Below, piece after piece: positions 1-64,000 of a stretch of 64,000 nucleotides of DNA. The translations under genes were made by a program, and so were the position numbers. The notes beneath the pieces were generated by a model that worked only from the letters and a program-made list of their open reading frames with translations, was not told the origin of the DNA and searched no databases. Location: the NCBI GenBank assembly GCA_963692865.2, contig OY843592.1:3104001-3168000 (forward strand), in the 5' to 3' direction. This DNA comes from a bacterium. Lineage in GTDB: Bacteria; UBA8248. The first letter of the stretch is position 1. Every line of letters begins with the position of its first letter.

Positions 1-370
1 TTAACACCTCTTTTGGCTTATGCCATGTGCTCAACTCAACAAACGCATCCGCACCGATAATGAAAAACATTTCGCTTCCAGGAGATGTCTTTCTCGTTAG
101 TTCCTCCAAAGTATCAAGCGTATATGATGCCCCTCCTCGCTCTACTTCGACGGGATCACATACATACGCGGGATAATCCTCCAAGGCAATCCGAACCATT
201 TCCAGCCTGTCTGCCGCCGAGGCGACTTCATCTCTCGGCTTATGAGGCGGTAAGGCAGACGGAACAAACCTGATTTCGTCAAGCAGCAGCGTTTGATGCA
301 CTTCTTCGGCGGACCGCAGGTGCCCAAAGTGAATCGGGTTAAATGTCCCGCCTAGAATCCCGGTGCGCAA
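1..370 (-). CDS. nadD: Nicotinate-nucleotide adenylyltransferase (runs off left edge; not in ORF track)
   Basis: Manual translation from TTG at 370 (AAGGAG RBS): MRTGILGGTFNPIHFGHLRSAEEV...PPHK...GGASYTLDTL...FFIIGADAF...WHKP. Confidence 0.92.
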   Translation of the reverse strand, partial: MRTGILGGTFNPIHFGHLRSAEEVHQTLLLDEIRFVPSALPPHKPRDEVASAADRLEMVRIALEDYPAYVCDPVEVERGGASYTLDTLEELTRKTSPGSEMFFIIGADAFVELSTWHKPKEVL

Positions 371-389
371 TCGCTCTCCTTGATTGTTC

Positions 390-1540
390 CTATTCTTCCT
401 CAATCAGGACAAAATTGTTCCGGTGAATGATTTCATCGTAGTCCTTACTTCCGAGAATAGAGGCGATTTCTCTAGTTTGTTTCCCGACGATGCGGGCGGC
501 ATCATCGCTTGAATAATTCGCCAAGCCGCGTCCAAATGCCACTCCCCGAGTGTCTCGTATCTCCACCACATCACCAAAACGGAAATCCCCCCCAACTGAT
601 ACGACACCACTCGGTAAGAGGCTTTTCCCTCTATTCAACATGGCGTTTACGGCGCCGTCATCCAATTTGAGCCACCCGCGGGGTTTGGCCGTGGTTCCTA
701 TCCAACCCTTTTTCCCCTTTAAGCGTGCGCCATTCGGCACAAAAAGCGTCCCCAACGGTTCACCCATCACTACACGATCGATGATATCGGGATCCCGCCC
801 TTTTACAATGAGGGTGCTAATACCCACTTTATTGAGAATATTTACGGCCTCAACCTTCGTGCGCATTCCCCCGTGAGCCAGTGGGTTCGGGCTGGCACCT
901 GCGACCGAGGCGATTTCTCTCGGCAGGCCCTCGACACGGGGGATCAAACGCGCTGTTTTCGACCGCCTGGGGTCCTCATCATACAAACCCGCTACATCCG
1001 ACAAGATAATGACAAGACCTGCTTGAACCATTTGAGCTGTTTGGGCAGCTAGTGTGTCGTTGTCTCCAAAACGGATTTCTTCAATGGAAACCGTATCGTT
1101 TTCATTCACAATTGGAAGCACGCCTTTGCCAATCAATGCCTCAAAGGTATTACAAGCGTTCAGGAATCGGCTTCTTTCATCTAAATCTGAATGGATGAGC
1201 AAAACCTGCGCCGTCTCGATGCCCTTCTGCCTAAATGCGCGGCCATATGCTTCCATCAAGATGGGCTGGCCAACGGCAGCGGCGGCTTGGCGCTCGGGAA
1301 CCGCTTTTGGAATTTCTTTAAGACCCAGCCTTTTCACACCGGCCGCAATCGCTCCAGATGAAACCATAACGACTTGCCTGCCATTTTCTCTAAGCTTCGC
1401 AACTTGGGAGGCAATGCGCCCCAAAACCCTACGGTTCAGACCCAGTTCGTCAGATGCCGTCAAAACTGAACTTCCCACTTTGACCACAATGCGTCGGCTC
1501 TTGAGTGCAGGATCATCTCTTCTAATCATCGTCTCACCCA

Positions 1541-1541
<1 letters not shown>
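390..1541 (-). CDS. proB: Glutamate 5-kinase with PUA domain
   Basis: IVVKVGSS, VSSGAIAAG, NENDTV, FGDNDTL, GGMRTK, C-terminal PUA (GKSLLPSGV). Confidence 0.95.
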
Positions 1542-2602
<1,061 letters not shown>

Positions 2603-2609
2603 TTAAAGG

Positions 2610-2867
2610 CTACTCCACCGGAATGACACTGATGATTCGGCGGCCCTTGGCTTTGCGCTCGAATTTCAATTTTCCGCTTGCCTTGGCGAAAAGGGTATGG
2701 TCATTGCCCAAACCGACATTTTCCCCCGGATGAAAAACGGTGCCGCGTTGCCTGACGAGGATGGTTCCCACATTCACGCTTTCCCCCGCAAAACGCTTAA
2801 CGCCCAAGCGGCGTCCGGCGCTATCTCGTCCATTGGATGAACTTCCACCAGCTTTTTTATGAGCCAT
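2610..2867 (-). CDS. rpmA: 50S ribosomal protein L27
   Basis: [26 protein letters not shown]. Confidence 0.98.
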
Positions 2868-2879
2868 TTTCTAGTCCCT

Positions 2880-3197
2880 TCATCCTGATGTGAAGATGTC
2901 TGTCACTTCTATTTGAGTATAAGGCTGCCTGTGCCCTCGTTTGGTGCGGACTTTCTTACGGCGCTTGAAGCGAAAAGCGATGACTTTTTTTCCACGTCCA
3001 TGGTCACGAATCACCGCTCTCACTTTGGCTTTACGAAGCGCCTCTTTCTCAGTGACAACTTCTTCCCCATCCACGATAAGTCGAACATCTTCAAACTCAA
3101 CACTTTCTCCAACATTACCGGTCAAGCGCTCGACCAAGATTTGGTCCCCCGTTTCAATCCGCATCTGCTTACCACCGGTCTCTACTACTGCATACAT
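2880..3197 (-). CDS. rplU: 50S ribosomal protein L21
   Basis: MYAVVETGGKQ...KRRK...GHRQPYT. Confidence 0.98.
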   Translation of the reverse strand: MYAVVETGGKQMRIETGDQILVERLTGNVGESVEFEDVRLIVDGEEVVTEKEALRKAKVRAVIRDHGRGKKVIAFRFKRRKKVRTKRGHRQPYTQIEVTDIFTSG

Positions 3198-3349
3198 TCA
3201 ACAAATCTCCCTGATGCCCCAAATTATGCTTTGGTCTTAAAAATCAACCATTTCCCTAACTTTCGGTCGTAACGAAGAGGATATCTATCAATCCAGCCCC
3301 AAAAAGTCAATTCAAGGTCATACAAACCAATCGCCTTTTTTCGTTGCTC

Positions 3350-3748
3350 TTATTTTCTTTTCTTCTTGATTAAGCTGAAAGTCACGCGTTCGGTCCGATA
3401 CGATACGGTACGTCTTACGGGCAAATATCCCTTTTTCTGCACCGATACGGTAAAACCCTTAAAGACATCTTTCATGCCCACCTTGAATTTCAGGCGCAAA
3501 GGTGTTTTGCCTTGGTAAATGTCATTGATGAAAACATCGGCCTGTGGCGGATTCGACACAACGATCAGTTGACGATCCTTGAAGCCTTTAACCGGATTTT
3601 CAACATTTCTCTCCCACCATTTATCCATTTGCTTTCTGGTTTTGGCGCATCCCGACAGAGCCGGAAGAAGCAAGAGGAGAATGCCAAACCCCAGAAAAAG
3701 CCGGACTAACAATTTATTTCGGTTTTGTTCGTTCGATTTTCGAGACAT
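3350..3748 (-). CDS. PEGA-domain lipoprotein
   Basis: Hydrophobic signal ending LSG-C; VVSNPPQADVFIND.YQGKTPL, VQKKGY; start uncertain. Confidence 0.7.
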   Translation of the reverse strand: MSRKSNEQNRNKLLVRLFLGFGILLLLLPALSGCAKTRKQMDKWWERNVENPVKGFKDRQLIVVSNPPQADVFINDIYQGKTPLRLKFKVGMKDVFKGFTVSVQKKGYLPVRRTVSYRTERVTFSLIKKKRK

Positions 3749-3887
3749 CACGAAACCTTCAGGAAATCGGTCGTTCCCAATACTCCGCATAAGCACCGGT
3801 CATGTTAGTTTACCTGAAAATATACATCGGAAAAACTCTTCATTTTGACAATGATTCCGGCTTTATGGCAGCCGCCTTCCGCGATGG

Positions 3888-4802
3888 TCAATCGCCCACC
3901 TTCTGCCCAGACCATTCTTCAAACATTTGCAACAGTTCCGTCTGGTCCGAATCAGGGCCAAATTTTTGCACACCCAGACCGTAGATCTGACGGGCATGAT
4001 TCAAATAAAACGCCGCCACTCCATTTTCGCGCGCCAAATCGCTCCCCATCGAAAGGTCCTTGTGCATCAACCCGGTGGAAAACCCACAAGTAAAATCTCG
4101 CGGCAGGAGAAAGCGAGGCCATTTATCTCTTGTGGCGCTATTCATGCCCGAACCGCCATTGAATACTTGAAGCGCCTTTTCGGGGTCAAGACCCAACTTC
4201 GTCGCCAAAACCATGGCCTCCATCGATGAGAGCAGGCTCGTGGCGGAGAGAAAATTATTCACGCATTTCATCACATGCCCGGATTCCGGCGCTTCATCGA
4301 TATGAACGATGGTCTTGCCCAATGTTTCGAAAATCGGCATCGCCGCATCCACAATTCCTTTGGGTCCACCCGGCATAATCGCCAGAGTCGCGGCTTCCGC
4401 TCCTACGACGCCGCCCGAGACCGGCGCGCCGATAAGGCGCAGGCCCTTTTCTTCCACCCGCGAGGCAAGGGTTCGCGTCCTCGTGGGATAGGAAGAACTC
4501 ATATCGATTATCAATTTCCCCTTATCCAGGTGCGTGGATATTCCATCCGGCCCATCGACCACTTTATCCACGACATTGCTATCGGGCAACATCGTGATGA
4601 CGACATCGACGCGCCTCGCCAGATCGGACAAACTATCAGCCCCTTGCACACCATCGTCTCTTAATGCCTCGACATTGTCCGGTCTCGTGTCATAGGCCAC
4701 GACCGCGTAATCGCCACGCCTCAGATTTTTTGACATGGGGGTGCCCATTTTTCCTATACCGACGAAACCGATTTTTACGCTGCCTGGCTCTAGGGTTTTC
4801 AT
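3888..4802 (-). CDS. NAD(P)-dependent oxidoreductase, 3-hydroxyisobutyrate dehydrogenase family
   Basis: IGFVGIGKMG, APVSGG, MKCVNN, HKDL. Confidence 0.88.
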   Translation of the reverse strand: MKTLEPGSVKIGFVGIGKMGTPMSKNLRRGDYAVVAYDTRPDNVEALRDDGVQGADSLSDLARRVDVVITMLPDSNVVDKVVDGPDGISTHLDKGKLIIDMSSSYPTRTRTLASRVEEKGLRLIGAPVSGGVVGAEAATLAIMPGGPKGIVDAAMPIFETLGKTIVHIDEAPESGHVMKCVNNFLSATSLLSSMEAMVLATKLGLDPEKALQVFNGGSGMNSATRDKWPRFLLPRDFTCGFSTGLMHKDLSMGSDLARENGVAAFYLNHARQIYGLGVQKFGPDSDQTELLQMFEEWSGQKVGD

Positions 4803-4978
4803 AATTTCCTCGCTATCTGAAAACTGGTTGTAGAAGACGCCATCAATTGTTTAGGTGTTTTTGATTCGCCCGAAGGTTTTTGTCAATCCCCAACCGGAGT
4901 GGTAAGCTTCTTCATGCTTTTAAGCTTCTCTCATCAGCCCGCCCTTGATTTTCCATATGCCGTTCAAGGAGATCCGAA

Positions 4979-5704
4979 ATGGCGCCGATTTCGGCGGATG
5001 ATGTTGTATGTTATCTGGAAGAGAATCCTGGTTTCTTCATCGAACATCCGGACTCGCTTCGTCAAAGCGGCCTGCTGACGCAAGACAGCCCTTCGGCAAA
5101 GGTGCTCAACTTGCGAGACAAGCTTTTCGACCGCCTGAAAGGCGAGAGAGAAGATTTGATAAGGCTCCTCGATGAGACGATAGAAATCGTTCGCCAGAAT
5201 GAACAGATCGAAAAAGACTTCATCGCCATTGAACAACTGCTCTTTGAGCAGCCGCCCTCGTTTGCGAGCCTTTCGGAAATCGTGAAAAACATCGAATCGC
5301 GCTTTGGCATAGAATACGCGGGTTTCTTGCTTCTGGAGCCCACCGACGGCATTCCGGTGATCGCCGCGAAACCGGACGAATCATCCCGCATTCGCCCACT
5401 CGGCAAAATAGAAGAAGAACTCGTTCCCATGGAGGGGGGAGTCGAGCTCAAAGGCAAACTGGAAGGAGGCGGAGGCCCGTTGTTTCCAGATACGTTGAAC
5501 CAGAAAATACAATCAACCGCTATTGTTCCTTTAGAAATCCATGAGAAAAAAATCGGCTTCCTCATATTGGGTTCGAAAGACCCCGAACGATATCAGGAAG
5601 GGATGGCGACCCACCTCCTCAGACGCCTCGCCATGCGTTTGGCCCTGGGGATTTCCATTTTCCAGCGATTCAACAACGGAAAAACGGCCAAAACGAACCC
5701 CTGA
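4979..5704 (+). CDS. DUF484 (YigA-like) GAF-fold protein
   Basis: VVCYLEENPGFFIEHP N-terminus; LGSKDPERYQEGMATHLL C-terminus. Confidence 0.8.
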   Translation: MAPISADDVVCYLEENPGFFIEHPDSLRQSGLLTQDSPSAKVLNLRDKLFDRLKGEREDLIRLLDETIEIVRQNEQIEKDFIAIEQLLFEQPPSFASLSEIVKNIESRFGIEYAGFLLLEPTDGIPVIAAKPDESSRIRPLGKIEEELVPMEGGVELKGKLEGGGGPLFPDTLNQKIQSTAIVPLEIHEKKIGFLILGSKDPERYQEGMATHLLRRLAMRLALGISIFQRFNNGKTAKTNP

Positions 5705-5751
5705 AGCCGAGCATCACATCGCCATGAGCCTTCCCGGCCTCCGGTGGCTCT

Positions 5752-7143
5752 TCAAGCCGGAACACGCTCCGCCTTGGAGACAAGCTCCATCACCTCGGTG
5801 ATGCTGTTGAGATTTTCCAGATTCCTCACCCGCTCGATGAGCAACGCGCCCGTTTCCTTTTCGAGCGCAGGGGCCGTCATCACGTGGAATCGTTCGATTA
5901 ACTCATCCCAGGTCAACGGATTGCGCGAATCCCCCTTGGGATAATCCTGATGCGCCTCGAAAACGCCTCGATCCGTCTCGATCTCGACATGCGCCTGCCA
6001 TTTATCCGGAAATTCCTTTTCCATTTCGGCGTCGCCGCAGCATTCGATCTTCTTGATGATTGAAGAGTAAACCTGGGAGCGGAGGAAATCGTCGGCATAC
6101 TCGTCAAGCCCCGCGGCGCGCCTGAGTATCGCCACCGCCACGGCGTATTGGAGGCTGAACTGCGCGTCAACGATGTTTTGCGGATTCGTTTTCATGTCAT
6201 AGGGCTCGATGACCACCATCACGCTCGTCTCGGGGACCCGGACTTTCACCCGCCTGATTTCCTCGGGCCGTATGTCATGCGCTTTGCAAACTTCGATCGT
6301 GGCGTCAATCGAAGCATGGTTATAGCGGCAACATGCGTAGGGCTTTATGGCGCTCTCGCAGATTTCCCAATACTCGCCGAAGCGCTCGACCACGTACTCG
6401 GGCGTATAATCATCGCTATGGCCGTGCAAAAATCCCGTTTTCCCGCCCAGAATATCTTCCGGCCCCGTATAGCCTTCCTGCGCCAGATAGGCGGCGATGA
6501 TGCCGCTGTGCGCAGCCCACCCCGGGTGGAACCTCTTCGTCCAGGCCCCGTTGTCGAGGTATTGCATCGAACCCGCCGCCTGGCTGCCCGCGATGCCCAT
6601 CGCATTGGCGGTGGCCTCGACGGACAGCCCCAACAGCTTCGCTGCCGTGATCGCGGAAGCGAATGTGCCGCACGTGCCCGTAGGATGGAATCCGCGCTCG
6701 TAGTGGCTCGTCGGGTTCACGGCGTTTCCGATGCGATTGGTGACCTCGTAACCCGCCACGATGGCGGCGATGACCCGTTTCGGATCGGGTTGATGCGCCT
6801 CGGCGACCGCCAACGTGCTGGGCATGACGCTGACCGCGGGATGCAGGCTCGAGCGCGTGGTCACGTCATCCATTTCCGTGGCGTGGCTCACGCCGCCGTT
6901 CACCAGCGCGGCATGGGGGGCATCGGTTTTCAAATCCGAGCCGACGATGGTGCACGGCCCGCCGCCGGGCGCGCGCTTTCGGGCGAAATTGTGAAATACC
7001 CGGGAACTGGCCGCTTCCACCGCTCTCAAGGTAACGCCGAAGTGATCGAGCAGAAAATACTTCGCGCGCTCCCTGGCCTCCTCGGGCAGAGATTCGTATG
7101 TAACTGCGTGAACGTGCTCCACAAGCATCCGGCTGATATTCAT
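5752..7143 (-). CDS. MmgE/PrpD family protein
   Basis: NGGVSHATEMDD, GFHPTG, KRFHPG, KPYACC, QFSLQY; start reassigned to ATG 7143 (AAGGAG). Confidence 0.9.
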   Translation of the reverse strand: MNISRMLVEHVHAVTYESLPEEARERAKYFLLDHFGVTLRAVEAASSRVFHNFARKRAPGGGPCTIVGSDLKTDAPHAALVNGGVSHATEMDDVTTRSSLHPAVSVMPSTLAVAEAHQPDPKRVIAAIVAGYEVTNRIGNAVNPTSHYERGFHPTGTCGTFASAITAAKLLGLSVEATANAMGIAGSQAAGSMQYLDNGAWTKRFHPGWAAHSGIIAAYLAQEGYTGPEDILGGKTGFLHGHSDDYTPEYVVERFGEYWEICESAIKPYACCRYNHASIDATIEVCKAHDIRPEEIRRVKVRVPETSVMVVIEPYDMKTNPQNIVDAQFSLQYAVAVAILRRAAGLDEYADDFLRSQVYSSIIKKIECCGDAEMEKEFPDKWQAHVEIETDRGVFEAHQDYPKGDSRNPLTWDELIERFHVMTAPALEKETGALLIERVRNLENLNSITEVMELVSKAERVPA

Positions 7144-7369
7144 TCGAACTTCTCCTTCACTGAACCAGGCGTGTGATTCTTGGGTTTGCGCCTGCGCAGG
7201 CATTCTCCACAACCCGGGAAATCATCGTAGAACTCGCATATATCTCCTCCCGGCGCAAGGGCGGACGAGCCGCGCAAAGCCCCCGGGAGGCGGATGGGTT
7301 TGTCATAACGCACCCTTGCGGATAGAATTCGACATCATTTTCGCGTCCTCCCCGTTTTGGAGACATGAA

Positions 7370-7714
7370 ATGCAATCCTGCATTTTCTGCAAAATCGTAG
7401 CGGGCGATATCCCCTGCAAGAAAGTGTATGAAGACGACGCGCTGTTCGCATTCGAAGACGTCAACCCGGCGGCGCCCACGCATATACTCATCATCCCGAA
7501 AAGGCACATGGAGACGCTCCACGAAATCCAGGACGCGGACAGGGAGCTGATCGGGTCGATATTCGTTGCGGCGAACGAGATCGCCCGCAGACGGGGAATC
7601 GCGCAAGAAGGTTTTCGGATCGTCGCGAATTGCGGAGAAAACGGAGGCCAGACCGTCTTTCACATCCACTTCCACCTCCTGGGCGGGCGCCGCATGGAAT
7701 GGCCGCCGGGCTAG
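7370..7714 (+). CDS. hinT: Histidine triad nucleotide-binding protein
   Basis: CIFCKIV, GQTVFHIHFHLLGGR..WPPG. Confidence 0.92.
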   Translation: MQSCIFCKIVAGDIPCKKVYEDDALFAFEDVNPAAPTHILIIPKRHMETLHEIQDADRELIGSIFVAANEIARRRGIAQEGFRIVANCGENGGQTVFHIHFHLLGGRRMEWPPG

Positions 7715-7822
7715 CGGAGGAGCCTTCACGGCCCGCCCCCTGAATTGACCGATATCGAAGCATGGCCCCTCGTGTCCTGACCCCGCGCGGAGGCGGCTTA
7801 GGCGGGAAGGATTCGCCGCGCC

Positions 7823-8884
7823 CTAGGCCACCCAGCCCCCGCCGTAGAGCACTTCGCCGGAATAGAAAACCGCCGCCTGGCCCGGCGCCACGGCGCCCAG
7901 ACACGCGGGGTCATGGGGCCTGATTTCGACGATTCCCCCGCCTTTGAGAGCCACTTCGCAGGGCGCCGCGCGGCCCCGGTGCCTCACCTGCACTTCCAGT
8001 GCGGCGGATTCGGGGGGAATCGACCAGCGCACGTCCCTGGCGGAGAAAACCTCGCGCGCGAGGGCTTCGCGCCCGCCCACCACCACGGTGGCCGAATCCG
8101 CTTCGAGCTCCACCACGTAGCGCGGCGGGCCGCCGCCCAGGTCCAGACCCCGCCTCTGCCCCACGGTGAAGTTGGTCACCCCGCCGTGCCTGCCGAGCAC
8201 GTTCCCCGCGAGGTCCACGATGTCGCCCGGCCTGTCGATCCCCGGTTTCTCGCTCTTGAGAAAGGCGCGGTAGTCGTCTTTCGGAACGAAGCATATCTCC
8301 TGGCTCTCGGGCTTCTCCGCCGTGGCGAGGCCCAGTTTTCGGGCGTATTCCCGCGTTCGCTCCTTCGTGAACTCCCCCAGGGGGAACGCGGTCCGCGCGA
8401 GTTGTTCCTGCGTCATGCCGAAGAGGAAGTAGGTCTGGTCCTTCTCCGTATCGAGGCTCCGCGCGACGCTCAGGCGGCCGTTCACCTCCACCCTTCTGGC
8501 GTAATGGCCCGTGACGAGCAGTTCCGCCCCGAACGCCATCGCGCGCGCGGCGAGATAATCGAACTTCACCACCTGGTTGCACTTGACGCAGGGCACGGGC
8601 GTTCTGCCGCTCTCGTATTCGGAGACGAAGTCCTCGATCACGCTCTCCCTGAAGGATTCGCGCACGTCCATCACGTAGAAGGGAATGTCGAGCTGGGCCG
8701 CCACCGCGCGCGCGTCGGCCAGGTCGCGCGGCGCGCAGCAGCCCCTGTGGAAGGATTCCTGCGCGGGCCTGTCGGCGAGGCGCAGCCCCACGCCGATGGT
8801 CTCATGGCCGGCCTCCGCCATGAGGGCGGCGGCGGCCGAAGAGTCCACCCCGCCGCTCATCGCCACCACCACGCGCTTCGCCAT
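7823..8884 (-). CDS. mnmA: tRNA-specific 2-thiouridylase
   Basis: [51 protein letters not shown]. Confidence 0.96.
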
Positions 8885-9196
8885 CGCCGCCTCCGGGGTA
8901 CGCCGTCCATATCCGGGCCACGTTATACACCACCCGCGTCAGTCGAGGCCACAGGGCGTGGGGCCCCTTGGGAGGAAATGCGCGCGGATGCGGGCAAATG
9001 CGCGGGTCCGAAAAAAATTTTATTTCCTGTAAAATTCGATGAAATCGTCATGTTCCGTCTTATGGTTACGATATAAATCATTGAAATAGAAAAGATTTTC
9101 GTCTCCAATACCTTACCGTCCGTTTTCAGGAATTTATCCAAAAACCCCCTGAATTTATACAATTTTATCCGAAATAGGATTATTTTCATTTTCGTT

Positions 9197-9329
9197 TGAC
9201 AGGGGGCTTTGGTTTTTCTTGCCCCCCTGACAAGGGGGGGTGCCTTCGATGAGGGGGTCGGGGGGTTCGCGCGGAAGCGGCCTGCCCGCTAAAGGCGATG
9301 CCCCCGACGAGGGAGTTTTCAACAACCCC
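9197..9329. repeat. Palindromic CCCCCT(T)GAC/GTCAAGGGG-type repeat ending in an IS-like terminal repeat
   Basis: GAGTTTTCAACAACCCC at 9313-9329; related to 32822-32990 and 35073-35150. Confidence 0.5.
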
Positions 9330-9675
9330 GAAAAAGGTGTGTCGAACGCGACCGGAGAAGGAACGCTCGAAACCTTCACTCTCGCCCCGCCGCCTGCTTT
9401 CCATGAGAAAACCCCCTCTCCTTCCGGTCAATCCCGATTGATGAACGAGGGATTGCTCCAACCGGGAAGCGGAAAACCGCTCCCCCGCGCCGCGCGCACG
9501 ATACCGCAGCCCGCGCCTCGGGCGAGCACGGCAATTGCGGGGAAATGCGTGGCCGGGCGTGATTCGGGCATTTCCCGAAAAAAAGCGGTAAACCGCCGAC
9601 CGGACACAGACGAAACGCCGGGCGAATCGGGGGGTTTTCCTGAACAAAAGGCGAGGCTGGCCGGGACGCATCTAT

Positions 9676-9900
9676 GGGGTTGCTGAAAAGTCCTGTTTGC
9701 GTGATTCGGCGCATGTAATCGACAGACGAGAGAGGAGATGCACTCCCCCCTTGAGGGTCGGTGCAGGGGCCGCATATCATGCGGCCCGGCTTTTTCGCCC
9801 TTCGGCGGCGGGCCGCATGATATGTCGGGCATATATGTCCGACCTGCAAAACCATCGCCCCCTTTTGCCCATGCTCGTCATTCCGGCGCACGCCGGAATC
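9676..9900. repeat. Repeat island: IS-like TIR, CACTCCCCCCTTGAGGG end, GTAG-type REP doublet, GTCATTCCGGCG..GCCGGAAT palindrome
   Basis: Direct reading; 9676-9848 is an imperfect inverted copy of 12283-12431. Confidence 0.75.
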
Positions 9901-10225
9901 TGGAGCCGACGGGAGTGGCGACGCGGCGGCTGTTCATCCCCTTCTCATAATTGGAAACGAAGCAGAAAAACAAAGACGAAACCTTTTTGTCCATTCCCTT
10001 GAAATCCGGCAGATTCCTTACTAAACCGCTGCTCGGGGCCGGACTGAACGGCTGGCGGATCAGGGGAAAAACCGATATGCTTTTGACGTGGAACAGATGG
10101 CGTCCTTCTCTTTTTCAGACATGGACGTAGCTTAACGCCGCCTTCCCCCGGAACGGCAACGCGTTATGCTATTCAGGATTCGGTGCAGGTCGAAAAGTTG
10201 GGGCTCATCACAGTGAACGGAGGCG

Positions 10226-11347
10226 ATGATGTTCAAACGACTCTACATCGACAACTACAGGTGTCTGGTTAATTTTGACTTGCCTTTGCAGGAAATGACG
10301 TTACTCCTGGGACGTAATGGTACCGGGAAAACCTCTATCCTGGACGTCATGTACGCCCTGCGTGAGCTATTGAGCGGCAGGGTAAAAATTTCAGATCAAT
10401 TTATATTCCCATCACGCACCCTGACGGGATGGCAATCCAACAATTTTCAAACATTCGAAATCGAGGTGCAAATTCACGAGGATGTTTTGGTCTACAGGCT
10501 CGAAATCGACCAAGACGCCACTAACGATATATCCCGAATTTCCCGGGAAATTCTTTCTTCTAAAGATGGGCAACCGCTGTTCAAGTTCGAGCATGGCGAT
10601 GTGCATCTTTTTCGTGATGATCATTCGGAAGGTCCGACTTATAAGACGGATTGGACTGAATCTGCTTTGGCGCGCGTTGCTCCCGGCGATAGCAACTCAC
10701 GGCTCACCAGATTCCTTGAAACCATGCGCAATGTGATAATTTGTGGATTATATCCGGCAAATTTCGAACCCGAATACACTCGCCACGAGCTGATGTTGGC
10801 GAGAAACGCGCAAAATTTTAGTTCTTGGTATCAACATCTTCAGTTGGAACAGCCCGGAAAAGTCGAGATATTCAGAAATACCCTCAGGTCTATAATCGAC
10901 GGTTTTGATGGAATAAGATTAGAGAAAGTCGGTATCAGTTCCCGTGCTTTTATGATGGACTTTAGAGAAAATGGGAGAGAATACAGTCTCGCTTTGGATG
11001 AAATTTCTGATGGGCAACGGGCATTAACGGCTCTATATGCGCTCGTTCATTTATCCTCTGGATTAGGATACATTCTTTTTCTGGACGAACCGGAAAATTA
11101 TCTGGCGTTAGCGGAGATTCAACCTTGGCTGATGGAGCTGTCTGAACATTGTGGTGAAGAAATACCGCAGGCCGTGCTTTGCTCTCATCATCCCGAATTG
11201 ATCGATTATCTAGGATATTCACATGGCGTTTCGCTTTCTCGGGAGAGGTCCGGAGCAGCGAAGTGGATGGATATCTCCGAATACGAATCACCTGCGGCGG
11301 AGGGGCTCAAATTGTCAGAGATTATTGCCAGAGGATGGGAAAGTTGA
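10226..11347 (+). CDS. ABC-type ATPase (AAA_15/AAA_21-like), putative defence sensor
   Basis: Walker A GRNGTGKT, signature ISDGQR, Walker B LFLDEPEN, H-loop SHHP; low GC. Confidence 0.85.
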   Translation: MMFKRLYIDNYRCLVNFDLPLQEMTLLLGRNGTGKTSILDVMYALRELLSGRVKISDQFIFPSRTLTGWQSNNFQTFEIEVQIHEDVLVYRLEIDQDATNDISRISREILSSKDGQPLFKFEHGDVHLFRDDHSEGPTYKTDWTESALARVAPGDSNSRLTRFLETMRNVIICGLYPANFEPEYTRHELMLARNAQNFSSWYQHLQLEQPGKVEIFRNTLRSIIDGFDGIRLEKVGISSRAFMMDFRENGREYSLALDEISDGQRALTALYALVHLSSGLGYILFLDEPENYLALAEIQPWLMELSEHCGEEIPQAVLCSHHPELIDYLGYSHGVSLSRERSGAAKWMDISEYESPAAEGLKLSEIIARGWES

Positions 11348-11886
11348 AGCGGCAAGCCGAACTTATCCTGCTCTGTGAAGATCAGCAACAAAAAACCTTC
11401 TTGACCCGTTTCTTCAAATCCATGGGATGGGAAAGCAGAAAACTCAGAGTCGAATCTTAGCCGCTTGGAAAGGGTTCCGCCGAGCAATTCGTACGTGAGA
11501 GATTCCCGGTGGAACTCAAAGCATACCGGCAGCGTAGAGATCACATTAATTGCAAGCTTGCCGTAATGCTCGATGGAGACAACCGCGGTCTTAATGTCAG
11601 GTTGAGAGGTCTCGAAAGCGCTTGCCGGCAGGTCTCGGTAGAGCCAAGAAAAAACGATGACCAAGTCGCCGTATTCGTTCCGACCTGGCGTATCGAGACG
11701 TGGTTCGCCTATCTCGACGGAGAAACGGTTGACGAAACAATACGCAATTATCCCCGCCTTGAGCGGCCTGGAGAATGTCAGCGCCATGTGGACGCTCTAA
11801 AGCAAATGTGCCTCGAAGGGCGTTTGCGTAACCCGTCCCCTCCATCTTTGGATGCTGCATGCCGGGAATATCGAACGCTCGGATAA
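11344..11886 (+). pseudogene. TOPRIM-like (DUF4276/RloB-like) nuclease interrupted by in-frame TAG at 11458-11460
   Basis: ORFs 11179-11460 and 11509-11886 share a frame: LILLCEDQQQ..RVES*PLGKGSAEQFVRERFPVELK..MLDGD..WRIETW; TTGA overlap with ATPase stop. Confidence 0.7.
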
Positions 11887-12045
11887 CGAGATTGAATTGC
11901 GCGAAAATTCCGTTTTTGTCCCTGCGCTTCGCTTCGAGGTTTTCTCATGTCTGGATCCGCGGCTCCGACCACGTTTCGCCCCTGACCGCCGCTCAGCCTC
12001 ACCCCGACTGCCGAGGGACCTATCGAAGGGCGGGAGGAGCGGATA

Positions 12046-12487
12046 CCTTGCGCCGGGGTGAGGGTCAATCGCTCCCGCATTAGTTGCGATTGACCTTCGA
12101 TACGCGGCTTCGCCGCTACTCAGGATGAGGCGGAGAGATAGGCCGCTGCGCAGGGTGAGGGGGCCGTCGGATCGGGATGAGGGGGGAATTTCGCTCCCGT
12201 AGGGGCGGCTCGCGAACGGCCCTTCCCGGAGAAAAAACGGGCGCTTCGTGAAGCGCCCCTACGGTCGTCTTTCAAGAGGGTATTGTATGTCAGACATATA
12301 TGTCTGACATATCATGCGGCCCTGATTTTCGCCTCCACAAGGCGGGCCGCATGATATGCGGCCCCTACAAAAACCGTTCCCCCCCCCGGTCGCGTAAAAC
12401 ACTCGTTCATCAGGACTTTTTCAACGGCCCCCTCAAGGGGGGAGTGATTGCCGCCCTGGTTCGTCATTCCGGCGCGCGCCGGAATCC
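12046..12487. repeat. Repeat island: CCTTCGATACG..CTACTCAGGATGAGG element, two GTAG-REP doublets, TIR, CCCCTCAAGGGGGGAGTG end, GTCATTCCGG palindrome
   Basis: 12046-12130 is a near-identical reverse complement of ~25319-25403; REP doublets at 12199-12262 and 12283-12369. Confidence 0.8.
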
Positions 12488-12594
12488 ATTTTGACTTTTC
12501 ACCGGGCGGGATCGACCACGACCCCGTCGCCGTCCTTTGCCGTAGGAGCGGGGTCGGCCACGGGCGTCCGCCCCCGCAAAACACCGCATCCCCG

Positions 12595-13941
12595 TCACCC
12601 CTCAATCCCGCCTCCCGCCGCATGGTCGAACACCTTCGCCGGATCGAAGTCCTCCATCCCGACCGGGGGCAGCGAAACGCCCGCGTACGCCCCCGCCGCG
12701 CGGAATTTCTCGAGCAGCTCCCCATCGCTCAGCGGCCTCTCCGGCATGCCGCGCGCGGCGCCGCAAAAGCCGGCGGCCGTGCGGCCGTCCTTCAAGCCGA
12801 GCGTGAGGCGGATGCTTTCGGGGTGTTTCTCGCGCATCTCGTCGGTGGAAAGATCGGGCGCGCGCTCGACGCTCACCCGCGCCATGAGGGCGGACTTCTC
12901 GGGGCAGACGGCGCCGGGCGCGAGGTCCTCATACCGCACCCGGCCGTTAAGCGCGGCGCAGGCCAGGGCGTAGGGCAGGCTGAACTGCATCTCCTGCGGC
13001 GTGGCCGGATTCGGAAACACGAGACTCTCGCAGACGAGCCGCGGCGCTTCGGCGTGAACCGCGGCGACGTCGTCCGCGCCCGCGCCGAGTTCCGCCATGA
13101 GTTCGACCATCAGTTCGATGGCGGCCAGCGCCGCCGAGCAGACCGGGCTGGTCTTGAAGAGCAGGCCCGGGTCGCACAGGCGCCAGCGCCGGCCGATGGT
13201 GTCGAGCGCGGCCTCATCGGCGACGCCGCCGTTGAGCAGCGCCAGAAAGCCCCACTCGTCCTCGAAGGCGGCTTCCGGCCCGGTCAGTCCGGCCTTTGCC
13301 GCCCGGGCGAACGTAACGGCCCGGCGCGCGGCCTCGCCCACGAGGAGGGGCTTGGCGTCCGTGCCGAGCACGACCTTTCCCCCGCCTGCGGCGGCCGCGG
13401 CCAGGCCGATCGCGCTCGTCATCGCGTCCTCATCGAACTCCAGCAGGCGTCCGGCGGCGGCGGTCGCGCCCGTGAGGCCCAACGTGACCGTGCTCCACCA
13501 GCCGCGAAAGTAGTGCCCGTGCGCGCACAGGTCGGCGAGGGCGTACGCGACCTCCGAACCCGCGACGAAGGCGCGGCGAAGCGCGTCGGCGCCGGAGCCG
13601 AGTTCCTGCGCGAGGCCTAAGGCGGCGGGCAGCACCACCGCCGATCCGTGCATGATTCCCGTGTAGGAGGTATCGTCGAAGTCCCAGACGTGCGCCGCCG
13701 TTCCGTTGACGAGCGCCGCCGCCTCCGGGTCCGCCCGCCCGCCGGTCGCGAGCGCCGCTCTCCCCTCCCCGCGCGTTACCGCCGCAGCCAGGGCGCGCAC
13801 GGATGGATGCGCGCCCCCCGCGAGCATGACGCCCAGGGTGTCGAGCATGGCCCTGTCCGCGGCCCGCCGGACCTCGGAGTCGACCCGGTCCAGACCGCAG
13901 GCGAACCTCGCGAATCGCCGGGCTATCGGCGGCGTTTTCAT
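12595..13941 (-). CDS. MmgE/PrpD family protein
   Basis: NGTAAHVWDFDD, FKTSPVC, QFSLPY; starts 18 nt after grdB stop. Confidence 0.88.
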   Translation of the reverse strand: MKTPPIARRFARFACGLDRVDSEVRRAADRAMLDTLGVMLAGGAHPSVRALAAAVTRGEGRAALATGGRADPEAAALVNGTAAHVWDFDDTSYTGIMHGSAVVLPAALGLAQELGSGADALRRAFVAGSEVAYALADLCAHGHYFRGWWSTVTLGLTGATAAAGRLLEFDEDAMTSAIGLAAAAAGGGKVVLGTDAKPLLVGEAARRAVTFARAAKAGLTGPEAAFEDEWGFLALLNGGVADEAALDTIGRRWRLCDPGLLFKTSPVCSAALAAIELMVELMAELGAGADDVAAVHAEAPRLVCESLVFPNPATPQEMQFSLPYALACAALNGRVRYEDLAPGAVCPEKSALMARVSVERAPDLSTDEMREKHPESIRLTLGLKDGRTAAGFCGAARGMPERPLSDGELLEKFRAAGAYAGVSLPPVGMEDFDPAKVFDHAAGGGIEG

Positions 13942-13959
13942 GCGGCGGCGGCCACCCCG

Positions 13960-15276
13960 TCAGTACTCGAACACCGTCGGGCCGTCCACGCTTTCGGCGA
14001 GCGCGGCGACGGCGGTGCGGGCCGCGCCCAGGCGCCATTCGCGCTCGGCCTCGGGCGTCCGGGAGGGGTCGCCGAAGGGATGGTGGAAGTGTCCGGCGCG
14101 GTTGTTGACGATGCGGTTGACCCCGATGTCGCGCGCCACGTCGGGCAGGCAGGTGACGACCACGGTGGGGATGCCCTCCCGCTCCAGCGCCCTCGCCAGC
14201 GCAGCCCCGCTACGCGTGCCGGTGCCTCACGTGGCGGGGAGGACGACGCCCTCGACGCCCGCCTTCTGGAGTTCCGCGGCCCAGGCGCGGCCGATGCCGT
14301 CCATGGCGGTGAAGGCGCCGCCGTTCCCGCAGGTGCTCAGGAAATCATCGTGCAGTTCGGCGATCTCGCCCTCCTCCGCAAGCCTGCGGAAGGCGTCCAC
14401 GGCGAGCATGCGGTCGGGCGCCTCGTTCACGAACACGGTGTTGAAGCCCCCGTGTATCGAGATGAACGCGCCGCCCGGAAGGGCGTCTTTCCCCGCGAAG
14501 GAATACGCCGCCCAGTTCTCGTTCCTGGAGCCCGAGAAGCGGTCCGGGTTGCCGGGGGGCACCATGCCGCCTTCGGAGACGATGGCGATGCGCGCCTTTT
14601 TGGGGTCGGCGACGGGCGCAGGGGGCGCTATCTCCTCCAAGGAGGGAACGTCGAGTTCGGTCTCGTAAGGCTCGCCCCTGATTTTCTTCAGCACCATGTC
14701 TACGGCGCGGCGCGAGGTGGGTAGCTCGGCGATCTCGTTGTAGCGGATACCGCGCGGGAGATAGCCCTCCTCGACCGCGCTTCGAATCTCCTCGCCACGG
14801 GCGAGCCTGAGACCCAGGCGGACGGCGGCTTCGAGCGCCTCCTCCATCCCGACGGCGGAATCGGCGGCGGGGACGGTGTGGACGCTCGCGCCGGCGGCGG
14901 GGAAACCGGGGTTTTCCGCGTGCATGGCGGTGACGACGGGAACGCCCGCCTCCTGCGCTGCGCGGCAGACGGCGGCGCAGGCCAGCCCGTAGCGCCCGGC
15001 GTTGAAGGCGGGTCCCGCGATGAGGAGATCGGGCGAATGCTCCATAATCCGCGCGAGCGCCTCTTCGGCGCAGGCCTCCTCGTTTTCGGCGAAAAGACCG
15101 TCGCCCGCGAAGACGGTGGCGGCGACTTCGGCGTCCGCACCCAGGATTTTATCCAGCAGCACGCCGGGGCCTATGGGGCCGGGACGACTGGATACGGGGT
15201 GATCGCTCCTCTCCTCGCCCCCCACGCCTGCGAAGAACTGGTTCAAGTAGTGAACGACCCGAAGTCTACCGCTCAT
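13960..15276 (-). CDS. grdB: Glycine/sarcosine/betaine reductase selenoprotein B, 438 aa, Sec at UGA 14227-14229
   Basis: VVHYLNQFFAGVGGEE, AGPAFNAGRYG, IHGGF; frame continues through TGA: VLPAT-U-GTGTRSGAALARALEREGIP..GVNRIV..HPFGDP. Confidence 0.9.
14199..14215 (-). promoter_or_regulatory. Putative bacterial SECIS hairpin of grdB
   Basis: UGA + 11 nt + GCGUAGC-GGG-GCUGCGC (17-nt hairpin with G loop). Confidence 0.65.
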
Positions 15277-15502
15277 TGCCCGGCCTCCTGTGTGGATTCA
15301 TCCAGATCGACATTTCAGGGAATTATATACCAAAGTAACACACAATCTCTCATGAAACGTCAGGTGAGTGTTAGCTTTTCACGCTCTGAACCATTGCTTC
15401 ATCCAGATGCTCCTGTCTGGCCTTGGCGCGGACTTTCTTCCAAAGTTCAGTCTGGCGCGGCTGATAGTCCATGGGCTTGAGGGGAGGGTTGGGGGGGCCG
15501 TT

Positions 15503-16108
15503 TCATCGGTTGCGTCCAGCCCGACGGCGTTCTCGCGCTATTTCTTCAATTAACGGAAACGGGTCTTCGATGAATGGAGTGCTCAGGGGCCAAGTCAAAG
15601 GCACGCTGGTGGCCAGCAGATTCTGTCGCTGATATTCGGTGTATCGCTTGTGTTTGGACCTCGGCAGATCCTCGTTACGGGCGAATCCGAATCGCCACTC
15701 CTGCCCAAACTCAAAAAGATTGACGGCGAGAATGTCGAATTTGCCCGGCAATAAACATGTGGTTTCGATGGCGCTTCCATCGGGCAGCCGAACTGTTCGC
15801 CTGTCGCTTGCATCCACCTGACACCGCCCTACATAGCCACCATTGCTTCGGCGAACGCTTTTCGTCTGCAACGACTTCACCTCTACGGTGATGGTCTCAC
15901 CCTGGTATTCAAAGCTGAAATCCGCCGGGCGCGTGCGGTCATGGTCATCATAACGGGTCAGTTTGTGTATTCGCGCATCAGAAAATACGGAGCGTTGCAA
16001 CTTGTATTCGGCGATAAAGCCGACCAAAGGCCCACGAGCGCTGGGCCTTTCGGATAGGATGATATTCAAGTCCTCTATGGTGAGACCCCAGTCCTCGATT
16101 ATCCCCAT
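15503..16108 (-). CDS. Putative type II restriction endonuclease (PD-(D/E)xK)
   Basis: [17 protein letters not shown]; overlaps methyltransferase stop. Confidence 0.7.
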
Positions 16109-16791
16109 GCTTGCTTTTTCTCGAATACGAGAAAATAGGAATGATTTTTGCGCGCATGTTTTTGTTTTAGAATGCGACTTGCGGCAGGCCGATTTCTGCG
16201 CATAACCACGAAGAGATCCCGAGCGTAAAAACCGTTCGCCGTGTACTCATTGATGATCTCTACGTGAGTCAACCATTGTTTGTTGGCGCTCACTTCATCC
16301 TGGCACTTCACAATCAGTACCCCTTTATTTCGCAATACCCTTGAGGCTTCCCGCCCGGCGGAAAAGTACATATCCAGCACGGCTGCATGATATTTCGGTC
16401 TCGTTGCGGGAGATTTACTCCCATTTGAATATGAGTCTCGAAAAGCGGCATACGAACCCGATCCTGCCAACATGGATTCTTGAGAACGATAGAACCCTTC
16501 CATGTACGGAGGATCGAGCACGACGCAATCAATGGTTTCATCACCATAGGGAAGTTTTCGGCAATCGACGTTCGTGCTTTCAATGTCGGATGCGATGACC
16601 TTGTAATCATCCGGGTCGACATTTTGCCAAAATATCCCCTTCCCATAAGTAACGTCCGCTATGGTGGAACCCCGGGGAACGTGAAGCTGTAATATCGAGG
16701 GGAATACGTCCGCATTTCCGGCAACGTGCGCGCTCAGAATCAAGTCGCTGGTAGCGACGCCGGATGGCGATTTTCGCGTTGCGCGACTCAT
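16099..16791 (-). CDS. Amino (N4-C/N6-A) DNA methyltransferase
   Basis: IADVTYGKG (SAM-binding) then VLDPPY; [15 protein letters not shown]. Confidence 0.82.
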
Positions 16792-17130
16792 GCCGCCGAA
16801 TCCTTGCGGCGGAACTTTTGAGCGTTAGGGTCGTGCTCAGGATGTTTCATTTATTCTTTTGTTTCCATCGGGCGGAGATTATAAAGGCCGGAAAACTCAT
16901 TCACGTATCTTTGGCGGTGTCTGCTTCTCATCTTATGATATACGCCATAATAGCCTCTTTTCAACATCGACCAAAACGACTCAATCCCGCTCGGGTGTGC
17001 TTATTATTCAGCAAGTAGATACTCATGGGCTCCATTGATTTTCGTTTTTTTTACACTATCCGTGGTATCCTTGTCAACTATATTCGGTTTTCCATCTTCT
17101 CGCGCTTGCCTTTGGCATGTTCTTTCGCGT
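16788..17130 (-). pseudogene. IS1595-family (ISXO2-like) transposase remnant
   Basis: Manual translation AHPSGIESFWSMLKRGYYGVYHKMRSRHRQRYVNEFSGLYNLRPMETKE*MKH; upstream fragment RKNMPKA; stops and deletions. Confidence 0.8.
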
Positions 17131-17175
17131 GTCAAACACCTGTTCGGGCGAACGTCTCCCTCGACGACCCCGCCC

Positions 17176-18459
17176 TTAGTACGCCCTGCCCACCATGTTG
17201 TTGATATCCCGCGCCCACTCGTTGGCGTAGTAGTCGCTGTCGGACAGGGTGAAGGCCTCGCGCATGTCGCATCGCCTGCCGTTGTAGAATTCCACGACTT
17301 CCGATCCGATGACCCGCTCCACCGCAGGGGCGGCGATGCGCTCCCCCTGCATCCCCTTCGAGACGACGGCGTCGGCCTCGGGCACGTGGAAGACGAGCGG
17401 GAACTCGCCCGAGCCCGGCTGGCCCACCTCGTAGATGATCGGAACGGCGCGCACGCCCGCCTGCTCGAGCGCCTGGACGGTGAGCCAGTAGTCCACCGTG
17501 GAGTTGCCGCCGCCCTCGAAGGCGAGCACCGCGCCGTCGGCCTTCAAGAGCGTTGCGAGCTTGGCGGCGTATTGCGCCGAGCGCTCCTTGAGGGCCTGGT
17601 TGTCGTGGTGGCCGCGCGTGATGATCATACCGCCGAAATCGAGGTCCACCCCGTGGCGGCGGTAGAGCTCGTATATGAGCGGCTTGTTGCAGTGCAGATA
17701 CGTCGGCGCTTTCTGCTGCGTCTTGTAGTTCGCCCCCACCACCGCGCCGTCGAGCATCTCGTTCGGGTGGATGAGGGTGGGCAGCGAATCCCCCAGGTTC
17801 TTGCCGTACATGAAGGTCTGGACCATGGACGCCTGGTGCATCACCTGATCGACGAACACGACGCGGGGGAGAGCGGGGTCGACATCTGCGAGTTCGAACG
17901 TCTCGACTTGTACGGGCGCCATATCCTTCGTGTGCGCGGCCAGCCGGGAGGCCAGTTTAAGCGTCGCGAGGCGCACGGCGTCGTCGTGCGCTTCGTTCGA
18001 GGCGCCCTCCAGCGGCTCGTAGCAGGCGACGAGGTTCGCGGTCTCCGAATTCGTGCAGTGAACCGCGCCGGGGCCGCACATGTCGATGATTCCCTCGCGA
18101 AAGCTCATGATGCCCGTCATGGGACCCAGGAAATGCGTGGAACTCACGACGCACATCCCGGCGAGCTTGTGCGTGCGGCCGTCGCCCGCCGTCTTCGCCG
18201 GGCCGAGAAATCCGGGATACGCGCAAGAGCGCCCGCTCACCTTGTAGAGCGGCTCGACGGCGTCCAGGACGTTCGTGATGCGGGCAGATTCACCCGGCGC
18301 AGCGGCGTCGAAGCGCACGCTCTTCAAGTCGCCCTCTTCGAGCGCGAGTTCGCGGAGTTCGTCCGCGTCCACGGTGAGCGTCCCGTCTTTGTATGCGAAG
18401 CGCTTCCCGACGATGATCTTCGAGACGGGGAAAAGGCCCATCTCCAGCCGCATGGACAT
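17176..18459 (-). CDS. Glycine/sarcosine/betaine reductase component B proprotein (GrdE/GrdG/GrdI family)
   Basis: APGESARITNVLDAVEP, AGDGRTHKLAG, EGIIDMCGPGA, LPTLIHPNEMLDGAVV, LKADGAVLAFEGGGN. Confidence 0.88.
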   Translation of the reverse strand: MSMRLEMGLFPVSKIIVGKRFAYKDGTLTVDADELRELALEEGDLKSVRFDAAAPGESARITNVLDAVEPLYKVSGRSCAYPGFLGPAKTAGDGRTHKLAGMCVVSSTHFLGPMTGIMSFREGIIDMCGPGAVHCTNSETANLVACYEPLEGASNEAHDDAVRLATLKLASRLAAHTKDMAPVQVETFELADVDPALPRVVFVDQVMHQASMVQTFMYGKNLGDSLPTLIHPNEMLDGAVVGANYKTQQKAPTYLHCNKPLIYELYRRHGVDLDFGGMIITRGHHDNQALKERSAQYAAKLATLLKADGAVLAFEGGGNSTVDYWLTVQALEQAGVRAVPIIYEVGQPGSGEFPLVFHVPEADAVVSKGMQGERIAAPAVERVIGSEVVEFYNGRRCDMREAFTLSDSDYYANEWARDINNMVGRAY

Positions 18460-18470
18460 ATTCGCCTCCC

Positions 18471-18923
18471 CTACCCCGCCGCGCGCATCGAGGCCAGGTC
18501 GCTCTCTATCTGCGGCAGGTCGAGCACCATTTCCATCATGAGCAGCTTCTCGGCGTACACGTCCCCGGGAACCTGGGCGCGCACCTTCTCTTCCAGAATG
18601 TGAAAAACGGGGAGTCCCAACGAGACTCCCGCCAGGGGCCCGGCCCAGCTCGGGTCTCCGGTGGTCAGCGTTTCGACCGCCAGCCGAAGGCCTTCACCGG
18701 GCATTCCCAACACCACCATCAGGTTCTCCGACCCGATTTCATCGGCGATCGACTTGATGGCGGACTGGTTCTCCAGGTCCATGGCGCCCGCGGAGGTTCA
18801 GACGAAACACTCCGTCTTCTCGAACACGACCTCCGCTCCCGCCGCCTCGATACACTCGGCGATCAGCGGGCCGGGAACGCCGTCGCGCTCGCCGAGCGCG
18901 ATCACCTTCTTGCCCTGGAACAT
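18471..18923 (-). CDS. grdA: Glycine reductase selenoprotein A, 150 aa, Sec42 at UGA 18798-18800
   Basis: [52 protein letters not shown]; GGAGG RBS. Confidence 0.95.
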
Positions 18924-18954
18924 GAGCATCCTCCACCTGCAAAAAACGAACGAA

Positions 18955-20382
18955 TCAAACCTCTATCAGCACCGAAGCTCCGTCGGCCTGCCGGGACATC
19001 CGGCCCAGGAACAGACTCCCTTTGGCGACGACCATTGTACTCGCAAGGCGGCCCGCCCGCATCCGCTCCAGGGCGTGGCCGAGAAAGGGAACGCCCGCGG
19101 GGATGTGGCCCTGCGTGGGCGCGAAACCGGGCATCCCGCGGGTTTCGACGAAGCCCGGAATCTCCTCGCGGGCGATCTCCCCGCCCATGACCGCCAGGGC
19201 GGCCAGCATCCTGTAGTTCGCGGCGGCCACGTCTCCCGCGCCCGCGGGCAGCATGATCTCGGGATTGTGCAGTTCGACGGCGTACTTATCGACGCTACCC
19301 ATCTTGCGTCCGGCGCGCGCCAGCGGATCCCGCACGAGCGCCTCCGCCAGCCCTTGCGGGGTGGAGGGTTTTCCCGCCGCGTGGCGTCCGGCGATCTGGA
19401 GATTCACCCGGGGGCTGGCGTCCGCATCTCCGGTAAGAAAAAACGCCACGCCGCCCAGTACGTCTTCCAGGACGGGTATCTCCTTCTCCAGATGGAAGTA
19501 GGCCTTCATCCCCAGCTTCGCCATCGAACCGCCGCCGACGACGGCGGCGTTCCCGACGACGCCCGCCTCGATGAGCGCCGCTGCGTGTACGAGCGCATAA
19601 ACGGGCGCCGCGCAGAAGGACTTCACGTCCACGCCCGCCGCATTGGCGCAGCCCGCCATCTCGGCGATTGCCTTGGCGAGATTGCCGCCGCCGCGGTTGT
19701 AGCGGTCGCCTACCGCCTCCTCCGAACAATTGATGACGTACTCTACCCGCCAGGGCGCGATGCCCTCCTGAACGAGAAGTCGGCGCAATGCGTATGCGCC
19801 GCTGGCCTTGGCCGCGAGGTTCTCCAGCAAAATGCGGGCGTCGAGGGATTCGTCCGACTCATGATCTCGGCGAACGCAGCCGATCAAGCTCCCATCCTGA
19901 AAAAGCGGCAGGGCCTCTCCCCGCTCGATGCGCCCTGAAATGTCTTCCCGCTTGTATTCCCTGGGTGGTTTTTCCCCATCGAGAAGCGCAGCGGCGGATT
20001 CGGAACCTACCTCACCCGGAACACGGCGCTCCCTATCGAGCATGATCAACCCGAACTGATCGGCCGCCTCAATAAGGGCGTAGAAGGCATCCTGCGGGAG
20101 GATTTCCCCGAAAGCGCCCTCGGGCGATGCGCCAGCGGGGGAATTCTCGTACCAGGGAGTGGGGAGTTCACCCAAATCCTCGGGCGCGATATTGCCGATG
20201 AAGGCTTGATTCGGCGCGTAGTCGACCGCATCTGCGAAAGACCGTAACTCCGTGAATTCCTCGCCCGGCGCCTGCTCCTTCCTTACGGCCTCGCGCCAGG
20301 GTTTCGAGCCGTAACGGACCAGATCGGGAACATGAACGAGAACGTTCGCCGCCGCGCGCAGATACGCAGTCATCACAGCCAC
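18955..20382 (-). CDS. grdC: Glycine reductase component C beta subunit (FabH-like fold)
   Basis: [68 protein letters not shown]. Confidence 0.92.
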
Positions 20383-20466
20383 CCAAAAAGGAGGAAGGAA
20401 AGTCTACGGGGGAATTTGTACCGGAAACGAGAGGGCGCCGCCATGCCTGCCCTCGACTGAACCGCC

Positions 20467-21252
20467 CTACCCCGCGGTATAGCCGCCGTCGGCGTATAGA
20501 ACGTGGCCGGTGTAGAAATCCGACGCGCTGGATGCGAGGAACAGGAGCGGCCCGGCCAGATCTTCGGGCTCGCCCAGCCGCCCCTTGGGGATCCGGCTCA
20601 CGATGCCGTCGCGCGTCCTGACGGCTTCGGGCGCGTCTGTGAACATCCAGTCCGTAAGTGCGGAGCGGAAGACGGTCGGCCCGACCGCGTTGACGGTGAT
20701 GCCCGTCGGCCCCAGCTCGCAGGCGAGCGCCTTCGTGATGCCGTCCACCGCCGCCTTCGACGCGCAATAGGCGGTATAGCCCGCGGGGTGGCCGAGAATC
20801 CCGCGCGTCGAGGAGACCAGGACGATCTTGCCGCCCTCTCCCTGTGCCTTCATCCGCCGCGTCGCGGCGCGCGCCAGAAGCCACGACTGCGTGACGTTCG
20901 CGTCCATGACGTCGGCGAACGCCGCGGGCGCCATCTCATCTATCTTCCCCACCCTGTTGATGCCCGACGCCACCACCAGGATGTCGAGGCGGCCATATTC
21001 CTCGACGGCCTTCTCCACCATACCGTCGGCCGCGGCCTCGGACTCGGGCCGCGCGTTCACCGCGGCGACTTCGGCCCCCAGCTCGCGGCACTCACCGGCA
21101 ACCGTTTCGAGCGCCTCCGCTGTTCCGGCGGTCAGCGTGAGGCGGCAGCCCGCTTCTGCCAGCGTCCGCGCGGCGACCGCGCCGAATGCGCCCGAAGCGC
21201 CTGTAATGAGCGCTGAGCGTCCGCTTACGTCGAATAATTCCGAGGGTTTCAT
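20467..21252 (-). CDS. Short-chain dehydrogenase/reductase
   Basis: ITGASGAFG, YCASK, YADGGY; start at MKPSEL. Confidence 0.9.
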   Translation of the reverse strand: MKPSELFDVSGRSALITGASGAFGAVAARTLAEAGCRLTLTAGTAEALETVAGECRELGAEVAAVNARPESEAAADGMVEKAVEEYGRLDILVVASGINRVGKIDEMAPAAFADVMDANVTQSWLLARAATRRMKAQGEGGKIVLVSSTRGILGHPAGYTAYCASKAAVDGITKALACELGPTGITVNAVGPTVFRSALTDWMFTDAPEAVRTRDGIVSRIPKGRLGEPEDLAGPLLFLASSASDFYTGHVLYADGGYTAG

Positions 21253-21386
21253 GTCGTACTTTCCTGATAGGGGACACGACCCGCGTCCCGCAGGCGTGAG
21301 AGATGATTCCGTATGCCCCATGCTAGGTATCATGCGGTCGTCGTGTCAAGAATGTAGGGGTTGTCATCTCCTGCAGTAGTGAAAGA

Positions 21387-21645
21387 AATCACTCCCCCCT
21401 TGAGGAGGAGTCGCGGAAACCAAGCCCTTGGGCGAAGGTTGACGCGGTGGGGGGTAGAATGCATTTTATCGCCATTGTGAATTTTACCCCCCACCAGTTC
21501 GCTTTCGGGCTTGCGCCCTCACCTCACTGACTCCCCCTCAAGGAGTGATTGGCTGGCGCTCTACAAGGGAGGAATATAGTTACCTCCCTCCTTGGGCGGG
21601 CACCATACGTGGAATTACGAAATCGTGGGCTTTTTCAATAACCCC
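21387..21645. repeat. Composite MITE-like element (CACTCCCCCCTTGAGG..CTCCCCCTCAAGG core plus TIR)
   Basis: Core 21390-21547; TIR GGCTTTTTCAATAACCCC near 21627-21645. Confidence 0.75.
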
Positions 21646-21755
21646 TCATCGCTCGCGTTTGACGCTCAAGAGATTGATCCCCAAACCGCGCGATCGAACG
21701 GACGCTCAGTCCCGCCCCTGCAAAATCATTTTCGTGTTTACCGGCTAGCCCTCCG

Positions 21756-23057
21756 TCAAACGACCTCGACCCAGGTCTTCATGCCCGACGCCTGGTGGGC
21801 CAGGGTGTGGCAGTGGATCAGCCATTTGCCGGGGTTGTCGAACACGCAGAGGACGTCCCGTCTCCGGCGCGGGTCGACCAGGGTGGTGTCGCGGTAATGG
21901 CCGGGCGCGCCGTCCTCGCCGAGTTCGTGGAAGTGATGGCCGTGGATGTGGATACCGTGCGGAAAGGCGGTGTCGTTGCGCATCGTGATCAGCGCCGTCT
22001 CGCCTCGCTCGAAGCGCCGCCAGGGCGCGTCCGGCAAGCCGGAATGGTCGTTGAAGGCCCAGAAATCCTTGCCCCCGTGCCGCCCGCCCATCGCGCCGCC
22101 CTGCATGGCGAGCGTAAGCCGCCGCGCGTTTTTGCGGTCCGGCGCAGGGATATTGACCGGCGGCAGGGGCGCGACCGGGGCGTCGATGGGCGCGGGGTTC
22201 GCGCCTTGCGCCGTGATTTTGCCGAGTTCATAAGGTCCGCGCCGGGTCAGGAAGGCGAAGGTGACCGTCGCTGCGACGTCGAGGATGACGTCGGTCCGCT
22301 GCGCGGGCGCCAGTTCCAGCTCACCGAGCGGCTCGGTCTCAGCCAACGGCATGCCGTCATGCGCCACGATCTTGCCTTCGCCGCCGCCGATCTTCACCTG
22401 GAAAATCCGCGCCGTCGCCGTGTTGATCAGCCGCAGGCGAACCCGGTCTCCGCGACGCACCGTCTCCCGGGAGGGGAGCGCCCGTCCGAAGTTGCCGAGC
22501 CGCCCGTCATGGGAGAAGTCGTGCCGGTTGCCAAAATTCGGTTGCAGCTCGCCGCTGCGCGTCAGTCGCCAGTCGTCGAGTACCACCGTGATGTCGTGGT
22601 CGACGCGCGGCGGGTCGCGTTCCTCGACGATCAGGGGGCCGTAGAGACCCATCGCCACCTGCTCCCAGGAACGCTCGTGCGAGTGGTACCAGTAGGTGCC
22701 CGCGTAGGGCATGTCGAAAGCGTAGTCGAACGTCGCGCCCGGCTTGACCGTCGCCTGGGTGAGTCCCGGAACCCCGTCCATCGGGTTGTCGATGTGGATA
22801 CCGTGCCAGTGGATGGCGGAGTCGTGCTCGATCCCGTTCTCGAAGGTGACGGCTACCCGGCCGCCCTGGCGGGCGCGGATCTCGGGACCCGGCGTCGAAC
22901 CGTTGAACCCGAGCATTCGCGTCACGCCCTGCCCATCCGGCAGGAGGCGGGCGGTGACGGGTTCTGCCTTGAGGCGCATAGCCGATGGCGCCGTCCATCC
23001 GGTCGCGGGGGCCAGCGCCGTCGCCGCCAACGCCAGAAGAAAATCCCTTCGATTCAT
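21756..23057 (-). CDS. Tat-exported multicopper oxidase
   Basis: MNRRDFL Tat signal; HWHG, WYHSH, HGIHIHGH, HCHTLAHQASGM copper ligands. Confidence 0.93.
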   Translation of the reverse strand: MNRRDFLLALAATALAPATGWTAPSAMRLKAEPVTARLLPDGQGVTRMLGFNGSTPGPEIRARQGGRVAVTFENGIEHDSAIHWHGIHIDNPMDGVPGLTQATVKPGATFDYAFDMPYAGTYWYHSHERSWEQVAMGLYGPLIVEERDPPRVDHDITVVLDDWRLTRSGELQPNFGNRHDFSHDGRLGNFGRALPSRETVRRGDRVRLRLINTATARIFQVKIGGGEGKIVAHDGMPLAETEPLGELELAPAQRTDVILDVAATVTFAFLTRRGPYELGKITAQGANPAPIDAPVAPLPPVNIPAPDRKNARRLTLAMQGGAMGGRHGGKDFWAFNDHSGLPDAPWRRFERGETALITMRNDTAFPHGIHIHGHHFHELGEDGAPGHYRDTTLVDPRRRRDVLCVFDNPGKWLIHCHTLAHQASGMKTWVEVV

Positions 23058-23209
23058 GATCGATCTCCCTGATACGAGCTTCCAGCGGCGCGATGATAAT
23101 ATCCCCCGCGCCTCGCGGCGGCAAGAGAATCCGCCCCGGTCGAGGAATGAATGTTCGTACCAACCATTGGGGTAGAAACTACCGTAATGCCGGCGAATTC
23201 GCTCTTGTT

Positions 23210-23480
23210 CGTCATTCCGGCGCATGCCGGAATGACGAACAAGAGCACACCCATCATACGGAAAAATCCCGACCGTAGGGACAGGCTCCCATGCCAGAAT
23301 CAAATATTCACTCCCCCCTTGAGGGGAGTCGAAGAGCTAAGGGCGAATGCCCGCAAGCGATTCGGTGGGGGGAGAATTCCGGCTAATGAAAGGGGAATTC
23401 CTGCGATAAAAGCTCCCCCCACGCATCAGCCTTCGCACAAACCGCTCGGCTTCTGCTACTCCCCCTCAAGGGGGGAGTAA
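23210..23480. repeat. GTCATTCCGGCG palindrome plus CACTCCCCCCTTGAGGGG MITE core
   Basis: CGTCATTCCGGCGCATGCCGGAATGACG at 23210-23237; core 23309-23480 with inverted termini. Confidence 0.78.
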
Positions 23481-23507
23481 TTCTCTCGCTAATCCCCTTT
23501 GGAATTG

Positions 23508-24908
23508 CTACGCGGGACTCGCCTCCCGAACCTTCTCCGCCAGCAGGGCGGTGAGGGAGGCGATGTCTTCGACCGCATCGAGGCGATACCAGGCGTCCCA
23601 GGCGGCCTGGGCCTTTTCTTCGGTGAGGCCGGCGGCGCACTCCAGGAACTTTTCCTTGAGTTCGAGCTCGGTGAGCGGATTTTCGACGTGGCCGCGCGCG
23701 CGGGCGAAAAAGCGGGTGAGTTCGCGCCCGTCCTTGAGTTTCACCCAGACTTCGGCCGCCTCCGTCTCGGGGTCCTCGCGCGCCATCTTCTCATCCAGTT
23801 CGAACGCCACGCGCTTCTGGAGGGCGGCGATCTCGGGCCGCCCCACGCTGTCTTCCTCGAACTGGCGGATGCCGACCTTGCGGTCCACCAGGGCCGAGGC
23901 GATGCAGAACGGCATGGAGAATTTTCCTTCGAGACCCGTGGCGGCCTCCTTGTAGCGCAGGACCTTGAGCGTCATGGTGGATGCGCGCGCGCCGAGAGCC
24001 GCCACGTCGGCGACGTGGATGTCCTCACGCTTCACCAGATCGAGCATGGCGTCGATGCCGGGATGCGTCATAGCGCAGCAGGGGTGGATCTTCACGCAGA
24101 CGCCCTCCTCGATGTCCCAGGGCCGCCCCCAGGGGGCGACCGCGCGCTCCCAGTCCGCGAACTCATGCGCCCTGGGTCCGATACCCTCCGCCGCCATGGC
24201 CGCCGTGAAGCCCGTCTCCAGCGTATCCTCCGCCGCCGTGAAGCCGTCTTCTGCGAGTTTCGCCGCCACGAGGCCCGCCCGCGCGGACTGGCCCGCGTGG
24301 AATGGCTTGGTCATCGTGCCGAAGTTCGACACCAGCCCCGCCGAGCCACTCGCGCCCAGGCTCAGGGCGTTTCGCGTCTGTTCCTCATCCAGACCCAGCA
24401 GATAGGCGCAGGCGCCCGCCACGCCGACGGATCCCAGCGTGGCCGTGGCGTGAAAGCCCCGGCGGTAGTGCATGGGGTTCACCGCGCGGCCCAGGACGTG
24501 CAACAGCTCGAAGCCGAGCGTGTAGGCTTCGAGAACCTTCGCGCCGCCGATTCCGCGCTCCTCGGCCAGCGCGATGAGCGCGGGCACGAGGGTGACGCTC
24601 GGGTGGCCCAGCATCACGAAGTCCACGTCGTCGTAATCGAGCGCATGGCCCGCCGTGCCGTTCACGAAGGCGGCCCAGGAGGCGCTCGTGCGCTCCTCCG
24701 CCCCGATGAGCCGCGCGACGGGTGCGCCGCCCTCTGACGCCGCCAGCCGATGCGCCAGCCGCGCGCACTCATCCCCCCTGCCCGCCAGAATCACGCCCAG
24801 CGTATCGAGGGCGGCGTTTCGCGCCCCCGCGCGGGCGGCCTCGCCGACGTCCGAAGCGTGAACCGCCGCGATTCTTTTCGCCAGTTCTCTTGTGGCCGGG
24901 TAGGTCAT
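23508..24908 (-). CDS. MmgE/PrpD family protein
   Basis: NGTAGHALDYDD, GFHATAT, TKPFHAG, KIHPCC, KFSMPF; start MTYPAT. Confidence 0.9.
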   Translation of the reverse strand: MTYPATRELAKRIAAVHASDVGEAARAGARNAALDTLGVILAGRGDECARLAHRLAASEGGAPVARLIGAEERTSASWAAFVNGTAGHALDYDDVDFVMLGHPSVTLVPALIALAEERGIGGAKVLEAYTLGFELLHVLGRAVNPMHYRRGFHATATLGSVGVAGACAYLLGLDEEQTRNALSLGASGSAGLVSNFGTMTKPFHAGQSARAGLVAAKLAEDGFTAAEDTLETGFTAAMAAEGIGPRAHEFADWERAVAPWGRPWDIEEGVCVKIHPCCAMTHPGIDAMLDLVKREDIHVADVAALGARASTMTLKVLRYKEAATGLEGKFSMPFCIASALVDRKVGIRQFEEDSVGRPEIAALQKRVAFELDEKMAREDPETEAAEVWVKLKDGRELTRFFARARGHVENPLTELELKEKFLECAAGLTEEKAQAAWDAWYRLDAVEDIASLTALLAEKVREASPA

Positions 24909-24956
24909 GGAGGGAATCTCCTTGTGTGCGGGTGAAGTCCAAGAGAAAGGTTTTCG

Positions 24957-25460
24957 TAGGGGCGAACCTGCGTGTTCGCCCCTAGATGGTTTGTTGAAAA
25001 AGTCCTTGCGGGTCGGGCCAAAACTTTCTCCCCTTGCAAAGCGCCCAACAACCACTCCCCCCTTGAGGGGGAGTCACAGAGGCCGAGCGGTTTATGCGAA
25101 GGCCGATGTGGGGGGGGATATGCCACAGAATAAAATCTCCCGCCACCGAATCGCTTGCGGGCATTCGCCCTTAGATCTTCGACTCCCCCTCAAGGGGGGA
25201 GTGAACTTCAAAAGCGTGGACGCAACCCAAAATCGCTTCCCGGACTTTTTCAACAGCCCCTCAAGGGTTTGTTGAAACACCTCCGTCTCCGACCCCCGCA
25301 AACCGACGACACTTCTTTCCTCATCCTGAGTAGCGGCGAAGCCGCGTATCGAAGGTCAATCGCAACTAATGCGGGAGCGATTGCTCCTCACCCCGGCGCG
25401 AGCCTTCGACTCCCCTCGCCCTTCGATACGCCGCCTCCGGCGGCTACTCAGGGTGAGGGG
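24957..25460. repeat. Repeat island: GTAG-REP, TIR-bounded composite MITE (24988-25260), CCTCATCCTGAGTAG..CTACTCAGGGTGAGG element
   Basis: Direct reading; core 25053-25203 is similar to 27712-27880 and, inverted, to 23309-23480. Confidence 0.8.
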
Positions 25461-25602
25461 GGTAGGGGGGGGTGCCTTTACCCTGCCGAGGGGATTTTTC
25501 ACGCCCCGGGTCCGTCGCGCCCGTAGACGCAGGTTCTCCCCTGCAACTGCGGTTCGACCGATTCGCAGGGCGGCCCCCGAAAGGGCCGCCCCCGATTTTT
25601 CG

Positions 25603-27237
25603 TCAGATGCCGCGCGGGCGCTCTGCGGGCTGCTTCGCCTTTCGCCCCTTGCCCCCGGGTTTGCGCATGTTCTCCGTGAGCTTGAACTTGTTCACCGCGT
25701 TCACGAAGGCCTTGGCGCCCGCCTCGACCGTATCGGGGCTCGTGGCGTGGCCCGCTATCTGCAGACCGCCCTCGAACTCCACCATCATGTTCACCTCGGC
25801 GAGCGCGTCGCGCCCCCGCGTTACGGCGTTCACCGAGAAATCCGCCAGACGGCATTCGACCCCCACGACCCGGCAGATGGCGTTGATGGCCGCGTCCACG
25901 GGGCCGTTGCCCTGGCTCACTTCGGAGAACTCCGCCTCGCCCTGCCGGATCCGCACCGTGGCCGTGGAGGCCGGCTGCGTGCCGGTGGAGGACGTGACCT
26001 GCAGGAACTCGAGGTTGTAGTAGTTCTCCCCGCCCTCGGCGCGGTTTTGCTGCAAGAGCGCTATCAAATCCTCGTCATAAACCTCTTTTTTCTTGTCCGC
26101 GAGGTCGATGAAGCGCGGGTAGATGGCCGTGATGTCCTCGCGCGACATCTTGAAGCCGAGCTGCTCGTAGCGCTTCCTGAGGCCCGCGCGGCCCGAGTGC
26201 TTGCCGAGCACGAGCGTGTTCGAGGGCCTCCCCACCGACTTGGGCGTCATGATCTCGTAGGTGATGGCCTTCGAGATCACCCCGTGCTGGTGGATGCCCG
26301 CCTCGTGGGCGAAGGCGTTCTTGCCCACAACCGCCTTGTTCGGCTGCACGGGCACGCCCGTCATGGAGGTCAGGAGCCTGCTCGTGGGGTAGATCTCGCG
26401 CGTCTTGATCCCCGATTTGTAGTCGAGCTCGTCCCTGCGCGTGGCGATGGCCATTACGAACTCCTCCAGCGAGGCGTTGCCCGCCCGCTCGCCGATGCCG
26501 TTGATGGTGCACTCCACCTGCCGCACGCCGGATTCGATCGCCACGATGCTGTTCGCCACCGCGAGGCCCAGGTCGTCGTGGCAGTGCGCGCTGAAGACCA
26601 CGTCGTCATAACTCGGCACTTTCTCGAAGATGTGCTCCCAGAAGCGCTTGAATTCGCTGGGGATGATGTAGCCCACCGTGTCGGGGAGGTTGATGGTCGT
26701 CGCACCCTCCTCAATGGCGATCTTGACCGTCTCGGCCAGGAAGTCCCAGTCCGAGCGCGTAGCGTCCTCAGCGCTCCACTCCACGTCCTTGCAGAGTTTT
26801 CGCGCGTGGCGCACCGAGGCGGCGATCTCCTTGAGGAGTTCCGCGCGCGTCATCTTGAGTTTGTGCTTGAGGTGGATGTCCGACGTGGCGATGAAGGTGT
26901 GGATTCTGGGTTTTTTCGCGTGGCGCACCGCCTCCCAGCAGCGGTCGATGTCCTCGCGCGCGGAGCGCGAAAGACCGGCGACGATAGTCTTGCTCACCGC
27001 CTTGGCCACGTCGCGCACCGATTCGAACTCGTCGTTCGACGCGATGGGAAAACCGGCTTCGATGATGTCCACGCCCAGTTTTTCGAGTTGAAGCGCCATC
27101 TGCACCTTCTGGAAATGATCCATGCTGCAGCCGGGCGACTGCTCCCCGTCCCTAAGCGTGGTGTCGAAAATACGGATTCGGTTCGAGGCTCTGCCTCTGG
27201 ATGGTTTCTTTCGTACTGCCGTGGCTTGTCTCGCCAT
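25603..27237 (-). CDS. leuA: 2-isopropylmalate synthase
   Basis: IFDTTLRDGEQSPG, HCHDDLG, GIGERAGN, AFAHEAGIHQHG, LGKHSGR, GNGPVDA regulatory domain. Confidence 0.95.
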   Translation of the reverse strand: MARQATAVRKKPSRGRASNRIRIFDTTLRDGEQSPGCSMDHFQKVQMALQLEKLGVDIIEAGFPIASNDEFESVRDVAKAVSKTIVAGLSRSAREDIDRCWEAVRHAKKPRIHTFIATSDIHLKHKLKMTRAELLKEIAASVRHARKLCKDVEWSAEDATRSDWDFLAETVKIAIEEGATTINLPDTVGYIIPSEFKRFWEHIFEKVPSYDDVVFSAHCHDDLGLAVANSIVAIESGVRQVECTINGIGERAGNASLEEFVMAIATRRDELDYKSGIKTREIYPTSRLLTSMTGVPVQPNKAVVGKNAFAHEAGIHQHGVISKAITYEIMTPKSVGRPSNTLVLGKHSGRAGLRKRYEQLGFKMSREDITAIYPRFIDLADKKKEVYDEDLIALLQQNRAEGGENYYNLEFLQVTSSTGTQPASTATVRIRQGEAEFSEVSQGNGPVDAAINAICRVVGVECRLADFSVNAVTRGRDALAEVNMMVEFEGGLQIAGHATSPDTVEAGAKAFVNAVNKFKLTENMRKPGGKGRKAKQPAERPRGI

Positions 27238-27616
27238 GGGTTCAAGGCTCCTCAGGAATTTTCATGTTTTCGTGAATGTGCGCCTTGAGCGGAACGCCGG
27301 GCATTGGTTGAGTGAGCGGGCGCTTGCGCGCAAGGCGGGTGAACGCGCTGGTTTCCTAGGAAGCCAGTGGATGGCGGGGCGTCTTGAACACGCCCCAGGA
27401 CCTCCTGCGATCCTGATGCCTCATCGAATCAATACTCCATATCGCTCAATCGAACGCGAGGGTGCGCGGCTCAACGGGCGGAGACCACGCGATTCCTCGC
27501 AAAAGCAACACCGATCTTATGGGTCAAGCGCGCGCCGAGGTCAAGTCCCTTTTTTCGTTTTTTTCGATTTCGGTAATCATCGCGCTGATACCTACGGCTG
27601 AATCACACATGAAACG

Positions 27617-27936
27617 CGGCTGTCGAACAAGTCCGGATTTCTTGATTCGGTACATGGCCCCGACTGGGAAGGGATGAAACTTTACTCCTCCATAGCAGAG
27701 CGCCAACCAACCACTCCCCCCTTGAGGGTCGGTCTCCCTCGGGGAAGACCGACGGTGAAGCCGAGCGAATTGCGCGAAGGCTGAACCGGTGGGGGGAGCT
27801 TTTTCTGTGGCATGTCCCCCCACCGAATCGCTTGCGGGCTTTCGCCCTTAGCTCTTCGACTCCCCCTCAAGGGGGGAGTGAACTTCAAAAGCGTGCGCGC
27901 AACCAAAATCGCTTCCCGAGGACTTTTTCAACCCCC
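27617..27936. repeat. TIR-bounded composite MITE-like element
   Basis: GGCTGTCGAACAAGTCC ... core 27712-27880 ... GGACTTTTTCAACCCCC. Confidence 0.78.
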
Positions 27937-27940
27937 GCCC

Positions 27941-28702
27941 CTACTGCGCGTATTGCCCGCCGTCGATCACAAGCGTCGAGCCCGTCATGAAGCTCGATGC
28001 GTCGCTCGCCAGAAAGAGAATCGCGCCCTTGAGTTCCTCGGGCCGGCCGATACGCCCCATCGGGATGTGGGCCTTGATCATCCGCTCACCGGCTTCTGAC
28101 GCGAAGAACCTGCTGTTGATGTCGGTGAGGAAATACCCCGGCGCCAGGGCGTTCACGCGCACGCCCGTCTTCGCCCATTCGAGGGCGAGCGTCTTGGTGA
28201 GCTGGATCAGGCCGCCCTTGCTCGCCGAATAGGCGGAGAGCATCTTGACGCCGATGAAGCCCGCGACGGAGGCCACGTTCACGATCGCCCCGCCGCCGCG
28301 CTCGATCATCCCCGGCGCGGCGGCCTGGCACATCAGGAACGCGCCCCGCAGGTTCGTCTCCAGCACCTGGTTCCAGCGCTCAATCGGCAGATCCGCCGCC
28401 CAGCCCTCGCCGCTCACGCCGCTGTTGTTCACCAGAACGTCGACCCCCCCCAGCGCGCCTTCGGCCTCGCGCGCCGCCTCGCGGATGGATTCCGGCTCCG
28501 TCAGATCGCAGGCGACGGCGTGGGCCGCCCGCCCCAGGGCGCGAATCTCCTCCGCGGCTTCTTCCAACTTCTCTTTTCGCCTCGCCGCCAGGGCGACGTC
28601 CGCTCCCGCTTCGGCCAGCGCGTTGGCCATCGCGCGCCCGAGTCCCGTGCCGCCTCCCGTGACCAAAACTCTCTTTCCGCTTAAATCAAATAGTTGGGAC
28701 AA
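27941..28702 (-). CDS. Short-chain dehydrogenase/reductase (KduD/gluconate 5-dehydrogenase-like)
   Basis: VTGGGTGLG, NNSG, YSASK, IDGGQ. Confidence 0.9.
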   Translation of the reverse strand: MSQLFDLSGKRVLVTGGGTGLGRAMANALAEAGADVALAARRKEKLEEAAEEIRALGRAAHAVACDLTEPESIREAAREAEGALGGVDVLVNNSGVSGEGWAADLPIERWNQVLETNLRGAFLMCQAAAPGMIERGGGAIVNVASVAGFIGVKMLSAYSASKGGLIQLTKTLALEWAKTGVRVNALAPGYFLTDINSRFFASEAGERMIKAHIPMGRIGRPEELKGAILFLASDASSFMTGSTLVIDGGQYAQ

Positions 28703-28737
28703 CTTTCCTTCCCCTGAATATAAGGTTTCCCCGATTT

Positions 28738-28929
28738 TTGCCCACAGAATCCGTGAATAAGCTGTGGATAAGTCTGTTTAGAGGGCCTCTAAACCCCCTA
28801 TTTTCCGACACTTAATACGTTCTGACACTTTTTTGAGCAAACGTTTTAACATCAATGTTTTCAATAATATACACAAAATTTTCGCCTCTTCGGGCCTTGC
28901 GCTTTCGTTTTAAGCATTGTTTTTGCACA
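28738..28929. promoter_or_regulatory. DnaA-box cluster in AT-rich intergenic region
   Basis: Perfect TGTGGATAA 28763-28771; near-matches TTGCCCACA 28738, CGTGAATAA 28752, ATATACACA 28867, TTTTGCACA 28921. Confidence 0.6.
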
Positions 28930-28980
28930 AGTTTCATGGACGAAATCCCGTTTTCGCGTCCGACAGCGCCTTTAGAATTA

Positions 28981-29577
28981 TCACTTTGACACGTCTTCAT
29001 CGCCCGATATCCCCGCCGCTCCCGCCTCGTAGAAGAGCAGACACGTATCGCCGTAGCGCCTCTCGCGAACGAGTTTCGACTCGCCTGCCGCACCTTCATG
29101 TCGCGCGACGCCCCTAGGCGCCTCGACCACCAGCTTCGCGCAAATCGGCTCGGGCGCAAAGACGGCATCGAGAACTTCTCGCCGAAGGGCGTCCTCCCTC
29201 CAGGGCGGATCGGCGAAGGCCAACTCGAACCGGCGCGAGCCTTGCGCCCGGATGCGCCCAATCTCGGCGATCACGTCCGCGCAGCGCACCTCGAAGCCAT
29301 CGGCCAGATCGAGGGCGTCCGCGTTTCGCCGCATCGCCGCGCAAAGGCGCGGGTTTTTCTCCACCGCCACCACGCCCGTCGCCCCCCGGCTGATCGCCTC
29401 AAGCGAAATCGCGCCCGAACCCGCGCACAGATCGAGCACGCGCGCGCCGACCACCGCGCCCCCCCAGATGTTGAACAGCGCCTCGCGCACGCGCTCGCCC
29501 GTGGGCCGCACGCCCGCTTCTTCCGGCGAGGGAATCCGCCGGCTCCCCGCCGCGCCGCCGATGATCCTGAGCGACAC
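28981..29577 (-). CDS. rsmD: 16S rRNA m2G966 methyltransferase
   Basis: LRIIGG..RPTGERVREALFN, LDLCAGSG, EAISRGA, DPPW, RYGDT. Confidence 0.9.
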   Translation of the reverse strand: MSLRIIGGAAGSRRIPSPEEAGVRPTGERVREALFNIWGGAVVGARVLDLCAGSGAISLEAISRGATGVVAVEKNPRLCAAMRRNADALDLADGFEVRCADVIAEIGRIRAQGSRRFELAFADPPWREDALRREVLDAVFAPEPICAKLVVEAPRGVARHEGAAGESKLVRERRYGDTCLLFYEAGAAGISGDEDVSK

Positions 29578-29586
29578 CGCCCGGCC

Positions 29587-30495
29587 TCAGAGGCGCTCGA
29601 AATGGGCCAGTTCGCCGAAGGCCCGGTAGCGCGCGTCGATCTCCTCCGCAGTGAGCGCGCGCATGCGATCGTAGCTGAACGACTCCACGTTGAACGACGC
29701 CATGACGCTGCCGAATACGACCGCCCTGCGCATCCCCGCCTCGCTCAGGTCGCCCGTGGCGGCGATATGACCCATGAAGCCGCCGGCGAAGCTGTCGCCC
29801 GCCCCCGTGGGGTCGCACACGTCCTCAATCGGAAGCCCGGGGGCGGAGAACACGCCGTCCTCGTGAAAGAGCAGCGCGCCGTACTCGCCCTGTTTCACCA
29901 CCAGGGTCTTCGGGCCGACCTCCCGGATTCTGCGCGCGGCGCGCGCGATGTTCGCCTCCCTCGAGAGGGCGCGCGCCTCCGCGTCGTTGATGACCACCAG
30001 ATCGACCATCGAGAGGGTTTTGAGCAACTCCTCGCGCTTTCCCTCGATCCAGAAGTTCATGGTGTCGCACGCCACGAGCCGGGGCGAATTCGCCTGGCCC
30101 AGGACGGCGGCCTGGAGTTCGGGGTCGATGTTCGCCAGAAAGACGAACCCGGTGTCGCGGAAATTATCCGGCAGCTTGGGCGAGAAGCTCTCGAATACGT
30201 TCAACTGCGTGTCGAGCGTATGGGCGGTGTTCAGGTCGAACCCGTATTCTCCCTTCCAGCGGAAGGTCTCACCCTCGCTTCGCTCGATGCCCGAGGTGTC
30301 GATTTTCCGCTCCTCCAGGAATTCGAGCGTGTCGGCGGGAAAATCCGCCCCCACGACGGCCACGAGCCGCACGTCCGTGAAATAGCTCGCCGCCACCGAG
30401 AAATAGGTGGCCGAGCCCCCCACCGCCTCCTCGCGCTCGCCGAAGGGCGTCTTCACCGAATCAATCGCCATGGAACCGACCACCAGAAGACCCAT
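29587..30495 (-). CDS. PfkB family sugar/nucleoside kinase
   Basis: LLVVGSMAID, GGSATY, DPTGAGDSFAGG. Confidence 0.9.
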   Translation of the reverse strand: MGLLVVGSMAIDSVKTPFGEREEAVGGSATYFSVAASYFTDVRLVAVVGADFPADTLEFLEERKIDTSGIERSEGETFRWKGEYGFDLNTAHTLDTQLNVFESFSPKLPDNFRDTGFVFLANIDPELQAAVLGQANSPRLVACDTMNFWIEGKREELLKTLSMVDLVVINDAEARALSREANIARAARRIREVGPKTLVVKQGEYGALLFHEDGVFSAPGLPIEDVCDPTGAGDSFAGGFMGHIAATGDLSEAGMRRAVVFGSVMASFNVESFSYDRMRALTAEEIDARYRAFGELAHFERL

Positions 30496-30722
30496 CTTTC
30501 CCTCACAAAAAATGTTCATACGGGCCGACTCAGACCGACGCGCTGAAGCGGCCTCGCCCTTTTGCATTTTCCTCTCACTTTCAGGACGCCAACTCTAGCC
30601 TCAAAGGGCGCGCGTTTCAAAGGGGATATCCATTTTCAGGCGAAATATGCTTTAATGCGCCAAAACCCAGACGGCAAGCGAGCGCATTCTTTTTTGCCGC
30701 TTCACGGGTGAAGGAGAGCCGC

Positions 30723-31820
30723 ATGGACGCGAATCACCCCCTCGCCACGCGCGAGGAGCTGGCCAATCTCGATTTCTTCGACGACCTCGCCGACCGCTAC
30801 CTCGCCGTGGACGGTCTGGAGGCGCGCTGGGTGCCTTTCACCAAAAAAGAGATTCTCCCCGACAGAAAAACCGCCGGGCGCATGCACTACCTCGTCTCCC
30901 TCGCGCGCGCGGTCGAAGAGACGCTCGATTCCGCCTTTCGCGCGGGCCACATCCCCGGCACCGCCTTTTTCGGGCGGGGAAACGAGGGGGCGAGCGTCGC
31001 GAGCGCGATGTGTCTCGAAGACCACGAATGGCTCGTGCCCATGCACAGAAACTGCGGCGCGCACCTCGCCAAGGGCCATCCGCCCAGGAGCATCATGTCG
31101 CATTTCTTCGGACGCGCCGACGGCCCCTCGGGCGGTCGCGACGGGAATTTTCACGTGGGCTACCGCCCCAAGCGCATCACCCAGCTCATCAGCCACATCG
31201 GCACCATGGTGCCCATCGCGACGGGCGTGGCGTGGGCGGCCAAGGCGCGCGGCAAGGGCGAGGCCACCATCAACTACATCGGCGACGGCGGCACGAGCTC
31301 GGGCGACTTCCACGAGGCGGTGAACTTCGCCGCCGTGCGCAAGCTCCCCCTCGTCGTCATCATCGACAACAACCAGTACGCCTACAAGACGCTCCTGAGC
31401 GACCAGTACGCCTGCGACGCCCTGGTGCTCAAGGCGCCCGGCTACGGGATCCCCGGCTTTCTCATCGACGGCACGAACGCGCCCCTGATGCGCCACGTCT
31501 GCAGCCAGGCGCTCGCGCGCGCGAGGGCGGGCGGCGGACCCACGCTCATCGAGAGCGTCACCCTGCGCGCGGCGGGCCATTCGGTCTACGACAAGTTCGC
31601 CGACTACGCCGACATGGCGCACTTCGAGCAGTGGACGGACGAGCGCGACCCCCTCAAGCGGCTCGACGAGATTTTCGTCGAGTTCGGCGTCATGACGGCG
31701 AAAGAGGTCGCCGCCTCGCATGATAAAGCGAGAAAAGACGCCGAAGACGCGAGAGATGAGGCGCTCAAAAGCCCGATGCCCGACCCCGCGCGCCTGACCG
31801 AAGGGGTATTCGCCGAATGA
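30723..31820 (+). CDS. 2-oxoacid dehydrogenase E1 alpha subunit (TPP-dependent)
   Basis: GDGGTSSGDFHEAVN..DNNQYA TPP motif; RAAGHS. Confidence 0.9.
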   Translation: MDANHPLATREELANLDFFDDLADRYLAVDGLEARWVPFTKKEILPDRKTAGRMHYLVSLARAVEETLDSAFRAGHIPGTAFFGRGNEGASVASAMCLEDHEWLVPMHRNCGAHLAKGHPPRSIMSHFFGRADGPSGGRDGNFHVGYRPKRITQLISHIGTMVPIATGVAWAAKARGKGEATINYIGDGGTSSGDFHEAVNFAAVRKLPLVVIIDNNQYAYKTLLSDQYACDALVLKAPGYGIPGFLIDGTNAPLMRHVCSQALARARAGGGPTLIESVTLRAAGHSVYDKFADYADMAHFEQWTDERDPLKRLDEIFVEFGVMTAKEVAASHDKARKDAEDARDEALKSPMPDPARLTEGVFAE

Positions 31821-32809
31821 TCACCTACCGCGAAGCGCTGAGTGCGGCCCTCTGGGAGGAGATGGAGCGGGATGAGGACGTGTTCTTGCTGGGCGAAGAC
31901 ATCGGCCTGGGCGGCGGGGCCTTCTACATCACCAAGGGCTTCATGGAGAAATTCGGGCGCGACCGCGTGGTGGACGTTCCCCTGAGCGAGGCGGGCTTCA
32001 CGGGCGCGGCCATCGGCGCCGCGCTTTGCGGCATGCGGCCCGTGGTGGAGTTCCAGTTCGCCGATTTCGTCACCGAATCCTACAAGATGATCGTGGATTT
32101 CGCCGCCGGCAACCACTACCGGCAGATGGGGCCTGTGCCCATCGTCCTGCGCCTGCCCGCCGCCGCGCTCGTGAGCGCGGGGCCGTTCCACAGCCAGAAC
32201 CCCGAGATATGGTTCTTCGGAACGCCGGGCCTCAAGATCGTCGCCCCCACCACCGCCCGCGACGCCAAGGGGATGCTCAAGGGAGCGATAAGAGACCCCA
32301 ACCCCGTCATCTTCATGGAGTACAAGAAGTTCTACAACTACCCGGTGGACGAGTTGCCCGAGGTGCTGAGGCCAGAGATTCCAGAGGACGACTACACCGT
32401 GCCCTTCGGCCAGGCGAAAACCCTGCGCGAGGGGGACGACGTATCGCTCATCACCTTCGGCACCACCGTGCTGGAAGCCCTCGAAGCGGCGGAGGTGCTC
32501 GAGGGTGACGGCGTGTCGGTCGAGGTGGTCGATCTCAGAACCCTGGTGCCGCTCGATAAAGAGGCCATCCTCGAAAGCGTGAAGAAGACGGGGAAAATCC
32601 TCTTCCTGCACGAAGCGAGAAAACGGGGCGGCGTGGGCGGAGAGCTGGCCGCCATCGTGAGCGAGGAGGTCTTCGAGTACCTCGACGCCCCCGTCCGCCG
32701 GGTCGGCGCGCCCGACGCCCACGTGCCGCTCAGCCCCCCGCTCGAGCGCGCCTACCTGCCCAGCACCGAGAAGGTGGTGAGCGAACTGCGCGATCTCGCC
32801 GCGTTCTAG
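31817..32809 (+). CDS. 2-oxoacid dehydrogenase E1 beta subunit
   Basis: LLGEDIG, PLSEAG, EFQFADF, HSQNPE, VDLRTLVPLD; ATGA overlap. Confidence 0.92.
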   Translation: MITYREALSAALWEEMERDEDVFLLGEDIGLGGGAFYITKGFMEKFGRDRVVDVPLSEAGFTGAAIGAALCGMRPVVEFQFADFVTESYKMIVDFAAGNHYRQMGPVPIVLRLPAAALVSAGPFHSQNPEIWFFGTPGLKIVAPTTARDAKGMLKGAIRDPNPVIFMEYKKFYNYPVDELPEVLRPEIPEDDYTVPFGQAKTLREGDDVSLITFGTTVLEALEAAEVLEGDGVSVEVVDLRTLVPLDKEAILESVKKTGKILFLHEARKRGGVGGELAAIVSEEVFEYLDAPVRRVGAPDAHVPLSPPLERAYLPSTEKVVSELRDLAAF

Positions 32810-32821
32810 CCGCCGCCTCAT

Positions 32822-33169
32822 GGGGCTGTTGAAAAAGTCCTCCTTTTAGGGGGTAAAGGGGACGCCCCTCTCGACCGGAAAAACACCCCCCTACCCCCTT
32901 TGACGGGGGGGATATGAAAAAGCAATGCGCTCCCCGCCGAGGCGATAACTCCCTCCTCGGTCGGTTTTGACCCCTGTCAAAGGGGGTGGAGGGTTGATTT
33001 CGAGCCGAGGCAGGGCACGCGGTCCTTCCCGCCGGCATTCAAACAAAGAGTCCGCCGATCTTGCAGCGGACAGGCTCCCGCGCCTGTCCGGCTAAGCAAA
33101 ACGAGACAGGGTTGCAGGGGCGGACCCTTGTGTCCGCCCACCCGTGCAACAGGCTTCTTCAACAACCCC
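32822..33169. repeat. TIR-bounded repeat island
   Basis: GGGGCTGTTGAAAAAGTCC ... GGCTTCTTCAACAACCCC enclosing palindromes and REP-like units. Confidence 0.72.
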
Positions 33170-33280
33170 GGCAGGGGAGCGGCTTGAAGTGGTTTAGGCG
33201 CGTGGCGGCTCTTGTGTGGCGGGTCACTTTCGGTAAAGATGCGACTCGACTTGTTTCCCCTGCTCGTTCAGGACTTATCC

Positions 33281-33886
33281 ATGCCCATCATCCGGCAGAC
33301 GCCCGATATCTCGAAATTCAATCCCGACATCGAGTTGCCGTATCAGCTTCGACGGGATGATTTCATGCTGGTCATGCAAGACGTCTACGATTTCTTTTTC
33401 GACGTAAACACGCATTTGTTCGATAAGGGCATCAAGCGCCTGGATGAAATGCTTCGACCCGCCGCCATGTCCGGGCTGATCTCCGACATGATTTCGGCGA
33501 GCATGGCGCAACACTCCCGTACCTTAGTCGAGAACCGCTATCACAACGGTCATCCGGACCTCATCGTGAACGCTATATATCCCAATGATTCAGTGAAGGC
33601 CGGAGAGGAAGGCGTCGAGGTGAAAAGCACGCGAAAGCCAGGCGGAGCGGTCGATACGCACGGTGCGAGGGAACAATGGATGTGCGTCTTCGTTTATCGG
33701 GTCGACAACAAGACGGAACCCGCCGTGGATCGCGCCGCAATGAAATTTTCAGAAGTCTATCTCGGCTACGTCACCGTGGATGATTTTCGAAAAAATCCGC
33801 GAGGCGAACTCGGGACCAGAACGGCTACCTTGAACAGAGAGGGCATTCGAAAGCTCCGGCGCAGTTGGGTGTATCTGGACACCTGA
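33281..33886 (+). CDS. Putative type II restriction endonuclease
   Basis: GHPDL..GVEVKST (PD-(D/E)xK); convergent with a DNA methyltransferase. Confidence 0.68.
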   Translation: MPIIRQTPDISKFNPDIELPYQLRRDDFMLVMQDVYDFFFDVNTHLFDKGIKRLDEMLRPAAMSGLISDMISASMAQHSRTLVENRYHNGHPDLIVNAIYPNDSVKAGEEGVEVKSTRKPGGAVDTHGAREQWMCVFVYRVDNKTEPAVDRAAMKFSEVYLGYVTVDDFRKNPRGELGTRTATLNREGIRKLRRSWVYLDT

Positions 33887-34787
33887 TCGCCTGGAGCTTC
33901 GGTATGGCCTGTTCCGCGAGTTCCACGTATCGCTCCGAGGATTCGACGCCGATGCTTCGGTAGCCGATGTGATTGGCGGCGGCGAGCGTCGAACCCGAAC
34001 CTGAGAACGGGTCGAGTATCACGCCCTTTTCCAGCGGCAGGGCGGCGCGGACCAATTGCCGCAAAAACGCCTGTGGCTTCAGGGATGGATGCGGCGCCAG
34101 GCGTTTCTCCGATGTCCTGGTCGGATGCGACGAGATGACATCGCCGAATGGTTTGTCGTTTGAGATTCGTCGGAGTCCGCCGGTTCCCCATTTTCGCAAA
34201 TTGTCCTGAACGCGACCCTCCAAGGGTTTGCGGAACAACAACCATGGTTCGGCCATCGAGCGAGGCATCACCGTGACGCCCGAGAATTCTTCGTGCGCGT
34301 TCTTCGGGCGGTCGCCGCCGCGCATCGTCATGACGAGTCGAGTGATGACGCCCCGGGTTTCCAGGCCCGCGGCGTCGAGCGCGGATGCGACGATGTGAGA
34401 GACCAAGGGATTGGACGCCATGAAGACATGAGCGCCGGGCACCATGGCTTTCGATGCGCTACGACCGAAACGCTCGAAAAATTCATACATGTTTTCGAGA
34501 TCGGAAGCGCTCAAGGTAGTGAAGCGAGGAAGTGGTGAACGCCGGCAACCATCGAAGGATGGCGGCATTCTCCAGACCCCGCCTTTGCCCTTGAGAAGCT
34601 TGCGTTGCTCTTTTTCCGTGTATTCGACCAAGCCATAGGGCGGGTCCGTCACGATAGCGTGAATGCTGTTCTCGCGGCAGCTTTCCAACCATTCGAAACA
34701 ATCTTCATGATATAAAGCCGCTTTGCCGTGAACGAATATGGGTTTGGCTACTTCACATGTTTTCTCGACAATGGAGGCCATGCTCAT
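33825..34787 (-). CDS. Beta-class N4-C/N6-A DNA methyltransferase
   Basis: IVTDPPY .. HPSLKP .. VILDPFSGSGST; start approximate. Confidence 0.9.
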   Translation of the reverse strand: MSMASIVEKTCEVAKPIFVHGKAALYHEDCFEWLESCRENSIHAIVTDPPYGLVEYTEKEQRKLLKGKGGVWRMPPSFDGCRRSPLPRFTTLSASDLENMYEFFERFGRSASKAMVPGAHVFMASNPLVSHIVASALDAAGLETRGVITRLVMTMRGGDRPKNAHEEFSGVTVMPRSMAEPWLLFRKPLEGRVQDNLRKWGTGGLRRISNDKPFGDVISSHPTRTSEKRLAPHPSLKPQAFLRQLVRAALPLEKGVILDPFSGSGSTLAAANHIGYRSIGVESSERYVELAEQAIPKLQAIRCPDTPNCAGAFECPLCSR

Positions 34788-35072
34788 CAGTTTCGCATTC
34801 AAGCTGGTGGCGACTATGCCCGGGGCGTTTGAACGTGTGGGGTTATTATTACAGATGGGCGAACAAAAGTCAAAATAATGGGTTGCTTTTGCTTCTGTCG
34901 CATTTACATTCTTGAATAGAAATATCACCATCCACCCCATTCAGGCAAGCAGTCGTTTCGTCTTGCGTGGCGGCGAGAGAATATTTCTCGAGTTGAAGTT
35001 CGCAAGATGCGCATCACTTCCCTTCTGGGGTAGGGATTGACCTTACTCAATTGGAACAATCCCTCTCTATCC

Positions 35073-35303
35073 GGGGCTGTTGAAACAGCGAAAAGGCGCC
35101 CCCGATGAGAGGGAAACCCCATCAAGGTACCCCCCTACCCCCCTTGACGGGCCTGTTGAAAAAGGCCCTCGACGCAGGAAAACCACCGTCATTCCGGCGA
35201 AAGCCGGAATGACGACGGTGGCCGGCTTCGGCCGGTGAGGAAGGTCGAACCCGATTGATGAATGAGGGTTCGACCGAGCAAGGAGGATTTTTTCAACAAC
35301 CCC
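35073..35303. repeat. TIR-bounded repeat island
   Basis: Two left TIRs (35073, 35149), palindrome CGTCATTCCGGCGAAAGCCGGAATGACG at 35187-35214, right TIR 35285-35303. Confidence 0.72.
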
Positions 35304-35377
35304 CTCATCTGGCGCATTTCCGGTTTTTCGAGTAAAACGGATTTTCGATTTTCTCCATCACGTTCGAGGAAGCATCC

Positions 35378-36652
35378 ATGTACACCGCGCGCATCAGAAT
35401 GCCCCGCATGGGAACCAGCGTGCACGAGAGCACGGTGGTCGAGTGGAAGAAGGCGGTGGGCGAGAAGGTGGCGAAGGGCGAGGCGCTCCTCTCCGCGGAG
35501 AGCGACAAGGTGGAGTTCGAGGTCGAGGCCCCCGCCGACGGCGTGATTACGGAGATTTTGGCGGAAGCGGATCAGACGGTACCCGTGGGCGAGGTGCTCG
35601 CGACCATGGAGACCGAAACCGAGGTCGCGGACGAGACGCCCGAGGCGGATTCGGGCGCGAGCGACTGGGCGGCCCCGGTCGCGCCGCTCAAGCCGAGGGA
35701 GAAGCCCGTCATCCCGGCGGCCCGTGTGGAAAAAACGCCGCGCCCCTCGGGAGAGGGGAAAACCTGGCTCTCCCCGCGCGTTCAGAGCCTCGCCGCCGCG
35801 CACGGCGTCGGGCTGGGCGTAATCGCGGGAATCGAGGGCACGGGCGCGGGAGGGAGGATAAGCGCGCGCGACGTGGAGGCGTTCATCACAGGCGGCGGCG
35901 CGCCGCCCAGAATCGAGATGTCCCGGGAGCCGCTGAGCGAGGATAAAGAAGAACGCACGGAACCCCTCGGCAGGGTCAGGAAGCGCATCGCCGAGAACCT
36001 CACCCGCTCGGTGCGCGAAATTCCCCAGGTCACAAGCTGGCTGGAAGTCGACATGAGCGGGGTATCGGCCTTTCGGGATGCGAACAAGCAGGCGTTTCGC
36101 GAAAAACACGGCGTGAACCTCACCTACACGCCCTTTTTCATCATGGCCATCGTCCACGCCTTGAGAAGCGAAGAAAACGAACGCTTCAACGCCACTTTTC
36201 AGGACGACGCCCTTACGGTAAAGCGCTACCTGAACCTCGGCGTCGCCGTGGACTCCCCGGGCGGCCTGGTGGTGCCCGTCTTGAAATCCGCGGATTCGAT
36301 GAACCTGGTGGAGCTCTCGGCCCGGCTCGACAATATGGCGGCCCGCGCGCGCGAGGGCGCGCTCACGCCAGAGGACGTCCGGGGCGGGACGCTCACGCTC
36401 ACCAATTTCGGCGCTTCGGGCGCATTGGGCGGAAACCCCATCATCAACCCGCCCGAGGTCGCAATTATCGGCACCGGCGCCATCGCGCTCCGCCCCGTGG
36501 CGCTCCCGAACGGCGCGACCTCGGTTCGGCCCGTCATGATACTGGCGATCACCTTCGACCACCGCGTGAACGACGGCATGGCGGCGGGCCGGTTCGTCTC
36601 GGACGTCCGCGCGGCGCTCGAGAACATGGATTTATCCCTTTTGGAATACTGA
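35378..36652 (+). CDS. Dihydrolipoamide acyltransferase (E2)
   Basis: Lipoyl ESDKV, E3-binding LSPRV..GTGAGGRISARDV, catalytic FDHRVNDG. Confidence 0.93.
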   Translation: MYTARIRMPRMGTSVHESTVVEWKKAVGEKVAKGEALLSAESDKVEFEVEAPADGVITEILAEADQTVPVGEVLATMETETEVADETPEADSGASDWAAPVAPLKPREKPVIPAARVEKTPRPSGEGKTWLSPRVQSLAAAHGVGLGVIAGIEGTGAGGRISARDVEAFITGGGAPPRIEMSREPLSEDKEERTEPLGRVRKRIAENLTRSVREIPQVTSWLEVDMSGVSAFRDANKQAFREKHGVNLTYTPFFIMAIVHALRSEENERFNATFQDDALTVKRYLNLGVAVDSPGGLVVPVLKSADSMNLVELSARLDNMAARAREGALTPEDVRGGTLTLTNFGASGALGGNPIINPPEVAIIGTGAIALRPVALPNGATSVRPVMILAITFDHRVNDGMAAGRFVSDVRAALENMDLSLLEY

Positions 36653-36724
36653 ATACGGAAACCCCGACACTTTCGTTCCTTTGCTTCCGGCAAGAGACCA
36701 AGACGACAAGGAGTAAGAAATCCC

Positions 36725-37639
36725 ATGGCCAGACCAGACATCGACACCCCCTTGCGCTCCATGCTCTTCATCCCCGGTTCGAGCGAGAAGATGGTGGGCA
36801 AAGGCCCCGCCGTCGAGGCGGACGCCGCCCTGTTCGATCTCGAGGACTCCGTCGCCCCCCAGATGAAGGAAGCGGCGCGCGAACTCGTGCGCGCCGGCAT
36901 CGCGGAGACTTACGAAGCGCCCGGCGGACCCTCCACGGTTCTCGTGCGCGTGAACGACGTGGAATCGGGCATGCTCGAAGAGGACATCGACGCCATCATG
37001 ACGGAGGGACTCGACGGCATCTTCCTGCCAAAGCCCGAGAGCGCGGCGGACGTGCGGACGGCGGACGCGCTCTTGGCGAAATACGAGCGCGAGCGCGGGC
37101 TGGAAGAAGGCGGTATCGGCATCATCGCGCAGATAGAGAGCGCCTCGGGCGTGGTGCACTGCTACGACATCTGCAAGGCGGCGGATCGCGTGGTGGGCGT
37201 GAATCTGGGGAGCGCGGAGGATGCGGACCTCTGCCGCAGCCTGGGAGCCACCTGGACCGAAGACGGCACGACGCTCCTCTACACGCGCAGCAAGGTGCTC
37301 GTCGAGGCGCGGGCGGCGCGGCTGCCCCACCCCACCGACGGCGTCTACATGCGGTTGCAGGACGACGAGGGCTGCCGGGCGGACGCGGAGTTCGCCAAAA
37401 AACTCGGCTACACCGGCAAGGCAGCCATCCATCCCAGACAGGCGCCGATTTTCAACGACGTCTACTCGCCGGGCGAGGCGGAAATCTCCTACTACACCGA
37501 GATGGCCGAAGCCTACCGCGAGGGCGAGGCGCAAGGGCTGGGCGCCGTCTCCTTCCGGGGGAAGATGATCGACGTCGCCATGGTCAAGCACGCCGATAAC
37601 GTGCTCGCGCGCGCGCGCGCCATCGCCGAAAGAGCATAG
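36725..37639 (+). CDS. HpcH/HpaI aldolase / citrate lyase beta (CitE)-like CoA ester lyase
   Basis: RSMLFIPG, FDLEDSV, VRVND, LPKPES, IESASG, GKAAIHPRQ, GKMID. Confidence 0.9.
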   Translation: MARPDIDTPLRSMLFIPGSSEKMVGKGPAVEADAALFDLEDSVAPQMKEAARELVRAGIAETYEAPGGPSTVLVRVNDVESGMLEEDIDAIMTEGLDGIFLPKPESAADVRTADALLAKYERERGLEEGGIGIIAQIESASGVVHCYDICKAADRVVGVNLGSAEDADLCRSLGATWTEDGTTLLYTRSKVLVEARAARLPHPTDGVYMRLQDDEGCRADAEFAKKLGYTGKAAIHPRQAPIFNDVYSPGEAEISYYTEMAEAYREGEAQGLGAVSFRGKMIDVAMVKHADNVLARARAIAERA

Positions 37640-37649
37640 GCGCAAGCAA

Positions 37650-38675
37650 ATGGCGGACGCGACAGACCCCGCCGAGCATTTCTTCGCGCAGCCCTGGTCC
37701 GACGGCCTGCCCGTCGTGGTCCCGACCGAAGAACATCTGGCGGACATGCTCGCCGGCCACGCGCCGGATAAACTCATCGGCCACGTGCCGCCCGCGAACC
37801 ATCCCGCGACGATGGAAGCCGTCGCGCTCCACGCCGTGATGGCGGGTTGTAAGCCCGAATATCTTCCCGCGCTCGTCTGCGCCCTCTCGTGCATTCTCGA
37901 CGCGCGCTTCAACATGAACGGCATCCAGGCGACGATGAACCCGGCAGGCCCCCTCATCGTCATGAACGGCCCCTACCCGCGCGAGATAGGCGTGCACGGC
38001 GGCACGGGCTGCCTGGGGCCGGGATTTCGCGCCAACGCGACCATCGGCCGCGCGCTCAGGCTCATGCTCCTGAACCTGGGAGGCGGGATTCCCGGCGTGG
38101 TGGACATGAGCACCTTCGGCAGCCCGAGCAAGTTCGCCTATTGCCTGCGCGAGAACGAGGAAATCAGCCCCTGGCCCTCGCTGGCCGAGGAGCGCGGATT
38201 CGGGCGGGAAAAAAACGTCGTCACCGCCTGCGCGGGAGAGGGTCCGCGCGTCGCGCTCGATGATTCGAGCGATCACGCAGACGGCGTGCTCACCACGATT
38301 GCGAGCACCATCGCCACCATGGGCACGCGCCACGCCTACTCGCGCGTGGGACTCACCGTCGTCATGGGGCCGGAGCACGCGCAACTCCTCGCCGACCACG
38401 GATACAGCCGCGAGGATGCGAAAAAAGGCCTCGCGGAACGCGCCGGCCTGCCCGTGGGCCTGTTAAAGCGCGGCGGCCGCTACCGGGGGAAAGAGAAGAG
38501 CGAGTGGCCCGCGTGGGTGGATCACGACGACGACGATTGCATGGCGCCCATGATCAGAGAGCCGGAAGACGTCACCCTCCTGGTGGCGGGCGGCCTGCCC
38601 GGGCCCTCCTCGTTCATCATCCCGGGATGGAACGACACCAGCCGCCCCGTCTCGAAGGCGTTCGTCGTGGAGTAG
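37650..38675 (+). CDS. Conserved hypothetical protein (WSDGLPVVxPT family)
   Basis: Good GC3 codon pattern; motifs AVMAGCKPEY, RANATIGRALRL, ENEEISPW; function unknown. Confidence 0.75.
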   Translation: MADATDPAEHFFAQPWSDGLPVVVPTEEHLADMLAGHAPDKLIGHVPPANHPATMEAVALHAVMAGCKPEYLPALVCALSCILDARFNMNGIQATMNPAGPLIVMNGPYPREIGVHGGTGCLGPGFRANATIGRALRLMLLNLGGGIPGVVDMSTFGSPSKFAYCLRENEEISPWPSLAEERGFGREKNVVTACAGEGPRVALDDSSDHADGVLTTIASTIATMGTRHAYSRVGLTVVMGPEHAQLLADHGYSREDAKKGLAERAGLPVGLLKRGGRYRGKEKSEWPAWVDHDDDDCMAPMIREPEDVTLLVAGGLPGPSSFIIPGWNDTSRPVSKAFVVE

Positions 38676-39016
38676 ATAAAGGGAAAATCTCGTCGACTTG
38701 ATGCGGAGATCAGCATCATCTCCAAATTAGAGATTTAGGCTCCTCTTTCCCATCACTTGACAAACCAAAGCATCCTCTTTGACAATACTCCTTGCCAGAT
38801 AATCCATAGATTGACCTGCTAGTCGGGTCGCCCGCGGAATAAAAGACCGCTTTCTTGCGGGAATACGCGGGAACCCACCAAAGAATCTGTGGATTGTCTG
38901 GCAACCGGCCCGAGTTAATCGGGGCGGGCAGAATGCGTTTGCTCACCGGGCAAAAGCAAAATGAAAAAACGGGAATGAAATTTACGACCCTCCCTTCAAT
39001 GCAAAAGGAGTCTACC

Positions 39017-41296
39017 GTGTTCCCAAAAACCATTAGATTCTCGTCTTTTGCAGGAACAATGGCGTTGGTGGCCGCATTATATGCTTGCGGCGGAGGTGGC
39101 GGCTCCGGCAAGGCGCCGGCGCCCATGCCTACGCCGACGCCGACGCCTACGCCGACCCCCAAGGAAGTGACCCACCTGCGTCAAGCGGCAAGGGCCGTCC
39201 CGCAACTCGGAAGAAGAAGCGTCACGCAATCCACCAACACCGACAGCAACAACGTCACAACGGACACGGCCGAGGCCGTGTTCGATTACGGACAAATGAC
39301 GTTGACCGTGAAGCGGCAGGATGGAACCAGCTTTTCACTCGACAGCAGCACGGATACGCTTGGGACCTCCCCGGCTACTCCGGTTCGGAGCGGGCAGAAC
39401 GCCCGCGAGTGGTCGCTGCGAAAAAGTTATCCCAATGCCGCCGCGCAAGCCCGTGTTCACGGCGAGGCGCCGACCAATGAATTTCCATTACGCGCCATTC
39501 ACGCTGCGGGGAATTGGGCAACGAACTCGGAGGCTGCTCAAGCTTGGGAAGCCAGTGACCGGAAGGATCCTCTGGTGCCTCTGGATCATATCGCGTACCT
39601 CAAAAGCTTGAACGTAAACCGGGTTGGACTCTCGGTCGCTCTTCATTACGACGACAGCATGGACAGCACGGTGGAGCGCGTGTATTCCGGCGTAGAGATT
39701 CCTACTTTTACTGATGACGCTCTCAGGCAATTCATAAGAGAATTCAGATCTCACGGTATCGACGTGTACCTGACCTTGGCATTCGAGGCTCATGAGGCCG
39801 AAAAAGCCGAGCGCCCCGTGCGCAGATGGCAACTCGGGGATCCGGGACATTCGGAAACGGGCGTTCCGCCTGACGACCCGAATGTCTTCGGGCGGATATC
39901 GAAAGATTTTTGGCCCTGGAATCCAAACCACCCGGATCACCAGCGGTTTGTCGCCGAGTTCTTCAAGACCTTGGCGGATCAGGCGGTGCATTTCGCCCGG
40001 ATCGCACAAGAGGAAGGCGTGAAATTGTATTCGTTGGGAACGGAGACCGAACGACTTTTCCGGACCCGTTCGGGAGGTTATTTCACCAATGATTTCAGGC
40101 GGGAACTCGAATCGATGGTGGCCAGAGTACGCGCCGTATACACCGGCGATTTGACCTATGACATGCACTATACGGCGCTCACGGCTCCTGACTTCTACGG
40201 GCCGGGTTCAAACCATCTATGGGAAGATTTGGATCTCGATATCGTGGGCGTCAGCGCGTATTTTCCTTTGGCGGATTCTCCTCCGTCCACCGTCATGAGT
40301 GTCGAAAGTCTTCAGGCAACATGGGAGAAGATATTCAAGGAGCGCCTCATTCCTCTTGCGCAAAGAAACCCTGGCCGCCCGGTTGTGTTCCTCGAACACG
40401 GCGCTCCTGACATTGTAGGAGCCCCTGGCTCTCCGGGCACGCCGTATCTCGGAGCATCCGTATTTACGGACACGAACGGCAACGGACTGGATGACGGCCA
40501 GGAAACCCAGGCCAACATGTACCAAGCGCTGCTCAACACCATGAAGAAATACCCCGGCGTCGTCGATGGCGTCTTCTGGTGGGATAACTGGATAGCCAGT
40601 GATTCTAAGTGGGCAGCATATTGGGCAACCCATCGCGGTTACGATATCCGTGGAAAGCTTTCAGAGGACGTCGTTCGATCTACTTACGAGTCTTGGGCCG
40701 ATTGGCTGACTGGCGGCTATTGGATGCACGTCTCCGACAATCTGGATTTGGTTGACGCGGGCGCGTTTGTCGATGGGCCGGAACTAAGCGGAACCCCGGC
40801 GCTGCCATCCCTCGGCGCCGCCACCTACCAAGGATTCGCAACCGGCGGGTTCGCCGCCGTATACGGCACAGACTATCCCGATGTAACCGCAGGATCGCAT
40901 GAAGTCGGAGAATACGAGGGGCAATTGCGGCTTACGGCCGACTTTGAGGCGCGGCGCATCAGCGGGCAAGTCACTTCGATATCCGTGAGCGGCATTCACA
41001 CCCCAGCAGGGGGAGGATCACGCCCGTTCGCCGACATTTCCGTGCCGTATGAGTTCAATCTTGAAGCAACCAGTTTCGACACCAGAGGATTTACGGGAGC
41101 AACGACCGTGGCATCGACGGACCCGGGAATCGGGATTGCCGATTCAGGCGGCTCCTGGGGCGGAAAGTTTTCCATCGTGCCCGATGGTGACGGCAACCCG
41201 CGAGTCGTGGCCGGAACGCATGGCGAGGAGTTCACTACGACCGGGGGCACCAAGGCCGGCTTCATCGGAGCGTTCATGGGGGCTACCGGGCGATAG
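39017..41296 (+). CDS. Surface lipoprotein with GH113-like TIM barrel and C-terminal TbpB-like beta barrel
   Basis: AAGGAG + GTG; LYA-CGGGGG lipobox, PT linker, LGTETER, VGVSAYFPL, VFLEHG, ATYQG..LTADF..WGGKF..FIGAF. Confidence 0.68.
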   Translation: MFPKTIRFSSFAGTMALVAALYACGGGGGSGKAPAPMPTPTPTPTPTPKEVTHLRQAARAVPQLGRRSVTQSTNTDSNNVTTDTAEAVFDYGQMTLTVKRQDGTSFSLDSSTDTLGTSPATPVRSGQNAREWSLRKSYPNAAAQARVHGEAPTNEFPLRAIHAAGNWATNSEAAQAWEASDRKDPLVPLDHIAYLKSLNVNRVGLSVALHYDDSMDSTVERVYSGVEIPTFTDDALRQFIREFRSHGIDVYLTLAFEAHEAEKAERPVRRWQLGDPGHSETGVPPDDPNVFGRISKDFWPWNPNHPDHQRFVAEFFKTLADQAVHFARIAQEEGVKLYSLGTETERLFRTRSGGYFTNDFRRELESMVARVRAVYTGDLTYDMHYTALTAPDFYGPGSNHLWEDLDLDIVGVSAYFPLADSPPSTVMSVESLQATWEKIFKERLIPLAQRNPGRPVVFLEHGAPDIVGAPGSPGTPYLGASVFTDTNGNGLDDGQETQANMYQALLNTMKKYPGVVDGVFWWDNWIASDSKWAAYWATHRGYDIRGKLSEDVVRSTYESWADWLTGGYWMHVSDNLDLVDAGAFVDGPELSGTPALPSLGAATYQGFATGGFAAVYGTDYPDVTAGSHEVGEYEGQLRLTADFEARRISGQVTSISVSGIHTPAGGGSRPFADISVPYEFNLEATSFDTRGFTGATTVASTDPGIGIADSGGSWGGKFSIVPDGDGNPRVVAGTHGEEFTTTGGTKAGFIGAFMGATGR

Positions 41297-41401
41297 ATGC
41301 GACCGCCTGGTGAAATGCCTGAATAGGTAATTGTTCAAAAATTTTCGATTGGAGGAAACCCCAATGAAAAAAAATGCACCCGACTGACGCGGAAAACAGC
41401 G

Positions 41402-41812
41402 ATGTGTATTGGCATTATAGGCGGCGCTCTTGTAGGCTCGCCAACCTTTCTGTTTGTGGGGGACATCTCAAATATAGTGAACAATTTCGATGTCTTCGTA
41501 TTGTTAGGCATCATCATCCGAATGGGGGGATTTGCGCTTCTTGGATCGCTCTATGCTTTTGTTACACCTCTGCCGGTAGATCGATGGTCGGCATTGGAGC
41601 GTGGGATAATGGCACCGATAATCTTGGCGACTTTGATCTCGACCTATGCGCCGAATAGCAACAATCTTGACAAGCGCTTTAATTCAAGTTCACTAGTGAG
41701 CGTAGCGTATGCGAGCACTGCAACAAAAGGCGGTAACAAGAAAACAAAAGGCGGCACCACGAAAAATCCTTCGCCGATTCGTCAAATCATTCGGGGAATC
41801 TTGGGGAAATAG
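41402..41812 (+). CDS. Small membrane protein, low GC (true start possibly 41364 via poly-A frameshift)
   Basis: About three hydrophobic segments and a basic tail. Confidence 0.55.
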   Translation: MCIGIIGGALVGSPTFLFVGDISNIVNNFDVFVLLGIIIRMGGFALLGSLYAFVTPLPVDRWSALERGIMAPIILATLISTYAPNSNNLDKRFNSSSLVSVAYASTATKGGNKKTKGGTTKNPSPIRQIIRGILGK

Positions 41813-41949
41813 CCTAATATCACAACCCGCGTAGACCGTTGTTACAACGGCTCTGTTGCGAAGCTAGTCCCTACTGGGAGGAAGAAAGTCCCTAAGGGCG
41901 ACAAGCGACTGAGCAAATCAAGCAGTTGCGTAACATGCCCGGGCCATAA

Positions 41950-42150
41950 CCCCCTAACACCCGTAGGCCTTACCCTCTTGGGGGGTGAGGCGCTTCCAGG
42001 CCGTCGCGAGTTCGGCGAGAATCCGCACGCCCACGCCGGCGCCGCCCTCGGGGCGGTAGGGTTCGGCCTTAGAAGCGTGGGACGGCCCCGCGATGTCGAG
42101 GTGCACCCAGGGCGTCTCGCCGGCGAAATACTGAAAGAACGTGGCGGCAT
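41950..42150 (-). pseudogene. Diverged duplicate of the pepA 3' end
   Basis: Direct repeat of ~43192-43392; encodes FAGETPWVHLDIAGP..QEGKAYGC*. Confidence 0.88.
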
Positions 42151-42348
42151 GCTCGTTCCGTCGCATCGGCCGCTGACGGCCCCTTCGGATGAATAGAGGA
42201 ACGCCGGCCCGGACAAACTCTTTCACCGATACAGAAAGCCTTATACTCTCCATGGGGACCGACAGAGCCGGTCCGGTTGGCCTTTACAGGATTTCGTCTT
42301 CCGGCGGGGGCGTCGGGACCGTCTCGAAGACCATCGACAGGAGTCGTC

Positions 42349-43104
42349 ATGCCGCCGGATCAAGCCACCTCGCTGCTCTACGAACTGTTCAGTGGACTGC
42401 CCCGGCAGGGGCCGGGAACGGCAGCGAGCACGCGCCGGGCCCTCGGGTTCGTCCCGGACGTCGGGCCGCGGACCCGCGTGCTCGACGTCGGCTGCGGGAC
42501 CGGCGCCCAGACATTGGTTCTGGCGGACAGTTCGCCGGCGCACATCGTCGCCGTCGACATCCACCCCCCGTTCATCGACGCGCTGAACCGCAAGGCGCAT
42601 GGATTGGGCATGGCGGATCGACTGGAAGCCCGCGTGGCGGACATGCGCCGACTCGAATTCGCCGACGGTTCCTTCGACCTGATCTGGTGCGAAGGCGCCA
42701 TCTACAACATGGGTGTCGAAGCGGGCCTGCGCGACTGGCGCCGGTTGCTGCGGCGAGGCGGGCGCGTCGCGCTGACGGAGGTGTGCTGGCGGAAGCCCGA
42801 ACCGCCCGCCGCATGCGCAGCGTTCTGGAACCGGGAGTATCCGGCCATCCGCGACGTCCCCGCGCTCCTGGAAGCCATCGAGGCGTGCGGCTACGAGACG
42901 GTCGGGCACTTCCCGCTCCCCGCGTCGGCGTGGTGGGACGACTACTACCGGCCACTGCAAGACAACGTGACCAAGTTCCGCAAGCGTCACCACGACGCGC
43001 CGGACGCACGGGAGCTAGCGGACCATTGCCAGAGGGAAATAGACATCTGGCATGCCTACTCGGAATTCTACGGCTACGAGTTCTTTGTGCTCCGCGCCCG
43101 TTGA
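42349..43104 (+). CDS. Class I SAM-dependent methyltransferase
   Basis: LPRQGPG, VLDVGCGTG, FDLIWCEGAIY; AGGAG RBS. Confidence 0.9.
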   Translation: MPPDQATSLLYELFSGLPRQGPGTAASTRRALGFVPDVGPRTRVLDVGCGTGAQTLVLADSSPAHIVAVDIHPPFIDALNRKAHGLGMADRLEARVADMRRLEFADGSFDLIWCEGAIYNMGVEAGLRDWRRLLRRGGRVALTEVCWRKPEPPAACAAFWNREYPAIRDVPALLEAIEACGYETVGHFPLPASAWWDDYYRPLQDNVTKFRKRHHDAPDARELADHCQREIDIWHAYSEFYGYEFFVLRAR

Positions 43105-43195
43105 ACGAACCCCAACGCGCCCGGGTATTCGATCGACTCGGAATCGCGGTGCGTACGACCTCACACGGTTTATTCTCACAACCGACGATGGACCC

Positions 43196-44719
43196 CTAAC
43201 ACCCGTAGGCCTTGCCCTCCTGGGGGGTGAGGCGCTTCCACGCCGTCGCCAGTTCCGCGAGAATCCGCACGCCCACGCCGGTGCCGCCCTCGGGGCGGTA
43301 GGGTTCGGCCTTCGAGGTGTGCGAGGGCCCCGCGATGTCGAGATGCACCCAGGGCGTCTCGCCGGCGAAGTGCTGCAGGAAGGCCGCCGCGGTGTTCGCG
43401 CCCCCCCAGCGGGCGCCCGAGATGTTGCACATGTCGGCGATCTTGCCCTTCATCGCCTCGCCGTATTCCGGGAAAAGCGGCATGTGCCAGACGCGGTCGC
43501 CGGTGCGCTCCCCCAGATCCCGCACGCGCGCCAGCAACTCGTCGTGCGTTCCGTACATGCCGGTCACCTTCTGGCCGAGCGCCACCATGCACGCGCCCGT
43601 CAGGGTGGCGAGATCGATCATGCACTGGGGCTTGTACTTCTCGCGCGTGTAGTGGAGCGCGTCGGCCAGGACGAGCCTGCCCTCGGCGTCGGTGTTGTGG
43701 ATTTCGACCGTCGTTCCCTTCATCGAGCGCACGATGTCGCCGGGCCGCGTGGCGTCGCCGTCCACCATGTTCTCCACGAGGCCCGCCACGCCCACCACGG
43801 GCACGCGGGGCTTGAGGCGCGCCACGGCGAGCATCGCGCCCAGCACGGCGGCGGCCCCGCTCATGTCGGTCGTCATGAGTTCGAGACCCCCGCTCGGCTT
43901 GATGGATACCCCGCCGGTGTCGAACGTCACCCCCTTGCCGACGAAGGCGACGGGTTTCGTCCGCGCGCCCTGGGGCCTGTACTCCAGGATGACCATGCGG
44001 GGCGGTTCGCTGCTGCCCCGGCCCACCGAGAGGAGCGCGCCCATCTTCATTCTTTCCATCTGCTTCTCGTCCAGCACGCGGCAGCGAAGACCCTCGCGCC
44101 GCGCCATCGCGCGCGCCGTATCGGCCAGCGCGGGCGGGCGCTTCTCGTTGCTGGGCGTGTTGATGAGGTCGCGCGCGTAGTTCGTCCCCTCGCACAGCGC
44201 GCGTCCATGGCGCGCGCCGCGCCGCATGGCGCTCAGGCTCCCCCCCGGCCCTCCGCAGAGAACGGCGCTCGAAACGTCGCTCTTCTCCTCCTTGTCGCCC
44301 GTCTTGTACCTGTCCATCCGGTAGAGGCCGAGGCCCACGCCCTCCACGACCGCCTGGGCCGCCCCGCGCGCGTCGAGGCCCTCATTCACGAGGGAAGAAG
44401 CCGAGACGGCGATGCTCCCGAGCCTCTCCGCGCGCGCGCGCTTCGCCGCCAGCGCGGATGCGCAGCGAACCGACTCCGGCGACGCCTCATCGCCCAGGCC
44501 TGCGAGAATCATGAATTTGGGCGCTCCGCCCCCCTCGGGCATGGGCAGGACGGCGACCTGCCCCTCCTTGCCCTCGAACACCTTGCGCTCGCGCAAGGAG
44601 GCCAGCGCGCCGCCCGGAATTTTTTCGAGTCGTTCGTCCTTCTCGTCTTTCTTCATGAGGCGAACCAGGGCGTCCGTCCCCTGGTCGAAACCATCACCGC
44701 CCGCAACGGAGAACCGCAT
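43196..44719 (-). CDS. pepA: Leucyl aminopeptidase (M17)
   Basis: VGKGVTFDTGG, DMSGA, NTDAEGRLVLAD, DLATLTGA, WVHLDIAG. Confidence 0.95.
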   Translation of the reverse strand: MRFSVAGGDGFDQGTDALVRLMKKDEKDERLEKIPGGALASLRERKVFEGKEGQVAVLPMPEGGGAPKFMILAGLGDEASPESVRCASALAAKRARAERLGSIAVSASSLVNEGLDARGAAQAVVEGVGLGLYRMDRYKTGDKEEKSDVSSAVLCGGPGGSLSAMRRGARHGRALCEGTNYARDLINTPSNEKRPPALADTARAMARREGLRCRVLDEKQMERMKMGALLSVGRGSSEPPRMVILEYRPQGARTKPVAFVGKGVTFDTGGVSIKPSGGLELMTTDMSGAAAVLGAMLAVARLKPRVPVVGVAGLVENMVDGDATRPGDIVRSMKGTTVEIHNTDAEGRLVLADALHYTREKYKPQCMIDLATLTGACMVALGQKVTGMYGTHDELLARVRDLGERTGDRVWHMPLFPEYGEAMKGKIADMCNISGARWGGANTAAAFLQHFAGETPWVHLDIAGPSHTSKAEPYRPEGGTGVGVRILAELATAWKRLTPQEGKAYGC

Positions 44720-44969
44720 AAAAACATCTCCTCTTGATAAACACATCAGATGAATAGCGATTTTCACCGAGTGTATCCCACAGCGGCGCGCGCGGCTATG
44801 CGGATCGGGGTCTCCCGCTCTTTTCGCGCGGGCAGACAGGCTTGCGAATTGTCTTATTCCCCTCCCTCCCCCTAGAATGCCTGGGCAGAAAACGAGCGGG
44901 TCGGGCGCACCGAGGCCCGCCATGCCCGAAAGCAATTACTATCTTCCCTCTCACGCGAAGGAACAGGCC

Positions 44970-45407
44970 ATGAGTTTCTACAATTGGGATATGCTCCCCT
45001 TGAGCCACGACCGCCCCGGCGTCGCGCACAGGCGGATTTTCGGCGACAACATCCAGATGCAGCACCTGATCACCGAGCCGGGCGGCACGCCCTCGAAACT
45101 GCACAACCATCCCGATCACGAGGAGTTCTTCTACATCCAGGCGGGCGAGTGGGAGTTCACGCTCGAAGACGAGGTGCGGCGTATCGGGCCGGGCGACGTG
45201 GTGCACGTCAAGGCGGGCGCGATGCACACGTTGAGGCTCGTGAGCGACGAGCCGGGAATGGCGCTCGAGGTGTTCTACCCGATGTGGAACCCCGAACTCG
45301 CAGGCGACATGAAGGATTTCACGATTGACGCCATCAAGGGCCGCATGGAGTTCGCCGAAGAACCCGACGAGATGAACAGGGGCCGTCCGCCGGGACACGG
45401 GGAATGA
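44970..45407 (+). CDS. Cupin domain protein
   Basis: HNHPDHEEFFYIQAG..GPGD..H. Confidence 0.85.
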   Translation: MSFYNWDMLPLSHDRPGVAHRRIFGDNIQMQHLITEPGGTPSKLHNHPDHEEFFYIQAGEWEFTLEDEVRRIGPGDVVHVKAGAMHTLRLVSDEPGMALEVFYPMWNPELAGDMKDFTIDAIKGRMEFAEEPDEMNRGRPPGHGE

Positions 45408-45479
45408 CGGGGGAGATACTCTAGTTGACGCAGCGTCTCTCGGGTGACGGATATGCTTGAAATTTCCGCTGTCGTTCAC

Positions 45480-45512
45480 AAAAAAACAGGCGGCGCCCTT
45501 AGACGCCGCCTG
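45480..45512 (-). terminator. Rho-independent terminator
   Basis: CAGGCGGCG-8nt-CGCCGCCTG followed by T7 on minus strand. Confidence 0.85.
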
Positions 45513-45565
45513 CCGTTTTCTGGATTTCCCTCAATGTCCCGTTTCAGGTAACACCAAGGGGTTGT

Positions 45566-45661
45566 TTAGGGTTTCTTGAGAACCCTCTTTCGGGAGTGAG
45601 CCGTTTTCAGGACCCTCCGGAAAGATGTGTCAAGGGCGGTTACTATCAATCGTCTTACCAT
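45566..45661 (-). CDS. Putative 31-aa basic peptide (or structured sRNA)
   Basis: GAGAGGAGG RBS, MVRRLIVTALDTSFRRVLKTAHSRKRVLKKP; own promoter and terminator. Confidence 0.45.
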   Translation of the reverse strand: MVRRLIVTALDTSFRRVLKTAHSRKRVLKKP

Positions 45662-45700
45662 GACAGCCCTCCTCTCACTGCTTACTATTTGTGCTCCAAA

Positions 45701-45729
45701 ATCATATTCAAAGGCGGGTGCCGTGTCAA
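45701..45729 (-). promoter_or_regulatory. Sigma70-type promoter
   Basis: TTGACA-17 nt-TATGAT on minus strand. Confidence 0.7.
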
Positions 45730-45844
45730 GCATTTTTTGTCCCAAAAACGCCATGAAAAATTCAAGGCCTTACGTTTCAAGGCGTTACATGAAAATTTTC
45801 ATGACGGAGACTCACCGGCTCTCCCGGTCCGCTACATCGCTCAG

Positions 45845-46951
45845 CTAGGCCTCGATGATGGCGGCGACCACGCCTCCGCCCACCGGGCCCTGGTGGAACA
45901 CGAGGCCGGCCGAGACGTAGACCGCCGGGTCCTGCACCACCGAGGCGATGACGGCGTTCGCCACCGCGCGCACGGGCCGCGTGCCCAGAACGGAATCGGT
46001 AAGCAGCGTGACGCGCTTGCCCAGGAGCCTGCCGTCCCAGGGCGCGCCCGCCTTGGCGAAGGCGTGCACCACCCTGTTCAAATCCTCCGCGCCCGGGAGG
46101 CCGTCGAAGGATAATCCAGCGTTTCTGAGCGCCTGCCTCACGGCGTCGGCGTCGATCAGGTGCCGCATCACCGCCCGGCCGATCTTGTAGCGGCTCACGG
46201 ATTGGGAGGAATTCGCCAGGACGACGACTTCGGAGCGCATGAGCTCCACGCCCGCCGAGCAGGAGATCATCTCCGAATACAGGTCGCCGCGGCTGCACAC
46301 GTCGGATATCTCGAACGAATCGCGGGCAATCTCCCCGATTCCCACCGCCGCGCCCAGGGCCGAGCAGCCGTTCGAGAGGCTCATCGAGCGCGTCGTGTCC
46401 GTGCTCACCACCTTCTTGCCGCGCGAGGCCGCGTCGTTGATGCGGTCCGAGGTGAGCAGCGGGCACTTCACCTGCACGTAGCCCACGTCGTCGAGCGAAT
46501 CCACGCCCGCTTTATCGAGCGCCTCCGCCGCCGCTTCGGCCACGAGGTCCACCTGCGCCATCGTGCCCAATTCCTCAGGCAAGAGCTCTCTGGTGAAGGC
46601 GACCCCCATGGAGAGGCGCTTCTCTCCGGGACTTTCGGCCTCGCCCACGTCGGTCTTGGAAATGGCCACCGCATGGGGACTCATCACCCCCTCGCACCCG
46701 CCCGACATCACCATCGCGCACATGCCCTGCACCTCGGCGCGGGTGAGACCGAGCTTTTCCATCATGTAGTCTTCGAAGGAATGGAGCGCGTAGGGCCTCG
46801 AATAGTCGTTCACCCGCCCGTTGCCCTCCGTCTTGGCGATGACGGCCTGAATGTCCGCCGCCCGGATGCGGCCTTCCGCCACAGCCTCCGCGAGGCCCGA
46901 TACGTCCTCGGGCCCCGACATCTGAAACTTCACCACCTGGGTATCAAACAC
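45845..46951 (-). CDS. Ring-opening amidohydrolase (cyanuric acid hydrolase/barbiturase family)
   Basis: KTEGNG..NDYSR, MSGGCEG, QVKCPLL, SCSAGVE, YVSAG..HQGP. Confidence 0.92.
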   Translation of the reverse strand: MFDTQVVKFQMSGPEDVSGLAEAVAEGRIRAADIQAVIAKTEGNGRVNDYSRPYALHSFEDYMMEKLGLTRAEVQGMCAMVMSGGCEGVMSPHAVAISKTDVGEAESPGEKRLSMGVAFTRELLPEELGTMAQVDLVAEAAAEALDKAGVDSLDDVGYVQVKCPLLTSDRINDAASRGKKVVSTDTTRSMSLSNGCSALGAAVGIGEIARDSFEISDVCSRGDLYSEMISCSAGVELMRSEVVVLANSSQSVSRYKIGRAVMRHLIDADAVRQALRNAGLSFDGLPGAEDLNRVVHAFAKAGAPWDGRLLGKRVTLLTDSVLGTRPVRAVANAVIASVVQDPAVYVSAGLVFHQGPVGGGVVAAIIEA

Positions 46952-47073
46952 GAGTCCACCTCCTCCGTATTTGTCTGAGACTTAAGCATAGTCGCGCCTG
47001 CACAAGAGCGAGCAGACGCCGAAACCATCAAACCTCCTTATTCACCAAGGGCGCAGGATGCACGAACGCCGCC

Positions 47074-48477
47074 TCAAGCCCCGGGAACCATCAGGCCCGC
47101 GCGCTCGACGATGGCCGCGGAGGCCGCCTGCGCCTCCTCCCGAATCGCGCGCTCCTCATCTTCGCTCACGTTGGCGAGACGCCCCGCCTCCATGAGCGGT
47201 TCGCCGTCCACCCAGACCCAACGCGCCTCCGTCCCGTGGGTCTGATACGCGAGCACGGAGGGCAGATGATGATTGGGGTGCATGTGGGGGCCGCTCATGT
47301 CGAGCAGAATCATGTCCGCCCGCTTGCCCGCCTCGATGCTCCCGATTTCATCCTCCAGGCCGAGCGCGCGCGCGCCGTTCCGGGTGGCCATGTCGAGCAC
47401 CTGCTGGGCCGTGATGGCGGCGGGGTCCTGATTCACCCCCTTGTGGAGCAGGCAGGCAAGCCTTATCTCCCAGAACATGTTGGCGAGGTCGTTGCAGTTC
47501 GCATTGTCCGTGCCCAGGGCCACGGGAACCCCGTAGCCCAGCATACGGGGCACGGGCGAGACGCCCGAACCGAGATACATGTTGCTCGAGGGCAGATGCA
47601 CCACCTGCGTCCCCGATTCCTTCAAGAGCCGGACATCCTCCTCGCTCAGGTGGATGCAGTGGCCAGCGACGAGGCGCTCGGAGAGCAACCCCCAGGCCGC
47701 GAGATGCTGCACGACGGGAAGGCCGCCTACCTCCGATTCCATCGGGTCTTCCGAGACGTGCGTGGAGACGCGAAGGCCGCGGGCTCCGGCCCACTCATCC
47801 ACCTCGCGAAAAGTCTCGGGCTTCACGTAGACGGGGATGTTCGGCCCCGGCCAGACGAGAACGCGGCCACCCGAGCGGCCGTGGTACTTGTCCACCAGAT
47901 AGGAAATCTCCTCGAACACCTCATCCCGCGTCTTGAGACTCGGCGGGAAAGTCTTCCCCCAGGCGGCGATGTGGGAGTGCGCCCGCTCGGCGAGTTTTCC
48001 CTGCGGCGACATTTCGTTGAAGCTCAGGGCGAACACGCTCCGCATCCCCGAATCATCCATGGCTTGTATCATCGCCTCGGCCAGCGGAACGGGGATGCGC
48101 TCGTTCGTCACCACCGCCGTGGTGCCCGAGCGAATCGCCTCGCACGCGAAGAGCTTGACGGAGAGCGCCGCGTCCTCGGGCGTATAGGCCACCTGGCCGG
48201 GCGCCATGACGTTCAGTCGCCAGTCCATCAGCCGCCTGTCCGCGCCCAGACCGCCCCTCAGCAGAATGCACATGATGTGGCTGTGGGCGTTCACCAGCCC
48301 CGGCATGAGGGCCATGCCCTCGCCGTCGACAACCTGCGCCGCGCCCGCGTCTATCCTGGAGCCTGAAATCTCGGCGACCCGGCCATCCTCGACCAGCACC
48401 GACGCGCGGGGAAGCGCCTCGCGCGCATCGTTTTGCGTGAGGACACAGGCGTTTTCGATCAAGAAGCGACCCGCCAT
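47074..48477 (-). CDS. Metal-dependent amidohydrolase/deaminase (MtaD/AtzA-like)
   Basis: MPGLVNAHSH, HVSE, GHCIHL, LGTD, GSIEAGKRAD. Confidence 0.9.
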   Translation of the reverse strand: MAGRFLIENACVLTQNDAREALPRASVLVEDGRVAEISGSRIDAGAAQVVDGEGMALMPGLVNAHSHIMCILLRGGLGADRRLMDWRLNVMAPGQVAYTPEDAALSVKLFACEAIRSGTTAVVTNERIPVPLAEAMIQAMDDSGMRSVFALSFNEMSPQGKLAERAHSHIAAWGKTFPPSLKTRDEVFEEISYLVDKYHGRSGGRVLVWPGPNIPVYVKPETFREVDEWAGARGLRVSTHVSEDPMESEVGGLPVVQHLAAWGLLSERLVAGHCIHLSEEDVRLLKESGTQVVHLPSSNMYLGSGVSPVPRMLGYGVPVALGTDNANCNDLANMFWEIRLACLLHKGVNQDPAAITAQQVLDMATRNGARALGLEDEIGSIEAGKRADMILLDMSGPHMHPNHHLPSVLAYQTHGTEARWVWVDGEPLMEAGRLANVSEDEERAIREEAQAASAAIVERAGLMVPGA

Positions 48478-48621
48478 GGGAAATCCTCCGGTTCGGTGTT
48501 TTCCTGAGGATACGCCAATCGGGCGGATTTGAGTATCCCCGGCGCAAGCCGCGCCTTGCCAGATAGGGAAAAGAGCATTATTAGTGTGAGGGAAAATCCG
48601 ACAACCCGAGGAGAGACGCCG

Positions 48622-49017
48622 ATGTCCAAAATCAAGTTCCTGCAGCACTTCAGCATCTATTGCCGGGATTTGCCGACCATGCACGAGTTCTACAACGAAA
48701 TCCTGGGTCTCCCCGAAATGCCGCGGCCCCACTTCCCCTTCCCGGGCTACTGGTACGAGGCGGGAGCGGACCACCAGATCCACCTCGCCAAGGTGAGCGA
48801 CACGCACGTCCGGCACTCCATCAGCGACAACGAGGACGGCTACATGGACCACCACTTCGGGATGGTGACCGATGATCTGGAGGGGATGAAGGAGAGGCTC
48901 AAGGCGCGCGGCATCCCGTTTCACGACGAACCTTACGGCTATCCCCAAATCTTTTTCAGAGACCCGGAGAACAACCTGATCGAGGTCGCGTCCACGGCGA
49001 TGTTCGACATGGAATAA
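48622..49017 (+). CDS. VOC/glyoxalase family protein
   Basis: QHFSI..FYNEILGL..HHFG..FFRDPENNLIE. Confidence 0.88.
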   Translation: MSKIKFLQHFSIYCRDLPTMHEFYNEILGLPEMPRPHFPFPGYWYEAGADHQIHLAKVSDTHVRHSISDNEDGYMDHHFGMVTDDLEGMKERLKARGIPFHDEPYGYPQIFFRDPENNLIEVASTAMFDME

Positions 49018-49146
49018 CCGGCGCGCGGACAAGCGCCCGGCTCGCCGTGACTCCTCATCCGCATCGGGCCGGAAGTTTCATCCAAAGGGTTTCGCAGCGC
49101 AATCACCGCCTCATCGCGGTTTTCACCGACTTCCGGAGGCCAGGCC

Positions 49147-49557
49147 ATGTCGTTCCAAAAATTCCACACCACGCAGGTGACCGCAGGCGCCGGGAGCTAC
49201 TCACAGGGCCTGCTGGCGGGCCGGACGCTTTATCTCGCGGGCCAGACCGGCGAGGGACTCGACGGCGCGCCGCCCGCGCGAGGCGACGCCGCCGCCCAGG
49301 CCCGCCAGGCGTGCGAGAACATCCGCCGGCTTCTCGAAGAAGCGGGCGGCAACCTCTCCCACGTCGTGAAGCTCACGAACTACATCACCGACAGGGCGTA
49401 CCGAAAACCCGTCTACGCGGTGATAGCGGAATACTTCGGCCCCCATGCGCCCGCGAGCACGGGCGTCATCGTGGACGGACTGGCTTCAGAGGATTTTCTC
49501 GTGGAAATCGACGCCACGGCCTATATCCCCGAGGCCGGAGCGGCAAACGAGGATTGA
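49147..49557 (+). CDS. RidA/Rid family protein
   Basis: YSQG..LYLAGQ..PASTGVIVDGL..VEIDATA. Confidence 0.9.
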   Translation: MSFQKFHTTQVTAGAGSYSQGLLAGRTLYLAGQTGEGLDGAPPARGDAAAQARQACENIRRLLEEAGGNLSHVVKLTNYITDRAYRKPVYAVIAEYFGPHAPASTGVIVDGLASEDFLVEIDATAYIPEAGAANED

Positions 49558-49647
49558 GAAATGCGCCTTAACAAGGCAGAATAGGAGCACATTCAGACCA
49601 GTTCGTAAGCAGCCCGTGAGGCTGAGTCCTTTCAGAGGAGAGGGATC

Positions 49648-51234
49648 ATGACCGAAACTTACGATGGATTGTTCGTCGGCGGCGGGCACAACAGCCTGGT
49701 ATGCGCCGCTTATCTGGCGAAAGCCGGGAAAAAGGTAGCCGTTCTGGAACGCTCCGGCGTCGCCGGCGGGGGCTGCTCCACGCACGAGGTCACGCTGCCG
49801 GGCTTCAAGCACAACCTGCATTCGAACTACTACGTCGGTCTGGACAGAAGCCCCATTCTGCGCGACCTGGAACTCCACGAATACGGATTCAGCCTCATCT
49901 TCCCGGAGTTTCAGCAGGGCTGCGTCTTCGGCGACGGCACGGCGTTCGTCATCCACCGCGACGTGGAGAAGACCGTCAAGTCCATCGAGCGCATCAACAA
50001 GAACGACGCGAAGACCTACCGCGACCTCCACGTCAAATTCACCGAGGGGATGCTCGACATCATCACCTCATTCATGTACTGCGCCCCCCTGACGCCCGAA
50101 GAACTCAAAGAGCGCTTCGCGGGGCCGCTGGGGCGCGAGTTCCTGAGCTACGCGAACCTCAGCATGTACGAGGCGGTGGACCAGCACTTCGAGGACGACA
50201 AGCTGCGCGTGCTCTTCAAGCTCTTCCTGGGCTCCTTCACCCTGGAGAACACGCCGACGACGGGCATCTTCTTCCCCAGAATCTTTTCGCGCATCGCGAG
50301 CTTCGCCCTGCCCGTGGGCGGGTCGGTGAACTTCACCCGCGCGCTGGAGCGCGTGGTCGTGCGAGGCGGCGGACAGGTGTTCACCAACGCGGAAGTCCGC
50401 GAGATCACGGTCGAAAGCGGCGACGCCACCGGCGTCATCCTGGATGACGGCGCCCGCATCGAGGCCACCGAGTTCGTGGCGAGCGGGGTGAACTGGCCGC
50501 TCACGGTGCGTCTGGCCGGGGAGGACTACTTCGGCGGCAGGCTCGCAAGAGCCGCCCTCGAGTTCCAGTGGGCGAGCCACGGGCTGTGCACCATCCACCT
50601 CGCCCTCAAGGAAGCGCCCGACTTCGCGGCCGCGAAATACGAGCCCGACATCAACAAGACGTTCAACATCTTCTGGGGCGCGGACTCGACCGAGGAGATC
50701 AACGAGTGTTTCGAGACGATCCACGAGGGCGAACTGCCCAGGCTCATGGGCAACGGCGGCAGCAACAGCCACTTCGATCCGACCTACTCGCCCGACGGCA
50801 CGCACGTGGGCTACTGGTGGCCGTTCGCGCCCTATGAGCTCAAGGACGGCGGGGCCGAGGCGTGGGACGCGCGGCGCGAGGAGTACACCCAGCACTTCAT
50901 CGACTCCTGGACGCCTTATGCGCCCAACATCAACCACGACAACATCATGGGCAGCTATCTCTACACGCCGCTCGACATCGTGCGCATGAACCCGAACTTC
51001 GTCCGCGCGAGCCACCACGTGGGCGCCTACATCCCCGAGCAGTTGGGCCACAACCGCCCGCACCCGGACGTGAGCGACTTCCGCACGCCGATAGGGAAGC
51101 TCTATCTTTGCGGTTCGAGCTCGCACGTGGGCGGCGCGGTAACGGGCGCGCCCGGTTACAACTGCGCGAACGCTATCGCCGAGGATCTGGAAATCGACCG
51201 TTTCTGGGCGCCCGTAGAGACCATGATGGCCTGA
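49648..51234 (+). CDS. FAD-dependent oxidoreductase, phytoene dehydrogenase-like
   Basis: VGGGHNSLVCAAYLAKAG..GGG; RTPIGKLYLCGSSSHVGGAVTGAPGYNCA. Confidence 0.9.
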   Translation: MTETYDGLFVGGGHNSLVCAAYLAKAGKKVAVLERSGVAGGGCSTHEVTLPGFKHNLHSNYYVGLDRSPILRDLELHEYGFSLIFPEFQQGCVFGDGTAFVIHRDVEKTVKSIERINKNDAKTYRDLHVKFTEGMLDIITSFMYCAPLTPEELKERFAGPLGREFLSYANLSMYEAVDQHFEDDKLRVLFKLFLGSFTLENTPTTGIFFPRIFSRIASFALPVGGSVNFTRALERVVVRGGGQVFTNAEVREITVESGDATGVILDDGARIEATEFVASGVNWPLTVRLAGEDYFGGRLARAALEFQWASHGLCTIHLALKEAPDFAAAKYEPDINKTFNIFWGADSTEEINECFETIHEGELPRLMGNGGSNSHFDPTYSPDGTHVGYWWPFAPYELKDGGAEAWDARREEYTQHFIDSWTPYAPNINHDNIMGSYLYTPLDIVRMNPNFVRASHHVGAYIPEQLGHNRPHPDVSDFRTPIGKLYLCGSSSHVGGAVTGAPGYNCANAIAEDLEIDRFWAPVETMMA

Positions 51235-51279
51235 AGATAGAGATTTGATTCGCGTTTCACGAGGAAAGGATAAAATTTC

Positions 51280-51990
51280 ATGGAACTGATCGACCTCTCA
51301 CAGACTGTGGCGGCGGGTGGATTCGAGCGCCCGTTCCACCCCAAGGTGGCGATTGAGCCGATGATGACGCACGAGGAGTCTTCCAAAAGATTTCTCGGGA
51401 AATTCTCCTTCGCGGCCATGAAGCTCACGCTTTCGGATCACACCGGAAGCCACGTGGACGCCCTGAACCACTACGTGCCCGGAGACGCCCCCTCCATCGA
51501 CCGGTTGCCGCTGGAGCGCTTCTATTCGAGCGCGATCTGCGTGGATTTCTCCGACGTCGCGCCCAAGACCTACATCGAAACCGAACACATCGAGCGCGAA
51601 CTGGAAAAACACGGGCTTACCATCGAGGAGGGCGACGCCTTCTTGTACCATACGGGCCATTACGAGAAGTGCTTCAAGAACCCGAATCCCGATGTATGGT
51701 GGAAGGAATTCGCGGGCCTGAGCCGGCCCGCCACCGAGTATCTCGCCGATCGCGGGGTGCGCAACATCGGCTGTGAGGCGTTCACGATAGAAAACCCCAC
51801 GCAGATGTTCCCCGAATCGGAGGAGCCCTACCCCTCGCATCAGGTGTGCAAGGAGCGGGGGATGCTTAACACGGAGAATCTGGTGATTCCCAGGCGCCTG
51901 GTGGGCAAACGCTTCACCTTCCTGTGCCTGCCCATCAAGCTGAAGGACGCCACCGGCTCGCCCGTGCGCGCCGTGGCGGTACTGGACTGA
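51280..51990 (+). CDS. Cyclase family (kynurenine formamidase-like) metal hydrolase
   Basis: LIDLSQ, HTGSHVDA, ENL, ATGSPVRAVA. Confidence 0.9.
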   Translation: MELIDLSQTVAAGGFERPFHPKVAIEPMMTHEESSKRFLGKFSFAAMKLTLSDHTGSHVDALNHYVPGDAPSIDRLPLERFYSSAICVDFSDVAPKTYIETEHIERELEKHGLTIEEGDAFLYHTGHYEKCFKNPNPDVWWKEFAGLSRPATEYLADRGVRNIGCEAFTIENPTQMFPESEEPYPSHQVCKERGMLNTENLVIPRRLVGKRFTFLCLPIKLKDATGSPVRAVAVLD

Positions 51991-51991
51991 T

Positions 51992-52882
51992 CTAGAGGCC
52001 GAAGCCGAAGAGAGCGTTCGCGTTGCCGAAGGCGGCTTTTTCAATCTCCGCCTCGGTGACCCCGCCCCTGCGCATGGCGCGGATCGCCCGGGGGATGCAG
52101 TAGAGGTCGTTCGACGTGTAGGGGATGAGGTCGGAGTTGAGCATCATGCGCCCCGCCCCGTGACGCCGCACACACTCCACGACGGCGGCGGGGGGAATCG
52201 GCCGAAGGCGGCTGCCGAGGCTCGTCGCGCACCATGCGCCCGTTTCTTCGTGAACGAAATCCACTATCGTCGCATCGGCGTGGTCGATTACGAGCAGTGA
52301 GTGGTCCAGACCTGCGGCGTCGATGACTTCCAGGTCCATCTTGAGGTAATGGAGCCTGAACGCTTCGGGCGAAACCGCGCCTTGCGTGTCCACGCCGCCC
52401 AGGAATTCCTTCGGGTTCTTGTAGGTGGGCGTGTGGAGAATCAGGGGCTTTTTCAGTTCCTTTGCGATGAGCGCCTGCGCTTCGAGGCACCTGGCCTGAT
52501 CTTCCAGATCCCAGGAAAAGCCGAAATACTGCCCCGGGTCCAGGCCCACCTCCCCCAGGGCGGCCACCCGATCATTCTCCAGATAGCCGGGGAGCGCGTC
52601 GATGAGCCGCTCCCAGCCGTCCACGCGCGTCATCGAGCTGACGCCCACGGCGCACATCGCGCGAATGTGGTGTTTGGCCTCGGCCGCTTCGGCCATTCTC
52701 AAGGGACTCTCCCAAAGCCTTCGCACGTCTTCGGGTCCGGGCGCGCGCTTCCATATCTCACGGTGCACGTGGGGGTTCCCGCAGGAGAGGACGGAACCCG
52801 CCATCCCGCACATGCCCTGGAGTTCCCAGTCGTCGAAGCTGAATCCATGCAGGTGGTTGTGGCAGTCGATGAACCTGTCCAT
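51992..52882 (-). CDS. TatD-family metallohydrolase
   Basis: IDCHNH, LGEVGLD, PLILHTP, VIDH, LNSD. Confidence 0.8.
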   Translation of the reverse strand: MDRFIDCHNHLHGFSFDDWELQGMCGMAGSVLSCGNPHVHREIWKRAPGPEDVRRLWESPLRMAEAAEAKHHIRAMCAVGVSSMTRVDGWERLIDALPGYLENDRVAALGEVGLDPGQYFGFSWDLEDQARCLEAQALIAKELKKPLILHTPTYKNPKEFLGGVDTQGAVSPEAFRLHYLKMDLEVIDAAGLDHSLLVIDHADATIVDFVHEETGAWCATSLGSRLRPIPPAAVVECVRRHGAGRMMLNSDLIPYTSNDLYCIPRAIRAMRRGGVTEAEIEKAAFGNANALFGFGL

Positions 52883-52883
52883 T

Positions 52884-53675
52884 CTAGGCCCCTGGTTTTC
52901 TCGCCAGAAAGGCGTAGCGGTTGAGACTGAAAAAATACTCACCGCGCTCGCCCAGCGCCGTCAAATCCTCCGCCCAGGCCTTTGCCTCTTCGCTCGCCAC
53001 GCCGCCCTTGCGGATGACGAAGGGCACGATGACGCTCACCATGCCGTGGCTGTAATTCTCCGCAGGATACTCCGTATTGAGAAGAGGCAAAACCCTTGAG
53101 TCTGTAATCTCGAAGCCGACGCCGCGCAGGAGCGGCGACAACCTCCTCGGTAGATGGGGGTCGGCCAGATGCGCGTCCCACGCCCTGAAAATCCGCTCCG
53201 CCCGCTCGGCGTCCTGCGCCCTCCACACGAGCGAACCCCAGTCGGTGTCCATGATGAGGGCGCGGCCGCCGGGCCGCAGCACGCGGAAAAGCTCCGCCAG
53301 GGCGGCCTCCATGTCGGTGACGTATTCATACACCTGGGAGACGATGGCCGCATCGAAACCACCGTCCTCAAATGGCAGGCTCAGCGCGTCGGCCTCGCGG
53401 AACGACACTTGCGGCTGCGAGGCGCAGCGATCCTTGGCGAGTTCAAGCATCGGCGCGCTCTTGTCCACGCCGAAAACGGCGCCTCCCTCCCCCACCATAA
53501 GACCTGCTTCCAACGCCATGAAGCCGGGACCGGAACCCAGATCGAGCACGCGCTCGCCCGGCCGGGGAGACACCATCTCCATTAAAATCTCTCTCTGCGC
53601 GGCCACGTCCGCCGTCGTGTAGACGGCCTCAACGCGCCGGGCCGCTTTTTCATCGAAACCGGGAGGCTGGCCCAT
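52884..53675 (-). CDS. SAM-dependent methyltransferase (UbiE-like)
   Basis: VLDLGSGPG, ADALSLPF, RVLRPGG. Confidence 0.88.
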   Translation of the reverse strand: MGQPPGFDEKAARRVEAVYTTADVAAQREILMEMVSPRPGERVLDLGSGPGFMALEAGLMVGEGGAVFGVDKSAPMLELAKDRCASQPQVSFREADALSLPFEDGGFDAAIVSQVYEYVTDMEAALAELFRVLRPGGRALIMDTDWGSLVWRAQDAERAERIFRAWDAHLADPHLPRRLSPLLRGVGFEITDSRVLPLLNTEYPAENYSHGMVSVIVPFVIRKGGVASEEAKAWAEDLTALGERGEYFFSLNRYAFLARKPGA

Positions 53676-53780
53676 GCGTCGTTCTCTCCTCCTCGCATTG
53701 CCTTTTCCGTTGAAACCGATTCAATTCAGTTTGTTCTTAGCATAAAAGCGGACGGGATGTCCGGTGCAGGGGACGCATGT

Positions 53781-54365
53781 GGGGTTTTTGAAAAAGTCAT
53801 CCTCGGTCGAAATTCGCCTCTCCCGCATCCCGAATAGGCCCTGTAAACCACGCCGCAACTCCACCCTCATCCTGAGCAGGCGCGCAAGCGCCGTATCGAA
53901 GGATGGGAGGCGCTTCTCCCTCCGAAGCAAGAACTTCGCCCTTCGATACGCCGCCTTCGGCGGCTACTCAGGGTGAGGAAGGTGGGGGGAACGGGGGAGC
54001 TTACCCCGAGCGAAGTCGAGGGAGCCTGTCCGGCTACGCAAAACGCGATGGGGTTGTAGGGGCGGACCTGTGTGTCCGCCCGCTCGCGAAACAGGCTTTT
54101 TCAACAGCTCCTCTTCGGTCGAGTTTGCCCCCCACGCATCGGCTTCCGCCCGTAGGGACAGGCCCCGTGCCTATCCGACATCCACGCCGGCCTGTCGACC
54201 TTGTAGGGGCCGTTCGCGAACGGCCCCTGCGGTCTATTCGGGGTGCAGGGGAAAACCTGCGTGTTCTCTCACGCGGAGGAGGCCGACGTGAAATCGGGCG
54301 GCCACGGGGGCAGCCCCTACGATGGAATCCCGATCGACCCGCAAGGGTTTTTTTTCAACAACCCC
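53781..54365. repeat. Large repeat island: TIRs, CCTCATCCTGAG/CTACTCAGGGTGAGG pair, about five GTAG-type REP units
   Basis: TIRs near 53781, 54094, 54345; REP units near 54056, 54152, 54203, 54244, 54296. Confidence 0.78.
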
Positions 54366-54556
54366 ATGTATGCGTTCCTCTGTTTTCGTACGCGGCGTTC
54401 GGACGGAAAATCCCCCGTCGGCGAGACCTCACGACCCAGGAGAGCGCCCTCGTCTTTTCGCGCGCATAAACCACCCGCCATTGACGCGCGTTTTCCCCAG
54501 AACCTATAAGCCTAAGCAAAGGTGTATCCCGCGTTCCCGTCATCTATGGAATCTCC

Positions 54557-55753
54557 ATGGCCCCATCGAAGATATTCAACCTTTTCGCGATTGCGGGCAG
54601 CCACGCCGTCAACGCCTTCTACACCCAGCTTCTCATCCCCGTGCTCCCGCTCATCGTCGCGGAATTCGAACTCAACTACGTCCAAGCCGGCCTCATCGTC
54701 ACGACCTATTCGGTGGCGAACAGCGTATTCCAGTTCCCTCTCTCCTTCATATCGGATTACACGCGGCGCTGGCGGACGGTTCTCGCCCTCTCCCTGCTCA
54801 CCCAGGCGCTGCCCGTTCTGCTCTACGGCTACGCGGCGAACTACTCCCTTCTGCTGCTGTTCGTCTTCATCGGCGGCATCGGAAGCGCGGCCTATCATCC
54901 GCCTGCCGTGGCGCTCATCACGCGCGAACTGCCCGAACGGCGCGGGTTCTGCACGGGCCTGTTCAACGGCGGCGGCGAAATGGGGAACATCATCTCGCCC
55001 GCCATCGTGGGTTGGCTCGCCGTCTATCTGGCGAGTTGGCGACTTGCGGCGCAGTTCTACGTCATACCCGGCGTCATATGGGCCGCGCTCATCTGGTTCC
55101 GCTTTCAGGATCAACTGGGAGAGCGCCTCCCCTTGCGCCAGGCGGCGAGGTCCACTTTCGGCGCGTTGTTCCACAACAAGTCTTTGATGCTGCTGATCGC
55201 CCTCTCCTCTTTCAGGATCATGGGCTTTCGCGGTTTCATGGCCTTTTTGCCGCTCCTTCTGGCGGAGCAATTCGGTTTCGACACCAAAGGGGTGGGCTGG
55301 CTGCTCAGCATCTATTTTCTCATCGGTTCGACCACGTCCATCATCATCGGCAGGTGGTCGGACTACGCGGGCAGGACCAAGCTCATCGTCGTGCTCACCT
55401 TCATGTGCGCCGCCGCCATGGCTTCTCTTACCTGGGTCGCCAGCGTGACGACGCTCTTGCTCGCGCTTTTCGCCGTCGCCTGCATCCTCACGCCGGTGCC
55501 GAGCCTCGTCCTGGCAATCGGTACGGAACTCGTGGACGAGCGGGTGCGCTCGAGTTCGGTGGGAATGATCTACGGCTTCAACGAGGCCGCAAGCGCGCTT
55601 TCGCCGCTCGTCGGCGGCCTCGTGGCTGAAGCGATGGGGCTTCAAGCGGCGTTCAGCTTCTACGCCTCGATGTTCTTGATCGGCGGCTGCATCGCCGTCT
55701 TCCTGCACAGGGAAAGCGCCCTTCAGCCCCAGGCGCAGGGGAGCAAGACATGA
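54557..55753 (+). CDS. MFS transporter (Fsr-like)
   Basis: About 12 hydrophobic segments; AYHPP; GRWSDYAGR loop motif. Confidence 0.9.
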   Translation: MAPSKIFNLFAIAGSHAVNAFYTQLLIPVLPLIVAEFELNYVQAGLIVTTYSVANSVFQFPLSFISDYTRRWRTVLALSLLTQALPVLLYGYAANYSLLLLFVFIGGIGSAAYHPPAVALITRELPERRGFCTGLFNGGGEMGNIISPAIVGWLAVYLASWRLAAQFYVIPGVIWAALIWFRFQDQLGERLPLRQAARSTFGALFHNKSLMLLIALSSFRIMGFRGFMAFLPLLLAEQFGFDTKGVGWLLSIYFLIGSTTSIIIGRWSDYAGRTKLIVVLTFMCAAAMASLTWVASVTTLLLALFAVACILTPVPSLVLAIGTELVDERVRSSSVGMIYGFNEAASALSPLVGGLVAEAMGLQAAFSFYASMFLIGGCIAVFLHRESALQPQAQGSKT

Positions 55754-56952
55754 GCCGGGCGGAAGAAATCGAAACGGGGGTGGCTGCACAAGATCCGGCG
55801 CAGGATATCCCCTGGGGGGCGCTCGCCATCCTGTTCACCGCCCACTTCGTGGTGGACGGCACGGTGAATTTCATCGCGCCGCTCCTGCCCCTGATTCGCG
55901 AGCAATTCCAGGTTTCCCTCTCAACGGGCGGCCTGCTCCTCACCTTCGTCTCGATGAGCGCGGCGATCTCCCAACCCGTGACGGCGATTCTGGTGGATCG
56001 CTGGCCGGGCCTCCCCTGGCTCGCCGCGGGGATGGTGGGCAGCGCGCTCTTCATCACCTCCATCGGCTGGGCGCCCAACTTCACGACGCTCACGATCATG
56101 GTCGCGGTCGGCGGCGCGATGGTCGGCTTGTGCCATCCGGACATGGCGTCGCGCGCGGGCGCGCTCTCCGAACGACGCAAGGGGCTGGTGGTGAGCGTCT
56201 TCATCGCCGGAGGACGCGTGGGCCACGGCCTGGGGCCCGTCATCGCCATCGGCATCGTCTCGCTCGGGGGCATGAAATGGCTGTGGGCGTTCACTCTCGT
56301 CGCCGTCGCTATGGCCCTGGCTGTCAAATATGGTCTCCCTGAACCCGAATCGCCCCCCACGAGCGGCGAGAATAAGGCTTCCATCTGGGATTTCGTAACA
56401 GCGCTGCGCCAAGCGGGCGCGCCGCTGCTTCTGCTCTCGGGCGTCACGATTTGCCGCGCCGTCGTGAACATCAACTTCATCAGCCTGATTCCCTCGCTAT
56501 ACGCCGAACACGGCATGGGCATCTGGAGCGGTGGGGCGGCCAGCGCCATCATGCTGACCTCGGGCGCAGTGGGCGTCCTGGCGGGCGGGGCCTTGGGAGA
56601 TCGCTTCGGGAAAAAGGAGCTTATCGTCGGCGGCATCGGACTGGGCGCCCTGTGCGTATGCGCTTTTCTGGTAGCGCCGCCCGAGTGGGGCTTCGTATTG
56701 CTGGCCTTCCTGGGCGTCGCCACCTACCTGCCGATGGGGGTGACGATGGCCTTCGCCCAGCAGTTGATGCCCCACAACCGGGGGCTGGCAAGCTCCATCA
56801 CGCTCGGCCTCTCGTGGTTCATCGCGAGCTTTTCGGTCTATCCGATGTCGGTTCTCGGCGAGTGGTTCGGCCTGGCGAACGCCTTCTGGGCGCTGCCGGG
56901 ATTTTTCGTCGCCGCGTGCGCCTTCGCGTGCTTCCTGCCGAAAGTCCGTTGA
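55750..56952 (+). CDS. MFS transporter (Fsr-like)
   Basis: AHFVVDG, LCHPD, GGALGDRFGKK; ATGA overlap with previous gene. Confidence 0.9.
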   Translation: MSRAEEIETGVAAQDPAQDIPWGALAILFTAHFVVDGTVNFIAPLLPLIREQFQVSLSTGGLLLTFVSMSAAISQPVTAILVDRWPGLPWLAAGMVGSALFITSIGWAPNFTTLTIMVAVGGAMVGLCHPDMASRAGALSERRKGLVVSVFIAGGRVGHGLGPVIAIGIVSLGGMKWLWAFTLVAVAMALAVKYGLPEPESPPTSGENKASIWDFVTALRQAGAPLLLLSGVTICRAVVNINFISLIPSLYAEHGMGIWSGGAASAIMLTSGAVGVLAGGALGDRFGKKELIVGGIGLGALCVCAFLVAPPEWGFVLLAFLGVATYLPMGVTMAFAQQLMPHNRGLASSITLGLSWFIASFSVYPMSVLGEWFGLANAFWALPGFFVAACAFACFLPKVR

Positions 56953-56965
56953 TTCGCGCCAGCAC

Positions 56966-56999
56966 AAAAAAAGACGGCCCCGAAGAGCCGCCCTTTTTT
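56966..56999 (-). terminator. Rho-independent terminator (possibly bidirectional)
   Basis: GGGCGGCTC-TTCG-GGGCCGTCT + T run on minus strand; T-rich on plus side too. Confidence 0.75.
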
Positions 57000-57012
57000 C
57001 TTTTCGTTTCGC

Positions 57013-57651
57013 TCACGCAGTAACGGCCTGCTCGGCGAGCAATTCATCGAGCACCCGGTCGACCCTGGGCTGCTCCGTCCAACTCGCCTTGTAGGCGATG
57101 TTCCCCTCCTTGTCGATGACGAAGACCATGTTCGGCATGCGCCCGTAGGCGTTCACCACCGCCTCGTCGATGTCGTCCACCAGTACGGGTATCTTCATGC
57201 CGAATTCCGCCACCAGTTCCTTCGCATAGCCCATCTTGTGCTCGAAAGAGGTGTGCTGGGTATACTTTTTGAAGTACTTGCGCTCCTGCGCGTGGGGTTC
57301 CTTGGAGTAGACGACGAAGAACTCAACGTCCTTCTCCTTGTAGCGCTCATACAACTCGTCCATGCCCGGCACCTGCCGGCGGAAGGGGGGTCACGTGATG
57401 GCGCCGAACTCGAGAACCACGTTCTTCTTCCCGCGAAAATCGGCCAAGTCCACGGTTTCGCCCGAAGTGCTCTGGAGCTTCACCGGAGGGGCGGGCCGGC
57501 CGGGCCTTAACTGTTCCTCGAAAGCCTTGTGGCGGACTTTTCTGAACCCGCTGAGCTCACGCTTGATCATCAGAAACGGGTCCAGATACCACATGCTCCA
57601 CAAGCCCCCCAGGGGGCCGGGCGGCCTGTCGATATAATCTTCTTTCTGCAT
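57013..57651 (-). CDS. Iodothyronine-deiodinase-like selenoprotein (Prx-like fold), 212 aa, Sec87 at UGA 57391-57393
   Basis: Two same-frame ORFs joined: VVLEFGAIT-U-PPFRRQVPGMDEL..FFVVYSKEPH..QHTSFEHK..VLVDD..AYG; AGGAG RBS. Confidence 0.88.
57366..57379 (-). promoter_or_regulatory. Putative SECIS hairpin
   Basis: UGA + 11 nt + CCGGC-AGGU-GCCGG. Confidence 0.7.
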
Positions 57652-57768
57652 CTATCAATCTCCTATAATGATGAATGGCGAATATGGAAAACTAGTTCAT
57701 TTTCTAAGTTTTGTCGATTCTGGGTAGGAGAAACCGTCTCTCTCGCACGGGAGCATCGCGAGTCAGGC

Positions 57769-58536
57769 TTAAGCCTCGCGCCTTTCAAACGCGCTCCAGT
57801 AGACGTCCATCACTCGCTTGAAGCCTACGCTTTCGAACACGCGCTCGGACGCCTCGTTTCCCTCCACGATGTAGCAATACGCCTCGCGTCCCCTGGCGAA
57901 TTGCGCCTCGACCAGGGCGGACACGACCACGCGCGCGAGCCCCTGGCCCCGGAAGCGATCCGTCGTGTGCAGCATGCCGATGGAGCCGTTCGCATGAACC
58001 ACCATGTAGGAGGCGAGGTCTCCGCCGACCCGTATCGCCGCGGTGGGCGCGTTTCGGATTCTCGCCAGGGCGTATTCCTCCCCCTGGTCGTAGGGTGAAT
58101 TCTCGGCCAGCGTCTTCGCATCCTCGGTAGTCAGGCTTTCAATCCGGTGCGTGCTGAAGACGGGCCTGAAATCTTTTTTCTCGAGAATGAACATGCCCAC
58201 GGGGGATGCGCGGATGAGTTTTCTTCGCCTTTCGAGCGCCTTTTGCGCCTCTTGCGAGACGGAGGAGAACTTGAGATAGCCCTCACTCTCCTCCATCTGC
58301 GCGGAGAGCCGCTCCATCCCTTCCAGTTTTGCGAGTATCGCCTCGGGCCGCCCCAGCGGCGCGAGCCAGCCGCGCCCGGTGTTCACAACCATCCGGGGCG
58401 CAGTGAGATTATCGACCCAGAGAGGGACGTCCCCTCCTCCCTCCGCGATGGTTTCCGTAAAGCGCACCTTGAGCGGCCCCTGCGCGCGCAGGAATTTCTG
58501 GAAAGATTCGCTTTGCGGGTTCTCCAACCGAAACAA
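57769..58536 (-). CDS. GNAT family N-acetyltransferase (FR47-like C-terminus)
   Basis: IGMLHTTDRFRGQGLA..NEASERVFESVGF; start uncertain. Confidence 0.8.
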   Translation of the reverse strand: MFRLENPQSESFQKFLRAQGPLKVRFTETIAEGGGDVPLWVDNLTAPRMVVNTGRGWLAPLGRPEAILAKLEGMERLSAQMEESEGYLKFSSVSQEAQKALERRRKLIRASPVGMFILEKKDFRPVFSTHRIESLTTEDAKTLAENSPYDQGEEYALARIRNAPTAAIRVGGDLASYMVVHANGSIGMLHTTDRFRGQGLARVVVSALVEAQFARGREAYCYIVEGNEASERVFESVGFKRVMDVYWSAFERREA

Positions 58537-58648
58537 TTTCCGCTACACTCCCATGCCGATAACGAATACCGCCTCTCTGGAGGTGTGATTATACCCACTG
58601 ACCCCCACGAATGAAGAGGCGGCGCGCAAAAATCAAACCACGACAGGA

Positions 58649-59728
58649 GTGAAAATGAAGGAATACCGGATCATCACCATCCCGGGAGACGGAATCGGCC
58701 CCGAACTCATGGAATCCACAATCGCCGTGCTCGAAGCCGTTCAGGAGGTGGGCGGGGCCTTGAAACTCAACTTAGAAGAACACGAAGCGGGAGCGGGCCG
58801 CTACGCCAAGTACGGAAAACGCATCAGCGATGAAACCCTGCAAGCCTGCCACGAGGCGGACGGCATCCTCAAGTCGCCCGTGGGCGACCCGGCCGTGCGC
58901 ACGCCGGAGGGCACGGAGGGCGGGCTTCTGGGCGGCGTGCTCAGAACGAGCCTCGACGTCTTCGCCAACATGCGGCCGGTCAGGCTCTATCCCGGCATCC
59001 GGAGTCCGCTGGCGGGTTATGCGCCCGGCGGCATCGACTACGTCGTAATTCGCGAGAACACCGAGGGCCTCTACGCCTCGCGCGACAAGGGGGTCGGCGG
59101 CCCCGAAGCCGTGGCCGACACCCTGATCATCACCCGAAAAGGGACGGAGCGCGTGGCGAGGTTCGCCTTCGAACTCGCGCGCAAAAGAAACGGCGCGCCC
59201 GAGGACGGCGTGCGGCGCGTCACTTGCGTGGACAAGGGCAACGTCCTGCGATCCCTGGCGTTTTTCCGCGAGATATTCTACGAAGTCGCCGCCGATTATC
59301 CCGACATCGAGGCGGAAGCCCTGTACTCGGACGCCTGCGCCTACAATCTGGTGATTCGCCCGGAGCACTACGACGTGCTGGTGATGGAGAACATGCTGGG
59401 AGATATGCTGAGCGATTTGGGCGGCGCCACGGCGGGCGGCCTCGGCATGTGTCCCTCGGGGAACATCGGGGAGAAGTTCGCCTTTTTCGAGGCGGTCCAC
59501 GGCTCGGCCCCCGACATCGCCGGAAAGGGTATCGCCAACCCGCTGAGCCTCATCCTCTCCGCCGCGCTCATGTTCGCCCACATCGGGGAGAACGAGGCCG
59601 CAAACCTGATAGAAACCAGCGTTTGGGAAGCGCTCGAGGCCGGGGAAATTCACCTGGACGACAAGGGACGCTCGGTTGACGGCAGCCGGGCCATCACAGA
59701 GGCGGTTTGCGCCCGCGTGCGGGGATGA
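58649..59728 (+). CDS. Isocitrate/isopropylmalate dehydrogenase family decarboxylating dehydrogenase
   Basis: IPGDGIGPE, IRENTEG, ENMLGDMLSD, EAVHGSAPDIAGKGIANP. Confidence 0.92.
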   Translation: MKMKEYRIITIPGDGIGPELMESTIAVLEAVQEVGGALKLNLEEHEAGAGRYAKYGKRISDETLQACHEADGILKSPVGDPAVRTPEGTEGGLLGGVLRTSLDVFANMRPVRLYPGIRSPLAGYAPGGIDYVVIRENTEGLYASRDKGVGGPEAVADTLIITRKGTERVARFAFELARKRNGAPEDGVRRVTCVDKGNVLRSLAFFREIFYEVAADYPDIEAEALYSDACAYNLVIRPEHYDVLVMENMLGDMLSDLGGATAGGLGMCPSGNIGEKFAFFEAVHGSAPDIAGKGIANPLSLILSAALMFAHIGENEAANLIETSVWEALEAGEIHLDDKGRSVDGSRAITEAVCARVRG

Positions 59729-59729
59729 T

Positions 59730-60449
59730 TCAGGAAAATCGCTCGCGCAGGAGCGTCCACACGGCGATGAAGCCGTCCCGCCACGTTATCTTCTTGCCCT
59801 CCGCGTAGGTGCGGCCGTAGTAGGATATCGGCACCTCGTAGATGCGCCATTTGCCGGGTTTCAGGATTTTCGCGGTGAACTCCGGCTCGAAATCGAACCC
59901 CCTGGCGCGGATTTTCATGTCCTTCACCACCTCGCGGCGGAACATCTTGTAGCAGGTTTCCATGTCGGTGAGCGTGCAGTTGAACAGCAGGTTCGCCAGG
60001 GTGGTCAGCATCCAATTTCCCACCTTGTGCCAGAACATGTGCACGCGCTGGGGCTTTCCGCCGAAGCGCGTGCCGTAGACAACGTCGGCGGCCCCCCGGC
60101 GAATGGGGTCGTAGAGTTCGGCGTATTCGGCGGGGTCGTATTCCAGGTCCGCATCCTGCACGACGATCACGTCTCCGTTCGCCGATGCGAAGCCGTCGCA
60201 CAGGGCGGCTCCTTTCCCCTCGTTTTTCTCACGGTAGATGACGCGCGCTCCGTTTTGTTCGATCTCGGCCAGGATGTCGCGGGTGCCGTCCGTGCTGCCG
60301 TCGTCCACAATGATGATCTCGATGTTCATCGACAACGCCTGGACTCTGGCGACGATTTCGCGAATCGTGTCCCGTTCGTTGTAGCAAGGCATGACCACGC
60401 TCAATAAATCCGGCATCCGGCCGTCATCGTTCACCGCAGTTCTCTCCAT
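59730..60449 (-). CDS. GT2 glycosyltransferase (DPM1-like)
   Basis: VVMPCYNE, VDDGSTDGT, QDADLEYDP, TDMETCYK. Confidence 0.92.
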   Translation of the reverse strand: MERTAVNDDGRMPDLLSVVMPCYNERDTIREIVARVQALSMNIEIIIVDDGSTDGTRDILAEIEQNGARVIYREKNEGKGAALCDGFASANGDVIVVQDADLEYDPAEYAELYDPIRRGAADVVYGTRFGGKPQRVHMFWHKVGNWMLTTLANLLFNCTLTDMETCYKMFRREVVKDMKIRARGFDFEPEFTAKILKPGKWRIYEVPISYYGRTYAEGKKITWRDGFIAVWTLLRERFS

Positions 60450-60630
60450 CCGAGTGTCGGGCGCCTCATTCGCTAAAGAGGGCGTCGCGCCGAAGCCTAC
60501 ATGCTCCCCCCTGCATGGTCAATTTATTTCAAGGGCCGAGGCTCTCCGGCTTGGCAAGCGCCGCCCCCACGTGAGAGTATTGCCGCGCTCGAGATTTCAT
60601 CGAAAACGACAACAGCTTCGGGATTGTGAA

Positions 60631-61758
60631 ATGCCATCGCCTCTGCTCGATAGAATGAGGACGCTGTGCTCCCTGCCCGGCCCGCCCGGTCATGAGGGCG
60701 CCGTGCGCGACGCCATCGTGGATATGCTGAAAGACAGCGCAAGCGAGTTGCGGCGCGACCCCATCGGGAACCTCATCGCCCGCCACGAAGCCAACGAGGC
60801 GGCCCCGCACATTCTCCTGGAATGCCACATGGACGAGGTCGGCCTCATCGTGACGAAAGTGGAGGCGGGCGGCGCGATTCGCTTCGAGAAAGTGGGACTC
60901 GTGGCGGATTCGATTTTCCCGGGGCGCGAGGTCGCACTCCTGACGCTGGACGGGAATCTCCACCGGGGCGTCGTGAACGTGCGCAGTGGGCATCTGCAAT
61001 CCTTACAGGGCCAGGAACACCCCGGCGTCGATGAGATGTGGATAGATTTGGGCGCTTTGGACGATGCGCCGATTCGCGCGCTCGGCATCGAGGCGGGCAC
61101 GCCGGGCGTATTCCACAGCCCCTTCACGCAGCTTCCCGGCGGAGCATGGAAGTCGAAAGCCGTGGACAACCGCTCGGGCTGCGCCCTGTGCGTGGAGGCG
61201 TTCATCAACACGGCCAACTCGCTCTCGGACAGACTCCGCCTGAGCGCCGCCTTCTGCGCGCAGGAGGAAATCGGCGGGCGCGGCGCTTCGGTGCTTTCCG
61301 TGGATGAAGGGGGGAGCGACACGCCCTCTCTCGCCATCGTGCTCGACAACGTGCCCTCGGACGGCCCGGGCCGTTCCGACGCGCGGGGGGCGAAGATCGG
61401 CGCGGGGCCGGTATTGCGCAGGTACGACCACCAGCCCATGAGCCTCTACGGCTACATCACCCCGCCCGAACTGATCCGGTGGGTGAAGGACGTGGCGAGC
61501 GACGCACATGTGCCCCTGCAGGAAGACGTGTTCGTGGGCACGTTTCTCGATTCCGCCACCTTGAGCAAATCCGGGGCGGGCGGACTGCCCGTCGCGCCGA
61601 TCAACATGCCCAGGCGCTATTCCCACTCTCCGGTGGAGACGTTCATGGAATCGGATCTGGAAGCCACCGCAGCGCTCATCGGCGCTCTCTTGCGCTCCGC
61701 CGCCGAGGGGGGAGCGCCCGACTTGAGGCGGGACTATCTATCGCCGGCAGGCGCGTGA
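60631..61758 (+). CDS. M42 family metallo-aminopeptidase
   Basis: CHMDEVG, KAVDNR, QEEIG, RYSHSP. Confidence 0.88.
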   Translation: MPSPLLDRMRTLCSLPGPPGHEGAVRDAIVDMLKDSASELRRDPIGNLIARHEANEAAPHILLECHMDEVGLIVTKVEAGGAIRFEKVGLVADSIFPGREVALLTLDGNLHRGVVNVRSGHLQSLQGQEHPGVDEMWIDLGALDDAPIRALGIEAGTPGVFHSPFTQLPGGAWKSKAVDNRSGCALCVEAFINTANSLSDRLRLSAAFCAQEEIGGRGASVLSVDEGGSDTPSLAIVLDNVPSDGPGRSDARGAKIGAGPVLRRYDHQPMSLYGYITPPELIRWVKDVASDAHVPLQEDVFVGTFLDSATLSKSGAGGLPVAPINMPRRYSHSPVETFMESDLEATAALIGALLRSAAEGGAPDLRRDYLSPAGA

Positions 61759-61793
61759 AACCCGCAAAACCCTAACCTGGAGAAACGAAGCCC

Positions 61794-62645
61794 GTGTCGA
61801 AATTCATTCGCGTCGCCCATAGCCCGGATTCGGACGACGCCTTCATGTTCCACGCCCTGGCGAACGGGAAGATCGCGCAGGGAGAATATGAATTCATCCA
61901 CGAACTCCACGACATCGAAACGCTGAACCAGGCCGCCTTCGAGGGCAAATACGAGGTGAGCGCCGTCAGCTTTCACGCGTATTGCCACCTGGCGGATCGC
62001 TACGCCATTTTGCCGCACGGGGCGAGTTTCGGGGAGAATTACGGCCCCGTCATCATCTCGCGCGAGCCGATGACGCCCGAGGCGCTCCGGGACGTGGAAA
62101 TCGCCATCCCGGGTCTTCTCACGACGGCCTATCTCACGCTTCGCCTCTATCTGGGGGGCGAGGAGCCCGAACACCGCGTGGTGCATTTCGACCAGATCAT
62201 GGACGAGGTGAAAAAAGGAGTCTCTCCGGCGGGGCTTCTCATTCACGAGGGCCAGCTCACTTACGAGGATGAGGGTTTTCATCTCGTGGAGGATCTCGGC
62301 AAGTGGTGGATGCGAGAAACCGAAGGTCCCCTGCCCCTGGGCTGCAACGTCATCCGAAAAGATTTGGGACCCGAGGTCGTGAGTGAGGTGAGCCGTCTGC
62401 TTCACCAGAGCATCGTCTACGCGCTCGAGAACCGGGACGAGGCGCTCGACCACGCCATGGCCTACGCCAGGGATTTGCCGCGTGAGAAGGCGGACGTATT
62501 CGTCGGCATGTACGTGAACGAATGGACGCGTTCATACGGCGAAGCCGGGCGGAAGGCCGTTTCCACGCTGTTGAACCGCGCCGCCGAGGCGTGCATTATA
62601 CCGGAGAAAATTGAGCCGGAATTCGTGTCTTCCCCCAGCGGCTGA
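61794..62645 (+). CDS. mqnD: 1,4-dihydroxy-6-naphthoate synthase (futalosine pathway)
   Basis: AHSPDSDDAFMF, DIETLN, GLLIHEG, PLPLG, FVGMYVN. Confidence 0.88.
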   Translation: MSKFIRVAHSPDSDDAFMFHALANGKIAQGEYEFIHELHDIETLNQAAFEGKYEVSAVSFHAYCHLADRYAILPHGASFGENYGPVIISREPMTPEALRDVEIAIPGLLTTAYLTLRLYLGGEEPEHRVVHFDQIMDEVKKGVSPAGLLIHEGQLTYEDEGFHLVEDLGKWWMRETEGPLPLGCNVIRKDLGPEVVSEVSRLLHQSIVYALENRDEALDHAMAYARDLPREKADVFVGMYVNEWTRSYGEAGRKAVSTLLNRAAEACIIPEKIEPEFVSSPSG

Positions 62646-62662
62646 CGAGCGGAGGCGGATTC

Positions 62663-63046
62663 ATGCTGGAAGGAATGCACCACATATCCATCAGCGTCGA
62701 TGACCTCGAAGAAGCACGCGATTTCTACGCCGGACTCCTGGAACTCGCGGAAATCGACCGTCCGAATCTGCCGAACCCGGGCTACTGGTTCCAGGCGGGG
62801 GCCTGCCAGCTTCATCTCACGGGACGCCGGGACCGCGCGAGCGAAACGAGCGTTCCGGGCACCGGGGCCGGGGAAACCCACTTCGCCTTCGCGGCGTCGG
62901 ACTTGGAACCAGTAAAGAAAAGGCTCGAAATTGCGGGCGTGGACGTAAAAGACGGGGTCAACGCCGGGCTGGGACTACGGCAACTGTTCTTCAGAGACCC
63001 CTCGGACAACCTCGTGGAAGTGTTCTGCACGCTCGAAGAGTCATGA
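62663..63046 (+). CDS. VOC/glyoxalase family protein
   Basis: HHISISV..FYAGLL..HFAF..FFRDPSDNLVE. Confidence 0.88.
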   Translation: MLEGMHHISISVDDLEEARDFYAGLLELAEIDRPNLPNPGYWFQAGACQLHLTGRRDRASETSVPGTGAGETHFAFAASDLEPVKKRLEIAGVDVKDGVNAGLGLRQLFFRDPSDNLVEVFCTLEES

Positions 63047-63070
63047 TGGAAACCGCGAAAGACCCATCCG

Positions 63071-64000
63071 ATGCCGAAACCCGATAATTATTCATCCGGC
63101 TTCTCCCGCCGATCCTTCCTCTTGGGCCTCGGCGCGGCGGCCCTGAGTTTCTCGCCTCGAAGCGCCTGGAGCACGGAAGAGAAAAAGCTGAATTTCTATA
63201 ACTGGGACACCTACATCGGCGAAACCACGCTGGCCGATTTCAAGGCCGCAAGCGGAATCGAAGTGAAAATGGATCTGTTCGCCGACAACGATGAACTGTT
63301 CGCCAAACTCCAAAAAGGCAACCCCGGCTATGACGTGATCGTGCCGACCAACAACTACGTCGAACGCATGATCGCCGCCGGCTTACTGATGCCGTTTGAT
63401 CATTCCCTGATCCCCAACAGGATGAATATCGACCCGGTTTTCCGGGACGCCGCCTATGATCCGGGCCGCAAGTACTCCCAGCCCTACATGTGGGGCACGG
63501 CCGGCGTCGGCTATCGCAAATCCCGCGTCGAGGGCGTGCCGGACAGCTGGAAATGGCTGCTCGCCTCGGATAAATACAAGGGCCGCATCTCCCTCCTGGG
63601 CGATAAGAGCACTACGATTCAGATGGGCCTCAAACTGCTGGGCCATTCCCTGAACGCCACCGACCCCGCCCTGATAAAGCGGGTCGAGGAGATGCTCATC
63701 CGCCAGAAACCCCACGTGAAGGCGTTCGCCGATGACGACGGGCAAGATTTGCTGCTCGCGGGCGAAGTCGATCTGGCCATGGAATGGAACGGCGACATTC
63801 TGCAGGTCATGAAGAAAGACGCCGACATCGGCTACGTCGTGCCCAAAGAAGGCGGATTGTTGTGGCAGGATTGCCTGTGCATTCCCAAAGGCGCGCCGCA
63901 TCCTGAAAACGCGCATAAGTTCATCGATTTTCTTCTGAGAGCCGACATGGGCGCCTCTATCGCCGATTTCATCCAGTACGCCACCCCCAACGCGGCGGCG
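63071..64000 (+). CDS. Spermidine/putrescine ABC transporter substrate-binding protein (PotD-like; runs off right edge, not in ORF track)
   Basis: Manual translation MPKPDNYSSGFSRRSFLL (Tat)..LNFYNWDTYIG..GYDVIVP..PYMWGT..WNGD..VPKEG. Confidence 0.9.
   Translation, partial: MPKPDNYSSGFSRRSFLLGLGAAALSFSPRSAWSTEEKKLNFYNWDTYIGETTLADFKAASGIEVKMDLFADNDELFAKLQKGNPGYDVIVPTNNYVERMIAAGLLMPFDHSLIPNRMNIDPVFRDAAYDPGRKYSQPYMWGTAGVGYRKSRVEGVPDSWKWLLASDKYKGRISLLGDKSTTIQMGLKLLGHSLNATDPALIKRVEEMLIRQKPHVKAFADDDGQDLLLAGEVDLAMEWNGDILQVMKKDADIGYVVPKEGGLLWQDCLCIPKGAPHPENAHKFIDFLLRADMGASIADFIQYATPNAAA

Follow-up and report, generated by a model that had tools for sequence, protein, structure and literature searches.

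Four co-oriented genes, grdC, grdA, grdE and grdB, in a 64-kb stretch of DNA (hereafter the window) from a 97%-complete genome that belongs to Nitrospinota, probably encode a functional member of the glycine/sarcosine/betaine reductase family that depends on selenium, which falls in a clade without a characterised member and would operate by the course proposed below. We regard it as plausible that this Grd-type reductase acts on a substrate needing no Schiff base and releases a C2 unit without forming acetyl phosphate, both the substrate and the product being what we infer from the altered proteins. A sequence-only reading of the locus had noted three departures from the clostridial enzyme, namely the lack of GrdD, of the cysteines of the UxxCxxC motif and of the Asn-Cys site; all three were confirmed, and most of the findings that it had named as adverse were not made.

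The four genes lie on the minus strand in the order grdC (18955-20382; 475 aa, with a thiolase-type cysteine, Cys257), grdA (18471-18929; 152 aa; PF04723, 201 bits), the gene of the GrdE-like subunit of protein B (17176-18459; 427 aa; PF09338, 357 bits) and the gene of the GrdB-like selenoprotein B (13960-15276; 438 aa; PF07355, 384 bits). Selenocysteine is predicted at residue 44 of GrdA, within the sequence CFVU (TGA at 18798-18800), and at residue 350 of the GrdB-like protein (TGA at 14227-14229). An SDR-family oxidoreductase gene (20467-21333, minus strand; PF13561/PF00106) sits immediately 5' of grdC and a gene for an MmgE/PrpD-family protein (12595-13941, minus strand; PF03972 and PF19305) immediately 3' of grdB, so that every gene originally listed for the cluster was found, co-oriented on the minus strand. 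The order C-A-E-B recurs in 11 of the 12 family-f1 loci that were fetched, the twelfth being interrupted by a contig end, and as judged from gene order the conserved unit is grdC-grdA-grdE-grdB, with the SDR and MmgE/PrpD genes as variable neighbours outside this core.

GrdA passes its equivalog cut-off (NF040748, 202 bits against 130), and its CFVUT motif is found in 82 of 83 homologues. GrdC likewise passes (NF040746, 569 bits against 450), and Cys257 is invariant in all 70 GrdC sequences, the GrdD-less ones included. GrdD itself, which follows grdC in 50/50 other loci with a full-length grdC, is absent. The best match of the GrdD model (NF040747) in the whole genome reaches 20 bits against a cut-off of 350; a true GrdD, used as a positive control, scores 574 bits with this model; a tblastn search of the genome with a verified GrdD gave a best E value of 0.41; and GrdD was found in none of the 51 genomes of the phylum. 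The absence of grdD from the window, which had been remarked upon at the outset, therefore extends to the genome. It is also a lineage-wide departure. A single branch with 100% SH-aLRT support separates GrdD-less GrdC proteins from GrdD-linked ones, and the window GrdC sits on the GrdD-less side. The genes for thioredoxin and thioredoxin reductase are missing from the window, as first reported, and elsewhere on the chromosome there is one gene resembling thioredoxin reductase (42% identity) and one resembling thioredoxin.

The GrdB-like protein is recognised at the family level (TIGR01918, 397 bits against a cut-off of 65) and its Sec350 aligns with the selenocysteine of 88/88 homologues. The surrounding motif, however, reads ATUGTGTRSG (UGTGTRSG), whereas UGTCTRCG is found in 80 of 103 homologues. 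All 16 members of the clade have Gly at position 353 and Ser at position 356, where 83/88 and 88/88 of the other sequences, respectively, have Cys; the UGTGTRSG form is thus conserved across the lineage and is not accidental. One substitution counts against the reading favoured here: Cys57, present in 86 of the 88 homologues outside the clade, is replaced by Ala in the window species, as it is in 10/16 clade members. Conversely, C316 and C376 of GrdB are Cys in 16/16 clade members and in 0/88 others, and C135 and C257 of the GrdE-like protein are Cys in 16/16 clade members and in no more than 4% of 81 others. On the strength of these alignments, the four clade-specific cysteines appear to replace the pair missing from UxxCxxC.

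The GrdE-like subunit falls below all NCBIfam equivalog cut-offs, including those for GrdG (NF040793, 250 bits against 780) and FarE (NF053623, 136 against 675). At the position where clostridial GrdE reads SGNCVSACDK the window protein reads GAN-YKTQQK, so that Asn-Tyr replaces the Asn-Cys self-cleavage site, and this replacement is lineage-wide. Because a Tyr after the Asn cannot give rise to a pyruvoyl group, the GrdE-like protein is predicted to lack one. By site alignment and motif census, the altered pyruvoyl site and the missing UxxC cysteine first proposed from the letters of the DNA are both real and are conserved in the lineage. Searching the PDB by sequence turned up no solved relatives of either GrdB or the GrdE-like protein.

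In trees rooted with PrdA/PrdB, the window GrdB is placed outside the glycine, sarcosine and betaine (GrdB/F/H) clades as well as the fluoroacetate clade; a grouping with characterised betaine or glycine reductases, which would have spoken against the first reading, was not seen. The outgroup, D-proline reductase, is distantly homologous to the C-terminal half of GrdB, has a UxxC motif and works without a GrdA or GrdC partnership. The genome separately carries three PrdB-like short selenoprotein genes.

Compared with the glycine reductase of Peptoclostridium, Clostridium and Acetoanaerobium, with which it shares the CxxU motif of GrdA, a GrdB-family selenocysteine at position 350, a GrdE-family partner and the thiolase-type cysteine of GrdC, the window system differs in the lack of GrdD in genome and phylum, in UGTGTRSG in place of UGTCTRCG, in the lack of Asn-Cys, in the gene order C-A-E-B with no trx genes in the cluster and in a GrdB outside the GrdB/F/H clade. 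One precedent is betaine reductase, GrdH/GrdI: verified GrdI also lacks the Asn-Cys site, and as neither protein B partner has a pyruvoyl site, no Schiff base should be needed in either case. Onium osmolytes are common in the sea, and the close relatives of the window genome are, according to their database entries, marine metagenome-assembled genomes. It is thus conceivable, if rather unlikely, that the enzyme is of the betaine type and, as GrdHI does, yields a C2 unit together with a tertiary amine or sulfide, its substrate being glycine betaine or a related onium compound such as dimethylsulfonioacetate or arsenobetaine. However, verified GrdH proteins (above 775 bits on NF040795) retain UGTCTRCG, and with it both cysteines, in 4/4 cases, work with GrdC and GrdD and fall within the GrdB/F/H clade, outside of which the window GrdB lies; the GrdH model in fact gives the window GrdB its lowest score (346 bits against 775), and none of the loci examined had a betaine transporter gene next to it.

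The other precedent is the fluoroacetate reductase FarB/FarE of Cloacibacillus porcorum and other Synergistota, which shares with the window proteins the loss of UxxCxxC cysteines and of the pyruvoyl site (PMC10838667). Among the named forms of protein B, one or both of these cysteines are missing from FarB only, reading UGTSSRGG in one genome and UGTSSRCG in two. With FarB/FarE and GrdI as published precedents, the idea of a substrate that forms no Schiff base is less unprecedented than it seemed at first. An analogous reductive dehalogenation of haloacetates by the window enzyme is nevertheless improbable. The window proteins are not Far orthologues, as the FarE score above illustrates; FarB, which reads UGTSSR(G/C)G, occupies a separate long branch, and the GrdE site is affected by a deletion; and the antiporter and radical-SAM genes that the published description places in the far operon (PMC10838667) have no counterpart near the locus. 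Furthermore, the same text describes grdC and grdD in Synergistota (PMC10838667), unlike the Nitrospinota genomes, which are without GrdD.

An ordinary glycine (or sarcosine) reductase, with some other carbonyl group and some other route to acetyl phosphate, for example at the end of a glycine-based carbon pathway, would be in keeping with GrdA and GrdC proteins that pass their equivalog cut-offs. In other phyla, some GrdD-less loci (such as L082) retain the canonical Asn-Cys site in GrdE, include trx and trxR among their genes and encode a GrdB above the cut-off of the glycine model (628 bits; cut-off 602); the survey beyond Nitrospinota covered the best 80 of 589 matching stretches, so that the distribution there is under-sampled. 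For the window itself this explanation is improbable. Its GrdB is below all equivalog cut-offs (381 bits against 602 for GrdB, TIGR01917; 405 against 800 for GrdF, NF040794), the GrdF/GrdG cut-offs are both missed, and no pyruvoyl group is possible with a Tyr after the Asn. The motifs given for GrdB (AHGGxD..TxGNxTxV) and GrdF (IHGGYDR..TTGTGT) in a published account (PMC9751293) are also both absent, the window protein reading IHGGFNT and STCGNGGAF at these sites.

The gene neighbourhood offers little guidance to the substrate. The MmgE/PrpD gene, to which a role in preparing the substrate or handling the product had been assigned, is adjacent to and co-oriented with grdB at a gap of 18 bp, the SDR gene lies 84 bp from grdC, and in genus g8 a distant MmgE/PrpD paralogue is found about 5 kb upstream of the cluster. 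However, of the 11 genomes with the MmgE/PrpD orthologue (at least 79% identity), only four have it beside grdB; it lies more than 1 Mb away on the same chromosome in three and on another contig in four. Another six genomes of the genus carry the grd cluster and no such orthologue. The family is, moreover, expanded, with one to eight paralogues per genome where it is present in the phylum and three in the window. The SDR orthologue is adjacent in 4/8 loci of the genus. As neither linkage is conserved, this part of the first reading fails, both genes were rejected as parts of the system, and their service as functional partners of the reductase is hardly to be expected.

No neighbour that points to a substrate is conserved across the clade. 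The window neighbours (SDR, MmgE/PrpD, multicopper oxidase) are unlike those in other genera. Two genomes of the genus carry, beside grdB, TctABC together with a luciferase-like oxidoreductase and a dihydropyrimidinase-like hydantoinase (392 bits; cut-off 393). Another genus has an M20 hydrolase, an XDH-like enzyme and CoA-transferase subunits encoded after grdB, the CoA-transferase adjacency having been seen at a single locus.

Between the grdE-like gene and grdB lies a 1.9-kb insert of lower GC content (15277-17175, minus strand, co-oriented with the operon), which contains a DNA methylase gene (16099-16791, minus strand; PF01555, 29.8 bits) and a frame of 201 codons (15503-16108, minus strand) without a family match. 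Its earlier description as an insertion sequence or restriction-modification element stands in its second half only, the methylase being restriction-modification-like and no transposase being seen in the insert. The same pair of genes is found at the same place in a second genome (G030; 95% and 91% identity). The spacer between grdE and grdB measures 58-281 bp in six relatives and 719-2528 bp in four loci, that of the window included. The genes on either side of the insert are undamaged, as is the conserved leader of grdB; the insert could disturb the co-expression of grdB with grdCAE, from which grdB is parted here.

Several observations bear on the reading of both TGA codons as selenocysteine. 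As the earlier reading had asked of the genome, it encodes selA, selB and selD, all above their cut-offs, selD itself containing a TGA, as well as two tRNA-Sec genes. Values of dN/dS are 0.08-0.19 for all four grd genes and are as low 3' of the UGA (0.07-0.17 in grdB, 0.09-0.13 in grdA) as before it. A SECIS-like hairpin (14199-14215, minus strand; 7 bp with a 3-nt loop) begins 11 nt 3' of the grdB UGA; across 12 distinct but related sequences, 84/84 cells are paired and two pairs change on both sides (GC/AU; CG/UG/UA), whereas shifting the pairing by 1-3 columns leaves 10-54% of cells paired. Single-sequence folds 3' of the two UGA codons are not better than those of shuffled sequences (z of +1.0 and +1.2), and an Rfam scan of positions 12000-22000 at E values up to 1 gave one chance-level match and no SECIS family. 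The low dN/dS after the UGA, the covarying hairpin and the fixed cysteines together argue for a functional enzyme and not for decay. A decaying remnant in which the TGA codons are plain stops is therefore very unlikely, and a pseudogene reading was rejected, even though automated gene calls stop GrdB at 349 aa in almost every database entry and the operon is split by the insert, since selection beyond the UGA is at a purifying level and the hairpin covaries, the frame is open to a conserved ...PTVFEY end in 10/10 f1 orthologues, the selenocysteine machinery is complete and the insert spares its surroundings.

For the selenium-dependent reductase that we favour, each chemical step is taken from the established mechanism of the family and set beside the observed gene content, conservation, selection, selenocysteine signals and clade placement. 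The GrdE-like/GrdB-like pair would bind an alpha-substituted carboxylate, X-CH2-COO-, from which X would depart without a Schiff base, given that the GrdE-like protein cannot make a pyruvoyl group. Sec350 of GrdB would attack the alpha carbon, and the carboxymethyl group would then move to Sec44 in the CxxU motif of GrdA. An acetyl thioester would be formed on Cys257 of GrdC, leaving GrdA oxidised until the thioredoxin system, whose genes lie elsewhere on the chromosome, reduced it again. With no GrdD to phosphorolyse the thioester, the C2 unit would have to be released in another way, most likely to CoA, by thiolase-type chemistry, or else by hydrolysis. Acetyl-CoA release is something we infer purely from this reasoning, and an unrelated protein could take the place of GrdD. 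The most likely class of substrate, on our analysis, is an N-substituted glycine or an onium-type carboxymethyl compound, derived from the breakdown of N-heterocycles or osmolytes.

The system is common in its phylum. The GrdB-like gene is found in 36/51 Nitrospinota genomes, with one in-frame TGA in nearly all of them and in every full-length match, and selA in 49/51. A literature search, with subscription journals outside its coverage, found nothing on a Nitrospinota glycine reductase and, judged by title, no paper on a GrdD-less system.

Grd-type enzymes are energy-conserving reductases of strict anaerobes that make acetyl phosphate, and the cultured members of Nitrospinota are aerobic marine nitrite oxidisers. 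We put forward, tentatively and as a reading that may well prove wrong, that the GrdC-only protein C of Nitrospinota and several other non-clostridial phyla is an ancient second form, which makes no acetyl phosphate and passes the C2 unit to CoA or water, and that the cysteine-rewired protein B of Nitrospinaceae reductively splits a carboxymethyl compound other than a free amine, for instance an onium osmolyte or the N-acyl or N-carbamoyl glycine left when heterocycles are ring-opened. If both ideas are true, these presumed aerobic or microaerophilic nitrite oxidisers would gain a selenium-dependent harvest of carbon and nitrogen from dissolved organic matter. What Nitrospinota commonly possess is a complete and selected two-selenoprotein version of the Grd system without the acetyl-phosphate subunit, and in it a natural experiment on the roles of the UxxCxxC cysteines and the pyruvoyl group, both having been lost while four other cysteines became fixed. 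If the enzyme is active, the family would include another type of protein C, which yields a different product, and at least one more class of substrate, and the metabolism of a globally important group of nitrifiers would have a link to organic matter.

When TGA is translated as selenocysteine, the window carries on its minus strand, from 21333 down to 12595, an SDR gene (20467-21333), grdC (18955-20382), grdA (18471-18929; Sec44 in the motif CFVU), a grdE-like gene (17176-18459), a grdB-like gene (13960-15276; Sec350) and an MmgE/PrpD gene (12595-13941), which bears out the selenium-dependent grd-like gene set described in the sequence-only reading. Between the grdE-like and grdB-like genes, a 1.9-kb stretch of lower GC content holds a DNA methylase gene (16099-16791) and a 201-codon frame without a family match (15503-16108), both on the same strand. 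GrdC and GrdA exceed the NCBIfam equivalog cut-offs (569 bits against 450 and 202 against 130, respectively). The one model that GrdB passes is TIGR01918 (397 bits), which covers the broad subfamily; it scores far below the specific models for the glycine (381 versus 602), sarcosine (405 versus 800) and betaine (346 versus 775) enzymes, and the GrdE-like protein lies under all equivalog cut-offs (GrdG, 250 versus 780; FarE, 136 versus 675).

Compared with four relatives, grdB shows dN/dS ratios of 0.12-0.18 upstream and 0.07-0.17 downstream of the UGA, with similar values for grdA, grdC and grdE, and in the orthologues of its family the frame remains open past the UGA to a conserved PTVFEY end. 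For a 7-bp hairpin 11 nt 3' of the grdB UGA, all 84 cells across 12 distinct sequences are paired, with two pairs altered on both sides, one of these alterations at the cost of an amino-acid replacement; control pairings slid by 1-3 columns hold in 10-54% of cells. This covariation, in a small sample of related sequences, is supporting evidence for a functional system, short of proof.

The nearest database proteins among the matches listed (85-93% identity) are from entries named Nitrospinae or Nitrospinota bacterium, and the assembly of the window's genome comprises 4.15 Mb at 97% completeness; it is rated 6.7% contaminated. The selenocysteine machinery on which the sequence-only reading depends is in place, as the genome encodes selA (567 bits), selB (392 bits), selD (335 bits, with an in-frame TGA inside the gene) and two tRNA-Sec genes found by aragorn, of which one lies on a second contig. 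Thioredoxin reductase-like and thioredoxin-like genes are also present, both far from the window. Since selA is found in 49 of the 51 Nitrospinota genomes surveyed (the two without it being 79% and 67% complete), selenocysteine use is general in the phylum and independent of the grd cluster. Elsewhere in the same genome, three short PrdB/GrdB-like genes (in the fetched loci L003:1105-2052 (-), L004:1090-1992 (-) and L005:1321-2163 (+)) each halt at a TGA exactly at the selenocysteine position of GrdB and continue in frame beyond it with UPLCMRS, UPLCNRS or UGLCNRS and about 100 further codons; their top family is PrdB (120-154 bits against a cut-off of 300), and they are probably additional selenoproteins.

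The alterations noticed in GrdB and in the GrdE-like protein hold throughout their clade. The motif following Sec, compared across 103 full-length GrdB homologues, is the canonical UGTCTRCG in 80, UGTGTRSG in 14, every one in the window's family, and UGSGTRSG in one, a second divergent copy; the remaining eight are other variants that retain at least the second cysteine. All 16 clade members have Gly and Ser in place of the two cysteines of UxxCxxC, named as the GrdB motif in a recent review (PMC13188914); the positions are Cys in 83 and 88 of 88 other GrdB sequences, respectively. Conversely, Cys316 (STCGNGG) and Cys376 (VTCLPD) of GrdB occur in 16/16 clade members and 0/88 others, and Cys135 and Cys257 of the GrdE-like protein in 16/16 and at most 4% of 81 others. 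The pyruvoyl site is missing, as had been proposed: the clostridial self-cleavage site SGN-CVSACDK aligns with GAN-YKTQQK. The window's GrdB also departs from both the GrdB and the GrdF motifs given by Nobu et al. (PMC9751293).

In two PrdB-rooted trees, both quick searches of picked subsets with several long branches, the window's GrdB clade receives 97-98% SH-aLRT support and lies outside the clade of verified GrdB, GrdF and GrdH and separate from FarB, so that it does not group with the characterised reductases; the clade also takes in the second divergent copy and one metagenome protein with GTGTRSG. Many of the metagenome GrdB-like proteins P0061-P0129 are 45-50% identical and carry the extra cysteine of the clade in TCGNHG or TCGNGG; their sources include one each named Burkholderiales, Candidatus Hydrogene(dentes) and Chloroflexi, and all of these sequences end at Sec, before the motif region.

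Verified betaine reductases (above the NF040795 cut-off) share the absence of the Asn-Cys site, GrdI reading SGSFMPCSSKW at this position, but, unlike the window's GrdB, they keep UGTCTRCG. Fluoroacetate reductase (Far) is the closest precedent: its authors describe farB without the conserved cysteines and farE as no proprotein (PMC10838667), and in the verified Far loci the motif is UGTSSRGG in one and UGTSSRCG in two, while the GrdE site is affected by a deletion. The double loss thus has a precedent where the substrate requires no Schiff base. Far nevertheless belongs to a different branch, and its hosts are described with both GrdC and GrdD.

The lack of grdD seen in the window extends to its whole genome, in which no match to the GrdD model NF040747 exceeds 20 bits, and to all 51 Nitrospinota genomes (none at E<=1e-10), the Clostridium fallax GrdD scoring 574 bits as a positive control. 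By tblastn with the C. fallax protein, GrdD lies directly after grdC in 52 of 100 loci examined, none of them from Nitrospinota; outside that phylum it follows grdC in all 50 loci with a full-length gene, leaving aside three exceptions, in one Armatimonadota and two delta-proteobacterial MAGs. GrdD was found genome-wide in none of these three MAGs, nor in a Burkholderiales and a Dehalococcoidia MAG, both of which have grdE and grdB. A single branch with 100% SH-aLRT support separates 15 GrdD-less from 20 GrdD-linked sequences in a GrdC tree (a quick search with 35 rows picked from 70). Cys257, of the thiolase type, is retained in 70/70 GrdC sequences, and residues such as K27, R227, Y228, K254, K293 and H372 are fixed differences between the sets. 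From this split and these residues it follows that protein C is of two old kinds, with and without GrdD. Desulfovibrio desulfuricans G11, which makes acetyl phosphate by glycine reductase, is described with both C subunits (PMC7547702).

A GrdB-like gene is present in 36 of the 51 Nitrospinota genomes (18 of 29 of high quality), with one in-frame TGA in nearly all matches, including all full-length ones. The order grdC-grdA-grdE-grdB is found in 11 of 12 fetched loci of the window's GrdB family, the twelfth stopping at a contig edge, and the second, divergent copy in one genome is ordered A-C-E-B. A second cluster, 48% identical, with the order grdA-grdC-grdE-grdB and the motif UGSGTRSG, occurs in three genomes of the genus (G035, G029 and G032); in the sole one fetched (L068, G035:C1:1196800-1216700) a TctC-type binding protein comes next. 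Clustering of the frames around the loci of the family revealed no further family-wide conserved neighbour, and the SDR orthologue adjoins the cluster in four of eight loci of the genus.

The role in substrate preparation or product handling previously suggested for the MmgE/PrpD protein is unsupported. Its orthologue (at least 79% identity) occurs in 11 genomes of the genus, beside grdB in four, on the chromosome that carries grdB but over 1 Mb from it in three and on other contigs in four, and six more genomes have the grd cluster with distant MmgE/PrpD paralogues only. The family is found in 47 of 51 Nitrospinota genomes at 1-8 copies each, and the window itself has three paralogues inside 20 kb (5752-7212, 12595-13941 and 23508-25055), so that the linkage is a chance local arrangement in a gene-rich family.

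The spacer between grdE and grdB is a hot spot for insertions: six relatives have 58-281 bp there, and it is enlarged in the window (15277-17175, 1.9 kb) and in genomes G030 (1.85 kb, with the same methylase pair), G014 (2.5 kb) and G035 (0.7 kb); a comparison of the window's insert with loci L054, L052 and L058 found lower GC content in all four. A GAATGAATYCAT-like leader precedes the grdB ribosome-binding site in most loci, including all four that bear inserts. Another foreign-looking insert within an operon, at 33212-34940, consists of a second DNA methylase (PF01555; 33825-34940, minus strand) and an unassigned frame (33212-33886) between E1 (30708-32809) and E2 (35378-36652) of the 2-oxoacid dehydrogenase cluster. 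A probable defence or mobile element occupies 10001-12000: this low-GC island (49%) contains an AAA_21/AbiEii-type ATPase gene (10226-11347) some 1.2 kb away from the MmgE/PrpD gene.

On the model of the family's established scheme (Andreesen 2004, as cited in PMC13188914), Sec350 of GrdB would attack the substrate, the group would pass to Sec44 of GrdA, an acetyl thioester would form on Cys257 of GrdC, and GrdA would be re-reduced by thioredoxin. Because GrdD is absent, this thioester would not be phosphorolysed by the known route, and the C2 unit would most likely be released by transfer to CoA or by hydrolysis. The acetyl-accepting cysteine is said, after Kohlstock et al. 2001, to be located on GrdD.

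Downstream of grdB, two genomes of the genus encode a dihydropyrimidinase-like hydantoinase (392 bits against a cut-off of 393), a luciferase-like oxidoreductase and TctABC, and a streamlined genus (2.2 Mb) encodes two CoA-transferase subunits, an M20 hydrolase, a luciferase-like oxidoreductase, a PLP enzyme and an XDH-like molybdenum enzyme; in four loci of class-level relatives, whose GrdB belongs to another clade and keeps UGTCTRCG, grdB has hydantoinase and XDH-like genes as neighbours. These neighbourhoods faintly recall heterocycle breakdown, and none of the hydantoinase, CoA-transferase or XDH-like contexts adjoins the window's own cluster. Cleavage of s-triazine or barbiturate-type rings is hinted at some 25 kb from that cluster, where 45845-49032 encodes a ring-opening amidohydrolase of the AtzD/TrzD type (408 bits) beside a large amidohydrolase.

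The general proposal of the sequence-only reading, a selenium-dependent cleavage of a substrate that forms no Schiff base, is plausible. The three departures from the textbook enzyme are lineage-wide, and, judged from sequence, this is a real selenium-dependent Grd-type system, under selection, of a clade without a characterised member.
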